Positions 1 to 64,000 of a stretch of DNA of 64,000 bases are shown piece after piece. The DNA comes from an uncultured Chloroflexia bacterium (GTDB lineage: Bacteria > Chloroflexota > Dehalococcoidia > UBA2979). The notes beneath the pieces are model-generated. The model was not told where the DNA came from, made no database searches, and saw only the letters and a list, made by a program, of their open reading frames with translations. The stretch is taken from contig CAVSIV010000001.1 in NCBI GenBank assembly GCA_963728205.1, positions 960,001 through 1,024,000 of the forward strand. Reading direction: 5' to 3'. Position 1 is the first letter of the stretch. Every line of letters starts with the position of its first letter. Position numbers and translations under genes: made by a program.

Positions 1-1
1 C

Positions 2-985
2 GTGCGGCGCAGCGACGTCGTGATCGAGAGCTTCGCGCCGGGGCGCCTGGCGGAGCTGGGCTTCGGCTACGACGCGCTCGACGCGCGCCGCCGCGGCGTC
101 ATCCTCTGCTCGATCACGCCGCACGGGCAGAGCGGCCCGCTGGCCGGCGTGCCGGGCAACGACCTCACCGCGTTCGCGCGCTCCGGCTGGGCGTCGATCA
201 ACGGCGATGCCGCGCGCGAGCCGCTGAACGGGAGCGCGTTCCAGGCGTCGTACCAGGCCGCGCTTGCGGCGTACGGCGCCGTGCTCGCGGCGCTGTTCCA
301 CCGCGACACGCACCCCGGCGAGGGCCAGCACGTCGACGTCTCCGAGGTCGAGGTCTGCGCGTCGACGTTCGCGCCGGCGCTGCTGCGCGGGCAGTACCTC
401 GGCGAGGCGATGGGCCGCAAGCACGGCACCGACATCACCACCGGCCCCGTCCCCGTCGCCGACGGCCACTTCGCGCTCACGATCAGCCGCGCGCACTTCT
501 GGCGCGACGCGATGAACCTGCTCGGGCTCGAAGACCTCGCGGAGGACGAGCGCTACGAGGCGAGCTGGTACCGGCAGCAGCACAAGGAGGAGTACGTCTC
601 GCGCGTGCAGGAGAAGATGGCGGGCTGGCAGAAGATGGAGCTGTTCGACGAGCTCGCCGTGCGGCGCGTCGTCGCCGGGCCGGTGCTGACGATGGACGAG
701 CTCCGCGCGAACCCGCACCTGCGCGAGCGCGAGTTCTGGGTGCACGCCGCGGACGACCCCGACGGCCCGGAGTATCCCGGCGCGCCCGTGCGCCTGTCCG
801 CCACGCCATGGTCGCTCGCCCACCGCGCGCCGGAGCCGGGCGAAGACACGCTCCCCGTCCTGCGCGAGGTCGGCGGCGTCACCGAGGACCAGCTGCCGGG
901 GCTGCTCGAGTCGGGCGTGATCGGCACCGTCGCGTCGCCGGCGGACGAGCCGGCCGGCGCGCCCACCGGCGACGCGCGGCGATGA
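2..985 (+). CDS. CaiB/BaiF family III CoA-transferase subunit (5' truncated by window edge; lacks catalytic Asp)
   Basis: DVVIESFAPG, CSITPHGQSGP and GEGQHVDVS motifs. The catalytic-Asp region reads QASYQA. Stop overlaps next ATG (ATGA). Confidence 0.9.
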   Translation: MRRSDVVIESFAPGRLAELGFGYDALDARRRGVILCSITPHGQSGPLAGVPGNDLTAFARSGWASINGDAAREPLNGSAFQASYQAALAAYGAVLAALFHRDTHPGEGQHVDVSEVEVCASTFAPALLRGQYLGEAMGRKHGTDITTGPVPVADGHFALTISRAHFWRDAMNLLGLEDLAEDERYEASWYRQQHKEEYVSRVQEKMAGWQKMELFDELAVRRVVAGPVLTMDELRANPHLREREFWVHAADDPDGPEYPGAPVRLSATPWSLAHRAPEPGEDTLPVLREVGGVTEDQLPGLLESGVIGTVASPADEPAGAPTGDARR

Positions 986-2271
986 GCGACGTGCCGCCGC
1001 GCGCCGGGGAGGGGCCGCTCGCCGGGCTGCGCGGCATCGTGCTGACGCAGGCGTGGGCCGGCTCGTACTGCACCGAGCTGCTCGGGATGCTCGGCGCCGA
1101 CATCATCCAGCTCGAGGTGCGCAAGCGGCTCGACTCCTGGCGCGGGTCCTACGACACGCCGATGCCGGCGACGCTCCGCGCCGTCCCCACCGCGCGGCAC
1201 GCGTGGAACTGCAACCCGCTCTACAACTCCGTGAACCTCGCGAAGCGGACGGCCACGCTCGACCTCGGCACGCCCGAGGGCATCGACGTCTTCCGCCGCT
1301 TGCTGCCGCACGCCGACGTCGTCGCCGAGAACTTCTCGCCGCGCGTGCTCGGGAACCTCGGCATCGACTACGACGCCATGCGCGCGATCAAGCCCGACGT
1401 CATCCTGTGCAGCCTGTCGGCGTACGGCCACACGGGGCCGTGGGCGAACGTGCCGGGGATCGGCGGGACCATCGAGCCGACGTCGGGGCAGTCGGCGCTG
1501 CTGGGCTATCGCGACGGCCCGCCGCTCAACTCCGGGCAGATGTACCCCGACGCGGTCGCCGGGCTCACCGCCTTCGGCGCGATGCTCACGGCACTGCACC
1601 ACCGGCACCGCACCGGCGAGGGCCAGTACATCGACCTCTCGATGCAGGAGGCGAACCTCGCGGTGGTCGGCGACGCGGCGCTGGAGCAGGGAGTCACCGG
1701 ACGCCAGCGTCCGCGTCTCGGGAACCGCCACATGACCTTCGCGCCGCACGGGATCTACGCGTGCCGCGGAAACGCGACCGGGGAGGAACGCTGGATCGCG
1801 CTCGCCGCGCAGGACGAGGCGCAGTGGGCGGCGCTGTGCGACGTCGCCGGCCACGCGGAGTGGCGCGGCGACGCGCGCTTCGTCGACAACGCCGCGCGCA
1901 AGGCGCACGAGGACGCGCTCGACGCGATCCTCGGCGCGTGGGCCGCGACGGAGGACCGCGACGACCTGGCCGCGCGGCTGTCGGCCGCGGGCGTGATCGC
2001 CGCGCCGGTGCTCGACGGCCGCGAGGTCGCCGCGGACCCACAGCTGCGCGAACGCGGCTTCCTCGTCGAGCTCGACCACCCCGAGGTGGGCCGCTTCCCA
2101 CAGTCCGGCGTGCCGATGCGCTTCTCGCGCACGCCGGCGCGCGTCACGCGCCCGGCGCCGCTCCAGGGCGAGCACAACTACGAGGTGTTCGCGGAGCTGC
2201 TGGGGATGAGCGAGGCGGAGTACCAGGCGCTCGCGGCGCTGGGCGTGACGGGCGTCGGCCCGCCGCCGTAG
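982..2271 (+). CDS. CaiB/BaiF family III CoA-transferase subunit (catalytic Asp present)
   Basis: PLAGLR, LGADIIQLE, DVVAENFSP, YPDAVAG, GEGQYIDLSM. ATG 982 is coupled to the upstream TGA. Confidence 0.92.
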   Translation: MSDVPPRAGEGPLAGLRGIVLTQAWAGSYCTELLGMLGADIIQLEVRKRLDSWRGSYDTPMPATLRAVPTARHAWNCNPLYNSVNLAKRTATLDLGTPEGIDVFRRLLPHADVVAENFSPRVLGNLGIDYDAMRAIKPDVILCSLSAYGHTGPWANVPGIGGTIEPTSGQSALLGYRDGPPLNSGQMYPDAVAGLTAFGAMLTALHHRHRTGEGQYIDLSMQEANLAVVGDAALEQGVTGRQRPRLGNRHMTFAPHGIYACRGNATGEERWIALAAQDEAQWAALCDVAGHAEWRGDARFVDNAARKAHEDALDAILGAWAATEDRDDLAARLSAAGVIAAPVLDGREVAADPQLRERGFLVELDHPEVGRFPQSGVPMRFSRTPARVTRPAPLQGEHNYEVFAELLGMSEAEYQALAALGVTGVGPPP

Positions 2272-2380
2272 CCGATTCCGGCAGCGGCCGCTCGCCCACG
2301 GGGGCCCGCCGCTCGCCCAGATGCGGGGCGAACCGCTATCGTCGCGCCGTCCCGAGTGCCCCACCCGAAAGACGGCCCGC

Positions 2381-3229
2381 ATGACCGACTACACCCAGAT
2401 CCGCTACGAGACCGTGGGGCGCGTCGCGCGCGTCGTCCTCAACCGGCCGCGCTACCGCAACGCCCAGAGCCGGTTGCTGCTCGAGGAGATGGACGATGCC
2501 TTCGCGCGCGCGTCCGAGGACCTCGGCGTCGGCGTGATCGTGCTCTCCGGCGAGGGCGACCACTTCTCGGCCGGCCACGACCTCGGCACGCCCGACGAGG
2601 TGGCCGACCGCGAGGCGCGCCCGGCGGAGGAAGGGGTGCGCGGGCGCTACGCTCGCTCGTGGGAGAACAACGTCGCGAAGTCGCTGCGCTGGCGGAACGT
2701 GCCGAAGCCGACGATCGCGATGGTGCAGGGGTACTGCATCTTCGCCGGCTGGATCATCGCGTCGGCGATGGACCTGGTGTTCGCGGCCGACGACGCGATG
2801 TTCCTCGGCACGAACTTCCAGTACTTCACGATCCCGTGGGACATCCCCCCGCGGCAGGCGAAGGAGATCCTCTTCGAGAGCCGCTTCATCTCCGCGGCCG
2901 AGGCGCACGAGCTGGGCCTCGTGAACCGGGTGGTGCCGCGCGACCGGCTCGAGGCGGAGACGATGGAGTACGCGGCCCGCGTCGCGGAGAACGACCCGTT
3001 CCAGCTGCGCATGATCAAGCTCGCGATGAACCAGGCGCAGGACGCGCAGGGGTTCACGCAGCACATCAACGGCGCGTTCGCGCTGCACCTGCTCTCGTCG
3101 CAGGGCGAGGCCGACCCGGCGTTCGCGCTGTCGAAGCCCGAGGGCCGGCGCCGCCCGATGGTGCAGCGTGCGATGGAGAACTTCGAGCGCCGACAGCAGG
3201 AGCAGGCCGGCGAAGGCGGCCCCGCATGA
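2381..3229 (+). CDS. Enoyl-CoA hydratase/isomerase (crotonase) superfamily protein
   Basis: LNRPRYRNA, FSAGHDL, PKPTIAMVQG, AEAHELGLVNRVV motifs; ATG at 2381. Confidence 0.9.
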   Translation: MTDYTQIRYETVGRVARVVLNRPRYRNAQSRLLLEEMDDAFARASEDLGVGVIVLSGEGDHFSAGHDLGTPDEVADREARPAEEGVRGRYARSWENNVAKSLRWRNVPKPTIAMVQGYCIFAGWIIASAMDLVFAADDAMFLGTNFQYFTIPWDIPPRQAKEILFESRFISAAEAHELGLVNRVVPRDRLEAETMEYAARVAENDPFQLRMIKLAMNQAQDAQGFTQHINGAFALHLLSSQGEADPAFALSKPEGRRRPMVQRAMENFERRQQEQAGEGGPA

Positions 3230-4740
3230 CCGCGCCGCGCGACGCCTACGACGTCATCGTGATCGGCGCCGGCAACGCCGCGCTCTGCGCCGCGCTGGCC
3301 GCCCGCGAGGCCGGCGCCCGCGTCGCGGTGCTGGAGAAGGCCACGCGCGAGGAGCGCGGCGGCAACACCTTCTTCACCGGCGGCGGCTTCCGCTTCCCGT
3401 ACAACGGCATCGACGACATTCGCGCCCTGATCCCGGACCTCTCGGAAGAGGAGGTCGCGGGGATCGACGTCGGCTCCTATCCGGCGCCGGCGATGCGTTC
3501 GGACCTGATGCGCGTCACGGAGGGGCTGGCCGACCCCGGCCTCGTCGATCGGCTCGTCGGTGACGCGTACCCGACGGTCCAGTGGATGCGCGAGCGGCTC
3601 GGCATGCGCTGGGTGCTCATGTACGGCCGGCAGGCGTACCGCGTCGGCGACAAGCTCCAGTTCTGGGGCGGAATGATCACCGAGGCGGTCGGGGGCGGCG
3701 AGGGCCTCTCCGACATGCTCTTCCGCGCGGCGGAGGAGCAGGGGGTCGACGTTCGGTACGGGACGAAGGCAGTGTCGCTGATCACCGACCGGCGCGCCGC
3801 GGTGACGGGCCTGCGCGTGCGCGACGACGACGGCTTCGGAGAGCTCCAGGCGGGTGCGGTGGTGATCGCGGCGGGCGGCTTCGAGGCGAACACCGCGATG
3901 CGGACGCAGTATCTCGGAGCCGGGTGGGAGTTCGCCAAGGTCCGTGGTACAAGACATAACACTGGCGATGGCATCAAGATGGCGCTTGAGATAGGCGCCC
4001 AGCCGTACGGCCACTGGTCGAGTGCACACGCCGTGGCCTGGGACTTCAACGCGCCGCCCACCGGCAACCGGCGCATCGGTGATCTCTACCAGAAGCACTC
4101 GTATCCGCTCGGCCTGATCGTGAACATCCGCGGCGAGCGGTTCGTCGACGAGGGCGCGGACCTGCGGAACTACACGTACGCGAAGTACGGCCGAGAGATC
4201 CTGCGTCAGCCGCAGAGCATCGCGTTCCAGCTGTTCGACCAGCAGACGGTAGCGATGCTGCGCGACGAGTACCGCATCCGCGAGGCGACGAAAGCTGAGG
4301 CGGGGACCGTCGGTGAGCTCGCCGACGCGCTGGGCATCGACCGGACGGGGCTCGAGCAGACCGTGGCGGCGTACAACGCCGCGTGCCGGCCGGGGGCGTT
4401 CAACCCGGCCGAGCGCGACGGCCTGCACACGGAGGGAATCGCTCCGCCGAAATCGAACTGGGCGCTGCCGCTGAACCAGCCGCCGTTCGTGGGATACGCG
4501 GTGACGTGCGGCGTGACGTTCACGTTCGGTGGGCTGCGTATCGTGCCGCAGACGGCGCAGGTGCTGGACACCGAGGACCGGCCGATCGCGGGGCTGTACG
4601 CGGCGGGCGAGCTGGTGGGCGGGCTCTTCTTCCACAACTACGCCGGCGGGACCGGCCTGATGGCCGGCTCCGTGTTCGGCCGGCTTGCCGGCGCGTCGGC
4701 CGCGGAGGCCGCGCTGAGGGCGGGGACGCGCACGGTGTAG
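3226..4740 (+). CDS. tcuA: FAD-dependent oxidoreductase, tricarballylate dehydrogenase TcuA-like
   Basis: DVIVIGAGNAA FAD motif, GGNT, AAGGFEAN, VTFTFGGL, GLYAAGELVGGLFFHNY; ATGA overlap with upstream gene. Confidence 0.8.
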   Translation: MTAPRDAYDVIVIGAGNAALCAALAAREAGARVAVLEKATREERGGNTFFTGGGFRFPYNGIDDIRALIPDLSEEEVAGIDVGSYPAPAMRSDLMRVTEGLADPGLVDRLVGDAYPTVQWMRERLGMRWVLMYGRQAYRVGDKLQFWGGMITEAVGGGEGLSDMLFRAAEEQGVDVRYGTKAVSLITDRRAAVTGLRVRDDDGFGELQAGAVVIAAGGFEANTAMRTQYLGAGWEFAKVRGTRHNTGDGIKMALEIGAQPYGHWSSAHAVAWDFNAPPTGNRRIGDLYQKHSYPLGLIVNIRGERFVDEGADLRNYTYAKYGREILRQPQSIAFQLFDQQTVAMLRDEYRIREATKAEAGTVGELADALGIDRTGLEQTVAAYNAACRPGAFNPAERDGLHTEGIAPPKSNWALPLNQPPFVGYAVTCGVTFTFGGLRIVPQTAQVLDTEDRPIAGLYAAGELVGGLFFHNYAGGTGLMAGSVFGRLAGASAAEAALRAGTRTV

Positions 4741-4779
4741 GCGCGTGGAGGGCGAGGTGCCCGTCCTCCCCGGCTCCCG

Positions 4780-4861
4780 GCAAGCGGCGGCAGATACGCC
4801 GCCGATTCTGCGCGGCCTCGACGGCCGCGCCGGTATCGGCGGCGTATCCGCCGCCGCTTGC
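4780..4861. repeat. Palindromic intergenic repeat, family A (REP-like)
   Basis: gcaagcggcggcagatacgccgccgat...atcggcggcgtatccgccgccgcttgc, a near-perfect inverted repeat between convergent genes. Confidence 0.85.
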
Positions 4862-4891
4862 GACGGGGCCACGGGGCCGGCGACAGCACAC

Positions 4892-4915
4892 GGCAGGCCT
4901 GAAGCCTGCCGCGCG
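4892..4915 (-). repeat. Short hairpin, family C (GGCAGGC-n5-GCCTGCC), possible terminator/REP
   Basis: ggcaggcctgaagcctgccgcgc immediately after the minus-strand stop at 4917; near-identical copy at 43948. Confidence 0.6.
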
Positions 4916-4916
4916 C

Positions 4917-7366
4917 CTACGCCGTCACCAGGTCGCTCGACGTGACGCCGCCCGCCACCATCGCCGACACCTCGGCGTCGCTGTAGCCGGCCAGCGTCGT
5001 CAGCACCTCGGCGCTGTGCTGCCCGAACTGCGGAGCCGCACGCACGGCCGTGATCGGGCGGCGGCGCATGCGCCAGGTCGGCGCCGTTGTGAGCTGGCGG
5101 CCGGCGTCGGGGTGGTCGTAGGCGATGAACGCGTCGCGAACGAGCAGGTGCGCGTCCGTCGTCGCGAGCAGCGGCGTGAGCACCGGCGAGGCGGCCACGC
5201 CGGCGGCCTGCAGCGCGTCGGCCGCGTCGTCGGGGTCGCGCGTCGACGTCCACTCCGCGATCACCGCGTCGATCGCGTCCTGCGCCGCGCGGCGGCCATC
5301 GGCCGTCGCGTACGCCGGGTCGTCCAGCCGCGCGTCGCGCGATCACGCCGCGCAGCGCGCGCCACGCGTCGTCGGAGTCGACCGCGATCGCCACCCAGCG
5401 ACTCGTGAACTCGCGCAGCACGTTGCCCAGCGGGCCGACGGACTGCCGCACCGGGCCGTCGGCGGCGGGGTAGACGTTGTGCGGCGCGAAGAGCGCGTCG
5501 CGGCTGCCGATGCGCACGGGGAGCGGCACGCCGAGCGCCTGCGCGATCACGTACTCGCCGACGAGCCCGATGATGCCGTCGCGCTGGGGGACCATCGCGT
5601 AGACCCCGTGGCCGGTGCGCTCGCGCGCGACCAGCGCCACGCCGACCGCCGCGGCCGCCGTGACGCCCGCGACCGGGTCGCCGTACGAGATGCCGCTGCG
5701 GTGTGGCGGGCCGCCGGGGTAGCCCTGCAGCGCCACGAGGCCGCCCATCTGCTCGATCGACGGCCCGAAGCCGACACGCGCCGCGTCGTTGCCGCGGTGG
5801 CCGAACCCCGGCATCGACACGCAGATCAGCCGCGGGTTGAGGGCGCGCAGGTCCTCGTATCCGAGCCCCAGCCGCTCGGCGACGCCGCTGCTCCAGTTCT
5901 CGACGAACACGTCGGCGTCTGCGAGCAGGCGCCTGATCGCCTCGATGCCCTCGGGTCGCTGAAGGTCGAGCGTGATGCCGCGCTTGTTGCGGTTGTACTC
6001 GTTGAAGTAGGCGCTGAGGTTGATGTCGGGCGCGCTCGTCGCGCCGGCCATCGTGCGGATGCCGTCGGGGAACGCGGGTCCCTCGATCTTGATCACATCG
6101 GCGCCCATGTCGCCGAGGAGGCGCGTCGCATAGGGACCCGCCCAGATCTGCGTGACGTCGATCACACGGATGCCGTCGAAGGGGAGCGCAGGCGCCGCTG
6201 TGCCGGCCGGGGCCGCCGGCGTGGCGACGGGGGGCGCGCCCGCCGCCACGAGCTCCGCGCGCATGGCCTCGGTGTGCTCGCCGACGAGCGGGCCGCGCGC
6301 GTGCTCGCCGCGATCGCCGTCGAACTCGATCGGCCCCGCGGGCAGCGGGTGGCGGCCGAGCACGGGGTGATCGACCCAGCGCCAGAAGCCCGTCCCGACG
6401 AGCGCCGGCCATTCGAGCAACTCGCGCGGCGTCGGGATCAACGTCATCGGCGCGCGGAACTTCGCGGCCTCCGCGAAGATCTCGTGCGCCGCGCGCGTGC
6501 TCGCCCATTCCGGCAGCAGCACCGACATCAGCTCGTTGCCCTCGACCGACCAGCCGTTCGCGACGGCGGGGTCGTCCTTGAACTCCGGGTGGCCGATGCA
6601 CGTCGTAGACGGCGCCCGTCTGCCGCGGCATCGCGGCGACGCCCACGTAGCCGTCGGCGCAGGCGTGGATGCCCCACTGCGCGAACGTCTGATTGCCGTT
6701 CGGGCCGGCCTCGCTGCCGCGGGTCAGCGCGTTCGGCCCGGCGCCCTCCAGCGTCGCGACCTGCACCTCCTGGATCGAGATGTCGAGCACGTCGCCGATG
6801 CCGGTGCGACGCGCGGCGAACAGCGCGGCCGCGGTGGCGCCGAACGCGTGCAGCCCGGCCTGGTAGTAGGCCTGGTGGCCGGCGGTCTTCAGCGGCGGCA
6901 GGTCCGGGTCGCCGCACATGCCCATCTGTCCGCCCGCCGCGGCGGCGGTGAGCGCGGTCGCGCGCCACTGCGTGTGCGGGCCGGTCTGGCCGAACGGGGT
7001 GATCCGGCAGACGACCAGCGACGCGCGCGCGTCGGCGAGCGCGTCGAGGTCGATCCCGCGCGCGGCGAGCGCGCCCGGCGCGTGCGAGTCAATCACGATC
7101 TCCGCGCGCGCGAGCAGCGCGTCGAGCGTCGCGCGATCCGCGGGGTCGTCGAGGTCGAGGGCGACGCTGCGCTTGCCGGCGTGCAGGTAGGCGGCGAGCA
7201 CGCCGGCGTCGGGGCCGTCGCCCGCGTGCGGCGGGAGGTGGCGGATGGGGTGCCCGCCCGGCGGCTCGACGACGACGACATCGGCGCCGTACGCGCGCAG
7301 GAGGCGGCCGGCGAACGCGCCGGCGACGTCGGTGCTGAGCTCCACGACGCGGCAGCCATCGAGCAT
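4917..7366 (-). CDS. Double-domain (fused) CaiB/BaiF CoA-transferase, two apparent +1 frameshifts (~6601, ~5339)
   Basis: MLDGCRVVEL...YGADVVVVE first domain; PFDGIRVIDVTQIWAGP...YGDPVAG second domain. Deleting one base at each site gives a continuous ORF of about 815 aa. Confidence 0.85.
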
Positions 7367-7395
7367 GGGTGGGTCCTTTCGTAGTGGTATCCGCG

Positions 7396-7502
7396 ACGCC
7401 GCCACCGCGGCGGCAGATACGCCGCCGACAGCACGCGGACGCAAGTCCGCGGCTGCCGCCGCGGGTCTGTCGGCGGCATGTCTGCCGCCGCTGTGGCGGC
7501 GT
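7396..7502. repeat. Palindromic intergenic repeat, family A
   Basis: gcggcggcagatacgccgccgacag...ctgtcggcggcatgtctgccgccgc arms with inner cgcggacgcaagtccgcg hairpin, shared with the 54 kb copy. Confidence 0.85.
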
Positions 7503-7671
7503 GTCCGCCGCGGCGCGGTGGTGTCCGCCGCAGCGCGGTCGTGGCACGCGAGCGCGTCCGGCAGGGCGCGCTCCCGCCGCGCGCCGCATGGTAGCAACCC
7601 GCCCGCCGGACACGAACCAGCCCCCGGCGTGCCGAGGGCTGGTAGGCGATCGCGTCGCGTCGCGCCGAGGG

Positions 7672-8214
7672 CTACGCCCGGGCGAAGCCGTAGTCGAGCG
7701 TCGACGACAGGTCGAAGAACCGCTGCAGGCTCGGGTTGTAGCGGAAGAACATGTCCGCCTTGAACCCGTCGTCCAGGTAGTTCTTGTGGATGGGGTCGTC
7801 GAAGCGCAGGTCGAGCGTGTTCAGCGTCCACTCCTGCGTGGCGTGGCCGTTCTTCTTGATGTCCTGGAGCATCGACTTCCAGTGCTCGGGGGAGAGCTCC
7901 ACGACGAAGTCCGCGTCGCGGAGGCGGTTCTCCGATACTTCGCGCACGTCGTGGATGTCGAGCACGTCGAAGTTCGCCTCGATCAGCTTCTCGCCGATCT
8001 TGAAGACGACGACCGCGTTGAGCCGGCCGAACTTGCGGTAGCCCTCGTCCTGCTTCGCGACGTCGCCGAGCTTCTGGAACCATTCAACGGACGGGAAGTT
8101 GAGCTTCTTCGTCGCGGCGGCCGGCTTCTTTGCCGCGGCGCGGGTCGTCGTCTTCGCCGCCGCCTTCGCGGGCGCCTTGCGGCTGGTGGTCGTGCTCGTG
8201 CTCTTCGTCGGCAT
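7672..8214 (-). CDS. SCP2 sterol/lipid-binding-like protein with Lys/Ala-rich N-terminal tail
   Basis: FPSVEWF start of domain and ADFVVELSPEHWKSML resemble SCP2-like folds; strongly biased codons. The fold call is by eye. Confidence 0.6.
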   Translation of the reverse strand: MPTKSTSTTTSRKAPAKAAAKTTTRAAAKKPAAATKKLNFPSVEWFQKLGDVAKQDEGYRKFGRLNAVVVFKIGEKLIEANFDVLDIHDVREVSENRLRDADFVVELSPEHWKSMLQDIKKNGHATQEWTLNTLDLRFDDPIHKNYLDDGFKADMFFRYNPSLQRFFDLSSTLDYGFARA

Positions 8215-8247
8215 CAGTGCCCCTTTACGGTTGCGTGCTGCAGCAGG

Positions 8248-8550
8248 TTAGAAGTCGATCGGCTTCCCGGGGTCCTTCGCCGCGTCGAACGGCGTCATCT
8301 TGGCGAGGTGACGCATCGGCTCGGCCTCGGGGGTCTTCGCCATCTGGTCCTCGACCATGCGCTTGTACATGGGGTCGAGGGAGCGGATGGCGTCCAGCTC
8401 ATTGTGCGTGACCGCGAAGGCCGAGACCTTGCGGGCGATGTTGGACTTGCCGCAGAACTCGCACTTCGTGGGCTCCTCGCGGCGCGGGGGCCGGATCAGC
8501 ACCTCGAAGGTCGCCTTGCAGTCGGCGCACTGGTACGTGTGAAGCGGCAT
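8248..8550 (-). CDS. FmdB family zinc-ribbon protein
   Basis: MPLHTYQCADCKATFE...KCEFCG...RKVSAF signature. Confidence 0.88.
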   Translation of the reverse strand: MPLHTYQCADCKATFEVLIRPPRREEPTKCEFCGKSNIARKVSAFAVTHNELDAIRSLDPMYKRMVEDQMAKTPEAEPMRHLAKMTPFDAAKDPGKPIDF

Positions 8551-8576
8551 GTTCGATCCGATCTCGCCGTGGCGGG

Positions 8577-9656
8577 CTACGCCGCGGCGGTTTCACCTTC
8601 GGCCAGCAGCATCCGGAACGGCCGGATCAGCTGCTCGCCGCGCTCGAGGCCGACGGAGCGGCAGTGGCTGAGGTATGCGCGCATCCAGTCGCGCTGGAGG
8701 CGCCGGACGACCTGCATCCCTTCGTCCATGCCCTTCACGCCGCCGCCGAAGATGACGGCAAGCGCTTCCCAGAGCACGGGGTCGGCCGCGTCGCGGGCCT
8801 GCGCGGCCTCGACGTTCGTCAGCCAGATCGCGAAGCCGGCGCGCTGCTCGGGCCGAGCGGCGATGGCCGTGCGGATGTGATCCATGGCGTAGGCGAGGGT
8901 GCGCATGCGGTCCGGGATCATGCGCGTCGCCAGCACGCGGTCGGCCTCGGTCGGGCCGTACGCGGCGAGGTAGCGCAGGATCGCGGTCTGCAGCGAGCCG
9001 CGCAGGAACCAGAGGCCGAGCACGGTCTGCGACCAGCCGGCGTACGTCTCCATGATCGCGCGGTTCATGCGGCCGGGGCTCTCCAGCAGCATGCCGCCGC
9101 CGTTGACCATCGCGCGCTTGCGGTAGCCCTCGAAGAGCCGCGCCGCGTCGTACACGCCGGTCGAGAGGAAGAGCTTCACCTCGTGGTAGCCGGGGCTGAG
9201 GTTCTGCAGCCAGCCGGAGACGACCTCGGCCTCGATCGAGCCCTCCTGCGAGAGCTCGGTCGCGACCTGGCAGATCGCGATCTCGACGTCGTCGGGCAGG
9301 CCGTGCGCGGTCTCCCACGGGACGTCGGTCGCGGTCGACCAGCGGCGCGAGATGCCCTCCTCGTAGAGCTGGCCGGCGCAGTCGGCCCACTGCTCGTACT
9401 TCTCCTGGAGGTAGTAGCCGCCGATGGAGCCGGCGATGGGTGACGGGTAGGCGCCGCGCGGCCAGCGGTTGCGGTACTGGATGCGGTCGGGAATCTCGGA
9501 GTAGACGCCCACGTTGAGGGCGTCGATCGTGAGCCCGCCGCCGTGCTCGAAGTCGGGACGCGCGCGGATGCCCCAGCCGATGGTCTTGTCCATCCAGCTG
9601 AGGTCGGGCATCGGCGGCGCCTGCGGCGCACCATCCTGGGCGGTTGCCTGGACCAT
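8577..9656 (-). CDS. Ferritin-like protein, degenerate (beta-like) paralogue lacking iron ligands
   Basis: Aligns by eye with 9755..10891 (LYEE, DVPWE, LPDDVE, RKR..NGGG) but has DAARL and DRMRT where that protein has ExxH. RBS GGAGGGG before ATG 9656. Confidence 0.8.
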   Translation of the reverse strand: MVQATAQDGAPQAPPMPDLSWMDKTIGWGIRARPDFEHGGGLTIDALNVGVYSEIPDRIQYRNRWPRGAYPSPIAGSIGGYYLQEKYEQWADCAGQLYEEGISRRWSTATDVPWETAHGLPDDVEIAICQVATELSQEGSIEAEVVSGWLQNLSPGYHEVKLFLSTGVYDAARLFEGYRKRAMVNGGGMLLESPGRMNRAIMETYAGWSQTVLGLWFLRGSLQTAILRYLAAYGPTEADRVLATRMIPDRMRTLAYAMDHIRTAIAARPEQRAGFAIWLTNVEAAQARDAADPVLWEALAVIFGGGVKGMDEGMQVVRRLQRDWMRAYLSHCRSVGLERGEQLIRPFRMLLAEGETAAA

Positions 9657-9754
9657 TCGTGTCCCCTCCAGGGAGGGCCCCATCGTGGGGGCCACACACA
9701 GCGGACGCCGCCCCTCGCGTGGTGCGGGGGAGCGGCGTCCGAGCGGATCAGTGG

Positions 9755-10891
9755 TTACGCGGCGAGGTACTGCTGCAGCGCGGAGTTGGCGCGACCGTTC
9801 TCGAACCGGTCGCCGAGGCCGGCCACCTTCACGCGCTGGATGTACTCCTTGACCTGGCGCTGCCGCACCGCCGTGGCGATCTTCTCGCCCTCCGACATCG
9901 ACGCGGCGTCCGACCCGCCGCCGAGCAGGATCGCCAGCGCGGCGTTCGACGGCGTCCCGCGCGTCGCGGGGTTCTGCCCGCCGCTGCCGGCGACGAGGCC
10001 CATCTCGATCTCGTCGAGGTACGAGTGGATCTCCTCGCGGCGCTCCGGGTCCGTCTGCGCGAGGTACTGCAGGTGCATCACGCCGAAGGCGACGTGGCGC
10101 GACTCGTCCGACGCCGCGAGGCGGTAGATCGCCTTCTCCGCGTCGTTGTAGGACATGCGCTCGCCCATCCGGAAGATCGAGAGCACGAGACCCTCGCCGG
10201 AGATGTGCAGGCGGGCCGACATCTCCGTGAAGTCGCGGGCGGAGTCGATGGCGCCGCCGGCCAGCGCCGCGTTCGACGTCTGCATCAGCAGGCCGCCGCC
10301 GTTGGCGAAGGTGCGCTTGCGGAAGACGTCGAGGTGGCGCGCCTCGTCCATGATCTGCGAGATCAGGAACATGCGCGGCTCGTAGTAGTCCGGGCTCGTC
10401 TCCGAGATCCACTTGCCCGGGACGTCACCGGCGACGAACTCGACCTCGGTGAGGAACGTCGTGAGCTGGCACTCGGCGCGCTCGATGTCGTCGGGGAGCT
10501 CCTCGAGGGTCTCCCACGGGATGTCGACCGCGGACGACCACTGGCGCTGCACGGCCTCCTCGTAGAGCTGGGAGGCGTTGCGCAGCCAGATGTCCGACTT
10601 CGTGCGGACCGAGTAGTTGCCGACCTTCGGGGCGGTGGGGCGCACGAGCGAGCCGCGCGGGCGGCCCGTCATGTTGTCGCTCCAGTCCGGGATCTGGGCG
10701 TACGGGCCCTTGTCGATGTCCTGCAGGAGGACGCCCTCACCCTTCGCGCCGTCGGCGCGCAGCCCGAACGTCTCGCGGGCCGTCAGCCAGTCCAGCTTGT
10801 ACCCGCGCGAGCGCCCGTACTCGAGGAGCGACTCGTAAGCGGTCTTCTGAGATGTGGACTGTGACTGATCGGGCCGCGTCTCGGTCGCCAT
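9755..10891 (-). CDS. Ferritin-like diiron-carboxylate protein (alpha-like)
   Basis: Complete ligand pattern E(VE)...DEARH...GEG...DESRH; RBS AGGAGAG. Confidence 0.85.
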   Translation of the reverse strand: MATETRPDQSQSTSQKTAYESLLEYGRSRGYKLDWLTARETFGLRADGAKGEGVLLQDIDKGPYAQIPDWSDNMTGRPRGSLVRPTAPKVGNYSVRTKSDIWLRNASQLYEEAVQRQWSSAVDIPWETLEELPDDIERAECQLTTFLTEVEFVAGDVPGKWISETSPDYYEPRMFLISQIMDEARHLDVFRKRTFANGGGLLMQTSNAALAGGAIDSARDFTEMSARLHISGEGLVLSIFRMGERMSYNDAEKAIYRLAASDESRHVAFGVMHLQYLAQTDPERREEIHSYLDEIEMGLVAGSGGQNPATRGTPSNAALAILLGGGSDAASMSEGEKIATAVRQRQVKEYIQRVKVAGLGDRFENGRANSALQQYLAA

Positions 10892-11005
10892 ACGCTCTCC
10901 TGCTTTCGTGTCTGCGATGTTCGATCGGCTGCTGGTGCAGGGCCGCCGCTGAGGTCGCCGTCAGCGCGCGTACACCGTCAACGAACGTAGTCGTTCGAGG
11001 GCGTC

Positions 11006-11034
11006 AACATACAGTGTGTATGCAAGGCTGTCAA
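11006..11034 (-). promoter_or_regulatory. Sigma70 promoter of the ferritin-like operon with overlapping palindromic operator
   Basis: Minus strand TTGACA-N17-TATGTT with TG extension; CATACA-n3-TGTATG palindrome at 11008-11022. Confidence 0.75.
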
Positions 11035-11504
11035 CGAACACGTGCGTGGCCGGCGGGCGCCGCCAACAGGTTGGGACCGGCCGTCGCGCGGCACGTGGGG
11101 CGAGGGCGGTGGCAGGCATCGCGCGCGCCCGAGAGGCGGGTCGCGAGTCGCGCGAAGGCGGCCGGCGGCGACCACTGCGAGATGCGTACGACGGTGCCGC
11201 CGCGGTCCGGCGCGAGCGTGACCTCGACGATCGCGTCGCGCTCGTCGTCGCGGCTGCCGCCGCTCGTGGCGTGCCAGCGCACGCGGCGCGGAGCTTCGCG
11301 CTCGATCACCTCGCCGAGGCGCACGACACGCGGCTCCACGCCGGGGAAGCGAGCGGGGTCGGTGACGTAGTCGAAGACCTCCTCGGGTGGCGCGTCGACG
11401 CGCACCTCGACCTGCAGCTCCGGCACGTCGTCGACGGCGGTGCGTGGCGACTCGTCGCGCCGGTCGTCCGGGCCGGCGGGGGCGTCGTGCTCGTCGTGTG
11501 CCAT
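11031..11504 (-). CDS. SRPBCC/AHSA1 domain protein
   Basis: VEVRVDAPPEEVFDYVTDP...VEVTLAPDRGGTVVRI; ATGA overlap with ArsR. The C-terminus looks atypical. Confidence 0.7.
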   Translation of the reverse strand: MAHDEHDAPAGPDDRRDESPRTAVDDVPELQVEVRVDAPPEEVFDYVTDPARFPGVEPRVVRLGEVIEREAPRRVRWHATSGGSRDDERDAIVEVTLAPDRGGTVVRISQWSPPAAFARLATRLSGARDACHRPRPTCRATAGPNLLAAPAGHARVR

Positions 11505-11857
11505 CAGGCGTCTCCCTTCGCGGCGCCCGGTCCGCCGCCGCGCGCGGGTCGCGGCGGCGACGCCAGGTCGTCCTTCATGCGCGCCAGCGCGGCGCTCCAG
11601 AACCCCTCGACCTCGTCGCGCAGGCGGGCGAGGCCCTCCGGCGCGGCGTGGTACACGCGACGCCGCCCGTCGGGCGTCGCCGCCACGAGTCCGGCGTCGC
11701 GCAGCACGCGCAGGTGCTGCGACACCGCCGGCTGCGACAGCGCGACGCGCTCCACGATCTCGCCGACGGAGCGCTCGCGCTCGCAGAGCAGGCGATAGAT
11801 CGCGCGTCGGCTGGGGTCGCCCAGCGCGTCGAGCGGGTCGGTGGCGTCCTCGTGCAT
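11504..11857 (-). CDS. ArsR/SmtB family transcriptional regulator
   Basis: ALGDPSRRAI...SQPAVSQHLRVLRDAGLV...GRRRVY winged HTH. Confidence 0.92.
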   Translation of the reverse strand: MHEDATDPLDALGDPSRRAIYRLLCERERSVGEIVERVALSQPAVSQHLRVLRDAGLVAATPDGRRRVYHAAPEGLARLRDEVEGFWSAALARMKDDLASPPRPARGGGPGAAKGDA

Positions 11858-11877
11858 GCCGACATGATATCGCGCTA

Positions 11878-11891
11878 CACTTATATAAGTG
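11878..11891. promoter_or_regulatory. Palindromic operator, probably bound by ArsR
   Basis: Perfect 14-bp palindrome CACTTATATAAGTG between divergent arsR and clpP. Confidence 0.65.
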
Positions 11892-11927
11892 CACACGAAT
11901 GTGTAATGCAGGCGGAGGAGGCAGGCG

Positions 11928-12578
11928 ATGAACGACAGCTCGACGGGGCGGCCGCGGGCGGTGGTGCCGATGGTGGTGGAGGCCGGTCCGCGCGGCGAGC
12001 GCGCCTACGACATCTACTCGCTGTTGCTGAAGGAGCGCGTCGTCATCCTCGGCACCGAGGTGACGTCCGAGGTCGCGAACGCGATCGTCGCGCAGCTGCT
12101 CTACCTCGACCGCGAGGACGCGGACAAGGACGTCTCGCTCTACATCCACTCGCCGGGCGGCGAGGTATACGCGGGGCTGGCGATCATCGACACGATGCAA
12201 CTGATCCGCGCGGACGTCTCGACGATCGCGGTCGGTTTCACGGCGTCGATGGGCACCGCCGTGCTGGCGGCCGGCGCGCGCGGCAAGCGGTTCGCGCTGC
12301 CGAGCGCGACGATCCACTACCACCCGGCGCTCGGCGGCGCGCAGGGGGGCGCGCGCGACGTCGAGATCCGCGCGCAGGAGCTGCTGCGGCTGAACCGCCG
12401 CCTGCGCGAGCTGCTCGCCGAGCGCACCGGCCGCCCGTTCGACGAGATCGCGCGCGACTTCGACCGCGATCACTTCATGGATGCGTACGAGGCGAAGGAG
12501 TACGGGCTCGTGGACGCGGTGCTCGAGCAGACGACGGTCGAGAGCCGGCGCACGGCCGGCTTCCAGCGGGCCGGGTGA
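11928..12578 (+). CDS. clpP: ATP-dependent Clp protease proteolytic subunit
   Basis: [22 protein letters not shown] (Ser), HYHP (His), DRD (Asp); RBS GGAGGAGG. Confidence 0.95.
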
Positions 12579-12706
12579 GAAGTCCACTTCGAGCGGCGCC
12601 GGGCCACGGCGCTGAGGCGCGATTCGGCGATTGCTCGGCGCCTCCTCAGCGCCTTCACCAGGCGCCGCTCGAAGCGCGCTCGGTCGTCGCGCAGCCGCGG
12701 CGGGCG

Positions 12707-13366
12707 CTAGCGGTTCGGGCCGCGTGACCGCGGGCTGCGTCCGCGGTCCGCGCGGCGGCCGGTCTGTCGCCGCGGCGGCGCGTCGGGCAGCGACGGGGCG
12801 AACCCGGGGTGGCGCTCCGCGAACTCGTCGGCCGTCATCCCGAAGCGGACCTCGTCCCAGCGCCGCCCGGCCGCGAAGATCGCGCTGCGCAGCCGACCCT
12901 CCTCGACGAACCCTAGCGCGCGGTGGAACGCGATCGAGCGCTCGTTGAAGGCGTACACGCCGCACTCCGCCTTCGCGTAGCCGAGCTCGCCGAAGTAGTA
13001 GCGCAGCAGCAACTGGATGGCCTCGCGGCCGTAGCCGTGCCGCCAGTGCTCGCGACCGAGCGCCAGGCCGAACTGGAAGCGCCGGTTCCGACGGTCGGCG
13101 CCGTGGACGGAGATCGAGCCCAGCACGGCGTCGTCCTCGGAGCGCGCGATGCAGAGGAACGCGTCGTCGTCGTTCTCATGGCGCTCCCGGGCGCGCTCCT
13201 CGGCCCACCGGCGTGCGGCCTCTCGCGACTGGGGGGAGTTGACGCGATGCCCGAGGCGCTCGACCTCGGAGTCGCGCGCGATCGCGTAGAACGTCTCCCA
13301 GTCCTCGGGTTCGATGCCGCGCAGGTGGACGCGCTCGCCCTGCCAGATGTCGTGTGTTTCGGGCAT
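12707..13366 (-). CDS. GNAT acetyltransferase, RimJ/RimL family
   Basis: GERVHLR, HWRHGYGREA, NERSIAFHRALGFVEEGRLR. Confidence 0.88.
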   Translation of the reverse strand: MPETHDIWQGERVHLRGIEPEDWETFYAIARDSEVERLGHRVNSPQSREAARRWAEERARERHENDDDAFLCIARSEDDAVLGSISVHGADRRNRRFQFGLALGREHWRHGYGREAIQLLLRYYFGELGYAKAECGVYAFNERSIAFHRALGFVEEGRLRSAIFAAGRRWDEVRFGMTADEFAERHPGFAPSLPDAPPRRQTGRRADRGRSPRSRGPNR

Positions 13367-13512
13367 GCGCCGGAGTGTAGCCGGGGTGGGCGGGGTCCCT
13401 CACGGATCTGCGCCGCCGACCGCGGGCGCGACGGCCTGCACGGGCGCCGCGCACCGCTGCGCGACACCCACGCCTGGCCCGGGGCTCCCCGGAGTGCGCG
13501 CGGCCGAGCAAC

Positions 13513-14142
13513 CTAGCGCGTGGCGCCCGTGCGCGCCTCGAGCAGCTCGCCGGCCAGCACCCCGACGATCCAGGACTCGGCCCGGTCGAAGGTCCAGCCG
13601 AACTCGCCGGTGAGCGACGCGAAGACGGACGGCATGGTCAGCGTGGCGACGGCGGCGGTCGCCTCCTCCGCGGGGACTCCTCCCCGCAACCCGCCCAGCC
13701 GGCCGAGGTGCTCAACGGTGGCGGCGCAACCCGCGCGGTGGCGCTTCATGCCTGCGGCGAACGCCTCCGTCATGTCGGACTCGACGCCGGCGGCGGACTG
13801 GAGTGCCGCGAGGATGTCTCCGCAGCGCTCGTTGACCTGTCGCGCGATGTGGACCTGGAGGGCGAGCACCTGGCGGGGATCATTGGCGGCACTCAGGGTG
13901 GCCGCGAGGGCCGGGATCTCGGCCTCTTCGTCGATCCGTTCGACGAGGAGCCTCAGCAGTTGCGGCTTCGGTCCGACGCTCGTGTAGACGGTGGGCAGGG
14001 CGACGCCGGCAGCCTCCGCGACCTCCGCCACGGAGGTCGCACCGTAGCCGCGCTCGGTGAAGAGGCGACGAGCCGCGTCGAGGATCGCGCGGCGCGTCTC
14101 GAGCGCCTGGTGCTGACGACGGCCGGGGCGTCTTGACGTCAT
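13513..14142 (-). CDS. TetR/AcrR family regulator
   Basis: TRRAILDAARRLF..RGYGATSVAEVAEAAGVALPTVY HTH. Confidence 0.92.
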   Translation of the reverse strand: MTSRRPGRRQHQALETRRAILDAARRLFTERGYGATSVAEVAEAAGVALPTVYTSVGPKPQLLRLLVERIDEEAEIPALAATLSAANDPRQVLALQVHIARQVNERCGDILAALQSAAGVESDMTEAFAAGMKRHRAGCAATVEHLGRLGGLRGGVPAEEATAAVATLTMPSVFASLTGEFGWTFDRAESWIVGVLAGELLEARTGATR

Positions 14143-14164
14143 GTCATATCCGATGTCTAATCAC

Positions 14165-14199
14165 GATATGATGTATCTAACTAGTAGATACGCCATATC
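14165..14199. promoter_or_regulatory. TetR operator (imperfect 15-bp inverted repeat)
   Basis: gatatgatgtatcta-actag-tagatacgccatatc (13/15 match), AT-rich, between divergent genes. Confidence 0.8.
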
Positions 14200-14215
14200 A
14201 TATCAGGAGGACGGC

Positions 14216-14914
14216 ATGGCAACCATCGGCGTGGGCGCGGCGGAGTCGAGCACCGGCAGGATCAGGTGGAGTTCCACGCGGCTGGCCGGGGCGGGCGGTC
14301 TTGTCTTCCTGGCCCTGATCACGTTCCAGAACATCATGCGAGCGATCACCGGGCCGGCCCTCGGAGCATCGCCGGACGTGGTGATTCGGTTCCTGCGCGA
14401 CGACGGGTGGACGATTCACGTGCTCGCCGTGACCTACATCGTGGGCTTCGTCCCGCTGCTGGCCTTCGCGAGCGGACTCGCGCACGAGGCAAGTCGCGTG
14501 GAGCCACGAGCACGTGGTTGGGCGGCGATCGGCGTGCTCGGCACGATGGCGATCGCGGTGTTCTTCGCGCTGATCACCGTGCTGCAGACGGCACTGCTGG
14601 CGTCGGTGGACGCGCTCGCCGGGAATGCGGCCCTGACGCAGACGGTGTGGGCGCTCCACGACGGCATCTTCACCATCAACCTCCTCGCGGTGGCGACGGC
14701 GATGCTCGGGCTCGGGGTCGCCGCGCGGATGGCACGGCTCGTTCCCGGCTGGATGGGCGTGCTGTCCTGCGTCGGCGCGGCGCTCATGACCGCGGGCGCG
14801 CTGCCGATGGTGGCGGAGGTCGAGGGTTCGCACCTGCTGGCGGTCTCGTTGGCCGGCTACCTGTGCTGGCTGCTGCTGCTGCTGGTGGCGGGAACCCGGC
14901 TGTTGCGAGAGTAG
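14216..14914 (+). CDS. Multi-pass membrane protein (DUF4386-like)
   Basis: About 6 hydrophobic segments, LVPGWMG motif; RBS AGGAGG before ATG 14216. Confidence 0.7.
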   Translation: MATIGVGAAESSTGRIRWSSTRLAGAGGLVFLALITFQNIMRAITGPALGASPDVVIRFLRDDGWTIHVLAVTYIVGFVPLLAFASGLAHEASRVEPRARGWAAIGVLGTMAIAVFFALITVLQTALLASVDALAGNAALTQTVWALHDGIFTINLLAVATAMLGLGVAARMARLVPGWMGVLSCVGAALMTAGALPMVAEVEGSHLLAVSLAGYLCWLLLLLVAGTRLLRE

Positions 14915-15058
14915 ACGGCCGCGAGGTTCACGCGGGAGTGGACGCCCTCGGCGGGCGGCCGTTCTGCCGCGAACACCACGGCCGATATCAGGCGGCACTG
15001 CTCGACTCGTCGAGTCGTGCCGCCGGCAAGACCATCCGCCGGATGCTGTTCGCGATAC

Positions 15059-15142
15059 TGGTGCCGGGGCTGGGATTCGAACCCAGATGCCTTGCGGCCG
15101 CGGGGTTTAAGCCCGCTGCGTCTGCCATTCCGCCACCCCGGC
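15059..15142 (-). tRNA. tRNA-Leu(TAA)
   Basis: GCCGGGG acceptor, GCGGG-CT-TAA-AC-CCCGC anticodon arm, long variable arm, GGTTCGAATCC, ACCA end. Confidence 0.95.
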
Positions 15143-15197
15143 GCCGGACGGCGCCGATTGTCGCCGATCCGCCCGGCCGGGAGCAGCCCGCGCGGCG

Positions 15198-16496
15198 CTA
15201 CCGCGGCAGGCGGATCGTGAACGCCGCCCCGGCGCCCGGCGCGGACCGCACGTCGACGCGCCCGCCGTGCGCCTCCACGATGCCGCGCACGATCGACAGC
15301 CCGAGCCCCGCGCCGTCGCCGCCGCTGCCGCCGCGCCGGCGCGAGCGCTCGCCGCGGTAGAACGGCTCCCACACGCGGTCCAGGTCCTCGGGCGCGATCC
15401 CGGCGCCCGTGTCCTCCACCGTCACCGCGACGCCCCCGTCGTCGACGCCGGCGCGCACGGCGATGCGCCCCCCCGCCGGCGTGTGCTCGAGCGCGTTGCG
15501 CACGAGGTTCGCGACCGCGCGCTCCATGCGCGTGCCGTCGAGCTCGAGCAGCGGGCAGTCGCCCTCCGCCTCCACCTCGAGCGCGATGCCCGCGCGCTGC
15601 GCCTGCGCCTGCATCGCGTCGCCGACGTCGGCGACGATCTCCTGGATCGACAGCGGCCGGCGGTCGAGGCGCAGCGCCCCGGCGTCGATCTGCGCCAGCT
15701 CGAAGAGGTCGTCGAGCATGCGACTGACGCGGTCGATCTCGCGGCGCATCGTCCCCATGTAGCGCTCGACCTCCGCGCGGTCCTCGACGACGCCGTCGCT
15801 CAGCGCCTCGACCATCGCGCGCACGCTCGCGAGCGGCGTGCGCAGGTCGTGCGAGATCGCGGCGGTGAGCTCGCGCCGCGACCGCTCCATCTCCGCGCGC
15901 TGCCGCTCCGACGACTCCAGCAGCGACGCGAGCCGGTCGACGTCGCCCGCCAGCCGCGCCACCTCGTCCTCGCCGGCGAGGTCGAGGCGCGTCGCGTAGC
16001 GCCCCTCGGCGAGCTCGCCGATCGCGCGGCCGATCGTGTGCACGCGCCCCGTGACGCTCGACGCCACCCACACGCTGAACGTCACGGCGAGCAGGCCGCT
16101 GAAGATGAGCAGCGTGGTGAGCAGCGGCAGGTCGTGCGTGGTGGAGACGAACATCAGCCGCGCGACCGCGTAGACGTTGGCGAGCCCGACGAGCGATCCG
16201 ATCCCCGCCGCGACGATCGCCTTGGTGCGCAGCGAAAGCCCGAGGCGGTCGTCGGCGACGCGCAGCGCGAGCCAGCCGACGACGATGGTGGTGAGCCCGG
16301 ACACGACGAGGTAGACCGCGAGGTCGACCGCGGCGGCGCGCGGCGGGGCCATGAGCACGTCGAAGATGAGCAGCGAGACGCCGACCGCGGCCGCCAGCCC
16401 GCCGACGGCGAGCGCGAGCGACCGCAGCCACGCGAGCGACGCGCCCGCCGGCGCGGCCGGCGCGCGCGTGGGCACCGACGCTGCACTACGGCTCAA
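15198..16496 (-). CDS. Membrane HAMP sensor histidine kinase
   Basis: TM segments, HAMP, SHDLRTPL, NLVRNA, DTGAGI, GAGLGL. Start codon uncertain. Confidence 0.93.
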   Translation of the reverse strand: MSRSAASVPTRAPAAPAGASLAWLRSLALAVGGLAAAVGVSLLIFDVLMAPPRAAAVDLAVYLVVSGLTTIVVGWLALRVADDRLGLSLRTKAIVAAGIGSLVGLANVYAVARLMFVSTTHDLPLLTTLLIFSGLLAVTFSVWVASSVTGRVHTIGRAIGELAEGRYATRLDLAGEDEVARLAGDVDRLASLLESSERQRAEMERSRRELTAAISHDLRTPLASVRAMVEALSDGVVEDRAEVERYMGTMRREIDRVSRMLDDLFELAQIDAGALRLDRRPLSIQEIVADVGDAMQAQAQRAGIALEVEAEGDCPLLELDGTRMERAVANLVRNALEHTPAGGRIAVRAGVDDGGVAVTVEDTGAGIAPEDLDRVWEPFYRGERSRRRGGSGGDGAGLGLSIVRGIVEAHGGRVDVRSAPGAGAAFTIRLPR

Positions 16497-17217
16497 ACTT
16501 GTACCCCACGCCCCACACGGTCTTGAGGTGGCGCGGCCGCGAGGCGTCCGTCTCGAGCTTCGCGCGCAGCCGTCGCATGTGGACGGTCACGGTGCTCGGC
16601 TCGCCCTCGAAGGTGCGGTCCCACACCGCGTCCATCAGCTGGTCGCGCGTGAAGACCTGGCCGGGGTGGCGCGCGAGGAACAGCAGGAGGTCGAACTCGC
16701 GGGCGGTGAGGTTGATCGGCTCCCCGGCACGGTCGACCGAGCGGCGGCGGCCGTCGATCTCCAGCTCGTCGAAGCGCAGCGTCTCGTCGCCGGGCGCGGC
16801 CGGCTCGCGCCCGACGCGGCGCAGCACGGCCGCGACGCGCGCCGCGAGCTCGCGCGGGGAGAACGGCTTCGTCACGTAGTCGTCGGCGCCGAGCTCGAGG
16901 CCGGCGAGCTTGTCCTGCTCGTCGCCGCGCGCGGTGAGCATGATGATCGGCGCCTGCGAGCGGGCGCGCACGCGACGGCAGATCTCCAGGCCGTCGAGCC
17001 CCGGCAGCATGACGTCGAGCACGAGCAGCGCCGGGTCGAACGCCTCGAAGGCGTCGAGCGCCTCGCGGCCGTCGCCCACGATGCGCACCTCGTGGCCGTC
17101 GCGCCGGAGGTAGCGCTCGACGACCTCGGCGACCATCGGCTCGTCCTCGACGACGAGGATGCGCGCGCCCGCGGGCGGGAGCGTGCGGGACGCGGAGCCG
17201 GGGGCGGGAGCGGGCAT
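16486..17217 (-). CDS. OmpR/PhoB family response regulator
   Basis: ILVVEDE, LDVMLP, GADDYVTKPF, LTAREFDLL, TVWGVGY. Confidence 0.95.
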   Translation of the reverse strand: MPAPAPGSASRTLPPAGARILVVEDEPMVAEVVERYLRRDGHEVRIVGDGREALDAFEAFDPALLVLDVMLPGLDGLEICRRVRARSQAPIIMLTARGDEQDKLAGLELGADDYVTKPFSPRELAARVAAVLRRVGREPAAPGDETLRFDELEIDGRRRSVDRAGEPINLTAREFDLLLFLARHPGQVFTRDQLMDAVWDRTFEGEPSTVTVHMRRLRAKLETDASRPRHLKTVWGVGYKFEP

Positions 17218-17267
17218 GGCAGCCTCGCGAGGTGAGCGTGCTCGGAGACGGAACGTATCCCGCAAAG

Positions 17268-17283
17268 GTTACACGGGGCTTAC
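17268..17283 (-). promoter_or_regulatory. Putative OmpR-type tandem box GTAAG-N6-GTAAC
   Basis: 11-bp-spaced direct repeat upstream of the RR; same motif at 18471-18486. Confidence 0.55.
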
Positions 17284-17296
17284 GGCAAGGGTTGCT

Positions 17297-17372
17297 TCGA
17301 GCCCGGAGCGGCAGCGACGGGATCGGGCCTGATGACCAGGAGCCGATCCCGTCGCTGCCGCTCCGGGCTCGA
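17297..17372. repeat. Palindromic repeat, family B (perfect 30-bp arms)
   Basis: tcgagcccggagcggcagcgacgggatcgg - 16 nt - exact reverse complement. Confidence 0.92.
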
Positions 17373-17381
17373 GCCGTCTTC

Positions 17382-18437
17382 CTACACCGGGTCGCGCAGC
17401 TCGGCGTGCGCGAACTCGCGCATGCCGTCTTCGAACGCCACCTCCGCGCGGAAGCCGAGCACGGCGGCGGCGCGGGCGGGCGAGGCGAACACGTGGCGCA
17501 CGTCGCCCAGGCGGTAGCCGCCCACGACCTCGGGCGCCGGCGCGCCCGCGCCGAAGGCACGCGCGAGCGCCGCGGCCATCTCGCCGACGGTGTGGGGCGT
17601 GCCGCTCGCGACGTTGAACGCGCCCGGCGCGGGCTCGGGCGCGGTGAGCGCGAGCACGTTCGCGCGGGCGACGTCGGCGACGTGGACGAAGTCGCGGCGC
17701 TGCCGGCCGTCCTCGAACACGCGCGGCGCGCGGCCGGCGGCGAGCGCGCTGCGGAAGATGCTCGCGACGCCCGCGTACGGCGTGTCGCGCGGCATGCGCG
17801 GCCCGTAGACGTTGTGGTAGCGCAGCGCGGTCACCGGCACGTCGTGCTCGCGGCCGAACGCGTGGCAGAGGTGCTCCTGGTGCAGCTTCGTCGCGGCGTA
17901 GACGTTGCGCGGGTCGGGCGGGGCGTCCTCGGCGATCGCGATCGCCTCGAGCGGCGCGCCGCACGTCGGGCAGGGCGGCTCGAAGCGGCCGGCGTCGAGG
18001 TCGGCGGCGGCCCGCGGCGGCGGCCGCACCGCGCCGTGCGCCGGGCAGCGATAGCCGCCCTCGCCGTACACGACCATGCTGCTCGCGAGCACGAGTCGGC
18101 CCGCGAACCCGGCCCGGTGCATCGCCCACAGGCCGGCGGCGGTCCCGACGTCGTTCGACGCGACATAATCGCGCACGTCGCCGAAGTCCACGCCGAGGCC
18201 GACCTTCGCCGCCTGGTGGCAGACGGCGTCGACGCCGGGGAGGGCGCGCACCCAGGCGTCGGGGTCCTCGACGCGCTCCCACGTGTACCGCGCGCCGGGG
18301 TTGAGGTAGCCGGGGCGTGCGCCGTGCGCGGCGGGGTCGAGCGCGTCCACGACGAGCACGTCGTGCCCGGCGTCGACCAGCTGATCGACGACGTGGCTGC
18401 CGATGAAGCCGGCGCCGCCGGTGACCAGGATCCGCAT
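17382..18437 (-). CDS. NAD-dependent epimerase/dehydratase with Cys-rich insert
   Basis: ILVTGGAGFIGSH, YAATK, RYHNVYGP, RDFVHV; insert CPAH...CPTC. Confidence 0.93.
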   Translation of the reverse strand: MRILVTGGAGFIGSHVVDQLVDAGHDVLVVDALDPAAHGARPGYLNPGARYTWERVEDPDAWVRALPGVDAVCHQAAKVGLGVDFGDVRDYVASNDVGTAAGLWAMHRAGFAGRLVLASSMVVYGEGGYRCPAHGAVRPPPRAAADLDAGRFEPPCPTCGAPLEAIAIAEDAPPDPRNVYAATKLHQEHLCHAFGREHDVPVTALRYHNVYGPRMPRDTPYAGVASIFRSALAAGRAPRVFEDGRQRRDFVHVADVARANVLALTAPEPAPGAFNVASGTPHTVGEMAAALARAFGAGAPAPEVVGGYRLGDVRHVFASPARAAAVLGFRAEVAFEDGMREFAHAELRDPV

Positions 18438-18470
18438 CGCGCACCTCCCATGACCGCTTCGTCGTCGACG

Positions 18471-18486
18471 GTAAGGATTGCGTAAG
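18471..18486 (+). promoter_or_regulatory. Putative OmpR-type tandem box GTAAG-N6-GTAAG
   Basis: 11-bp-spaced direct repeat in the divergent promoter region; an extra inverted half-site CTTAC lies at 18504. Confidence 0.55.
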
Positions 18487-18508
18487 ACTCGATCCGTACG
18501 TTCCTTAC

Positions 18509-20662
18509 GTGCCCACCGACGCGATCACATCACGCTCCATGCACGGCAGCCGGATCGAGCCCGGAGCGGAAGCGACGGGATCATCTCCGGGCCGGTTCGC
18601 GCGCCGATCCCGTCGCTCCCGTTCCGGGCTCGATCCGGCTGCCGCGGAGAACGTCGTCGAGGCGTATGCCGAGCGCTTCGCCGCCGGGATGCTCGACCTC
18701 TCGTGTCCCAGCCCGCCGCCCTCGCTCGTGATCGACGCCGCGGCACTGGCGCGGGCCGATCTCGGCTACGCGCCGCCCGGCGGCACCGACGCGCTGCGCG
18801 CGCGGATCGCCGCGCGCTACCGCTCGCTCGGCGCCGAGGACGTGCTCGTGACGAACGGCGCGTCCGAGGCGCTGGCGGCGCTCGCGCTCGTGCTCGGCGG
18901 GGCCGGGCGGCGCGTGGCGGTGCACGCCGGCGCGTTCCCGTCGTTCGCCGAGACGGCGCGGGCGACCGGAACGGAACTGGTGGACGCGGGCGATGCGGGC
19001 GAGGCGAGCGACGCGGCCGTGAGGTGCGACGCCGTGCTCCTCACGAACCCCGTCGTGCCGTCCGGCCGGCGGGTCGACGTCGCGCGCGTCGTGCGCGAGG
19101 CGCTCGCGGCCGGCGCGGTGCCCGTCGTCGACGAGGTGTATCGCGAGCTCGCGCTGGACGGCCGGCCTGCGCCGGCCGCGGCCGACCTCGACGCGCGCGC
19201 GGTCAGCGTGGGCGACCTATCGAAGCCGCTCGGGCTGGGCGGCCTGCGCATCGGCTGGGTCGCGACGCGCGACGCCGGGCTGCGCGCGGGCGTCGCGCGC
19301 TGGCTGCGCCTGCTCGGCGCCGGGCCGTCGGTGCTGTCGCAGGAGGGCGCGCTCGCCGCGTTCGACGGCTTCGACGCGTACGTTGACGACCAGGTGGGGC
19401 GCGCGGCGGCCGCGGCGCCGGCGGTCTATCGCGAGCTCGATCGCGCCGGCTGGCGCTTCGCGCCGGCCGAGGCCGGTCTCACGGTGCTCGCGGCGCCGCC
19501 CGCGCCGATCGACGACGACGCGCTCGACGCGCTTCGTCGCGAGGGCCGCTTCCTGCTGCGTGCCGATTCGTTCGGCGCGCCCGGGGCGTTCCGCGTCGCG
19601 CTGCTCGCCGACCCGCGCGAGCTCCGCCACGCGCTGGCGCGGCTGCGCGAGCTCGCCGCCGGGCCGGCGGCGCGCCGGCGGGGCGGCGCGACGAGGACCG
19701 CTGGGGGCGCGATCGACGGTGAGGTCGCACCAGCAGCACCGGGCGACGGGACGCGGGGCGACGCCGGCGCCGACCCCGTCGCAGTCGACCGCCACCCGGC
19801 GGACGGCGACGCAGGGAACGGCGCCGCGGCCGGCGACGCACTGATTGGCGATGCGGCGAACCGCGACGCGACCCCCGGCCCGGCCGCGCGGGAGGGCGCA
19901 CCGGACATCGCCGCAACGGAAGGCGCCGCCGCGACCTCGGCCGCCGACGCGCTCGTCGTGCTGATGCGCGCGCCGCGGCCCGGCTTCGGCAAGACGCGCC
20001 TCGCGGCCGGCGTCGGCGTCGATGCCGCCGGGCGGCTCGCCCGTGCGTTCGTCGCGGACACGCTCGCGCTCGCGACGGCGGGGCCGTGGCGGCCGCTCGT
20101 CGCGTTCACGCCGCCGGAGGCCGCGGCCGAGGTCGCCGCGCTGGCCCCCGGCGCGACGCTCGCGCCGCAGGTGGACGGCGACCTCGGCGCGCGCATCCGC
20201 GGGGCGCTCGACGCGGCGCTCCGCGCCGCACACGACGGCCCCGCGGTGCTGATCGGCTCCGACACGCCCGACCTCGACCCCGCGCTCGTCGCGCGCGCGT
20301 TCACCGCGCTGCGCGGCGGCGCGGACATCGTGCTCGGCCCCGCCGACGACGGCGGCTTCTATCTCGCGGGGGTGCGTCGCACGCACCCGCGCATGTTCGA
20401 CGGCGTCGAGTGGAGCACCAGGCGCGTCTTCGACCAGGCTCTCGCGGCCGCCGCGCGGCTCGGGTGGTCGCTCGCGGTGCTGCCGCCGTGGGGCGACGTC
20501 GACGACGCGACGTCGCTCGCCGCGCTCGCCGCGCGGCTCGCGGCGTCGTCGCGGGCGCCGGCGACGCGTGACGTGCTCGCCGCGCTGGCGCCGCGGCGCG
20601 GGGCGGCGGCGCGTCCGGACGTGCGCGCTCGCGCCGCGACCGGGCGGAGCGGCCGGCGATGA
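18509..20662 (+). CDS. Fusion: PLP-dependent class I/II aminotransferase + DUF2064/TIGR04282 (CofC-like nucleotidyl/glycosyltransferase fold)
   Basis: N-terminal VTNGASEAL, DEVY, GDLSKPLGLGGLRIGW; C-terminal PRPGFGKTRL, GDLGAR, IGSDTP, LGPADDGGFYL, WST, DVDD. Start is GTG 18509 or ATG 18539. Confidence 0.85.
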   Translation: MPTDAITSRSMHGSRIEPGAEATGSSPGRFARRSRRSRSGLDPAAAENVVEAYAERFAAGMLDLSCPSPPPSLVIDAAALARADLGYAPPGGTDALRARIAARYRSLGAEDVLVTNGASEALAALALVLGGAGRRVAVHAGAFPSFAETARATGTELVDAGDAGEASDAAVRCDAVLLTNPVVPSGRRVDVARVVREALAAGAVPVVDEVYRELALDGRPAPAAADLDARAVSVGDLSKPLGLGGLRIGWVATRDAGLRAGVARWLRLLGAGPSVLSQEGALAAFDGFDAYVDDQVGRAAAAAPAVYRELDRAGWRFAPAEAGLTVLAAPPAPIDDDALDALRREGRFLLRADSFGAPGAFRVALLADPRELRHALARLRELAAGPAARRRGGATRTAGGAIDGEVAPAAPGDGTRGDAGADPVAVDRHPADGDAGNGAAAGDALIGDAANRDATPGPAAREGAPDIAATEGAAATSAADALVVLMRAPRPGFGKTRLAAGVGVDAAGRLARAFVADTLALATAGPWRPLVAFTPPEAAAEVAALAPGATLAPQVDGDLGARIRGALDAALRAAHDGPAVLIGSDTPDLDPALVARAFTALRGGADIVLGPADDGGFYLAGVRRTHPRMFDGVEWSTRRVFDQALAAAARLGWSLAVLPPWGDVDDATSLAALAARLAASSRAPATRDVLAALAPRRGAAARPDVRARAATGRSGRR
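18544..18644. repeat. Palindromic repeat, family B (39-bp arms, 2 mismatches), inside the 5' coding region
   Basis: cggcagccggatcgagcccggagcggaagcgacgggatc...gatcccgtcgctcccgttccgggctcgatccggctgccg. Confidence 0.9.
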
Positions 20663-21933
20663 GCGGCGAGTCGCACGCGGTCCCGCCGTTCTCGAGCACG
20701 CGGCTAACGGCGCATCTCGGGCTGATCCTGTCGGTGATGCTCGCGCTGCTCTTCCTCAGCGGCGCGTTCTTCTTCCTCTACACGTTCAACTTCGACGCGC
20801 CGCCCTGGTTCACCGGCGTGCGCTTCCTCCACTTCTACGTGGGGATCGCGTCGGTGCCGATCCTGATCGCGAAGTACGGCAGCACCGGCTTCCGCTTCGC
20901 CGGCTACTACCTGCGCGTGCCGCGTTTCAGGCGCGCGGGGCCGCCGCCGCTGATCCCGCGCGTGCTCGCGCCGCTGCTGCTCTCCGACTTCTTCGCGCTT
21001 TACTTCAGCGGCGGCTACATGCTGTTCCACTACTACTACACGGTCACGAACATCGGCCCCTTCGAGGGCAAGCCGGTGCAGGTCCACCTGTGGGCGGCGA
21101 TGCTCGGCGTTCCGCTCGTGACGATTCACCTTCTGTGGCACTTCGTCGCCGCCGTGCGCACGCTGCCGCGCCGCCGCCCGGCCGCGGGTGCGACGGGCGC
21201 GACCGGCGCCTCCCCCGCGCTCGCCGCCGACGCCGAGGGCGCGCGCGCGGCGTACACGCGCCGCGCGTTCCTGCTGGGCGTCGGCGGCATCGGGGCCGCG
21301 CTGGCGGTCGCGTTCCAGAACACGCGGCTGCGCAGCGTCGAGTTCGCGCACCTCTTCATCGGGCGCATCCCGCCGGAGGAGCGCGGCGGGCCGGGCGACT
21401 TCCCCGTCGAGGTGCTGTTCGGCAAGGCGCACGTCGACGACGTCGCGGCGTACCGACTGGCCGTCGAGGGCGAGGTCGACGCGCCGTTGAGCCTGTCGTA
21501 CGACGACCTGCTCGCGCTGCCGGCGCACGAGTCGCGCATCCGGCTCAGCTGTGTGAGCGGCTGGACCGAGCACGCGGTGTGGCGCGGGCCGCGCGTGCGC
21601 GACGTGCTCGCGCTGGCGCGGGAGCGGCGCGCGGTCGCGCACTCGGTCGCCTTCCACAGCCTGAGCGGCTACGGCTTCACGTGGCACCGCGAGCGGCTCG
21701 ACGTCGACGACGCGCTGCTGGCGACGCACGTGAACGGCGCGCCGCTGAGCGAGAACCACGGCTTCCCGGCGCGGCTGATCGTGCCCGGCTATCCGGGCCA
21801 GAATATGGTGAAGCAGATCGACCGCATCTTCGTGCGCGGCGACGGCGAGCCGTTCCACCCGGACCTGCGGCTGATCGCGGACGTGCAGGGCGGCGACAGG
21901 GATAGCCCATGCGCCGTCTCGGCGACCGTCTAG
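20659..21933 (+). CDS. Membrane-anchored sulfite-oxidase-family molybdopterin oxidoreductase
   Basis: Four TM helices with His residues, internal TRRAFL, CVSGW Mo-ligand motif, HGFPARLIVPG..G..MVK; ATGA overlap. Confidence 0.85.
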   Translation: MSGESHAVPPFSSTRLTAHLGLILSVMLALLFLSGAFFFLYTFNFDAPPWFTGVRFLHFYVGIASVPILIAKYGSTGFRFAGYYLRVPRFRRAGPPPLIPRVLAPLLLSDFFALYFSGGYMLFHYYYTVTNIGPFEGKPVQVHLWAAMLGVPLVTIHLLWHFVAAVRTLPRRRPAAGATGATGASPALAADAEGARAAYTRRAFLLGVGGIGAALAVAFQNTRLRSVEFAHLFIGRIPPEERGGPGDFPVEVLFGKAHVDDVAAYRLAVEGEVDAPLSLSYDDLLALPAHESRIRLSCVSGWTEHAVWRGPRVRDVLALARERRAVAHSVAFHSLSGYGFTWHRERLDVDDALLATHVNGAPLSENHGFPARLIVPGYPGQNMVKQIDRIFVRGDGEPFHPDLRLIADVQGGDRDSPCAVSATV

Positions 21934-21935
21934 CG

Positions 21936-23399
21936 ATGGCGGCCGTCTCCGTCCGGCACGCTCGCCTCGCGCTCGCACGCGCCGCCATCTCCGAGCGCGC
22001 CGCGGCGGCAGGCGTGGTGGCGCTCACGACCGCGGCGAGCATCGGGTACTGGTGGTTCGTCGCGCTGGTGCGCTGGCAGCGCTTCACGACGAACGCGTTC
22101 GACCTCGGTTTCTTCGACCAGGTCGTGTGGAACACCGCGCACGGGCGGCTCTTCGCGACGACCTTCGTGCCGTACAACTTCGTCGGCGAGCACCTCGAGC
22201 CCGTGCTGCTCGCCTTCGCGGTGCCGTACCGGCTCGGCGTCGGCGGGCCGACGTTCCTCCTCGGGGCGCAGGCGGTGCTGGCCGCGGCGGCGGCCGTGCC
22301 GCTGTTCGCCGCCGCGCGGCGGTTCGGGCTGCGGCCGTGGCTCGCGGCCGCGGTGGCGGTGGCGTACCTCGCAAACCCGTACCTGCATCGCGCGCTGGAG
22401 TTCGACTTCCACCCGGAGACGGCGATCGCGCTGCCGTGCTTCCTCGGGCTGTGCGCGGCCGCCGCGGGGCGGCTGCGCTGGGCGGCGGTCGCGGCGCTCT
22501 CGCTGCTGCTGTTCAAGGAGGACGCGGTGTTCGTCGCGCTCGTGCTGGCGGGCGTGATCTGGTCGCGCGGCGGGCGGCGCGAGGCGGTGGTCGTCGGGGC
22601 GGTGGGGCTCGCGTACACGGCGATCGGCGTGGGGTGGCTGATGCCGCACATGCGGGCCGGGATCCCGAGCGACCTCGCCGAGCGCTACGGCGCGGTGACC
22701 GGCGGGCACGACGGCCTGCGCGCGCTGGCGTGGGCGGCGATGCACCCGTGGGTGCCGGTGGAGCACTTCGTCGCGCACGCCGGATCGGCGGCAGCGTTCG
22801 TGGCGGCGAGCGCGCCGGCGGCGGTGCTGGCGCCGTGGACGCTCGTGGGCATGCTGCCCGGGCTGGCGGTTGCGCTGTTGTCGTCGCACGGGCCGCAGCG
22901 CGGGCTCGAGTACCAGTACGGCGTGGAGCTCGTGCCGGTCGCCCTGCTGGGAGCGCTGCTCGGCGCGCGCGTCGTGGCGCGACGGCTGGGCGACGGCGCG
23001 GCGGCCGCCGCGCTGCTCGTGCCGGTGGCCGCGGGGTTCCTGCTGCTCAGCCCGGCGTCGCCGCTGACGCCGGGGCTCGGCGCGGCGCCGTCGGCGGCGC
23101 ACCGGCAGGCGGTGCGCGACGCGCTGGCGGTCGTGCCGGCCGGCGTGCCGGTCGCCGCGCAGTCCGGGCTCGTGCCGCGCCTCTCGCAGCGGCGGGTGAT
23201 TCGGGAGTTCCCGGGTCACTGGCGGGAGACGGACTACGTGGTGGTCGACCAGTACGGCACGCGCAGCAGCCAGTCGCTCGCCGCCGGTTTCGACGCCGCG
23301 CTCGCCGAGGTGCGGCTGGCGTACGACCGCGTGTACGCGCACGACGGGGTGGAGGTGTTCCGGCGGCCCGGGGCGCGAGACGGGGGAGGCGCGCCGTGA
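21936..23399 (+). CDS. DUF2079 membrane protein (GT-C-like)
   Basis: FDLGFFDQVVWN, GEHLEP, FDFHPE, KED motifs, multiple TMs. Confidence 0.82.
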   Translation: MAAVSVRHARLALARAAISERAAAAGVVALTTAASIGYWWFVALVRWQRFTTNAFDLGFFDQVVWNTAHGRLFATTFVPYNFVGEHLEPVLLAFAVPYRLGVGGPTFLLGAQAVLAAAAAVPLFAAARRFGLRPWLAAAVAVAYLANPYLHRALEFDFHPETAIALPCFLGLCAAAAGRLRWAAVAALSLLLFKEDAVFVALVLAGVIWSRGGRREAVVVGAVGLAYTAIGVGWLMPHMRAGIPSDLAERYGAVTGGHDGLRALAWAAMHPWVPVEHFVAHAGSAAAFVAASAPAAVLAPWTLVGMLPGLAVALLSSHGPQRGLEYQYGVELVPVALLGALLGARVVARRLGDGAAAAALLVPVAAGFLLLSPASPLTPGLGAAPSAAHRQAVRDALAVVPAGVPVAAQSGLVPRLSQRRVIREFPGHWRETDYVVVDQYGTRSSQSLAAGFDAALAEVRLAYDRVYAHDGVEVFRRPGARDGGGAP

Positions 23400-24307
23400 C
23401 GCGGGCGGTGCTGATCATCCCGGCGCTCGACGAGGAGGAGACCATCGGCCCGGTGGTCGCGGAGGCGCGCGCGGTCTTCGACGGCGAGGTGATCGTGGTC
23501 GACAACGGCAGCGTCGACGCGACGGCGCAGGTGGCGGCCGGAGCCGGGGCGCGGGTCGTGTTGCAGCCGGCGCGCGGGTACGGGCGTGCGTGCATCGCGG
23601 GCGCCGCCGCCGCGCCGGCCGACGTCGATGTGCTCGTGTTCATGGACGGCGACGGCAGCGACCGGCCGGGGGACATCCCGCGGCTGCTCGCCGCGATTGC
23701 CGACGGGGCGGACCTGGCGATTGGCGTGCGCCGTGGCGAGGGCGTGGAGCGCGGGGCGATCGCGCCGGCGGCGCGGTTCGGCAACTGGCTGGCGGGCGTG
23801 CTGATCGGGGTGCTGTTCGGCCGGCGGCTGCACGACCTCGCGCCGCTGAAGGCGATCCGCGCGTCGGCGCTGCGACGGCTGCCGCAGCGCGAGGAGACCT
23901 ACGGCTGGACGGTGGAGATGCTCGCGTGCGCGGTCGTCGAGCGGATGCGCGTGGACGAGGTGGAGGTCGGCTACCGGCACCGGGCGGGGGGCGTGTCGAA
24001 GGTGAGCGGGCAGGTGCGGGCGTCGCTGCGCGCGGGCGCGCGCATCCTGGCGGCGCTGGGGCGGGTGGCGCGCGGCGGGCTGGGGGCCGCGCGGGCGGGG
24101 GCCGCGGTGGGTGCGGTGGTCGCGCTCGCGGTGCTGGGGGTGTGCGCGGCGTGGCTGGCGGTGCAGCCGGGGTCGGGTGTGCGCGCGCAGATCGCGCTGT
24201 GGCTCGCGGCGTGGCCGGTGGTGCTGGCGGGGGTCGCAGGCGGCTGGGCCGCGGGGCGTGTCGTGGGGGCGGTCGGGCGGCGCCGCCAGGTCCCGCCCGG
24301 CGCGTGA
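23396..24307 (+). CDS. GT2 glycosyltransferase (polyprenol-phosphate type) with C-terminal TMs
   Basis: IIPALDEE, VVDNGSVD, RGYGRAC, FMDGDGSD, YGWTVEM, SKVSG; GTGA overlap. Confidence 0.9.
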   Translation: MTRAVLIIPALDEEETIGPVVAEARAVFDGEVIVVDNGSVDATAQVAAGAGARVVLQPARGYGRACIAGAAAAPADVDVLVFMDGDGSDRPGDIPRLLAAIADGADLAIGVRRGEGVERGAIAPAARFGNWLAGVLIGVLFGRRLHDLAPLKAIRASALRRLPQREETYGWTVEMLACAVVERMRVDEVEVGYRHRAGGVSKVSGQVRASLRAGARILAALGRVARGGLGAARAGAAVGAVVALAVLGVCAAWLAVQPGSGVRAQIALWLAAWPVVLAGVAGGWAAGRVVGAVGRRRQVPPGA

Positions 24308-24387
24308 CGTTTTCCTCTGCGAGCGCGATCGGCGGCGCGGCACGCTCGCGAGCGGCGGACGGTCGTTCGCCGCGACGGAGGTGTGGC

Positions 24388-25029
24388 ATGGAGCTGGATC
24401 CCGCGTTTGCCGCGGTTCTCACCGGAGTCGATCTCGACGCGCTCGATCGCGACCCGGGCACGATCTTCGGGATCTGGGCCGATGGCCGGCTATCGCTGAC
24501 GAACGCCGCCTGGGAGCGGTTTGCCGCCGACAACGGTGCGCCGTCGTTGCCGCGACGCTGGCCGATCGGCGCGAACGTCTTCGACGCGATCCCCGGGGTG
24601 CTGCTCCCGTACTACCGGGCGGCGTGGGAGGCAGCGCTCCGCGATGCGCGGCCGTGGAGCCACCGCTACGAGTGCTCGTCGCCGTCGCGCTTCCGGGATC
24701 TGCACATGGTCGCGCACCCGGTCGGCGACGCCGGGCTGCTCGTCACGAACGCCCTGGTCGTCGAGCGGCCGCACGACCCGGCCGGGCGGCCCGCCGTGCC
24801 GCCGCTCCCGTCTGAGCATCGGACGGCGCGCGGCGGGGTGGTCCAGTGCGCCGAGTGCCGGCGCGTCCGGGCGGGCGACGCGATGTGGCGCTGGGACTGG
24901 GTGCCGGCCTGGGTGGCCGAGCCGCCGGCCGGCACGCGATCCGGGCTGTGCGAGATCTGCTTCGACCAGTACTACGGATCCGCGAAGGGGGAGGTCCGGC
25001 TTGCGCGGGAGCCGGCGCAGCGCGAGTGA
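24388..25029 (+). CDS. Hypothetical protein, PAS-like N-terminus plus CxxC...CxxC C-terminus
   Basis: NAAWERFAADNG, IGANVFDAI, YECSSP; CAEC...GLCEIC; RBS GGAGG. Confidence 0.7.
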   Translation: MELDPAFAAVLTGVDLDALDRDPGTIFGIWADGRLSLTNAAWERFAADNGAPSLPRRWPIGANVFDAIPGVLLPYYRAAWEAALRDARPWSHRYECSSPSRFRDLHMVAHPVGDAGLLVTNALVVERPHDPAGRPAVPPLPSEHRTARGGVVQCAECRRVRAGDAMWRWDWVPAWVAEPPAGTRSGLCEICFDQYYGSAKGEVRLAREPAQRE

Positions 25030-25046
25030 GCGGGAGGGAGCGGGAC

Positions 25047-25120
<74 letters not shown>

Positions 25121-25145
25121 CGGGTGCGGCGCCGGGCGAGGGGGA

Positions 25146-25220
25146 TGGAGCGGAAGACGAGGGTCGAACTCGCGACCTCCTCCTTGGCAAGGAGGCGCTC
25201 TACCACTGAGCTACTTCCGC
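25146..25220 (-). tRNA. tRNA-Gly(GCC)
   Basis: GCGGAAGTAGCTCAGTGGTAGAGC, TT-GCC-AA loop, TCCA end. Confidence 0.96.
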
Positions 25221-25254
25221 GTCGCAACCATCCATCCGGCGTCCCAGAGGTGAG

Positions 25255-25341
25255 TGGTGCCCAGGATGAGATTTGAACTCATACGCCCTTTCGGGCACTG
25301 CCCCCTCAAGACAGCGTGTCTGCCGATTCCACCACCTGGGC
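25255..25341 (-). tRNA. tRNA-Leu(GAG)
   Basis: GCCCAGG acceptor, TT-GAG-GG loop, long variable arm, ACCA end. Confidence 0.95.
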
Positions 25342-25355
25342 CCCGAGTGACCGCC

Positions 25356-25432
25356 TGGCAGGAGTGGAGGGATTCGAACCCCCGGCCTGCGGTTTTGGAG
25401 ACCGCTGCTCTAACCAGCTGAGCTACACTCCT
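25356..25432 (-). tRNA. tRNA-Trp(CCA)
   Basis: AGGAGTGTAGCTCAG, GCGGT-CT-CCA-AA-ACCGC, GCCA end. Confidence 0.96.
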
Positions 25433-25497
25433 ACAGCGGTCGCTCAGTTTAGCAACGAGTCCGGTCTTCGGAAAACCCGCGGTGCCCGGCACGCGGG

Positions 25498-26226
25498 TTA
25501 TTTCGTCTGTGCTGACAGCGCTTCGTGGATGCGCGGCGGGAAGTTGCCGCAGATTCCGTCCACGCCGGCCGCGATCACGCGCCCGATGTCGTCCGGCTCG
25601 TCGACCGTCCACGAGAACACGCGCAGGGCGCGGGCGTGCGCGCCCTCCACGAGCGCTGGCTCGATCAGCGAGTGGTGCAGGCTGACGGCGGCCAGTCCCT
25701 CGCTCTCCGCAAACTCGACGGCCGACGCGTAGCCGTGCTGCTCCGCGGACCCGGGGCCGCTGTTGAGCGCGACCGGGACGGTGGGGAGCGCGCGACGGTG
25801 CGCGACGGCGACCGCGGGGTCGAACGCCCAGATCCAGCACCACGACTCCGCGCCGGCGTCGCGCACGGCGCGGGCGACGGCGTCTTCGATGTCCGACGCC
25901 TTCACCTCGATGGCGAGCAGGCACCGGCCGGCGATGTGCGCGAGCACCTCGGGGAGCGTGGGGACGGGCTCCGGCGTGGGGTGGTCGTGGATGGGCTGCA
26001 CGCGCACGGCGCGGAGCTCGTCGAGGGTGACATCGGCGACGGCGCGCGGGTCGCCGGTGGTGCGTCGGAGCGAGGCGTCGTGCAGCAGCACGACGTGGCC
26101 GTCGCGCGTCGCGCGGACGTCGATCTCCACGCCGTCGACGCCATCGCGCCGGGCGGCGTCGATACCGGTGAGGGTGTTCTCGGGCATCGTGCCCATGTTC
26201 GTGCGGTGGGAGATGACGAGGGTCAC
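25498..26226 (-). CDS. Glycerophosphodiester phosphodiesterase
   Basis: ISHR, PENT, GVEIDVRATRDG..VLLHD, IEVK, WTVD, GVDGI; probable GTG start at 26226. Confidence 0.9.
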   Translation of the reverse strand: MTLVISHRTNMGTMPENTLTGIDAARRDGVDGVEIDVRATRDGHVVLLHDASLRRTTGDPRAVADVTLDELRAVRVQPIHDHPTPEPVPTLPEVLAHIAGRCLLAIEVKASDIEDAVARAVRDAGAESWCWIWAFDPAVAVAHRRALPTVPVALNSGPGSAEQHGYASAVEFAESEGLAAVSLHHSLIEPALVEGAHARALRVFSWTVDEPDDIGRVIAAGVDGICGNFPPRIHEALSAQTK

Positions 26227-26276
26227 TGAGAACCTCTCAAGCTCGGTTACCTCCCCGCGACTCGGCGGCCAAAATC

Positions 26277-27962
26277 TCAATTCACCCGACGGTATACGTC
26301 GAGTCCGTGCGCACTGAGGACACGTCGATATGATGATGCAACGTCCGACCGCTGCAGGATTGCCCGAACGGCACCCATCTTCTGCGAATCGGGGTTCACG
26401 AGGATCCATCGAGCGTGTGCCACCGGATCGAGAAGGGCCGCGCGCCAGACCGGTCCGTTGTCGAGCGTGATGTAGTCGTGTTGAGGGATGCCAGCGAGCT
26501 GAATCATAAGGTGGATCGATTGAAGGCTGCCACCGCAGCAAGCGTCATCCATGTCTACGAGAATATTGCCGCCGTCATACATCGAACGCCATTGATTCGC
26601 GACACCTCTCACGCTGGATATGCTTACACCGTAACCGCCGGCATATTTCGTGTCTGATACGGTCGCGATATTTCCGATGCCGTGTTGAACAAATATCGCA
26701 TTCTGTAGCAGCACAATTGCAACGACAATGACAAGAGCGATCATCCTGCTAGACCGCCGCCCTATCGACGTCACAAGAGACAGAGGTAGAACAATGGCCG
26801 GGAATAGCAATGATCCGTAACGCACGTTGAAGTAGGTACCGCCGAAGTGCGGCGTGTATATGACGCTGTTCCCGGAGTAGAGTGAATATACGTTAAAAAC
26901 AAGTGGTGTCAAAAGAAGGACAAACGCGAAAATCCATGCCTTCCGATCATTCCGCATAAGAAGGAATACAGTCACACAAGCACTAGCTGCAACAATCACC
27001 GGACCGGATATGATCATCGCGGAAGCAAGGTAAGAAGCGGTAGAGAGCGGTAGATTGTGTTCAGCGAACACCTGACTCGCCACGGATGCGGCGGAGGAAT
27101 AGGCCCCACGCGCGAACGCGAGCGGATCACCGAAGATGAGCCCGTTGTAGAAAAACCAGCAGAACATCGCGAATGCCGCGGGCGCGACTACCGCGATGGC
27201 GATCCCTTCGATCCGTTCCACGGCGTTCGGATCTTCGAGCAGCAGGTATAAGACGACCAGCACGCCCGCAACGAGCGCTGTGCCCCATCCGTCATAGCGG
27301 GTGAAGACTCCGAAGGCCAGCGCTAATCCGAACCCGATTGCTGACGATACGTCCCGGTTTCGCATCCATCGAACGAAGAACGCCGCGGACACCGTCAAGG
27401 ACGCGATCGCCAGCGGCTCCGTCAGGGCCATCGATTGGAGGTAGAGGATGGACGGATTCGTGACGAAGATGGCGGCTGCAAGGAAGCCAGCGGTACGCCG
27501 CCTCGTCAGCGACGCGGCTGTATAGGCGAGCGCGATCGCGGATACGGCGAAGGCTGGACCGTTGGCCATCGCGCCGGCGAGCCCCGTCCGCGCGACCTCC
27601 GGGAGATAGACGAACGGCTGCATGAGGAGGTGGAGTGCTGGCAGCCAGTTCGTGCCGAACTGCGCGAACCCCGGTGTCTTCGAGTCCAGCACCCGGCGGG
27701 CGATGTACGTGTGCCCGGCAGTGTCGCCGTAGCCGTAAACGAGATCAGCCTTGAAGGCGACGGTCGTCGCGACCGCGCCGATGACCAGAGCGACGAGGCC
27801 AACCACCAGCATGTCGGACCTCGTGAATGCTTCGCGCATACGGGGCCGACGCCACGCCTGCGGGTGCGCCCGTGCAGTGGCAGACACCCGCACCGTGAGG
27901 CCCTCTTTATCGGGGTTACCTGCCATGCGCGCAGTCCGCATCTTCAATGTCCGCCAGGTCAC
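26277..27962 (-). CDS. Multi-TM GT-C/PMT-like glycosyltransferase, lower GC than flanks
   Basis: YGDTAGH..IARR, WLP, LYLQS...TEP, TRYDGW, NVRYG. Start may be 27839. Confidence 0.72.
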   Translation of the reverse strand: MTWRTLKMRTARMAGNPDKEGLTVRVSATARAHPQAWRRPRMREAFTRSDMLVVGLVALVIGAVATTVAFKADLVYGYGDTAGHTYIARRVLDSKTPGFAQFGTNWLPALHLLMQPFVYLPEVARTGLAGAMANGPAFAVSAIALAYTAASLTRRRTAGFLAAAIFVTNPSILYLQSMALTEPLAIASLTVSAAFFVRWMRNRDVSSAIGFGLALAFGVFTRYDGWGTALVAGVLVVLYLLLEDPNAVERIEGIAIAVVAPAAFAMFCWFFYNGLIFGDPLAFARGAYSSAASVASQVFAEHNLPLSTASYLASAMIISGPVIVAASACVTVFLLMRNDRKAWIFAFVLLLTPLVFNVYSLYSGNSVIYTPHFGGTYFNVRYGSLLFPAIVLPLSLVTSIGRRSSRMIALVIVVAIVLLQNAIFVQHGIGNIATVSDTKYAGGYGVSISSVRGVANQWRSMYDGGNILVDMDDACCGGSLQSIHLMIQLAGIPQHDYITLDNGPVWRAALLDPVAHARWILVNPDSQKMGAVRAILQRSDVASSYRRVLSAHGLDVYRRVN

Positions 27963-28277
27963 GGCCGCGTGCTCAGGCTCGCACCACCCGAGCGCGTCAA
28001 GACCAGCCGACTGTAGATGGAGTTCACCATCATCAGATGCACGAGAGCGGCCACCTCAGCCAGGTTCCTTCGACATCGATGCCCGACGCCCGCAGGTGTA
28101 CGCGGACGGGGGATCTCGTCCCCGCAAGCGACGAGCCCCAGCAGTGATACCAGAGGGTGCCGAATGACCTTTCGGCGGACCGTGGTCGCGATTGGATCCG
28201 AAGCCGTCTTCTGTGCCCGATCCGGGCCTGTGATCCGGCGGCATCCGGACCATCTGGCTCGCGGTGCCCCGCGCGCC

Positions 28278-29181
28278 CTACCCGTCCTCGCCCCGCTGCC
28301 GCTTGAGGAACTGCTCGAGGTCGCTGAGCAGATCTTCGGTCGGCGGGAGCTCGCCTTTTGGCGTCTCCTCCGAGATCGCCGGCAGCGGCGGGCGGTTCGC
28401 GTCGAACTGCTCCTCCAGCTGGTGCACGTACGACGACGCCTCCGGCGACTCCTCCATCACCTCGCGGATCTTCTCGTCGAACTCGGTGATGTGGTCCTGC
28501 ATGCCCTCCAGCGAGGTGTGCGTCCCGAACCCGTGGTCGATGAGCCGGATCAGCGAGACGGCCAGGTTCGGGTTCGGGCCGATCGTCAGGTAGTGCGGCG
28601 ACATCGCCCACAGGCTCGCGTTCTTCCACCCCTGCGCGCGCAGGCAGCAGGTTGAGCACGCCGACGATCCCCGTCTGCCCCTGGTAGCGCGACGCCGGCG
28701 CCTCCAGGCCGAAGATCTCCTCGAAGTCCGAGTGCGACGCCGACAGCGATACCGGCACCGGCCGCGTGTGCGGCACGCCCGACGGCTGTGCGCCCAGCGT
28801 GATGCTCGTCGTGGAGCCGACCGCGACCAGCAGCTCCTCGACGATCCCGGTGAACGTCTTCCAGTGCGTGTGCGGCTCGATGCCCTTCATCAGCACGAAG
28901 TCGCGGTCCGCGCCCTCGGGGCTCGCCACGAAGAAGCGGTTCTGCGGCCAGTCGAGCGTGCGCTCGCCGTGCTCGAGGCGCGTGCGCGGGCGCTGCACCG
29001 TGAAGTCGTAGAAGTGCTCGGGGTCGATGTCGGCGAGCGGCTTCGCTTCCCACTGCTCCACGAGATAGTCGATCGCCGCCGCTGCGCCGCCCGTCGCGTC
29101 CGTGAACCCGACGAAGGCCGCGAGGAAGACGGGATCGCGCAGCTTCCGGATGTCGTCCAGCGGACGCAGGGCCTCGTGCAT
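28278..29181 (-). CDS. PAC2 (proteasome assembly chaperone) family protein, apparent +1 frameshift ~28646
   Basis: DPEHFYDFTVQRP, GIEPH..WK, PHTRP, YQGQTGIVGVL, then in the next frame SLWAMSPHY...YVHQLE. Confidence 0.85.
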
Positions 29182-29244
29182 GGGAGCCTCCCTCGCGCGT
29201 CGCACGCGGGGGGCCTCGCGCGCGACGCTCTCGGTCCAGCGTAC

Positions 29245-30090
29245 CTAGATCTGGGAGTAGCCGGACCCCACCCGGTCGATTCCCGTGCCCTTGCCGTCCT
29301 CGATCCAGCCGAATTCCTTCAGAATCTGCTGGCTGTACGTCACGCGGCCGGTCACCTTGTCGACGGGCTCCGAGGCCAGCAGCAGCGCCGCGCGCGCCAT
29401 CATCAGGGGCGGCTCGCCGCGCGGGTCGTCCATGCCCGTCACCAGGTGGTGGAAGACGGTCCCCGGCGTCGGCACGACCTGCGACGGCGACACGCACGCC
29501 ACCGACACGCCGTGCTCGTAGACCTCCTCGGCGAGGCCCTGGGTGAAGCGCTCGAGCGCCGCCTTGCTCGCGCCGTACATCGTGCCGCCGCGCGCGGAGG
29601 CGTTCGGGTAGGGGCCGCGGCCCGGGCCGATCGCCGCGCCGGACGAGATGTTCACGATCGCGCCGCGGCCCTTGTCGAACATCCCGGGCAGCACCGCCTT
29701 CGACAGCATGAACGGGCCGTGCACGTTGACCGCGAACGAGCGCATCCAGCGGCTGGCCGGATAGTCGACGATCGGGATGTAGTAGTTGAGCGCGGCGTTG
29801 TTCACGAGCACGTCCGCCGGGCCGAACGCCTGGCGCGCCTGCTCGACGAGGTGCATGCAATCGTCTTCCTCGGAGACGTTGGCCGCCACGGCGACCGCCT
29901 CGCCGCCGGCGTCCTTGATGTTCTGCACCGTGCGCGAGAGCGAGCCCTCGAGCTGGTGGTCGCCCTCGTTCACCGTGCGCGCCGCGCAGACGACCTTCGC
30001 GCCCTCGGACGCGAACAGCTCGGCGATCGCCTGCCCGATGCCGCGGCTCGCCCCGGTCACGATCGCGACGCGGCCATCCAGCTTGCCCAT
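29245..30090 (-). CDS. Short-chain dehydrogenase/reductase
   Basis: TGASRGIG, VNNAA, NISS, YGASK. Confidence 0.93.
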   Translation of the reverse strand: MGKLDGRVAIVTGASRGIGQAIAELFASEGAKVVCAARTVNEGDHQLEGSLSRTVQNIKDAGGEAVAVAANVSEEDDCMHLVEQARQAFGPADVLVNNAALNYYIPIVDYPASRWMRSFAVNVHGPFMLSKAVLPGMFDKGRGAIVNISSGAAIGPGRGPYPNASARGGTMYGASKAALERFTQGLAEEVYEHGVSVACVSPSQVVPTPGTVFHHLVTGMDDPRGEPPLMMARAALLLASEPVDKVTGRVTYSQQILKEFGWIEDGKGTGIDRVGSGYSQI

Positions 30091-30172
30091 GGCGTGCCTT
30101 CCCCTCGTGCATGTCGGTGGTGCGTGGTGAGTCGGCGCGGAGTGTAGACGAATCGACCCGTGGGGGCGGCCC

Positions 30173-30211
30173 GGGCACCGCACCGGGGCACCGCACCGGG
30201 GCACCGCACCG
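30173..30211. repeat. Tandem repeat, 3 x 13 bp (GGGCACCGCACCG)
   Basis: Three exact copies in the divergent SDR/xfp intergenic region. Confidence 0.85.
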
Positions 30212-30349
30212 GGGTCAGCGGCGGGCGAGGACGAAGCCAATCGGCACCCTGCCGGCTGCCGCTCGACGACGGCGACGGGGGTGGGCGAGCGGGGCCCATG
30301 CGCGCCGGCGGTACCGTGGATCACGCACCGCATGCGAGTGGAGACGGCG

Positions 30350-32795
30350 ATGAGCGAGGATCCCACGACGACGGCGCAGGCCCCGACGGCGGAGCCGTTC
30401 GTGGTCACGATGCAGGGGCCGACCGGCAGCCGCCCGCTCGACGACGCGGCCCTGCACGCGATCGACGCCTACTGGCGCGCCGCGAACTACCTGACGGTCG
30501 GCCAGATCTACCTGCGCGACAATCCGCTGCTGCGCGAGCCGCTGCGGCCCGAGCACGTGAAACCTCGGCTGCTCGGCCACTGGGGCACGAGCCCGGGCCT
30601 CAACTTCGTGTATGTGCACCTCAACCGCATCATCCGCGAGCGCGACACGAACATGCTGTTCGTCACCGGCCCCGGCCACGGCGGACCGGCGGTCGTCGCC
30701 AACACCTACCTCGAGGGCACCTACAGCGAGATCTATCCGAACGTCTCCACCGACGCCGAAGGCCTGAAGCGCCTCTTCACGCAGTTCTCCTTCCCGGGGG
30801 GCATCCCGAGCCACGCGGCACCCGAGACGCCCGGTTCCATCCACGAAGGCGGCGAGCTCGGCTACTCGCTCGCGCACGCCTTCGGCGCGGTCTTCGACAA
30901 CCCCGACCTGGTGGCGGCGTGCGTGATCGGCGACGGGGAGGCGGAGACCGGCCCGCTTGCGACGGCGTGGCACTCGAACAAGTTCCTCAACCCGAAGCGC
31001 GACGGCGCGGTGCTGCCGATCCTCCACCTCAACGGCTACAAGATCGCGAACCCCACGATTCTCGCCCGCATCAGCCGCGACGAGCTCGAGCAACTGCTCG
31101 TCGGCTACGGCTGGCACCCGTGGTTCGTCGAGGGCGACGAGCCGGAAGCGGCGCACGAGCTGATGGCGGAGACGCTCGACGTCGTCTTCGACGAGATCCG
31201 CGAGATCCAGGAGCGGGCGCGCGCGTCGGAGCGGCCGCTGCGGCCGCGCTGGCCGATGGTCGTGCTCGTCACGCCGAAGGGCTGGACGGGCCCGAAGGAG
31301 GTCGACGGCCTGCCGGTCGAGGGCTCATGGCGCTCGCACCAGGTGCCGATCCCGGAGGTGCGCACGAACCCCGATCACCTGCGGCAGCTCGAATCGTGGA
31401 TGCGTCGCTACCGCCCCGAGGAGCTGTTCGACGAGCGCGGCACGCTGCGTGCGGAGCTCGCGGCGCTCGCGCCGCGCGGCGACCGCCGCATGGGCGCGAA
31501 CCCGCACACGAACGGCGGTCGCGTGCTCCGCGAGCTGCGTCTGCCCGACTTCCGCGACTACGGCGTCGCCGTCACGCCCGGCCAGACGATCGCCGAGGCG
31601 ACGCGCGTGCTCGGTGCGTTCCTGCGCGACGTGATGCGCCAGAACGCCGACGCCCACAACTTCCGCGTGTTCGGCCCCGACGAGACGGCGTCGAACCGCC
31701 TCGGCGCGGTGCTCGAGGCGACCGAGCGCGCCTGGATGGCGGAGACCGAGCCGACGGACGACCACCTCGCGCCGGACGGCCGCGTCATGGAGATGCTCAG
31801 CGAGCACACGCTGCAGGGCTGGCTCGAGGGTTACCTGCTCACCGGCCGGCACGGCTTCTTCTCGTGCTACGAGGCGTTCATCCACATCGTCGACTCGATG
31901 TTCAACCAGCACGCGAAGTGGCTGAAGGTGACGAAGGAGATCCCCTGGCGGCGGCCGATCGCGTCGCTCAACTACCTGCTGACGTCGCACGTCTGGCGCC
32001 AGGACCACAACGGCTTCAGCCACCAGGACCCGGGGTTCATCGACCACGTCATGAACAAGAAGGGCGAGATCGTCCGCGTCTACCTGCCGCCCGACGCGAA
32101 CACGCTGCTGTCGGTCGCCGATCACTGCCTGCGCAGCCGGCACTACGTCAACGTGATCGTCGCCGGCAAGCAGCCGCAGATGCAGTTCCTCGACATGGAC
32201 GCGGCGGTGCGCCACTGCGACGAAGGGCGTCGGCATCTGGGACTGGGCGTCCAACGACCACGGCGCGGAGCCCGACGTCGTGATGGCGTGCGCCGGCGAC
32301 GTGCCGACGGTCGAGACGCTCGCGGCCGTCGACCTGCTGCGACGCAACGTGCCCGACCTCAAGATCCGCGTCGTGAACGTCGTCGACCTGATGACGCTGC
32401 AGCCGCACGAGGAGCACCCGCACGGGCTCTCGGATCACGAGTTCGACAGCCTGTTCACGACCGACCGGCCGATCATCTTCGCGTTCCACGGCTACCCGTG
32501 GCTGATCCACCGCCTGACGTACCGGCGCACGAACCACGACAACCTGCACGTGCGCGGCTACAAGGAGGAGGGCACGACCACGACGCCGTTCGACATGGTG
32601 GTGCTCAACGACCTCGACCGGTTCCACCTCGCGCTCGACGTGATCGACCGCGTGCCGCGGCTGCAGGACACCGCCGCGCACTTTGCCGAGGAGCTGCGCG
32701 ACAGGCTGATCGAGCACAAGCAGTACATCCACGCGCACGGCGAGGACATGCCCGAGGTGCGCGACTGGAAGTGGACGGGGTTCGACGCGGGGTAG
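30350..32795 (+). CDS. xfp: Xylulose-5-P/fructose-6-P phosphoketolase, apparent +1 frameshift ~32219
   Basis: [37 protein letters not shown]. Removing one G restores [13 protein letters not shown] and joins to [14 protein letters not shown]. Confidence 0.93.
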
Positions 32796-32860
32796 GTAGG
32801 GCGAGCGAGCGCCGCCCGCAAGATTGCAGGGGTGCGAGTCGGATCGTCATTGGATACACT

Positions 32861-32887
32861 TCCGCATGCATTGTGAATGCATGCGGA
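32861..32887. promoter_or_regulatory. Toxin-antitoxin autoregulatory operator
   Basis: Perfect 12-bp arms tccgcatgcatt-gtg-aatgcatgcgga directly after a TACACT -10-like hexamer and touching the RBS. Confidence 0.78.
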
Positions 32888-32895
32888 GGTGCGCC

Positions 32896-33153
32896 ATGGT
32901 CACTCAGCTCACCGTGCGGGACGTGCCTGATGACGTCGTGCAGGCCCTCCGGGAGGAGGCGCAGGCGGAGCGGCGCAGCATGAACGCCGTGGCGCGCGCC
33001 GCGCTTGCGGAGCACGTGCAGCGTCGCGCGCGCCGTGCTGGCCTGACGGCGTACCTGCCCGAGATGGACCGGCTGCGGCGTCGCGTCGCTGAGCGCCTGG
33101 GGTCGGAGCTCAACGATAGCGCGGAGCTGATCCGGGAGGACCGAGACCGGTGA
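32896..33153 (+). CDS. RHH antitoxin (FitA/VapB-like)
   Basis: [13 protein letters not shown]...A....RSMN, C-terminal [11 protein letters not shown]; GTGA overlap with the PIN gene. Confidence 0.85.
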
Positions 33154-33611
33154 CATTGCCGGCCGGCCTCCCGGAGCGGCTCGTCGTGGATGCGTCCGTG
33201 GCCGTGAAGTGGGTGCTCCCCGAGCCCGGGACACTCCAGGCGCGGCGGCTGCTCGAGGCGAGCGCAGACGGCCGGCTCGACCTGATCGCGCCCGACCTCT
33301 TCATTGGCGAGGTGGGCAACGTGCTGTGGAAGCGCTGCCGTCTCCGCGGCGAGCTCGTCGAGGACGAGGCGCGCGCCGCGCTCGAGGCCGTGCTCGCGGT
33401 CGCCCCTGAGCTCGTGCCCTCCGAGGCCCTGGCCGCGCGGGCGCTCGAGCTTGCGTTGGCGTTTCGGCGTCCGATCTCCGACTGCCTCTACGTCGCGCTC
33501 GCGCTGCGCGATCACTGCTCGCTCGTCACCGCCGATTCACGGCTCGCCACCGCGCTCGGCCCGGCGACCGGCCACGTCGTGCGGCTCGAAGACTTCGTGC
33601 TGCCGGCCTGA
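33150..33611 (+). CDS. vapC: PIN-domain toxin
   Basis: VVDASVAVKW, EVGNVL, DCLYVALA, LVTAD. Confidence 0.92.
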   Translation: MTLPAGLPERLVVDASVAVKWVLPEPGTLQARRLLEASADGRLDLIAPDLFIGEVGNVLWKRCRLRGELVEDEARAALEAVLAVAPELVPSEALAARALELALAFRRPISDCLYVALALRDHCSLVTADSRLATALGPATGHVVRLEDFVLPA

Positions 33612-33724
33612 CGCGGCCGGGCCGCCGCGGCCCCCTACCGGGCGGCCGCCGGCGCCCGGCAGCCGCCCGGGTCTCGCTCCCAATCCCCCGCGCCCGGACC
33701 GGCGGTGCCTCCGGCCCGCGGCGC

Positions 33725-33931
33725 TCAGTCGCCCGCGGCGGCGTTCGCGAACTCGTCGGCCTGCTTCTCCGCCTCTTCCTTCGCGATGCCGTAGCGCTCC
33801 TGGAGCCGCCCGACGAGCGCCTCGCGGTTGCCCTGGATCTGCTCGAGGTCGTCATCGGTCAGGTCGCCCCAGCGCTGGCGCGCGTTGCCCTTGAGCTGGT
33901 GCCAGTTGCCCTTCATCTGCTCCCAGTTCAT
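33725..33931 (-). CDS. csbD: CsbD/YjbJ general stress protein
   Basis: MNWEQMKGNWHQLKG....WGDLTDDDL...LQERYG; RBS AGGAGAGGG. Confidence 0.92.
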   Translation of the reverse strand: MNWEQMKGNWHQLKGNARQRWGDLTDDDLEQIQGNREALVGRLQERYGIAKEEAEKQADEFANAAAGD

Positions 33932-34251
33932 CTGTCCCTCTCCTTTATCTGGTTTGTCTCGCTCGTGACCGGGCCAGCGAGCCGGCGCGCCACGAGGCAT
34001 CGTCGTCGCGTTCGACGCTACCGGCTGTACCGGGACGAAGTCCTCACGGCGCGCGCGCCGGCCTTGCGGTTTCCTGCGTGATCGCACCGTTCCGCGCGCG
34101 ATGCCGGCTCCGGGCGCTCGGCGCGCCTGCTAGATGACATAACGCCAAAGCCGAGGCCTGTCCCGATGTCGCAGAGTTGCAACGAAAGCGCGGGGCGCGT
34201 GGCGAAGACGCAGCCCTCGCTCCCTAGAGTGGAAGGAGAGATTCGGAGGAC

Positions 34252-34551
34252 ATGATGGGTATCGGAATCAGCCTGTTCTTGCTCGCGCTCGGTGCGGTGC
34301 TTACCTGGGCCGTCACGGCGACCGTCCAGGGGATCGACATCACCGCCGTCGGCGTGATCCTGATGATCGTGGGGAGTATCGGACTCGTGCTCAGCATGCT
34401 GTTCTGGGCGAGCTGGGCCCCGTTCTACCGGCGCGACTCGCGTGACCGCGAGGTGCGGGAGGTCCACGAGAATCTAGTCCAACCGAGCATGCCGACAACC
34501 CCACGGCCGGGCGCTCAGCGCCCGGCCGTGTCTGTGTCCGCGAACCGCTGA
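34252..34551 (+). CDS. Small two-TM membrane protein (DUF6458-like)
   Basis: MGIGISLFLLALGAVL..AV...GIDI..VGVILM; RBS GGAGG. Confidence 0.75.
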   Translation: MMGIGISLFLLALGAVLTWAVTATVQGIDITAVGVILMIVGSIGLVLSMLFWASWAPFYRRDSRDREVREVHENLVQPSMPTTPRPGAQRPAVSVSANR

Positions 34552-34610
34552 GCCGACAGCCGACAGCCGACCCGGACCGAGGCCCTTCGTCGCGTGCATA
34601 TCCTGAGCGC

Positions 34611-35243
34611 ATGGCCGACAGGCGGTCGGACGTCGAGGCTCTGCTGCCGTCGCGGCTCTCGCTCAAGGGGCTGCGCGAAGCGGCGAACGACTGCCGCGCG
34701 TGTGACCTCTGGAAGCGCGGCACGCAGACCGTGTTCGGCGAGGGGCTGAAGCGCTCCGAGGTGATGCTCGTGGGCGAGCAGCCGGGCGACGTCGAGGACC
34801 GCGAGGGCGAGCCGTTCGTCGGCCCGGCCGGGCGCTTGCTCGACGAGGCGCTGGAGGCGGCCGGCATCGACCGCAGCACCGTCTACGTCACGAACGTCGT
34901 CAAGCACTTCAAGTGGAGCGAGCGCGGGAAGCGTCGCATCCACGAGAAGCCGAACGCGCGGGAGGTCGACGCCTGCCGCCCCTGGCTCGATGCCGAGATC
35001 CGGGTCGTTAGGCCGCGCGTGATCGTCTGCCTCGGCGCGACCGCGGCGCAGGCGCTGCTCGGTCGCGACTTCCGCGTCACCCGGCAGCGCGGCGACCTCA
35101 TCGACTCGCCGCTCGCGGAATTCGTGCTTGCGACCGTCCACCCCGCCGCCGTGCTGCGGGCGCCGGACGACCGCCGCGACGAGGAGCGCGAGGCGTTCAT
35201 CGACGACCTGCGCCGGGTGCCGGCGCTCGTGTCGAAAGACTGA
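34611..35243 (+). CDS. udgX: UdgX-type family 4 uracil-DNA glycosylase
   Basis: CRAC Fe-S motif, GEQPG, VTNVVKHFK, R-loop KRRIH, TVHP. Confidence 0.9.
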   Translation: MADRRSDVEALLPSRLSLKGLREAANDCRACDLWKRGTQTVFGEGLKRSEVMLVGEQPGDVEDREGEPFVGPAGRLLDEALEAAGIDRSTVYVTNVVKHFKWSERGKRRIHEKPNAREVDACRPWLDAEIRVVRPRVIVCLGATAAQALLGRDFRVTRQRGDLIDSPLAEFVLATVHPAAVLRAPDDRRDEEREAFIDDLRRVPALVSKD

Positions 35244-35375
35244 CCCTCCGGCGCACCGCCGTTCTCCTGTAACCCGATCGTCACCGCTCGCCGGTTCCGC
35301 TCACGCGTTCGATCTGGCGTCGCGGCTAGCGTGGGTGCATGCCCCCCATGGGGCAGCATCGAGAGGAGCGACGCG

Positions 35376-35630
35376 ATGCCGAACGACAGGCGTCCGTCCG
35401 TCAAGGACGACAGGCAATACAACAAGCTGCGCGACAAGGGCATGAGCAAGGAGAAGGCGGCCCGCATCGCCAACACCGACCGCAGCAAGGCCGGGAAGCG
35501 TGGTGGGTCCTCGCCGCCCTACGAGGAGTGGAACAAGAGCGACCTCTATGACCGCGCGAAGGAAGTCGGGATCGACGGTCGCTCGCAGATGAACAAGGGC
35601 GAGCTGATCGACGCCCTGCGCAACCACTGA
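35376..35630 (+). CDS. Small basic protein with Rho-N-like C-terminal motif
   Basis: YNKLRDKGMSKEKAARIAN...LYDRAKEVGIDGRSQMNKGELIDALR; RBS GAGGAG. Confidence 0.85.
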   Translation: MPNDRRPSVKDDRQYNKLRDKGMSKEKAARIANTDRSKAGKRGGSSPPYEEWNKSDLYDRAKEVGIDGRSQMNKGELIDALRNH

Positions 35631-35823
35631 GCGAAGCGCGTCGCGCCGGGCCGTCGCCGGCGTCCGCTGTCCGCCGAGCATCAGTCTCACTGGCACGCAA
35701 TGGACGGCATCTGCTACAAACTGAACGGCGCGATCTGGGTGTCCGTGACCGGGCGGGACGCCGTGTGCCAGCGGGAGCAGAGCCTCCTGCGGTACGGCCG
35801 TGTGTCGCCTGGAACGGAGCACG

Positions 35824-37560
35824 ATGTCCACCGCCCCCGATGACGCGGATCCCCCTGCAGCCGATCAGCGCGCCGCCCGTGCCGCGGTGCTCGACCTGCC
35901 CAACGACATCAAGAAGCTCCGCAATCGCGCGGCGCTGCTCTTCGTCGTCATCAACAACGCGCCGCTCGTGCTCTTCGGCACCGACGCGAGCGGCGTCATC
36001 CGCTTCTCCCGCGGCAAGGCGCTCGAGGCCCTCGGCCTCGAGCAGGACGAGCTCGTGGGCCAGTCCGTCTTCGACCTCTATGTGAACGAGCCGGCGGTGG
36101 CGGACTCCGCCCGCCGCGCGCTCGCCGGCGAGCTCGTCACGGCGCGGCTGCATCTCGACGGCGTCGTGCACGAGACCCGCTTCGGACCGATTCGCGACCG
36201 CGACGGGAACATCGCCGGGATGCTCGGCGTGGCGATCGACATCACCGAGCGCGCCCGGGCGGAAGACGACCTCGAGCGGCGGGCGCTGTTCGACGAAGTG
36301 ACCGGCCTGCCGAACCGCCAGGCGTTCCGCGACGCCGTCGACACGGAGATTGGCCGGCAGGAGGCGGTGGCGCCGTTCGCCGTGCTTGACGTCGGACTCG
36401 ACCGCTTCCGCGACGTGAACAGCACGTACGGATTCGACTACGGCGACCGCGTGCTGGAGCAGGTGGGGCACCGGCTGGGCGAGGCGCTCGGCGATCACGC
36501 GCTGGTCGCGAAGCTGGGGGGCGACGAGTACGGGATCCTCGTGCGGCACCCGTCGAGCATCGGCTCGGCGGACGCGCTGGGCGCGCACGTCATCGCCGCC
36601 TTCGAGGAGCCGGTCGTTGTCGACGACGAGCCGATCGCGATCGAGGCGAGCGTGGGCATCGCGCTGTACCCCGGGCACGGTAACTCGGGGGACTTGCTGA
36701 TGCGCCGCGCGAACACCGCGCTGCACGTCGCGAAGGGGGCGACGGCCGCGGTCGCCGGCTACCGGCGGGAGCGCGACGAGCCGCGCATCAACAACGTCCA
36801 GCTCCTGCGCGAGCTGCGCGAGGCGATCGAGGACGACCAGCTGCTCCTGCACTATCAGCCGAAGGTGCGCCTGAGCGATGGCAGCGTCGCCGGCGTCGAG
36901 GCGCTCATCCGCTGGCAGCACCCGACACGCGGCATGCTGCAGCCCGCCGCGTTCATCCCGCTCTCCGAGCGCACCGGCGTGGTGCGGCGGCTCGCGCCGT
37001 GGGTGATCGAGCGAGCGCTCAAGCGCGCGTTGACCTTGCAGGCGGGCGGCAGATCGGCGCTGCCCATCGCGGTGAACCTCTCGGCTCGCTCGTTCCAGGA
37101 CCGTGCGCTCCCCGACCGGGTGGGCGGCCTGCTCGACCTGTGGGGCGTTCCCGGCCAGCAGCTCGAGATCGAGATCACCGAAACCGCGATCATGTCGGAC
37201 CCCGAGCGCGCGCGGGAGATCTGCGCGCGGCTGCGCGACCTGGGCATCCGCATCGCCATCGACGACTTCGGAACGGGGCACTCGCCGCTCGTGTACCTGC
37301 AGCGGCTCGGCGTGCACGCGATGAAGATCGACATCTCCTTCGTGCGCGACCTCGGCCGCAGCGCCGAGAACCAGGCGATCGTGCAGGCGATCATCGACCT
37401 GGGGAAGCGCCTCGAGGTGGAGACGGTCGCCGAGGGCGTGGAGGACGCGCCGACCTACGAACGGCTGCTGGCCATGGGTTGCGACCAGGTGCAGGGCTTC
37501 CACGTCTCTTGCCCGATGAGCGGCGACGACCTGCTGCGTTGGCGCGACGCGCGCAACTGA
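35824..37560 (+). CDS. PAS-GGDEF-EAL c-di-GMP turnover protein
   Basis: PAS ending DITER, GGDEY, YQP, EALIRW, DDFGTG, AEGVE, QG. Confidence 0.93.
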   Translation: MSTAPDDADPPAADQRAARAAVLDLPNDIKKLRNRAALLFVVINNAPLVLFGTDASGVIRFSRGKALEALGLEQDELVGQSVFDLYVNEPAVADSARRALAGELVTARLHLDGVVHETRFGPIRDRDGNIAGMLGVAIDITERARAEDDLERRALFDEVTGLPNRQAFRDAVDTEIGRQEAVAPFAVLDVGLDRFRDVNSTYGFDYGDRVLEQVGHRLGEALGDHALVAKLGGDEYGILVRHPSSIGSADALGAHVIAAFEEPVVVDDEPIAIEASVGIALYPGHGNSGDLLMRRANTALHVAKGATAAVAGYRRERDEPRINNVQLLRELREAIEDDQLLLHYQPKVRLSDGSVAGVEALIRWQHPTRGMLQPAAFIPLSERTGVVRRLAPWVIERALKRALTLQAGGRSALPIAVNLSARSFQDRALPDRVGGLLDLWGVPGQQLEIEITETAIMSDPERAREICARLRDLGIRIAIDDFGTGHSPLVYLQRLGVHAMKIDISFVRDLGRSAENQAIVQAIIDLGKRLEVETVAEGVEDAPTYERLLAMGCDQVQGFHVSCPMSGDDLLRWRDARN

Positions 37561-37575
37561 CTAGGGCGGGAGCGG

Positions 37576-38185
37576 CTACGCCGCGACGCTGTTCAGCGCG
37601 GAACGGAACTGCTCGACGCGCTCGTGCAGGCGCGCCGCGACCGTCGGCTCGACCGGCGCAGGCCCCTCGACGTCGAAGCTGCGCTGCAGGCCATCGGAGT
37701 AGCCCGCGGCCTCGACCACGCCTCGCGCGCTGGCGAGCGCGGCATCGCCGTCGTTGACGCCGCGCTCGTGGTGCCGCGTCACCGTCGCCACGATCTGCTC
37801 CGGCAGGCGCCACGCGGCAAGCATCCTCGCCCCGGCGGCGGCGTGGTCCTCGCCGAAGAGCGCGCGCTCGGCGGCGAGCACCATGCCCTCGCTCTTCGCG
37901 CGTGCGCTGATGGCCGGGTACGCGAGCGGCGCGGCGGCGGCGAGTGCGAGCCGCCCGACGTCGTGCAGCAGCCCCGCGGAGAAGGCGGCGGCGCGGGTCC
38001 ACTTCGACTCCGCGGCGCTTTCGGCCGCGACGGCCGCGGCCAGGCGGAACGATGTAGTCGCGCCGCGCGCGAGCGACGCGCTCGAGGTCCTGCACCACGG
38101 ACTGGATCTGCTCGTGGATGTGCTCGGGGGTTTCCGCGCAGATCGCGACCGCTGGTGCGACCCGGCGAGCAACAGACGCGTTCAT
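37576..38185 (-). CDS. HDOD/HD-related domain protein, probable +1 frameshift ~38050
   Basis: AGLLHDVGRL, ERALFGEDHAAAG..L..WRLP, RHH. The N-terminal part from ATG 38185 is in the adjacent frame. Confidence 0.7.
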
Positions 38186-38249
38186 CGATGAGCTGGCTTC
38201 GCCCACGTGCGCCCTGCGCAGGGCCGGCGGGCAATGTGAGTCAGGAGAG

Positions 38250-38323
38250 TGGCTGGGGACCAGGGATTCGAACCCCGACTGACGGATCCAGAGTCCGCTG
38301 TCCTACCATTAGACGAGTCCCCA
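38250..38323 (-). tRNA. tRNA-Gln(CTG)
   Basis: TGGGGAC acceptor, CT-CTG-GA loop, GGTTCGAATCC, GCCA end. Confidence 0.95.
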
Positions 38324-38388
38324 GCGAGGACCCCTAGCCTACCAAGCGAGGCCGTCGCGGTCACGAGGGGCGCCCGCAGAACCCGCGC

Positions 38389-39900
38389 CTACCCCCGCAG
38401 CGCCGTCGCCGCGCGCCGCAGCCGGCCCACCGCCGTCTCGCGCCCCACGATCTCGATCGTCTCGAAGAGCGGCGGCGCGATGCGCTTGCCGGTCACCGCG
38501 ATCCGGCACAGCGTGAACACGTCGCCCGCCTTCTCGCCGATGCCCTCGACCGTCTCACGCATCGCCGCCTCGATCGCGGCCGCCGACCAGTCGCCGAGCG
38601 ACTCCAGCGTCGCAGCGCACGCCTCCAGGCTGCCGGCCGCGCCGGCGGCGTCGTCGCGCCAGCGCTTCGCGGAGAGGAACTCCTCGACCGACGGCGTCGG
38701 CACCTCCGGCAGGAAGAAGAAGTCGACGAGGTCCACCGTCTCGCTGAGCAGCTTCACGCGCTCGCGGATCAGCGGCGTGAACGCGCGCACGAGGTCGCGG
38801 TCGATGGGCCGCGGCACCGACGGCGGGAGGTCCTGCTCGAGCCGCTCCGCGAACAGCTCGGCGAGCCGCTCCTCGGGCGTGTCGCGCAGGTAAACGCCGT
38901 TCATCCACTCGAGCTTCTGCGCGTCGAAGGCCGCGGCCGTCACGCTGACGTCGGCGAAGTCGAACGACGCGATCAGCTGCTCGCGCGTGAGGATCTCGGT
39001 CTTGTCGTCGTACGACCAGCCGAGCATCGCGAGGAAGTTGAACACCGCCTCGGGCAGGTAGCCCTCGGCCGCGTACTCGAGCACCGACTTCGCGCCGTGG
39101 CGCTTCGACAGCTTGCCGCCGTCCGGGCCGAGGATGACCGGCAGGTGCACGAACACCGGCCGCGCGTAGCCGAGCGCGTCGAACACGCGCGCGTGGCGCG
39201 GCGCCGACGGCAGCCACTCCTCGCCGCGCGTGACGTGCGTGACCTCCATCGCGTGGTCGTCGACCGGGTGCGCGAGGTGGTATGTCGGGAAGCCGTCCGA
39301 CTTGAGCAGGACGAAGTCGTCGAAGTTGCGGTTCTCGACGGTGATGTCGCCGCGCAGCAGGTCGTGCACGGTGGTCGCGCCGTCGTCGCGCATGCGGAAG
39401 CGGATCACGTGCGGCTCGCCGGCGGCCGCGCGGCTCGCGGCCTCGTGCGGGGCGATCACGCGGCACAGGCCGTCGTAGCCGGGCGGCTGCTTCGCGGCCT
39501 GCTGCTCCTTGCGCATCTCGGCGAGCCGCTCGGAGCTGCAGAAGCAGCGGTAGGCGTCGCCGGACGCGAGCAGGCGGTCGGCGGCGGCGCGGTAGCCGGG
39601 GAGCCGCTGCGACTGGACATAAGGCGCGAAGGGGCCGCCGATGTCGGGGCCTTCGTCCCAGTCGACGCCGAGCCAGCGCAGCGAGCCGAGGATCTTGTCG
39701 AGCGAGCCGGGGACCTCGCGGGTCTGGTCCGTGTCCTCGAGGCGGATGAAGAACTGCCCGCCGTTGCGGCGCGCGTAGAGCCAGCTCCACAGCGCCTGGC
39801 GGATGTTGCCGACGTGCGGATCGCCCGTCGGAGACGGCGCGTAGCGCACGCGCACGGGGCCGACGGCCGAGGAGAGGTGCGGCGGGGTCGGGGTCGTCAT
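38389..39900 (-). CDS. gltX: Glutamate--tRNA ligase
   Basis: RYAPSPTG, HVGN, RLEDTD, RGEEW, KLSKR. Confidence 0.97.
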   Translation of the reverse strand: MTTPTPPHLSSAVGPVRVRYAPSPTGDPHVGNIRQALWSWLYARRNGGQFFIRLEDTDQTREVPGSLDKILGSLRWLGVDWDEGPDIGGPFAPYVQSQRLPGYRAAADRLLASGDAYRCFCSSERLAEMRKEQQAAKQPPGYDGLCRVIAPHEAASRAAAGEPHVIRFRMRDDGATTVHDLLRGDITVENRNFDDFVLLKSDGFPTYHLAHPVDDHAMEVTHVTRGEEWLPSAPRHARVFDALGYARPVFVHLPVILGPDGGKLSKRHGAKSVLEYAAEGYLPEAVFNFLAMLGWSYDDKTEILTREQLIASFDFADVSVTAAAFDAQKLEWMNGVYLRDTPEERLAELFAERLEQDLPPSVPRPIDRDLVRAFTPLIRERVKLLSETVDLVDFFFLPEVPTPSVEEFLSAKRWRDDAAGAAGSLEACAATLESLGDWSAAAIEAAMRETVEGIGEKAGDVFTLCRIAVTGKRIAPPLFETIEIVGRETAVGRLRRAATALRG

Positions 39901-40880
39901 GCCCGGGAGCTACCTCCGTCGACGGCGGCCGCGCCGTCGTCGCAGGCGCCGAGGCCCTCCGACGGCGCGACGCCGTGGCGCGCGCGCAGGATCGCGACGG
40001 CGCGGCGCATGTCGTTCGGCAGCGGCGCCTCGAACTCGCGCCACGCGCCGTTCGACGCGAGCGTGAAGCCCAGCCGCGTGGCATGCAACGCCTGGCGGTC
40101 GATCAGGTCCGACGGGCGGCCGTACATCTGATCGCCGATGATCGGGTGTCCGATGGCCTCCATGTGCACGCGAATCTGATGGGTGCGCCCCGTGAAGATG
40201 CGGACTTCGAGCAGCGCGGCCTCGTCGCCGTACTGCTCCAGCACCCGGTACTGCGTACGCGCCGCCTGGCCCCGCTCCACGACGGCGCGGCGCGTCGGCT
40301 CGGTCGGGTCCGGGCCGAGCGGCGCGTCGATGATGCCCTCGGGCGGCTCCATGCGGCCCTCGACGATGCCGAGGTAGATCTTCAGCGTCGCGCGGACGCG
40401 CCACTGTTCCTTCATCGCGTACTGCGCCGCGTCGGACTTCGCCAGCGCGATCACGCCGGAGGTGTCGCGGTCGAGCCGGTGCACGATGCCGCCGCGCTCG
40501 CTGTCGTCGATCTCGCGGACCTCGGGGTAGTGCGCGCGCACGGCGTTGATCAGCGTCACGGCGTTCATGCCGGGCCGCGGGTGCACGACCAGCCCGGGCT
40601 GCTTGTTCAGGACGAGCGTCTCTTCGTCCTCGTAGATGATGTCGAGCGGGACCTCGGAGGCCTGCAGGTCGAGGTCCGGCACGACGGGTTCGACGACCTC
40701 GATCTGCGCCGTCGGCGCGACGTGCGCGGCCGGCCGCTCGACGATGCGGCCGTCGACGGTGACCTGCCCGTCCTCGATCAGCCGGCGCACCTGCGAGCGC
40801 GACAGCTCGGGCATCGCCGAGACGATCGCGACGTCGAGGCGGGCGTCGTCGCCGGCGGCGAAGTGGCGCTTCGGGATCAC
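39897..40880 (-). CDS. rluD: RluA/RluD family pseudouridine synthase with S4 domain
   Basis: RLD..SRSQ S4 domain, NKQPGLVVHP, HRLDRDTSG, TGRTHQIRVH; GTG start at 40880. Confidence 0.9.
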   Translation of the reverse strand: MIPKRHFAAGDDARLDVAIVSAMPELSRSQVRRLIEDGQVTVDGRIVERPAAHVAPTAQIEVVEPVVPDLDLQASEVPLDIIYEDEETLVLNKQPGLVVHPRPGMNAVTLINAVRAHYPEVREIDDSERGGIVHRLDRDTSGVIALAKSDAAQYAMKEQWRVRATLKIYLGIVEGRMEPPEGIIDAPLGPDPTEPTRRAVVERGQAARTQYRVLEQYGDEAALLEVRIFTGRTHQIRVHMEAIGHPIIGDQMYGRPSDLIDRQALHATRLGFTLASNGAWREFEAPLPNDMRRAVAILRARHGVAPSEGLGACDDGAAAVDGGSSRA

Positions 40881-41441
40881 GCGTGCGCCTCTGTGCGGTC
40901 GCCGGCGCGCTCGGCCGCGGCCGCTTCGCCGGTCCTCGAGGAAGCTCAGCACGATCAGCACGGTCACGCCGATCACGATCGACGAGTCGGCGACGTTGAA
41001 CGCCGGGTAATGCGTCGGCTTGATGAAGTCGGTGACCGTGACGCGCGTGGCGCGATCGATGAAGTTGCCGAGCGCGCCGCCGAGGACGAGCGTGAACGCG
41101 AGCGTGTAGAGCCGGGACTGCGCCGGCGCCCAGAAGATGAACACGATCACCGCGGCGATCGCGATCACGCTCGAGAGCAGCAGGAAGATCCACGCGCCCT
41201 GCAGGATGCCGAAGGCGGCGCCGGCGTTCTCGACATGCGTGAGGTGGATCAGGTCCCACCCTGCCGGCCACTCGGCGCCGAGCGCGAGGCGGTCGCGCAC
41301 CAGCGCCTTGGTGGCCTGGTCGAGCGCGATGATCACCAGCGCGCCGCCGAAGAACACGACGAGGCGAAGCGGGCTGGCGCGGCGCGTGGCCGGCGGCGTG
41401 GAGCGAGGGGTCGCGGACGGCCCCGGATCGGCGGAGTGCAT
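40877..41441 (-). CDS. lspA: Lipoprotein signal peptidase II; an apparent +1 insertion ~40930 removes its stop
   Basis: DQATK, NAGAAFG, GGALGNFIDR, VTDFI, FNVAD. Deleting one G gives ...EDREAAAAERAGDRTEAHA* with a GTGA overlap onto rluD. Confidence 0.9.
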
Positions 41442-41636
41442 GCCTCCATCCTACGGGAGCCGGTCCCTGCGATCTGCCGGGGTCTGCGTGGCCGGGGCCA
41501 CGCACGGCCACGGCGAGCAGCGCGCGAGCGCGGCTCGCCTGTTCGGCGTCACGCTCGTAAGGTCGCCGCGCCGGGTGTCGATGGTACGATCGCGGACGTC
41601 TCGCCCCGTTGTGACTCGCCCAGGATGAGGACGGCA

Positions 41637-42242
41637 ATGGCGCTGTTCAGTCGAGATCCGCGCACGATCGAGACCCGCGACGACGGCCGTCCGCGCCTCC
41701 CGCCGGGGCAGCGGCTGACGGACGGCTGGCCGGTGTTGCACTACGGCTCCGTGCCGCGCATCGACCTCGCCACGTGGGAGTTCCGCATCTTCGGCCTCGT
41801 CGAGGAGGAGCGGACGTTCTCGTGGGACGCGTTCATGGCGCTGCCGCAGGTCCGCACGCACAACGACATCCACTGTGTGACCACCTGGAGCAAGTTCGAC
41901 AACGACTGGGAGGGCGTGCGCTTCCGCGACCTCGCCGCGCTCGCGCGGCCGAAGGCCGAGGCGAAGCACGTCATCTTCCACTCGTACGGCGGCTACACGA
42001 CGAACGTCCCGATCGCCGAACTGATGGGCGACGACGTGCTGCTGGCGCACCGCCACAACGGCGAGCCGTTGTCGATCGAGCACGGCTGGCCACTGCGCGG
42101 CGTCGTCCCGCAGCTGTACTTCTGGAAGAGCGCGAAGTGGGTGCGCGGCATGGAGTTCGTCGCCGAGGACCGCCCGGGGTTCTGGGAGATGTACGGCTAC
42201 CACATGCACGGCGATCCGTGGACCGAGGAGCGCTACGGCTAG
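41637..42242 (+). CDS. Sulfite oxidase-like molybdopterin-binding oxidoreductase (YuiH-like)
   Basis: RLPPGQ, DIHCVTTWS, GGYTTN, HGWPLR, WKSAKW, GFWE..GYH..GDPW. Confidence 0.92.
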   Translation: MALFSRDPRTIETRDDGRPRLPPGQRLTDGWPVLHYGSVPRIDLATWEFRIFGLVEEERTFSWDAFMALPQVRTHNDIHCVTTWSKFDNDWEGVRFRDLAALARPKAEAKHVIFHSYGGYTTNVPIAELMGDDVLLAHRHNGEPLSIEHGWPLRGVVPQLYFWKSAKWVRGMEFVAEDRPGFWEMYGYHMHGDPWTEERYG

Positions 42243-42391
42243 CGCACCCTCCGGCGCGTGGACACGCAGCCAACCCGGCGCGCGGCACGCGCCGGCGTCC
42301 CGGCGAGTGTCGCGGGGCGGAGCGCCGGCCGCAGCTCGATCAACGCGTCGGGACGTCCGCGCGTGCCGCGCGCCGAGAGTGTGAGTGGCTC

Positions 42392-42913
42392 GTGACGGTT
42401 CCGGACGGCGTCGACGTGCGGCCGTCGCCGATCGCCGGCCTGGGGATGTTTGCGACGCGTCCGTTCCCGGCGGGCGCTCGGATCCTCCGGCGCAACCACG
42501 TCCGCGAGATCAGCGACGCCGCGCCGCTGCGGCCCGACAGGGGCGAGTTGCCCGAGCACACGGACGACGTCGAGGGCGGGCGGATCGTCCTGCTGGGCTT
42601 CCCGGACCGGCACCTCAACCACTGCTGCGACCCGAGCGCCTACGTCCGCGTGATCGACGGCGTGCACTACATCTACGCGCGCCGCGAGATCGCCGCCGGC
42701 GAGGAGATCACGAACGACTACGGCATCAACGGTCCCGGCGGCGACGGGGTGACGTGCCGTTGCCGCGCCGCACGCTGTCGCGGGGAGGCGCACTCGGACT
42801 TCTTCCGGCTCCCGCCGGCGATCCAGGCAGAGTACCTGCCGCTGCTCGCCGACTGGTTCGTCGCGGAGCATCGCGAGCGGATCGACGCCGTGCGGGCCTC
42901 GTTCGGGACGTAG
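42392..42913 (+). CDS. SET-domain protein-lysine methyltransferase with post-SET Cys motif
   Basis: SPIAGLGMFA, LNHCCDP, AGEEITNDY, CRCRAARCRG. Start uncertain. Confidence 0.85.
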   Translation: MTVPDGVDVRPSPIAGLGMFATRPFPAGARILRRNHVREISDAAPLRPDRGELPEHTDDVEGGRIVLLGFPDRHLNHCCDPSAYVRVIDGVHYIYARREIAAGEEITNDYGINGPGGDGVTCRCRAARCRGEAHSDFFRLPPAIQAEYLPLLADWFVAEHRERIDAVRASFGT

Positions 42914-42941
42914 GTCCGGCCGGCCCTCGGCCGGCCGCCAG

Positions 42942-42968
42942 ATCGGCGGCGTGTCTGCCGCCACTTGC
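42942..42968. repeat. Family A repeat, single arm
   Basis: atcggcggcgtgtctgccgccacttgc between convergent genes. Confidence 0.75.
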
Positions 42969-42983
42969 GCCACCGCTTGCCAA

Positions 42984-43850
42984 CTACGTGGCAGCGGGGG
43001 ACGGCGCCATCGCGGCTGCGCGCTCCTGCTCTTCGCGCGCGAAGCGATCGGGGTCCGCGACCCGGCGGTCGAAGAACATCGTGACGTCGGCGATGGCTGC
43101 CGCGAAGACGGACGGTAGCCGGGCGAAGCCGTGGGGCTGCTCGCCGTAGACGTGCAGGTCGACGGGGACCTTGCTCGCGGTGAGCGCCTCGAACATGCGC
43201 ATGCTCGCGGAGACCGGGACGACGGTGTCGGCGGTGCCGTGGAGCAGGCACGTCGGCGGGTACGCGGCGGTGACGTGCTCGATCGGCGCCGCGGCGCGCA
43301 GCACGGGATCGTCGGCGTCGTCGCCCATCAGCGCGCTCGCCGGCGACGCGCCGGACGCGCGGCCGTCGGACTGCCGGTAGAAGCGCACCGGTGGGTAGAA
43401 CGCGGCGACCGCCGCCAGGGCCGTGCCTGCGCCGGCGTTGCCGCCGTCTCCTTCGAACGCTGGGTCGTCGGGTGTGCCGGCGGCGAGCAGCGCGAGGTGC
43501 GCGCCGGCGCTCGAGCCCACCGCGACGACCTTCGCCGGGTCGACGCCGAGCGCCCCGGCCTGCGCGCGGATCCAGCGGATCGCGGCCTTGGCGTCGTGGA
43601 TGTGCGCCGGCCAGCGCGCCTCGCCGTTGAGGCGGTACTCGGACGACACGCAGAGGTAGCCCGCAGCGGCGAGGGCGCGCCCGTGCGGCTCCATCGCGAC
43701 GCGATCGCCGGCGCGCCAGCCGCCGCCGTGCAGCAGCAGGACGGCCGTGCTGTTGGCGCGCGCGGGGTCCGGGCGGTAGACGTCGCAGCGCAGGTCGCGC
43801 CCGCCGTGCCCGGCCGTGCCAAAGACGACGTCGCGTTCGATCTCGGTCAT
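42984..43850 (-). CDS. Alpha/beta hydrolase (HSL-like esterase)
   Basis: HGGGW, YRL, GSSAG, HGTAD, HGF. Confidence 0.9.
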   Translation of the reverse strand: MTEIERDVVFGTAGHGGRDLRCDVYRPDPARANSTAVLLLHGGGWRAGDRVAMEPHGRALAAAGYLCVSSEYRLNGEARWPAHIHDAKAAIRWIRAQAGALGVDPAKVVAVGSSAGAHLALLAAGTPDDPAFEGDGGNAGAGTALAAVAAFYPPVRFYRQSDGRASGASPASALMGDDADDPVLRAAAPIEHVTAAYPPTCLLHGTADTVVPVSASMRMFEALTASKVPVDLHVYGEQPHGFARLPSVFAAAIADVTMFFDRRVADPDRFAREEQERAAAMAPSPAAT

Positions 43851-43947
43851 GTCGGTATCCCCCGCTCGGCCTCGCGCGGTGCGAACGGTAGCAGAACGGC
43901 GGCCCGTCGGACCGCCGCTCATAGGGTGCCGGAGGTGACACACGACA

Positions 43948-43970
43948 GGCAGGCTTGAAGCCTGCCGCGC
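43948..43970 (-). repeat. Short hairpin, family C
   Basis: ggcaggcttgaagcctgccgcgc about 10 nt after the malic enzyme stop. Confidence 0.6.
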
Positions 43971-43979
43971 GTCGAGGAT

Positions 43980-45449
<1,470 letters not shown>

Positions 45450-45763
45450 GGCCGTGCCTCCCAGCCGCATCCGGAATGCGCGAATCATACCGTTCTGTCG
45501 TCTACGGGGCAGGGTTGCCCTTCCGCGAACCCGGCGCGGACGGCGCGCGGCGCAGCCGGGCCGCCCGATTCGTGCGCGGCGCGGGCCCATGACGCCGGTC
45601 GCGTCTGCTAGAATCGCGCCCCCTGACGGGGACCCGCTCCTTATCCACAGCCTTCCTCGTCCGCTGGGCCGGGCGCTCGAGGGCCAGCCGGCCTCCCCGG
45701 TGTTCCGACGTCCGTCCCGGCGGCGCCGCGAGCGCCCGATGCCGGCAGCGAGAGGGTCATCGG

Positions 45764-46252
45764 ATGTCCAGCTCCTCCATGTCTCGCCGCATGCGCGGAT
45801 CGCGCGGGCGGATCTTCTGGCGCCGCCGCGCGGGCGGCCTGCTGCTTGTCGTCGCGATCGTGCTGGCGTGCGCCGGCGTCGTTGCCTGGCTGGCGTGGCG
45901 CGAGCCGCGCGACGAGGAGTATGCGCGGCTGCAGCGCGACCCCGACGAGCCGCGCGTCGCGCCCGGCGCACCGGATGCGCCGCGCGACGAGCCGTCCGCG
46001 CGCCCGCCGTCGCCGGCCCCCGTCGGCGCGACCGTCGTGGTCGGCGGCGGCTGGCAGCGCCCCGCCGTGGCGCCGGCGACCCCGGCAGCGGAGCCCGCGC
46101 GCGCCGCACAGTCGCCCGTGAGCGCGCCGCTGCGTGCGCACGTCACCGCCTACCCGCCGCTGCCGTCGGCGACGGCAACGCCGCCGTCCTTCGTGCGCGC
46201 CGGCACACACCCGCCGGCGCCGGCGGCCGCGCGCCCGTCGCTGCCGTTCTAG
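45764..46252 (+). CDS. Hypothetical single-TM, Pro/Ala-rich protein
   Basis: One TM followed by a low-complexity tail; upstream TGcTAGAAT extended -10 at ~45606. Confidence 0.45.
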   Translation: MSSSSMSRRMRGSRGRIFWRRRAGGLLLVVAIVLACAGVVAWLAWREPRDEEYARLQRDPDEPRVAPGAPDAPRDEPSARPPSPAPVGATVVVGGGWQRPAVAPATPAAEPARAAQSPVSAPLRAHVTAYPPLPSATATPPSFVRAGTHPPAPAAARPSLPF

Positions 46253-46330
46253 CGCGCGCCGGCCGCCGTTCGCGCGGACGGCCGGCAATGATCCCCCGGG
46301 GCCCCGCTGCTATGCTCGCAGCAGCGGACG

Positions 46331-46406
46331 GCCCCCATCGTCTAGCGGCCCAGGACGCCACCCTTTCAAGGTGAAAACAGGGGTTCGACTCCCCTTGGGG
46401 GCACCA
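46331..46406 (+). tRNA. tRNA-Glu(TTC)
   Basis: GCCCCCA/TGGGGGC acceptor, CT-TTC-AA loop, ACCA end; TGcTATGCT extended -10 upstream. Confidence 0.95.
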
Positions 46407-46561
46407 CTCCGCCGTCGTCAGATCTCCCCGGCCGCGCCCGGTCGTCTCGCCCCGTGTCCCGTGCCTCCTGTCCCGCAGGTGACATGAGCGGGACTGCTGT
46501 CGCTATTCTGGTTCGCGGCGCCAGCGGGCTCACGGGCCGGCGCGGAGACGGGACGGGCGGC

Positions 46562-48391
46562 TTGAGCGCGGAACAGCTCTTCCATCTCCTCACGGAAATC
46601 CCCTTCCCGGCTATCTTCGTCTATGTCGCCCTGGAGGCGATGCGGCGCCGCTCGCGCGTCAACCTCGACATCGCCGTGTTCTTCGGCGCCGTCGCGCTCA
46701 TCGAGCTCGTGAGCTGGCTCGGCCAGGTCAGGCCGGGAACGCCTCCGCACGTGGTCTCGAGCCTGACCGGCTCGCTGCTCATATCGCTCGCCTACCTGCA
46801 GCTGCGGCTCGTGGACGACTTCGCCGGGGTGCCGCGCCGGTTCATGCGAGCCACGGAGGTGGGGCTCGGCGCCTCGGTGGTCGTGATCTTCGCAGTGAGT
46901 GCCGTCCCCGCGCCGCTGGCGCTGGTGCTGGTCGCGTACTTCCTCGTGCTGCAGGGGTACGTGGTCTTCACCTTCTGGCGCCAGTCGGGGTTCGGGAGCG
47001 GCGTGACGCGTCGACGCCTGCAGGCGGCCGGGATCGGCGGCTCGCTGCTCGGAGCGGTGCTCTTCTTCGCCGGGCTGTCGGCCGCGGCGCCGCGGATCGA
47101 GGGACTCGTGAGCCTGCTGTCGCAGGCGTGCGGGCTGGGGGCGGGCCTGGCCTATGTCGCGGCATTCGCGACACCGCCGCTGCTGCGGCGCGCGTGGCAG
47201 GAGCCGCAGGTGCGCGCGTTCCTCGCGCGCGCCGCGACGCTGTCGGCGCTGCCCAATGTCGCCGGGATCGTCCAGGCGATCGAGCGCAGCGCCTCGGAGT
47301 CGCTGGGCGCGGGCGCCGCCGTCGCGCTCTGGTACCCCGAGGAGGAGGCGCTCCGCGCACCGAGCTGGAACGATGATCCGCAGCAGCCGGTGCTGCTGCC
47401 GGGCCAGTTCGTGACCGGCCACTCCTTCGCCGAGCAGCGCGTCGTCTTCGTGCCGGACGCGGCGGCGGCGTTCCCGGACAATGCCGCGGTGTATCGGCGG
47501 TACAACGTGCGCGCGCTGATCGCGGCCCCGATCACCGCCGGCGACCAGCGACTCGGCGTGCTGATCGTGTTCGCGCCCCGCGCGCCGATCTTCGCGCGCG
47601 AGGACATCGAGCTCGTGCAGCTGCTCGCCGATCAGGCCGCCGTGATCCTGCAGAACCGCGCGCTGATCGACGAGGCGACGCGGCTGCGCGACGAGTTCCT
47701 CGCCGCCGCGGCGCACGACCTGCGCACACCGCTGACCGCGGTGATCGGCCAGGCGCAGCTGCTCGAGCGGCGGGCGCGCCAGCGGCCGGACGCGCCGCCG
47801 GACTTCTCAGGAATCGAGCGGCTGCTCGAAGCGGCCGACCGCCTGCGCGTCCTCGTGGGCGACCTGCTCGACGTCTCGCGCGGCGATATCGGCCGGCTGG
47901 TCGGCGACGGCGAGCCGACCGACCTCGCGGCGCTGGCGCGCGAGGTCTGCGCCCGCGTGGGCGGCGAGGACGCTCGATGCACCGTCGCGGCGGACGGCAC
48001 GGTGACCGCGCACGTCGACGCCGCCCGCGTGACGCAACTGCTGGAGAACCTCGTGAGCAACGCCATGAAGTACAGCCCCGGCGGCGAGCCGGTGGAGGTG
48101 CGCGTGAGCGCGTCCGGCGGCGAGGCGCAGATCGCGGTGCGCGACCGCGGCATCGGCATCGCGCCGGCGGACGTGCCGCACGTGTTCGACCGCTTCCACC
48201 GCGGTGAAAACGCCGACCAGCAGCACTTCCCGGGGCTCGGGCTCGGCCTCTACATCGCGCGCCTGATCGCGGAGCAGCACGGCGGCCGGATCTGGGTCGA
48301 CAGCACGCTCGGAGCCGGCAGCACGTTCTTCGTCGCGCTGCCGGTCGCGCGCGCTGAAGCGCCCGTCTCGGAGCTCGCCCCGGCGGACTAG
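46562..48391 (+). CDS. Multi-TM GAF-domain sensor histidine kinase (orphan)
   Basis: About 7 TMs, GAF (LIAAPI..LADQAA), AHDLRTPL, NLVSNAMKYS, DRGIGI, GLGLGL. Probable TTG start; ORF is open from 46454. Confidence 0.88.
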   Translation: MSAEQLFHLLTEIPFPAIFVYVALEAMRRRSRVNLDIAVFFGAVALIELVSWLGQVRPGTPPHVVSSLTGSLLISLAYLQLRLVDDFAGVPRRFMRATEVGLGASVVVIFAVSAVPAPLALVLVAYFLVLQGYVVFTFWRQSGFGSGVTRRRLQAAGIGGSLLGAVLFFAGLSAAAPRIEGLVSLLSQACGLGAGLAYVAAFATPPLLRRAWQEPQVRAFLARAATLSALPNVAGIVQAIERSASESLGAGAAVALWYPEEEALRAPSWNDDPQQPVLLPGQFVTGHSFAEQRVVFVPDAAAAFPDNAAVYRRYNVRALIAAPITAGDQRLGVLIVFAPRAPIFAREDIELVQLLADQAAVILQNRALIDEATRLRDEFLAAAAHDLRTPLTAVIGQAQLLERRARQRPDAPPDFSGIERLLEAADRLRVLVGDLLDVSRGDIGRLVGDGEPTDLAALAREVCARVGGEDARCTVAADGTVTAHVDAARVTQLLENLVSNAMKYSPGGEPVEVRVSASGGEAQIAVRDRGIGIAPADVPHVFDRFHRGENADQQHFPGLGLGLYIARLIAEQHGGRIWVDSTLGAGSTFFVALPVARAEAPVSELAPAD

Positions 48392-48405
48392 CGCGCGTTC
48401 GCTCG

Positions 48406-48424
48406 CTCTCACGGTTCTCTCACG
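48406..48424 (+). promoter_or_regulatory. 11-bp-spaced direct repeat CTCTCACG-N3-CTCTCACG (response-regulator-type box)
   Basis: Upstream of the DUF1800/DUF1501 operon. Confidence 0.5.
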
Positions 48425-48488
48425 AATCCCGGCTTCACTTCCGATCGCCGCGGCCGCGGGGGCCGCCGGCGGAGCAGAGGACGGCAGC

Positions 48489-50102
48489 GTGGGCGAGCGC
48501 ACACCGGAACCGGACCAGCCGCGCCGCCGTCGCGGCGTCAGCCGCCGGCGGTTCCTGGGCGCCGGTGCCGCCGCGACGGCCGGCGGCGTCGCGCTCGCCG
48601 GCGCGGCCGCGGCGATCGGCCTGCGCGGCGGGGGCGCCGCGCCCGATGTCGGCGCGTCGCCCCCGCCCGCCGCGTCGCCCGCGCCCGCGACGGCTGCCGC
48701 CGGCGGCCCGGCCGCGATCGGCGGCGCCGCCGTGCAGGTCGCCCCCGGCGCCGGCGTCGCGCCGGCCGATCGCCGCACGCGCGTCCAGCACCTGCTGCGC
48801 CGCGCCGGCTTCGCGCCCAACCACGACGAGGTCGACCGCGCACTGCAGCTCGGCGACGCCGAGCTCGTCGACGCGCTCATCAACGCCGACACCGCGCCGG
48901 AGAACCTCAGCACGCAGCTCACGACCTTCGCGCCGGCGGACGGGGCGCAGCGGAAGCCGGTCGAGCTCGTCGCGTGGTGGCTCGGCTGCATGACTGCCAC
49001 CGCGCGCCCGGCGCTGGAGAAGACGACGTTCTTCTGGCACGGCTTCCACACGAGCGGTTTCGACAAGCTCGGCGCGCGCGGCACGCCCCAGCTCTACGCG
49101 CAGAACGTCTTCCAGCGCGAGCACGCCTTCGGCCGCTTCGCCGACATCCTCAAGGGCATCTCGCGGCAGCCTGCGATGATGATCTACCTCGACACGATCC
49201 AGAACCTGAAGGCGCACGCGAACGAGAACTTCGGGCGCGAGCTCATGGAGCTGTTCTCGCTCGGCGTCGGCAACTACACGGAGGTCGACGTGCGCGAGGT
49301 GTCGCGCGCGTTCACCGGCTACAGCCTCGACCGCGCGCGCGAGTTCGTGTTGCGGCCGCGCCAGCACGACGACGGCACGAAGACCGTGCTCGGCCACACC
49401 GGCGACTTCAGCGGCGACGACGTGATCGACATTATCGTCGCGCAGCCGGCGGCGGCGACCTTCGTCGCAGGCAAGGTGTGGAGCGCGTTCGCGTACCCCA
49501 ACCCGGACGCGGCGACCATCGAGCCGGTGGCGCGCACGTTCGCGGACACCGGCGGCGACATGCGCGAAGTGTTTCGCGCGGTGTTCTCGCACCCGGAGTT
49601 CGGCGGCGCGCGCGCGTACCGCGCGCTGGTGAAGGGCCCGGTGGAGTTCGCGGTGGGCGCGGTGCGGCAGCTGGGCGCGACCGTCGACCCGCGGCTGATC
49701 GCCGCGCAGCTGAACGCGATGGGGCAGGTTCCGTTCAACCCGCCGAACGTCGCGGGCTGGCCCGGCGGCGAGTCGTGGATGGGCAGCGGCGCGTTCCTCG
49801 CCGGCATCAACGGCGTCGACGGCGTGCTCTTCGGCACGCGTGGCGCAGCGGGCGGCTTCGACGCCGCGCGGTACCTCGACGACCGCCGGATCGCGACGGC
49901 GGGGCAGCTGGTCGACGACCTGCTGCTGCTGCTCGTGGACGGCGCGGTGTCGCCGGCGCAGCGCGCGACGCTGATCGACTACGCGTCGGCCGGCGGCGAC
50001 GAGGACACGTCGCTGTCGAGCCTGCGCGCCGCGGACCGCGACTCGCGCGTGCGCGGCACCGCGTACCTGTTGATGGCGGGGCCCGAGTACCACCTCGCGT
50101 GA
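48489..50102 (+). CDS. DUF1800 family protein with Tat-like signal
   Basis: SRRRFLG, HLLRRAGF, FFWHG, PAMMIYLD, NENFGRELMELFSLG, PPNVAGW. Confidence 0.9.
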   Translation: MGERTPEPDQPRRRRGVSRRRFLGAGAAATAGGVALAGAAAAIGLRGGGAAPDVGASPPPAASPAPATAAAGGPAAIGGAAVQVAPGAGVAPADRRTRVQHLLRRAGFAPNHDEVDRALQLGDAELVDALINADTAPENLSTQLTTFAPADGAQRKPVELVAWWLGCMTATARPALEKTTFFWHGFHTSGFDKLGARGTPQLYAQNVFQREHAFGRFADILKGISRQPAMMIYLDTIQNLKAHANENFGRELMELFSLGVGNYTEVDVREVSRAFTGYSLDRAREFVLRPRQHDDGTKTVLGHTGDFSGDDVIDIIVAQPAAATFVAGKVWSAFAYPNPDAATIEPVARTFADTGGDMREVFRAVFSHPEFGGARAYRALVKGPVEFAVGAVRQLGATVDPRLIAAQLNAMGQVPFNPPNVAGWPGGESWMGSGAFLAGINGVDGVLFGTRGAAGGFDAARYLDDRRIATAGQLVDDLLLLLVDGAVSPAQRATLIDYASAGGDEDTSLSSLRAADRDSRVRGTAYLLMAGPEYHLA

Positions 50103-50143
50103 GCGGAGGTGGCGGCGGGCGCGGCGGAGAGCGGAGGACGGCG

Positions 50144-51406
50144 ATGGCGACGGACGGGACGGCGCCGGCGATGTACACGCGGCGGCAGTTCGTGGCGAAG
50201 GGGACGGCGCTCGTGGCGATGGGCGCCGCCGTGCCCGGCGTCTTCGGGCGCGCGATCGCGGAGGGCGTGCTCGACGGCGTGAGCTCGGCCGAGGCGCCGG
50301 GCCGCACGTTGATCCTCGTGCAGCTCGCCGGCGGGAACGACGGCCTCAACACGCTGATCCCCTACGCGGACCCGGGGTACCAGGCGGCGCGCCCGGAGAT
50401 CCGCGTCGCGGAGGAAGACGTCGTGAAGCTCGACGCCGGCCTCGGGCTGCACCCGAGGCTCGCGCCGCTCGCGCCGTTCTGGCAGTCCGGCGAGCTGGCC
50501 GTCGTGCAGGGCGTCGGCTACCCAAACCCGAACCTCTCGCACTTCACGTCGATGCACGTGTGGCAGACCGCGAGCCCCGACGGCAAGGAGCTCGGCGGGT
50601 GGCTGGGGCGGTACCTCGACGGCCTCGAGGCGCAGCAGCACGACCCGTTCCTCGGCTTCAACGTGGGGACGCGCGTGTCCCCCGAGCTGACGACGGGCGC
50701 CACGCCGGTGCTGTCGGTGGCGAACGCCGACGCCTATCGGCCGCGCTTCAGCGGCGGCGGGGCCGACGCGCCGCAGCGCGAGCAGGCCCTGCTCAAGCTC
50801 TACGAGTCGTATCCGCGGTCGGCGCCGTACGCGGCGCTGCTCGAGACGAGCGCGGACGACGCGATGCAGACGTCGCAGACGCTGCAGTCGCTCGCGCGCT
50901 CGTACACGCCGGCGGTGACCTACCCGAAGAGCTCGTTCGCATCGGGGCTGCAGCTGCTGGCCGCCGTGATCGCGTCGGGCCAGCCGCTGCGGGTCGGGCA
51001 CGTCACGCTGGGCGGGTTCGACACGCACGCGAAGGAGGACCCCACGCACGACGCGCTGCTGCAGACGCTTGCCGAGGGGCTGGCCGCCTTCTACCGCGAC
51101 CTGGACGCGCACCACGTCGCGGACGGCGTGCTGGTGATGACGTGGAGCGAGTTCGGGCGACGCGTCGCGGAGAACGCCTCGGGCGGGACCGACCACGGCA
51201 CGGCCGCGCCGCTGTTCGTGCTCGGCAAGCCGGTGCGCGGCGGGCTCTACGGCGACACCGTGTCGCTGTCGCAGCTGGACGACAACCGCAACCTCCGCTT
51301 CACCACCGACTTCCGCAGCGTCTACGCGACGGTGATGAGCGACTGGCTGCAGACCGACCCGGCGCAGGTGCTCGGTGGCACCTTCCCCACGCTGGGCTTC
51401 GTGTGA
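50144..51406 (+). CDS. DUF1501 family protein with Tat-like signal
   Basis: TRRQFV, QLAGGNDGLN, LSHF, GGFDTH, SEFGRR, GTDHG, DFRSVY. Confidence 0.92.
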   Translation: MATDGTAPAMYTRRQFVAKGTALVAMGAAVPGVFGRAIAEGVLDGVSSAEAPGRTLILVQLAGGNDGLNTLIPYADPGYQAARPEIRVAEEDVVKLDAGLGLHPRLAPLAPFWQSGELAVVQGVGYPNPNLSHFTSMHVWQTASPDGKELGGWLGRYLDGLEAQQHDPFLGFNVGTRVSPELTTGATPVLSVANADAYRPRFSGGGADAPQREQALLKLYESYPRSAPYAALLETSADDAMQTSQTLQSLARSYTPAVTYPKSSFASGLQLLAAVIASGQPLRVGHVTLGGFDTHAKEDPTHDALLQTLAEGLAAFYRDLDAHHVADGVLVMTWSEFGRRVAENASGGTDHGTAAPLFVLGKPVRGGLYGDTVSLSQLDDNRNLRFTTDFRSVYATVMSDWLQTDPAQVLGGTFPTLGFV

Positions 51407-51415
51407 GCAGGTCCG

Positions 51416-51448
51416 AGTCAGGCGGCGGCAGCATGCCGCCGCCTGACT
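51416..51448. terminator. Perfect 15-bp hairpin between convergent genes (related to family A)
   Basis: agtcaggcggcggca-gca-tgccgccgcctgact; no U-tract. Confidence 0.6.
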
Positions 51449-51476
51449 GGGGCTCGGCTGGGCGAGCGGGCGCCGG

Positions 51477-52109
51477 CTACTCCTCGCGGCCGACGAGCAC
51501 GCGCGCCGGGGCGCCGTCGGCGCCGGGGATGAGCAGCGGGAGGCAGAGAAGCGTGCACGGCCCGGACGGCACGCCGCGCAGGTCGAGCCCCTCGAGGATC
51601 ACGATGCCGGCGCGCAGCAGGCTCTCGTGCACCGGCGCGGGGTTGTGCGCCGGCGACACCGACAGGTAGTCGATGCCGACCAGCCGGATGCCGCGCTCGA
51701 TCAGGCACTCCGCGCAGTCGTCCGTGATCGAAACGAAGTTCGGGTCGAACGCCGGCGCGTCCCACAGCCGCGAGTTGTTCGTCTTGAGGATCAGGCGCTC
51801 GCATCCGTCCGGGATGTCGAGCGCCTCGACTGCGGCGGCGTCGAGGTGAAGCGACGTGCCCTGCGCGTCGGCGATGTACGCGTCGCCGACCAGCACGTCG
51901 AGGGCCAGGCTCTCGACGCCGGGCCCGTCCGGGACGACGTGTGCGGGCGCGTCGACATGCGTCCCGCTGTGGGCGCTCATGTTGAGGTGACTGAGGTTGA
52001 AGGAGCCGTCGGGGCCGCGCTCGCCGGAGCGGTGCACGTGGACGGGCGGGTCGCCCGGGAACACCACCATGCCCTCGCGGATCGGAACCGTCGCGTCGTA
52101 CCAGCGCAT
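51477..52109 (-). CDS. Cyclase family metal-dependent hydrolase (KynB-like)
   Basis: HSGTHVDAPAH, VGIDYLS, ILEGL, GAPAR. Confidence 0.92.
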   Translation of the reverse strand: MRWYDATVPIREGMVVFPGDPPVHVHRSGERGPDGSFNLSHLNMSAHSGTHVDAPAHVVPDGPGVESLALDVLVGDAYIADAQGTSLHLDAAAVEALDIPDGCERLILKTNNSRLWDAPAFDPNFVSITDDCAECLIERGIRLVGIDYLSVSPAHNPAPVHESLLRAGIVILEGLDLRGVPSGPCTLLCLPLLIPGADGAPARVLVGREE

Positions 52110-52206
52110 CGCGCCACCCTCGCTGCGCGCACGCGTCCCGGGCCGCCACGGACGCGTACGGTGCCGAACACAGACTAGCGCGCTCGGGCCGCACGGTCGC
52201 CCGCCG

Positions 52207-53688
52207 CTAGTCGCCGCCGTTCGAGCCCACGGGCGCGGCGCCGGCGGCACCGACGGGCGGGGGTGCCGCCGGCGTGCCGCGTTCGATGACGTCGCCGCGG
52301 TCCGGGATCATGAAGACGATCGGGATCACGGCCAGCGTCAGCACCGCGAGCACGATGAAGATGTGCTGCATGCCGACCGCCTTGTCGGGCGAGTAGCTGA
52401 GCGCGACGACGATCCCCGCCGTTCCGAGCACGCCGCCGGTCGAGCGGAACATCCCGCGCAGCCCCGCGACGGCGGCGACCTTCTCCGGCACGAGGTCGAG
52501 CGCGGCGTTGTTCGCCGCCGGGCCTCCGATGCCCATCCCGATGCCGGCGATCATCATGAAGCCGGCGATCAGCACGATGTTCGGCACGGCCACGCCGAGC
52601 AGCGTGACGTCGTGGAAGCCGCGGCTGAGCAGGAAGAGGCTCACCGTGATCAGCACGGCGCCCAGCACCATCGGGCGGCGGTAGCCGAAGCGCACGAGCA
52701 GGAAGCTCGACACCGTCGACATCACCGCCATCGACATCGAGCGCGGCGTCAGGATCGCGCCGTCCTGGCCGGCGGACATCCCGTAGCCCACCGTCGCGTA
52801 GTAGGGGATGAACGAGAACATGCCGAAGACCGCCGCGCCGTACAGGAAGTTGTAGAGGTTCGCCGCGAAGAACGGGCGCCACTTCAGCAGCTCGATCTCC
52901 ACCATCGGTGCCGGCGTGCGCGACTCGTGCCGCAGGAACCACCCGATGAGCGTGGCGCCGACGGCGAGCGACAGCCACAGCGAGGGCGACCGCAGCGCGT
53001 CCGGGTTCTGGGCCCATGCCGTGAGCGCGTAGAGGAAGCCGAGCATGCCGCCGGCGAACAGACCGGCGCCGACCAGGTCGACGCGACGGCGGCCGACCGC
53101 GGCGCCGGCGGTGCTCTCGCTCGCGCCCGGGAGGATCGCCATCCCGAGCACCACGAGCGCGATCCCGATCGGCACGTTCACGTAGAAGATCCACCGCCAC
53201 GAGAAGCTGTCGATGATGAACCCGCCGATGTTCGGGCCGAGGATGCCGCCGAGCGGGAAGACGCTCGTGAACAGCCCGATCGCCGTCGCGCGCCGGTTGC
53301 CGAAGGCGTCGCTGACGATGCCCGTCGCCGACGGCAGGAACGCGCCGCCCCCGACCGCCTGCAGGACGCGGAAGACGATCAGGAAGTAGATGTTGGGCGA
53401 CAGGCCGGCGGCCATCGAGCTGAGGGTGAAGAGCACGACCGCGCCGAGAAACAACCGCTTGCGGCCCCAGTCGTCACTGAGCTTGCCGGCGAGCGGCATG
53501 ATGATCGTCGACGTGAGCTGATAGCCGGTGAGCGTCCAGCCGATCAGCGCGAGGTTCGTCTTCAGGTCGACGAGCAGCGTCGGCACGGCGACCGCGACGA
53601 TGGTCGTGTCCAGCGACGACATCAGCAGCGCGAGCGCGGTGACCGCGAAGATCGCGTAGGCGCGGGACGACGGGCCCTCCGTCGGCAT
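52207..53688 (-). CDS. MFS transporter, DHA2 (EmrB/QacA-like)
   Basis: LDTTIVAVA, GKLSDDWGRKR, WRWIFYVNVPIG; about 14 TMs. Confidence 0.92.
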   Translation of the reverse strand: MPTEGPSSRAYAIFAVTALALLMSSLDTTIVAVAVPTLLVDLKTNLALIGWTLTGYQLTSTIIMPLAGKLSDDWGRKRLFLGAVVLFTLSSMAAGLSPNIYFLIVFRVLQAVGGGAFLPSATGIVSDAFGNRRATAIGLFTSVFPLGGILGPNIGGFIIDSFSWRWIFYVNVPIGIALVVLGMAILPGASESTAGAAVGRRRVDLVGAGLFAGGMLGFLYALTAWAQNPDALRSPSLWLSLAVGATLIGWFLRHESRTPAPMVEIELLKWRPFFAANLYNFLYGAAVFGMFSFIPYYATVGYGMSAGQDGAILTPRSMSMAVMSTVSSFLLVRFGYRRPMVLGAVLITVSLFLLSRGFHDVTLLGVAVPNIVLIAGFMMIAGIGMGIGGPAANNAALDLVPEKVAAVAGLRGMFRSTGGVLGTAGIVVALSYSPDKAVGMQHIFIVLAVLTLAVIPIVFMIPDRGDVIERGTPAAPPPVGAAGAAPVGSNGGD

Positions 53689-54045
53689 CGCGCGCCTCAG
53701 AATCCGGCCGGTGCCGCGACGTGCGCGGCCGCGGCGGCGCGCGGCCGCCGCGCGCGGGGATGCGTGGAGACGAACGACCGTGCGGCCGCGGCGGCTGTGC
53801 AACGCTGGGTTCCCGGCGCCGGGGCGGCGCTCTGCGCGCGCCTGGCTGCTGCGACCACCTGGGTGACTCGCGGCGTTTCCGGTGCCCGACGTCAGGGCTG
53901 CTGAGCGTCGTGGTGCGGAACGCTTACGTGCACGTGATTGTCTCGCACGGCGGCCCTGATGGTAAGAGCCATGACGATTATTTCATGTTTCCCGCGCACG
54001 TCCGCGCGGCGCGTTTAGGCACGCCGCGTACAGCGGCCGCCTCTC

Positions 54046-54149
54046 GCCGGCCAAAGCGGCGGCAGACATGCCGCCGACAGGACGCGGACGCAGTCCGCGG
54101 CTGGCGCTGCGCTGCTGTCGGCGGCATCTCTGCCGCCGCTGTGGCCGGC
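54046..54149. repeat. Palindromic intergenic repeat, family A
   Basis: agcggcggcagacatgccgccgacag...ctgtcggcggcatctctgccgccgct; inner cgcggacgcagtccgcgg as in the 7.4 kb copy. Confidence 0.85.
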
Positions 54150-54178
54150 CGGCGAGTCGTCAGGCCGTCCGCGCCCCC

Positions 54179-55549
54179 TCAGCGACCGACCGGCGTCGCG
54201 GTGGCGGTCGCGGAGGCCGCGGCAGTCCCGGTCGGCGTCGGCGTGCTCGTCGGGGGTGCCGGGACGACGCCGGGCTGCAGGACATCGAGGGCCGCCCGCA
54301 GCTGGGCGTCGGTCGACGCGGCGATGGCGTCCGCCGACATGTCGTGCTCCTCGAGCGGCGTGAGCGGGCGGCCGTTTGCGGGCAGGTCCACGATCACATC
54401 GGGCTCGATGCCGACCTTCCAGAACGTGTTTCCATTCGGCGTGAGCCATTCCTCGGTCCCGAGCAGGACCTCGGAGCCGTCGCTCAGCGTGTAACTCGAG
54501 AGCACCGTGCCGGTCCCGAACGTCTTCGTCCCTACGATCTGCGCACGGTCGTGATCGCGCAGCGCGCCCGCCGTGACCTCGGATGCGCTGGCGGTGCCCT
54601 CGTTGACGAGCACCACGACCGGGATCTGCAGCGCGACGCCGCCCTTCTTCAGCGCGACCGGCTTGCGCTTGCCGCTGGCATCCTGCTCGAGCAGGGCGTT
54701 TCCCTCGGAGACGAACTGGCTGGCCACGCCGACCGCCTCGCTGAGCAGGCCGCCCGGATCGTTGCGCAGGTCGAGCACCACGCCGGTCGCTCCCTGCCCC
54801 TCGGCGGCGCGGAGCGCGGTCACGAGCTGGTCGGTCGCGTGATCGCCGAACGAGCTGATGAGCACGTGCGCGATCGTCGTCCCCGGCACCAGCGTCCAGG
54901 TCACGAGCGGGAACGACACCTCCTCCCGCACAATCGTCACCGGCCTCAGGCTCGAGTCGCCCGGGTGCACGACCGTGAGCGTGACGCTCGTGCCCGGCGT
55001 GCCGCGCACGAGGTTCACCACCTGGTCGATCGTGAGGCCCGCCGTCAGCTGCCCGTCGACCGCGTGGATGACGTCGCCGGGGCGGATGCCGGCGCGCTCG
55101 GCCGGCGAGTCGGGGAGCGGCGCCACGATCACCGGCACGCCGCCGCGCATCTGCACTTCCGCGCCGATCCCCTGGATGCTGCCGGAGAGCGCCTGCTGCT
55201 CGGCGCGGGCCTCGTCGGGTGTGAGGAAGCGCGTGTGACCGACGTCGCCGAGCGACTGCAGCATGCCGCCGATCGCACCGTAGGTGAGGGACTGCGGGTC
55301 AATCGCGAACTGGTCGACGTAATGCTCCTGGACCAGCCTCCACGCCTCCCAGAACGGGGAGAAGGTCGCCGAGATGCTGGCGGGTTCGGAGGCGGTCTGA
55401 TGACCGGGGATAAGGCCGGCGCGGTCGGCGAGCGCGCCCGAGGCGAAGCTGCCGCCGACGAGCACGAGCAGCACCACGGCGAGGATCAGCGTGGTCAGCC
55501 AGGGACGCACGCGCCCGGGCGTGCGCGGCGGCGCGGGGGATTCGCTCAC
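54179..55549 (-). CDS. ctpA: S41A carboxyl-terminal processing protease
   Basis: N-terminal TM, PDZ (GIG, SPAERAGI), DLRNDPGG, TASASE. The usual TFGKG reads TFGTG. Confidence 0.9.
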   Translation of the reverse strand: MSESPAPPRTPGRVRPWLTTLILAVVLLVLVGGSFASGALADRAGLIPGHQTASEPASISATFSPFWEAWRLVQEHYVDQFAIDPQSLTYGAIGGMLQSLGDVGHTRFLTPDEARAEQQALSGSIQGIGAEVQMRGGVPVIVAPLPDSPAERAGIRPGDVIHAVDGQLTAGLTIDQVVNLVRGTPGTSVTLTVVHPGDSSLRPVTIVREEVSFPLVTWTLVPGTTIAHVLISSFGDHATDQLVTALRAAEGQGATGVVLDLRNDPGGLLSEAVGVASQFVSEGNALLEQDASGKRKPVALKKGGVALQIPVVVLVNEGTASASEVTAGALRDHDRAQIVGTKTFGTGTVLSSYTLSDGSEVLLGTEEWLTPNGNTFWKVGIEPDVIVDLPANGRPLTPLEEHDMSADAIAASTDAQLRAALDVLQPGVVPAPPTSTPTPTGTAAASATATATPVGR

Positions 55550-55634
55550 GGGACATCTCTTCCCAGCTGCGTCTGCGACATCGGGTGGGAGCGGGTGAGC
55601 GGAGGTGCGGTCCGGGACGTCGCCGTGCGAGCGG

Positions 55635-56873
55635 TCACGCGGTCGCCACGTTGGGGCCGCCGTCGTGGGCCGCCTCGGCGGGGTGCGTGAGCGCGGTCGC
55701 GTCGCCGGCGTCGGGCGTCTCGAGGGCGACCGAGGCGGCGGCCGCGGCGCGAATGGTCCGCGCGGCGAGCTGCTGTTGGCGCAGGTAGTCGATGATCGTT
55801 GCCGCGACGGCGGTGACCGGAACGGCGAGCGCCGCGCCGACGACGCCGGCGATGGCGCCGCCGGTCGCGAGCGCGATCAGCACGCCGGCGGGCTCGAGCC
55901 GCACGGCGCGCGCCAGCACGAGCGGGCCGACCAGGTACGCTTCGAGGTTATGCACGAGGATTGTCAGCAGCACCACGAGCAGCGCCGTGATCGGCCCGTC
56001 GGCGGCGAGCGCCACCATCGCCGCCATCGCGCCGGCGACGAACGCGCCCACGATCGGGAAGAACCCGCCGATCGCGGTGACCATCGCGATCGGCAGCACG
56101 GCCGGCACGCCGAGCAGGAGCAGCCCGACGCCCATCACCACGGCGTTGACGCCGCCGTTGATCGCCGTCCCCCGCACATAGCCGCTCAGCGTTGCCCAGA
56201 TGCGGTGCCGCAGCGCCCGGGCGTGCGGCCGCGACGACTCGTCGAGCAGCCCGATCGCGTCCTCGACCAGCTGCTCGCCGTCCTTCACGAAGAAGAACGC
56301 AAGCACGATGGTCAGCACCACCGAGATCGTGACCTCGATGGCGATCGTCGCGCTGTTCAGCGCTCCGTGGATGATGCCGCCGCTGTTCGAGGTGAACTCC
56401 GAGCGCAGCGTCGTCACGTACTGGTCGACGTCCGACGGCGACAGGTGCAGCGGCCCGTCGACGAGCCACTGCTGGATCTGGGTCACGCTGCTGTCCAGCG
56501 CGTGACCCAGCTGCGTGGCCTGGCTGGCGACCGCCGGCACGAGGTAGGCGATGGCGAGCGCGACGAGCCCGACGGCGACGACGAAGGTGAGGACCGTGGC
56601 GGGGAACGGACGCAGGCCGTGGCGGCCGAGCCACTGCTTCGGGGGCGCGAGGATCGCGGCGATCAGCAGCGCCGCCGCGATCGGGACGAGGACGACGCGC
56701 AGCCGCCCGAACACCACGAGCACGACGAACGTCGCGCCGGCGAGCATGAGGAAGCGCCACGCGAGCGCCGCCGCGAACGCGAGCCAGCCGGGGACGCCGG
56801 CGGGGCCGCGTTCGTCGACCGCCGCCGGACGCCTGGGGTCTCGGTCGGCGGAGGGGGCGTCGGAAGAGGTCAT
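55635..56873 (-). CDS. AI-2E family transporter
   Basis: FFFVKDG, GYVRG, FFPIVGA, LEAYLVGP, GAALAVP. Confidence 0.9.
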   Translation of the reverse strand: MTSSDAPSADRDPRRPAAVDERGPAGVPGWLAFAAALAWRFLMLAGATFVVLVVFGRLRVVLVPIAAALLIAAILAPPKQWLGRHGLRPFPATVLTFVVAVGLVALAIAYLVPAVASQATQLGHALDSSVTQIQQWLVDGPLHLSPSDVDQYVTTLRSEFTSNSGGIIHGALNSATIAIEVTISVVLTIVLAFFFVKDGEQLVEDAIGLLDESSRPHARALRHRIWATLSGYVRGTAINGGVNAVVMGVGLLLLGVPAVLPIAMVTAIGGFFPIVGAFVAGAMAAMVALAADGPITALLVVLLTILVHNLEAYLVGPLVLARAVRLEPAGVLIALATGGAIAGVVGAALAVPVTAVAATIIDYLRQQQLAARTIRAAAAASVALETPDAGDATALTHPAEAAHDGGPNVATA

Positions 56874-57060
56874 CGTTGTCACCCGCGACGAGCACCGCGC
56901 GCATCGTGGTGGACCCGGCGCGCCGACCGCATTCTCGAACACCACCATCGTACGTGCTGGCCACGATGGTCGAGACCCGCGCGCGGGTCACGTACGATCT
57001 CGGCCGCGGCGAGGTGCAGGACGCACCCCGGGGACACGAGCCGGCGAAGCGGGCCAGCGT

Positions 57061-57810
57061 ATGAGCTCAACGACACGCACCTACTTCACATCCGTCGACG
57101 GCGCGCGCGTGCCGGCGGTATCCGTCGCCGAGATGCGCGAGGTCGACCGCATCGCCATCGCGGAGACGGGGCCGAGCCTGCTGCAGATGCTCGAGCACGC
57201 GGGCATGGCGCTCGCGCTGAGCGCGATCGAGATGCTCGGCGCGAGCTGGCGCGAGCGGCGCGTGACCGTGCTCGTCGGGACCGGCGGCAACGGCGCGGGC
57301 GGCGTGTGCGCGGCGCGTCACCTCGCGAACCGCGGCGTGCAGGTGCTGGTCGTGACGGTGCGCCCGCCCGCCGAGGCCGACGGCGCGCTCGGCCAGCAGT
57401 TCCTCGCGCTGGGGGAGTCGCCCGCGCGCGTCATCCGCGCGTGGGAGGCGTTCGACGTCTCGCAGGCCGACCTCGTGATCGACGCGGTGCTCGGCTACGG
57501 CCTCGACGGCGCGCCGCGCATCGGCCAGATGGCGCTGATCCGCGCGGCCAACGCTTCGACCGTCCCGGTGCTCTCGCTCGACGTGCCGTCGGGCATCGAC
57601 GGCGACGCCGGCGACGCGCCCGGCGTCGCGGTGCGCGCGGCGCGCACGCTCACGCTTGGCCTGCCGAAGCGCGGCCTGAACGAGACGAGCGCCGGCGAGC
57701 TGTGGCTCGCGGACCTGGGCATCCCCCCGGGCGTCTTCGCGCGCGCCGGGATCGCGTTCGCGCCGGTGTTCGGCGACTCGGACCGCGTGCGGTTGCGGTA
57801 CCCGCGGTAG
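57061..57810 (+). CDS. nnrE: NAD(P)H-hydrate epimerase (stand-alone YjeF_N)
   Basis: EMREVD, LEHAG, GTGGNGAGG, IDAVLGYG, SLDVPSG, LADLGIP. Confidence 0.88.
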   Translation: MSSTTRTYFTSVDGARVPAVSVAEMREVDRIAIAETGPSLLQMLEHAGMALALSAIEMLGASWRERRVTVLVGTGGNGAGGVCAARHLANRGVQVLVVTVRPPAEADGALGQQFLALGESPARVIRAWEAFDVSQADLVIDAVLGYGLDGAPRIGQMALIRAANASTVPVLSLDVPSGIDGDAGDAPGVAVRAARTLTLGLPKRGLNETSAGELWLADLGIPPGVFARAGIAFAPVFGDSDRVRLRYPR

Positions 57811-57851
57811 GGGCGAGGGGAAACCTCGGCGGCGGTGCGCCCGCCGTCCGC

Positions 57852-57878
57852 ATCGGCGGCGTGTCTGCCGCCGCTTGC
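57852..57878. repeat. Family A repeat, single arm
   Basis: atcggcggcgtgtctgccgccgcttgc between convergent genes. Confidence 0.78.
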
Positions 57879-57901
57879 GACGAACTGCCGGGCCGGTCGG
57901 G

Positions 57902-58861
57902 CTACCGCTGCACCTGGGGCAGCACCTCGGCCGCGATCAGCTCGAGCGTCGCGAAGTCGTCGTTCGCGTGGTGCTGCAGCATGATGCGCGACAGCCCCGC
58001 CTCCTCGCGCCGCCCGATCTCCTCGACGATCTCCGCCGGCGTCCCCACGAGCCAGCCGCGCTCGCGCATGCCGGCCAGGGCGGCGTCCGGCTCCTGCCGC
58101 TGCAGCATCGGGATCTTCTCGGCGATGCGGGCCAGGTGCGCGCGCTGCTCGGCCGCGTCGCGTCCGATCACGAACGCCGCCATCTGCGAGTGTCGGATCG
58201 TCGCGGGGTCACGGCCCACCTCCGCACAGTGCTGCTCGAGCACCGCGCGCTTGCGACGGTACGCGTCGACGTCGAGCCCGACGCCGTTCCACTCGTCGGC
58301 GTACCGCGCGACAATCCGCAGCGTGCGTCGCTCCCCGCTCCCGCCGACCAGCACGGGCAGCGGCCGCTGCGCCGGCTTTGGGAAGCACGTCGCGTCCTGG
58401 AGCTGGTAATAGCGCCCGTCGAAGTTCGCCGGCCCGTCCGACCACAGTGCCTTCACGACCTGGATCGACTCCTCGAGCCGGTCCATCCGCTCGCGGATCG
58501 GCGGGAAGGGCAGCCCGAACGCCTCGTGTTCCGGCACGTTCCAGCCCGCGCCCATCCCGAGGACGAACCGCCCACCGGAGAGCAGGTCGATCTGCGCGGC
58601 CATGCGCGCGAGCAGCGACGGGTGCCGGAACGTCATCGACGACACGAGCGGGCCGAAGCGGATGCGGCTGCTCTGCTCGGCGACGAGGACGAACGAGATG
58701 AACGTCTCGAGGGCGTCGCGCGTGCGCGGCCCGGAGAGCGAGAAGAAGTGGTCCGAGCGCCAGAGCGACTCGAAGCCCAGGTCCTCGGCGGCGCGGATGA
58801 TGCGGCGCCACAGGTCCCAGTTGAGGTCTTCCTGTCCCTCGATCATCACGCCGAGCTGCAT
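57902..58861 (-). CDS. LLM-class (probably F420-dependent) oxidoreductase
   Basis: IEGQE, GFESLWRSDHF, FRHP, LSGGR..LGMGAGW, VGGSGE, YADEWN. Confidence 0.9.
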   Translation of the reverse strand: MQLGVMIEGQEDLNWDLWRRIIRAAEDLGFESLWRSDHFFSLSGPRTRDALETFISFVLVAEQSSRIRFGPLVSSMTFRHPSLLARMAAQIDLLSGGRFVLGMGAGWNVPEHEAFGLPFPPIRERMDRLEESIQVVKALWSDGPANFDGRYYQLQDATCFPKPAQRPLPVLVGGSGERRTLRIVARYADEWNGVGLDVDAYRRKRAVLEQHCAEVGRDPATIRHSQMAAFVIGRDAAEQRAHLARIAEKIPMLQRQEPDAALAGMRERGWLVGTPAEIVEEIGRREEAGLSRIMLQHHANDDFATLELIAAEVLPQVQR

Positions 58862-58980
58862 CCGTGCCTCCTCCGTGCCGCGTGCGCGCGGCATGCTACC
58901 GCATTGCCCACCGTGGCCCCCCCGGGCGGCGTCCGCTTGAGCGCGACCGCCGCCCGCCGATACCATGGATGGCCTCCGGT

Positions 58981-59057
58981 GGCGCATTCGTCTAGTGGCC
59001 CAGGACATCGCCCTCTCAAGGCGGAGATCGCGGGTTCGAATCCCGCATGCGCCACCA
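58981..59057 (+). tRNA. tRNA-Glu(CTC)
   Basis: GGCGCAT/ATGCGCC acceptor, CT-CTC-AA loop, GGTTCGAATCC, ACCA end. Confidence 0.95.
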
Positions 59058-59071
59058 CCCGAGCGATCGAC

Positions 59072-59100
59072 AACGGCCCCCGCGACGGCGGGGGCCGTTT
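59072..59100 (+). terminator. Intrinsic terminator after tRNA-Glu
   Basis: aacggcccccgc-gacg-gcgggggccgttt. Confidence 0.8.
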
Positions 59101-59247
59101 CGTGCCTCCCGCGCCGCGGGCGCCCGCCGCCCGCGCGCGAATTCGCCATCCCCGGCGCGGGTCCTTCGGCCCTGTGCGTGCACCCGGCGCGGCGTGATCG
59201 TGATGTCACGACCCGCCGTGGCCGTCGCGCTGGGGAAGGGGAGACCG

Positions 59248-59688
59248 ATGTTCAGCCACATCGTCGTTCCGCTCGACGAGTCGGAGTACTCCGAGCGCGC
59301 GCTCACGTATGCCGAGCAGCTCGCCGCGCTCACCGACGCCGACATCAGCATCGTCACCGCGCTCACGCACCTCGGCACCGTCGAGGCGCCCGGGCTCGAG
59401 CGGCTCGACGCCATCGCTCGCGAGCGCGCCGAGCTGTACCTGCACAGGCGCGGCGACCGCGTCCGCGAGGCCGGCAGCAGGGTCGCCCGCGCCGAGGCGC
59501 GGTTCGGCGAGCCCGCGACCGTGATCACCGCCTTCGCCCGCGAGGTCGGCGCGGACCTCGTCGTGATGAGCACGCACGGCCTCGGTGCCGCGCGCCGCTA
59601 CGCCCTCGGCAGCGTCGCGATGAAGGTGCTCACCACGGCGCCGTGCCCGGTCTTGATGGTGCGGATCACCGAGCAGGGCTGCGCGTAG
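59248..59688 (+). CDS. Universal stress protein
   Basis: HIVVPLDES, GEP, DLVVMSTHG...LGSVA, PCPVLMV. Confidence 0.92.
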   Translation: MFSHIVVPLDESEYSERALTYAEQLAALTDADISIVTALTHLGTVEAPGLERLDAIARERAELYLHRRGDRVREAGSRVARAEARFGEPATVITAFAREVGADLVVMSTHGLGAARRYALGSVAMKVLTTAPCPVLMVRITEQGCA

Positions 59689-59743
59689 CGCCACGGCCGC
59701 GGCGGCACGCTGAGGCGCGGGCGATGGCGATGGAGGAGACACC

Positions 59744-60268
59744 GTGTTTCGTTCAGCGCTCCTGACCGTGGACGGCTCGGAGGTCGCCGCGGCGGCCATC
59801 GGGCAGCTTGCCAACGTCCTGCCGGGCGACGGGACGGCAATCGTCGTCGAGGTCGTCGACAGCCCCGGGCACATCCTGGCGCAGACGTCCCCGGCCGGCT
59901 TCGAGTACGGCGCGGCCGGGCTCAACCAGTCGGCCATCGATGCGCTGATCCACGAGCAGCGTGCCCTGGCAGCCGAGCACGTGGAGGCGGCGCGCACCCA
60001 GCTGCGCCACGCCGGCATCCGCGAGGTACGCACGCTGATCGTGGAGGGCGTGCCCGGCCCGGCGATCGTCGAGATCGCCGAGCGCGAGGGCGTCGACGTC
60101 GTCGTGATGGCGACGCACGGCCGCTCGGGGCTGCGACGGACGATGCTCGGCTCGGTGGCGGACTACGTCGTGCGGCACCTGCGCGGGGTGCCGGTGCTGC
60201 TCGTGCACCCCGAGGTCGAGGCGCGGCGCACGGTCGTGGCGCAGCCGCCAATCGTGGCCGCGCACTAG
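59744..60268 (+). CDS. Universal stress protein with insertion
   Basis: LLTVDGS, DVVVMATHGRSG..LGSVA, PVLLV; GTG start. Confidence 0.9.
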   Translation: MFRSALLTVDGSEVAAAAIGQLANVLPGDGTAIVVEVVDSPGHILAQTSPAGFEYGAAGLNQSAIDALIHEQRALAAEHVEAARTQLRHAGIREVRTLIVEGVPGPAIVEIAEREGVDVVVMATHGRSGLRRTMLGSVADYVVRHLRGVPVLLVHPEVEARRTVVAQPPIVAAH

Positions 60269-60304
60269 CCGCCGGGCTGCCCCCGGCGGCGATGGAGGCT
60301 CGCG

Positions 60305-61924
<1,620 letters not shown>

Positions 61925-61948
61925 GCACGCTGGTGGAGGAGGGTGCCG

Positions 61949-62467
61949 ATGTACCGCAAGGCCCTGGTTCCCACGGACGGATCGGAGCTGGCCGCCGCGG
62001 CGCTCTCCGAGGCGGCGCAGCTCGTCGGCCCCGGGGGCGAGGCGCTGGTGATCGAGGTCACCGACACGACCGACCACATCCTGGTGCAGACCACCCCGGC
62101 GGGATTCGACCTCGCGCCGGGCTACCTCAGCGTCGAGATTCTCGAGGACATCCTGCGCACGCAGCGCGAGGAGGCCGAGGAGCACGTGGCGGCTGCGCGG
62201 CGGACGCTCGAGGCGGCCGGCGTCGCGAAGGTGGAGACGCGCGTGATCCAGGGGCTGCCCGGCCCGCTGCTCGTCGACCTCGCGCGCAGCGAGGGCTGCG
62301 ACGTGGTCGTGATGGCGACGCACGGGCGGTCGGGGCTGCGCCGCGCGGTGCTGGGGTCCGTGGCCGATCACGTGATCCGCAATCTGCACGGCATCCCGGT
62401 CGTGCTCATCCACCCCGACGGCGAGGAGGCCGACGAGCCGGCGGCGGCGACGGCGGCCGCCCGGTAG
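61949..62467 (+). CDS. Universal stress protein with insertion (paralogue of 59744)
   Basis: LVPTDGS, DVVVMATHGRSG..LGSVA; RBS GGAGGAGG before ATG 61949. Confidence 0.92.
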   Translation: MYRKALVPTDGSELAAAALSEAAQLVGPGGEALVIEVTDTTDHILVQTTPAGFDLAPGYLSVEILEDILRTQREEAEEHVAAARRTLEAAGVAKVETRVIQGLPGPLLVDLARSEGCDVVVMATHGRSGLRRAVLGSVADHVIRNLHGIPVVLIHPDGEEADEPAAATAAAR

Positions 62468-62479
62468 GGCGCGTCCGAC

Positions 62480-62558
62480 GCAGGCGGCGGCATGCTGCCG
62501 CCGATGCCGCGGCGGGGTTGACGCCGCGGGGTATGGGCGGCATGTCTGCGACCGCTTG
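62480..62558. repeat. Family A repeat, degenerate
   Basis: gcggcggcatgctgccgccgat...ggcggcatgtctgcgaccgcttg between convergent genes. Confidence 0.6.
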
Positions 62559-62591
62559 ACGCACGCATCGCGGCGGCAGCGTGCGCTCCCG

Positions 62592-63992
62592 TCACGGCTC
62601 CGCTTCGTCGCGCCCGAGCGACCCCAGCAGCTCCAGCGCCAGCCCGCCCGACTCGAACACGGTCGTGCCCCACCGCAGCGCGTCGAGCAACGCGGAGACG
62701 CGACCCTCGCGGTCCGCGCCCGGCGGCGCGGTGTGCTCGATCACCCTCCGCGCGGCGTGGTGGAACGGAAGCGACGCCGGCCGCCCGATCAGCGCGTGCA
62801 GCACCGGCCGGAACGCCGCGTGGCCGGCGGCGATGAGGCCGTCGGCGGCGGTCCAGCGCACCGCGAAGTCGTCGTCCTCGAGGCGGCGTGCGAGCACCGG
62901 GATCGCCCGCGCGCCGTCGATGCGCCGGAGCGCCTCCACCGCGAACCAGCGCGTGTCGCGGTCCGCCGCGTCGGCGAGCGGCGTGAGCGCCGCGAGCGCC
63001 GTCGGGCCGAGCGCCACGGCGGCGTCGAGCGCCGCGTCGCGGCGGGCTGGGTCGTCCCGCGCGAGCAGGTCCGCGATCGCGCCCGGCGCCTCGACCGGGC
63101 CCAGCAGCGCGAGGTAGTCGCGCGTCAGGGCGCCGCGGCGCGCCGGGTCTGCCTCGGCGTCGACGGCCTCGCGCAAATGGTCGAGCGCGTCGAACGGCAG
63201 CGTGACGGCGGCGCGGGCGAGCACGTGCGCGGCGGCGGCGACCTCGCCGGTGGACCCGTGCCTGAGCTGCGCACGCAGCGCCGGGAGCATCGCCTCGCCC
63301 TCCGCGCGCGCGACTCGCGCCGGGGCCGGACGCGCGGGCGCCGCGATGAAGCCCTCGGGGCCGGCCAGCGGCACGAAGCGGCACGCCCCGAGCGACCGCT
63401 CCTCGGTGCCGAGTCGCGTGCGCGTGACGACGAGCAGCCGCTGCGCCCAGAGGCTTCCCACGGGCAGCACGAGCCGACCGCCGACCTTCAACTGCTCGAC
63501 GAGCGACGGCGGCACGCGCGGCGCCGCGGCCGTCACGACAATCGCGTCGTACGGCGCGCCGTCCGGCCACCCGGGCGTCCCGCCCGCGGCGACCACGTGC
63601 ACGTTGTCGGCGCCCAGCGCCCGCAGCCGTGACGCCGCCCGCTCGCGCAGCGTGTCGACGATCTCGACCGTCACCACGTCGTGCGCGAGCTCGGAGAGCA
63701 CGGCGGCCTGGTAACCCGAGCCGGTCCCGATCTCGAGCACGTGCTCGCGCCCGGTCGACAGCGCGAGCGCCTCGGTCATCAGCCCGACGACCGTCGGCTG
63801 CGAGATCGTCTGCCCCTCGCCGATCGGGAGCGCGACGTCGTCGTAGGCCTCGTGCTGCAGGTCCGCCGGGACGAAGCGGCGCCGCGGGACGCGGCCCATC
63901 GCGCGCAGCACGCGACGGTCGCGCACCGTCCATGCGACCGCCTCGACGAGCGCGTGGCGCTCGCGCTGCTCCCGGGCGATCGCGGCGTTCAC
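62592..63992 (-). CDS. pcm: Protein-L-isoaspartate O-methyltransferase fused to a HEAT-repeat domain
   Basis: VPRRRFVP, GQTISQP, LEIGTGSGYQAA, APYDAIVVTAA, GGRLVLPVG, RFVPL, then RWFAVEAL/VRWTAADGL HEAT repeats. Start lies at the window edge. Confidence 0.88.
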   Translation of the reverse strand: MNAAIAREQRERHALVEAVAWTVRDRRVLRAMGRVPRRRFVPADLQHEAYDDVALPIGEGQTISQPTVVGLMTEALALSTGREHVLEIGTGSGYQAAVLSELAHDVVTVEIVDTLRERAASRLRALGADNVHVVAAGGTPGWPDGAPYDAIVVTAAAPRVPPSLVEQLKVGGRLVLPVGSLWAQRLLVVTRTRLGTEERSLGACRFVPLAGPEGFIAAPARPAPARVARAEGEAMLPALRAQLRHGSTGEVAAAAHVLARAAVTLPFDALDHLREAVDAEADPARRGALTRDYLALLGPVEAPGAIADLLARDDPARRDAALDAAVALGPTALAALTPLADAADRDTRWFAVEALRRIDGARAIPVLARRLEDDDFAVRWTAADGLIAAGHAAFRPVLHALIGRPASLPFHHAARRVIEHTAPPGADREGRVSALLDALRWGTTVFESGGLALELLGSLGRDEAEP

Positions 63993-64000
63993 GCGACGGT

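Follow-up and report, generated by a model that had tools for sequence, protein, structure and literature searches.

A conserved four-gene cassette of Chloroflexota pairs an R2-like dimetal protein with a ligand-less paralogue and may encode a heteromeric oxygenase

The window analyzed here is a 64,000-nucleotide stretch of DNA from an uncultured Chloroflexia bacterium. Four open reading frames (ORFs) that run in the same direction occupy positions 7672-10891 of its minus strand, and we refer to them, in order, as alpha, beta, ZnR and g4 (Table 1). Codon-position GC content, with GC3 at 0.94-0.97 for the cassette ORFs, fits real genes. The original prediction had described four co-oriented genes behind a promoter, encoding a protein with a full diiron ligand set, a paralogue that has lost the ExxH motifs, an FmdB-type CxxC..CxxC protein and an SCP2-like protein, in an operon without a reductase or ferredoxin gene. 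The data presented below bear out each of these descriptions, including the last: neither a reductase nor a ferredoxin gene is among the annotated operon genes (Pfam), and no MmoB-like or reductase gene was annotated by Pfam within positions 1-14900.

Table 1. Features of the cassette and its surroundings (positions within the window)
Feature	Position	Strand	Description
alpha	9755-10891	-	378 aa, ferritin/R2-fold protein with complete dimetal ligand set
beta	8577-9656	-	359 aa, ligand-less alpha paralogue
ZnR	8248-8550	-	100 aa, FmdB-type Cys4 zinc ribbon
g4 (SCP2-like)	7672-8214	-	180 aa, SCP2-fold protein (predicted)
Promoter-like TTGACA-N17-TATGTT	11006-11034	-	115 nt 5' of the alpha start codon
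GC-rich 12-bp hairpin (inverted repeat I4)	7616-7643	-	29 nt 3' of the g4 stop codon
Fused double family-III (CaiB-type) CoA-transferase	4917-7366	-	Fifth cassette gene, in three frames
CaiB (partial)	2-985	+	Pfam
CaiB	982-2271	+	Pfam
Enoyl-CoA hydratase (ECH)	2321-3229	+	Pfam
TcuA-like FAD flavoprotein	3226-4740	+	NCBIfam NF006130, 551.8 bits (cut-off 369)

The promoter-like sequence upstream of alpha is the sole such site within 7200-11300 (shuffle mean 0.2). Three direct repeats, GTTCGTTGAC / GTATGTTGAC / GTTCGTTGAC, are located at 10977-11039 with a spacing of 26-27 nt; the promoter-like site overlaps two of them, so that its hexamers may belong to a repeated motif resembling an operator. 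At the other end of the cassette, RNA corresponding to 7590-7675 folds at -53 kcal/mol (z -3.74; none of 200 shuffles was equally stable), and the hairpin downstream of g4, which lacks a T-run and was not called by a consensus terminator scan, probably marks the end of the four-gene transcript. Rfam returned no match at E <= 0.1 across 7300-11200.

The grouping of these genes recurs widely: the order alpha-beta-ZnR-SCP2 is kept in 31 of 39 g4-anchored loci. Four of the other eight are cut by contig ends, in three (all from small marine genomes) beta-ZnR-g4 and alpha lie on separate contigs of one genome, and one contains alpha and g4 only. Alpha and beta also occur in tandem in all nine loci from six further genomes, and tblastn found neither ZnR nor g4 with the alpha-beta pairs of genomes G372, G228 and G348. 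The hosts include many soil and marine Chloroflexota, among them marine SAR202-type genomes. Among the matches listed, the 119 nearest database relatives of alpha (66-91% identity) are metagenome proteins, assigned to Chloroflexi/Chloroflexota or Dehalococcoidia wherever a source is named. No description of the four-gene set was found in the literature searched. On the evidence of sequence and synteny, the four genes make up a genuine, conserved cassette that has no name as yet.

Alpha contains a complete E/ExxH/E/ExxH set of dimetal ligands, comprising E151 (the second Glu of EVE), E183 and H186 (DEARH), E233 (GEG), and E263 and H266 (DESRH), and an alignment of 30 cassettes shows the set EEHEEH in every alpha. 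When compared with solved structures, the alpha profile matched VlmB (6d9f/8wvr) with an E value of 1.9e-12 and Geobacillus kaustophilus R2lox with an E value of about 2e-8, all four ligand motifs being aligned, and VlmB was the top match by fold as well as by sequence profile. The nearest relatives by these two measures are VlmB, R2lox and RNR R2-type proteins; PaaA/PaaC-, BoxB- and MmoXY-type proteins rank below the R2-like ones in the fold search, and Pfam gave no match of the ferritin-fold subunits to PF05138 (PaaA/PaaC) and none to PF02332 (Phenol_Hydrox). The cassette had been proposed to represent a separate class, distinct from PaaABCDE, BoxB and MmoXY. The distinction from those systems stands, but a wholly separate class does not, given how close these R2-like proteins are to alpha.

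Because VlmB is the closest match, the cassette could conceivably be devoted to the nitrogen chemistry of secondary metabolism (azoxy, nitro or N-N oxidation), as are VlmB and AurF. Six of the 49 members of a wider alpha alignment match Pfam AurF at E <= 0.01; the nearest Atlas clusters, retrieved with a stored homologue as the query in place of the window's alpha, have AurF on 50% and 12% of their members; and two cassette loci come from Entotheonella, a metabolite-rich genus. The window's alpha itself, however, scores only 11 bits against AurF (PF11583; cut-off 29.6) and has an Ala where AurF-type sites have their third His, four residues before the second ExxH. Moreover, the conserved neighbors of the cassette are catabolic CoA enzymes, no NRPS, PKS, VlmO-like or hydroxylamine-forming genes are annotated in the loci read, and the cassette is retained in streamlined marine genomes of 1.3-1.6 Mb. 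A role in nitrogen chemistry therefore appears improbable.

The metal site bears on another possibility, namely that alpha and beta form a radical or high-valent oxidant and with it activate a second, catalytic protein, such as the adjacent DddD-like CoA-transferase/lyase, in the way that RNR R2 activates R1. All 30 aligned alphas combine a Glu as first ligand with a Phe four residues after the first His, as in the Chlamydia class Ic R2 with its Mn/Fe site, and a double CoA-transferase gene occupies a fixed place beside the cassette in 18 of the 39 loci. Yet that gene is absent from the remaining 21, no conserved radical-transfer residues were identified, and the presence of an SCP2 partner suggests that the substrate is small and hydrophobic. 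The marks of an RNR R2, a PF00268 (Ribonuc_red_sm) match and a radical Tyr, are likewise lacking: PF00268 did not match the window's alpha at E <= 1 and touched just 3 of the 49 members of the wider alignment, and the invariant Phe occupies the position at which RNR R2 has its radical-bearing Tyr. We consider it highly improbable that the cassette acts on a separate protein in this manner.

In beta, all six metal ligands are replaced (the ligand columns read G, A, L, G, R and T), with DAARL and DRMRT at the two ExxH positions, and no carboxylate ligand is retained in any of 35 cassette orthologues. The beta ATG, at 9656, comes with a ribosome-binding site (GGAGGGG), and orthologues likewise begin with MVQ. 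Alpha and beta align by BLASTP over 329 columns with 29% identity (E 5e-47), indicating paralogy far beyond chance; beta has no Pfam or NCBIfam match, and its profile alone found no solved relative below E 0.26. A quick tree places the main beta clade (25 rows, SH-aLRT 99) and the clade of cassette alphas (10 rows, SH-aLRT 98) as sister groups.

An alternative is that no defined heteromer exists, with alpha acting as a self-sufficient homodimeric oxidase similar to R2lox and VlmB, beta serving as a pseudoenzyme (a regulator, chaperone or ligand binder), and ZnR and g4 being loose helpers. Solved structures of R2lox and RNR R2 are homodimers. The source genome encodes three alphas (100, 81 and 78% identity) with only one beta and one g4, two of these alphas have no cassette around them, and extra alphas are found in two of five other genomes. 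This imbalance suggests that alpha probably also functions without beta, which would then not always be needed, and that it may act as a homodimer. Relatives of alpha also outnumber those of g4 (at least 1840 versus 282 at E <= 1e-3), and the three split marine loci separate alpha from its partners. Beta, by contrast, is single-copy in every genome checked and, these three loci excepted, adjoins an alpha wherever the contig permits. In addition, at approximately 48 positions alpha and beta have the same residue with a conservation of at least 90%, in keeping with a fold that was retained and an interface that the two share, and catalytic/partner pairs are known from PaaA/PaaC and from the alpha and beta subunits of multicomponent monooxygenases. 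A purely homodimeric enzyme is thus unlikely in our estimation, but deserves to be taken seriously.

The two small proteins differ in how readily they are recognized. ZnR passes the cut-offs of both Pfam PF09723 Zn_ribbon_8 (38.4 bits, cut-off 34.4, E 1.3e-9) and TIGR02605 FmdB (42 bits, cut-off 31.3, E 7.1e-11), and its four cysteines (C8, C11, C30 and C33) are kept in 36 aligned orthologues. The suggestion that this protein is a rubredoxin-like electron carrier found no support, as the rubredoxin family (PF00301) is absent from the nine Pfam families listed for ZnR at E <= 1. The most conserved part of ZnR is its cysteine-free C-terminal tail, with the motif R..DP.YK..V.D....TP..AEPMR.L...T.F....DPG.P..F conserved in at least 90% of the 36 orthologues, and an adaptor role would therefore fit ZnR better than that of an electron carrier. 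A link between ZnR and PaaD was rejected, the sole match (Pfam, E 0.051) falling below threshold.

For g4, the protein itself gave no Pfam match at E <= 1 and 50 aligned family members gave none, including to the SCP2 sterol-carrier family (PF02036). Its AlphaFold model has an overall pLDDT of 83, exceeding 90 over most of residues 40-180, and separates a folded domain (residues 38-180) from a Lys/Ala/Thr-rich disordered tail (residues 1-37, pLDDT < 50). A Foldseek search of the PDB with this model returned SCP2-type proteins throughout rows 1-15 (to E 3.2e-2), the best being Thermus thermophilus SCP2 (2cx7; E 1.2e-4, TM 0.69 by target length); 2cx7 and 1wfr together span E values of 1.2e-4 to 3.9e-4 and TM scores of 0.60-0.69 by target length, and UbiJ-SCP2 (6h6o) was also matched (E 2e-2). 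The Atlas lead from g4 to SCP2 scores only 0.86. Thus g4 is predicted to have an SCP2 fold, a relationship visible through the structure model only.

Directly 3' of g4, 18 of the 39 loci contain an intact double CoA-transferase of 810-863 aa, consistent with the neighboring CoA-transferases that the original prediction suggested could feed the enzyme. In the window this gene is broken: tblastn with the intact 821-aa orthologue from locus L044 placed residues 1-266 at 7366-6569, residues 256-687 at 6600-5341 and residues 681-821 at 5366-4938, each in another frame, and Pfam CoA_transf_3 matches all three pieces. It would represent either a pseudogene or two assembly errors, and the local pathway may be defective if the two frameshifts are genuine. 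Among sequencing runs, none of RNA was listed as containing this sequence, and the six DNA runs listed contain just 5-7% of the words sampled from it. The CaiB-CaiB-ECH-TcuA-like block at 2-4740 is convergent with the cassette and also adjoins it in loci L048, L056 and L059; a TcuA-like gene lies within 7 kb in 9 of the 39 loci and an ECH gene is found in 15, and genes for a thiolase-like protein with DUF35 and for MaoC also occur near cassettes. Two divergent versions of the cassette (L082 and L042) are adjoined by 4Fe-4S ferredoxin genes, which fits a need for an electron donor. No quinone-biosynthesis genes are near the cassette in the window. It is gene neighborhood, and only that, which suggests a link to CoA metabolism.

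Taken together, we lean, with modest confidence, toward the cassette encoding an uncharacterized heteromeric, O2-activating dimetal-carboxylate oxidase or oxygenase of the R2-like branch that acts on a hydrophobic acid or CoA-thioester substrate. In such an enzyme, alpha would bind two metals (Fe/Fe or Mn/Fe), reduce O2 and oxidize an organic substrate bound to it, the reaction being a hydroxylation, desaturation, epoxidation or heteroatom oxidation; both this substrate and the type of reaction are ones we infer. Beta would be a structural subunit in the place that a second protomer has in ordinary R2-type dimers, in the way that PaaC partners PaaA, g4 would hold the hydrophobic acyl or acyl-CoA substrate and present it to alpha, and ZnR would dock as an adaptor via its conserved tail. 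The adjacent DddD-like double CoA-transferase and other CaiB enzymes would make the CoA thioester or pass it on, and electrons would come from a general cellular donor. A more ambitious formulation, which is possible but which we put forward only tentatively, is that the cassette arose independently as a multicomponent dimetal oxygenase whose substrates are hydrophobic, CoA-activated carboxylic acids that are hard to degrade. It would consist of a catalytic subunit resembling R2lox and VlmB, its inactive twin, a clamp formed by the zinc ribbon and an SCP2 subunit that presents the substrate, and would stand beside PaaABCDE, BoxAB and the multicomponent monooxygenases. If so, it would provide aerobic Dehalococcoidia, including SAR202-type marine lineages, with an oxygenase route into recalcitrant organic matter.

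Ferritin-fold dimetal enzymes carry out some of the hardest oxidations in biology, with examples that include the RNR radical, methane hydroxylation, aryl-CoA epoxidases and azoxy formation, and each characterized branch has yielded new chemistry. The branch described here is without a family model or structure, yet its catalytic subunit is strongly conserved, and gene order ties that subunit to an SCP2-fold protein, a zinc ribbon and CoA-transferases. The function of R2lox has long been a puzzle, and a relative that comes with an evident partner for substrate delivery may help to show what this group of proteins does. The many CoA-transferase paralogues of SAR202 have been proposed to channel recalcitrant dissolved organic matter toward oxidation (PMC5395668). 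A defined oxygenase partner for these CoA-transferases would make that proposal testable.

Among known systems, the multicomponent monooxygenases (MmoXYZ, ToMO and phenol hydroxylase) have alpha subunits of roughly 500 aa, whereas the cassette proteins are much smaller and come without a PF02332 match, coupling protein or reductase gene; they also rank below R2-like proteins as relatives of alpha. PaaABCDE offers an analogous logic, with a catalytic ferritin-fold subunit and a ligand-less paralogue (PaaA/PaaC; PaaAC with benzoyl-CoA is PDB 3pvr), small accessory subunits that include a zinc-ribbon protein (PaaD), and a substrate that is a CoA thioester. A precedent for a lipid-binding partner such as g4, with its predicted SCP2 fold, is COQ9, which presents a hydrophobic substrate to the diiron hydroxylase COQ7, as UbiJ does within the Ubi complex; COQ7 has no Pfam-level sequence relationship to alpha. 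The heterodimeric Mn/Fe hydroxylase AibH1H2 (PMC10401708) was set aside, the word 'ferritin' being absent from the part of that text considered. The azoxy synthase VlmB and its homologue 'Protein 60' from Kitasatospora setae (PDB 8wvr and 6d9f) are homologous to alpha. VlmB is located in an antibiotic gene cluster beside VlmO and performs nitrogen chemistry on a non-CoA substrate, and the part of the source considered mentions no degenerate twin, zinc-ribbon or SCP2 partner for it (PMC11705231). The window's alpha differs from VlmB in an additional N-terminal extension of ~100 residues, common to beta, and in having conserved CoA-metabolizing genes as neighbors, with no biosynthetic gene among those annotated. 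Compared with R2lox, alpha falls short of the NCBIfam models NF006200, NF006202 and NF006198 (34.2 versus a cut-off of 194, 17.8 versus 315 and 11 versus 274 bits), yet it keeps the R2 fold and Glu4His2 dimetal ligands by which R2-like ligand-binding oxidases are recognized. R2lox itself is homodimeric and is not known to have partners like beta, ZnR or SCP2. Judged by sequence profile and fold, the system is best placed as a side branch of the R2-like group within the ferritin-fold enzymes.

The four minus-strand genes of the cassette, which encode alpha, beta, the FmdB-type zinc ribbon protein ZnR and the SCP2-like protein g4, are separated by gaps of 98, 26 and 33 nt (alpha to g4), and a purine-rich ribosome-binding site precedes every start. 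The G+C content of the window is ~72%, the GC3 of the four ORFs is 0.94-0.97, and their codon-position GC pattern is typical of real genes. Because a single promoter-like site lies upstream and a stable hairpin follows g4, the four genes look like one transcription unit. Three direct repeats of a 10-mer (GTTCGTTGAC, GTATGTTGAC and again GTTCGTTGAC) overlap the promoter-like site and may be an operator for a regulator. The two genes immediately upstream, on the same strand, code for a regulator of the ArsR family and for an SRPBCC/AHSA1-like protein. The second of them has its stop codon within the promoter-like site, and the pair is not conserved at the other cassette loci examined.

Positions of the cassette genes and associated features in the window
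Feature	Position	Strand	Details
alpha	9755-10891	-	378 aa
beta	8577-9656	-	359 aa
zinc ribbon (ZnR)	8248-8550	-	100 aa
SCP2-like (g4)	7672-8214	-	180 aa
promoter-like site TTGACA-N17-TATGTT	11034-11006	-	single one in 7200-11300; shuffles expect 0.2
three direct repeats (10-mers)	10977-11039	-	spacing 26-27 nt
GC hairpin, 12 bp	29 nt past g4 stop	-	z -3.74; 0/200 shuffles equally stable
ArsR-family regulator and SRPBCC/AHSA1-like protein	11031-11857	-	
double CoA-transferase orthologue	4917-7366	-	three reading frames; shifts near 6569-6600 and 5341-5366
near-perfect palindrome	7396-7502		36-nt arms, 92% complementary
another copy of the palindromic repeat	54045-54145		

The first gene had been predicted to encode a full diiron ligand set and the second a paralogue lacking the ExxH motifs, and both descriptions hold. 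The metal ligands of alpha are E151, E183-x-x-H186, E233 and E263-x-x-H266, and this EEHEEH set is present in 30 of 30 cassette alphas. Beta, which is 29% identical to alpha (E 5e-47), has G, A, L, G, R and T at the six corresponding columns, and a carboxylate ligand is kept in none of 35 cassette betas. All 30 cassette alphas have Phe four residues after H186, the position at which RNR R2 proteins of class Ia carry their radical tyrosine.

Neither alpha nor beta scored above the cut-off of any Pfam or NCBIfam model; the best sub-threshold matches of alpha were to DUF455 (E 0.038), AurF (E 0.24) and the R2lox model NF006200 (34 bits vs a cut-off of 194). An AlphaFold model of alpha, made with an alignment of 49 relatives, had a pLDDT of 87.3 and retrieved only R2, R2lox, VlmB and PaaA chains with Foldseek (E 3e-4 to 2e-3). 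Exhaustive structural comparison gave scores of 23.3 for 6d9f, a K. setae VlmB homologue (rmsd 2.5 A over 253 residues, 20% identity), 21.1 for RNR R2 (6y2n), 20.9 for R2lox (4hr0), 17.8-18.7 for the monooxygenase hydroxylases ToMO, MMOH, phenol hydroxylase and T4MO, 15.5 for PaaC, 15.4 for BoxB and 14.1 for AurF. A profile built from the alpha alignment matched 6d9f/8wvr at E 1.9e-12 and G. kaustophilus R2lox at ~2e-8, with the four ligand motifs in register in both cases; the beta profile had no match below E 0.26 among solved structures.

The remaining two proteins are FmdB-type and SCP2-like, as the original prediction proposed. ZnR passes the cut-offs of FmdB models, and all four cysteines are kept in an alignment of 36 orthologues, where the most conserved region is a cysteine-free C-terminal tail of ~55 residues. 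No Pfam match was obtained for g4 or any of 50 relatives; its structural model (pLDDT 83) has an SCP2 fold, and SCP2-type proteins fill the first fifteen Foldseek rows, which reach E 3.2e-2, with 2cx7 at the top (E 1.2e-4, TM 0.69 by target length). Residues 1-37 of g4 form a disordered, low-complexity, histone-H1-like tail rich in Lys, Ala and Thr. Some orthologues (L044, P0280, L059) have such a tail, of differing lengths, but most lack it.

A database search with alpha found at least 1840 relatives at E <= 1e-3 among 8000 candidates scored. Those listed share 66-100% identity, lack a Pfam domain and are annotated as 'hypothetical' or 'ferritin-like domain-containing'; most are from MAGs of Chloroflexota/Dehalococcoidia. 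Database relatives of g4 number 282, and a beta query matched 421 clusters at E <= 1e-3 in a library of 50%-identity representatives. We aligned 68 sequences (alpha, beta, 60 hits of at least 320 aa from the best 150, and six close alpha homologues), of which 30 have the complete six-ligand set and the other 38 do not. Nine rows whose motif columns were garbled or that were fusions were removed, and a quick maximum-likelihood tree was built from the remaining 59. In it the main clade without ligands (25 rows, SH-aLRT 99) and the clade of cassette alphas (10 rows, 98) are sisters, with a joint support of 99, and the ligand set must have been lost four times or more. Some distant alpha- and beta-like proteins carry fusions that may hint at partners or substrates of those branches: a TusA sulfurtransferase-like domain in 7 of the 49 members of the wider alpha alignment (best E 3.2e-7), FrhB domains on one of the 49, a lycopene-cyclase-type piece joined to an AurF-scoring alpha-like domain (P0236), and an N-terminal SnoaL-like domain on a beta-like protein (P0150).

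Scanning one genome per species for the g4 motif yielded 39 loci, hosted by 36 Chloroflexota/Dehalococcoidia MAGs, two Entotheonella and one Acidimicrobiia, and the alpha-beta-ZnR-g4 order is kept in 31 of them, so the four-gene set is syntenic in other genomes. Four of the eight loci without the full order end at a contig edge (L046, L057, L070, L080). Three low-GC marine genomes (L064, L066, L067) have beta, ZnR and g4 together and alpha (69-70% identity) on a separate contig, and in L082 alpha and g4 are followed by a 4Fe-4S ferredoxin. In a sample of the phylum, the beta query matched 11 of 401 genomes, one of them the genome of the window; all nine loci fetched from six of these contain an alpha-beta tandem, and tblastn found ZnR and g4 in only two of the nine, with a distant g4 homologue in one more. 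A second type of alpha-beta pair occurs at L037, L038, L039, L041 and L043 (genomes G372, G228 and G348). In these five pairs beta is extended at its N-terminus by ~50-70 residues, in which a 'RELGW(E/S)..(L/I)' motif is conserved, and neither ZnR nor g4 follows.

The neighbouring CoA-transferases named in the original prediction have a counterpart in 18 of the 39 loci, where a co-oriented two-unit family-III CoA-transferase ORF (810-863 aa) comes immediately after g4; L044 and L048 have intact examples. The DMSP CoA-transferase/lyase DddD has the same two-unit architecture. DddD is the best hit of some SAR202 CaiB-type proteins, according to Landry et al. (PMC5395668). The window's orthologue is split, with no long homopolymer run at either frame-shift site, and represents either a pseudogene or assembly errors. 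Just upstream of its start is a near-perfect palindrome (RNA fold of 7367-7520, -101 kcal/mol, z -6.2), one copy of a repeat of ~90-100 nt that occurs at 40 or more genomic sites with 87-93% identity, one of them ~20 nt after a solo alpha on contig 6; it has no Rfam match and resembles intergenic repeats of the REP or MITE type. A convergent plus-strand block near the cassette encodes two further CaiB proteins, an enoyl-CoA hydratase and a flavoprotein scoring above the cut-off of the TcuA model NF006130 of NCBIfam (552 bits vs 369). L048, L056 and L059 also carry this block next to the cassette. Neighbours at other loci include thiolase-like proteins with DUF35/ChsH2 OB-fold partners, a MaoC dehydratase and enolase-superfamily genes.

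Alpha is a homologue of VlmB and R2lox whose O2-type dimetal site is intact. Given this site and homology, the dedicated dead paralogue, the fixed ZnR and SCP2-fold partners and the CoA-thioester context, we infer that the cassette encodes a heteromeric oxidase or oxygenase. Alpha would be the catalytic subunit and beta a structural second protomer, g4 would present a hydrophobic acyl or acyl-CoA substrate, ZnR would dock via its tail, and the CoA-transferases would supply or remove the thioester. Acyl-CoAs are ligands of SCP2 domains, and such domains occur fused to the thiolase and hydratase enzymes that act in branched-chain beta-oxidation (SCPx, MFE-2), which fits the thiolase, DUF35 and MaoC neighbours. 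The cassette operon contains no reductase gene, which is not unusual: R2lox and AurF-type enzymes are not known to have one either. A ferredoxin is beside the cassette in two divergent loci. The reaction could also be a heteroatom oxidation, because the closest characterised enzyme, VlmB, converts a hydrazine to an azoxy group, as described in PMC11705231.

Several observations weigh against the proposed heteromer. The window's genome has one beta, one g4 and three alphas (100, 81 and 78% identity), the latter two of which (contig 6, 188623-189756 and 1536663-1537790) have all ligands intact and stand alone among unrelated genes. Extra alphas occur in two of five other genomes, one of these with an in-frame TAG, and each of the five has exactly one beta. 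Together with the split marine cassettes and the alpha-beta pairs without ZnR and g4, these solo alphas suggest that alpha can probably act without beta, and the predicted heteromer may be one among several forms.

We found no published description of the cassette in the literature; supplementary gene-family tables of SAR202 papers could mention the genes. The original prediction of a class separate from known oxygenases stands in part. Like PaaAC and the multicomponent monooxygenases, the cassette pairs a live with a dead ferritin-fold protein, but it fails the family tests of both. By descent, however, it is not wholly separate: it groups with VlmB and with R2lox, whose family models alpha fails, and VlmB is its nearest solved relative.
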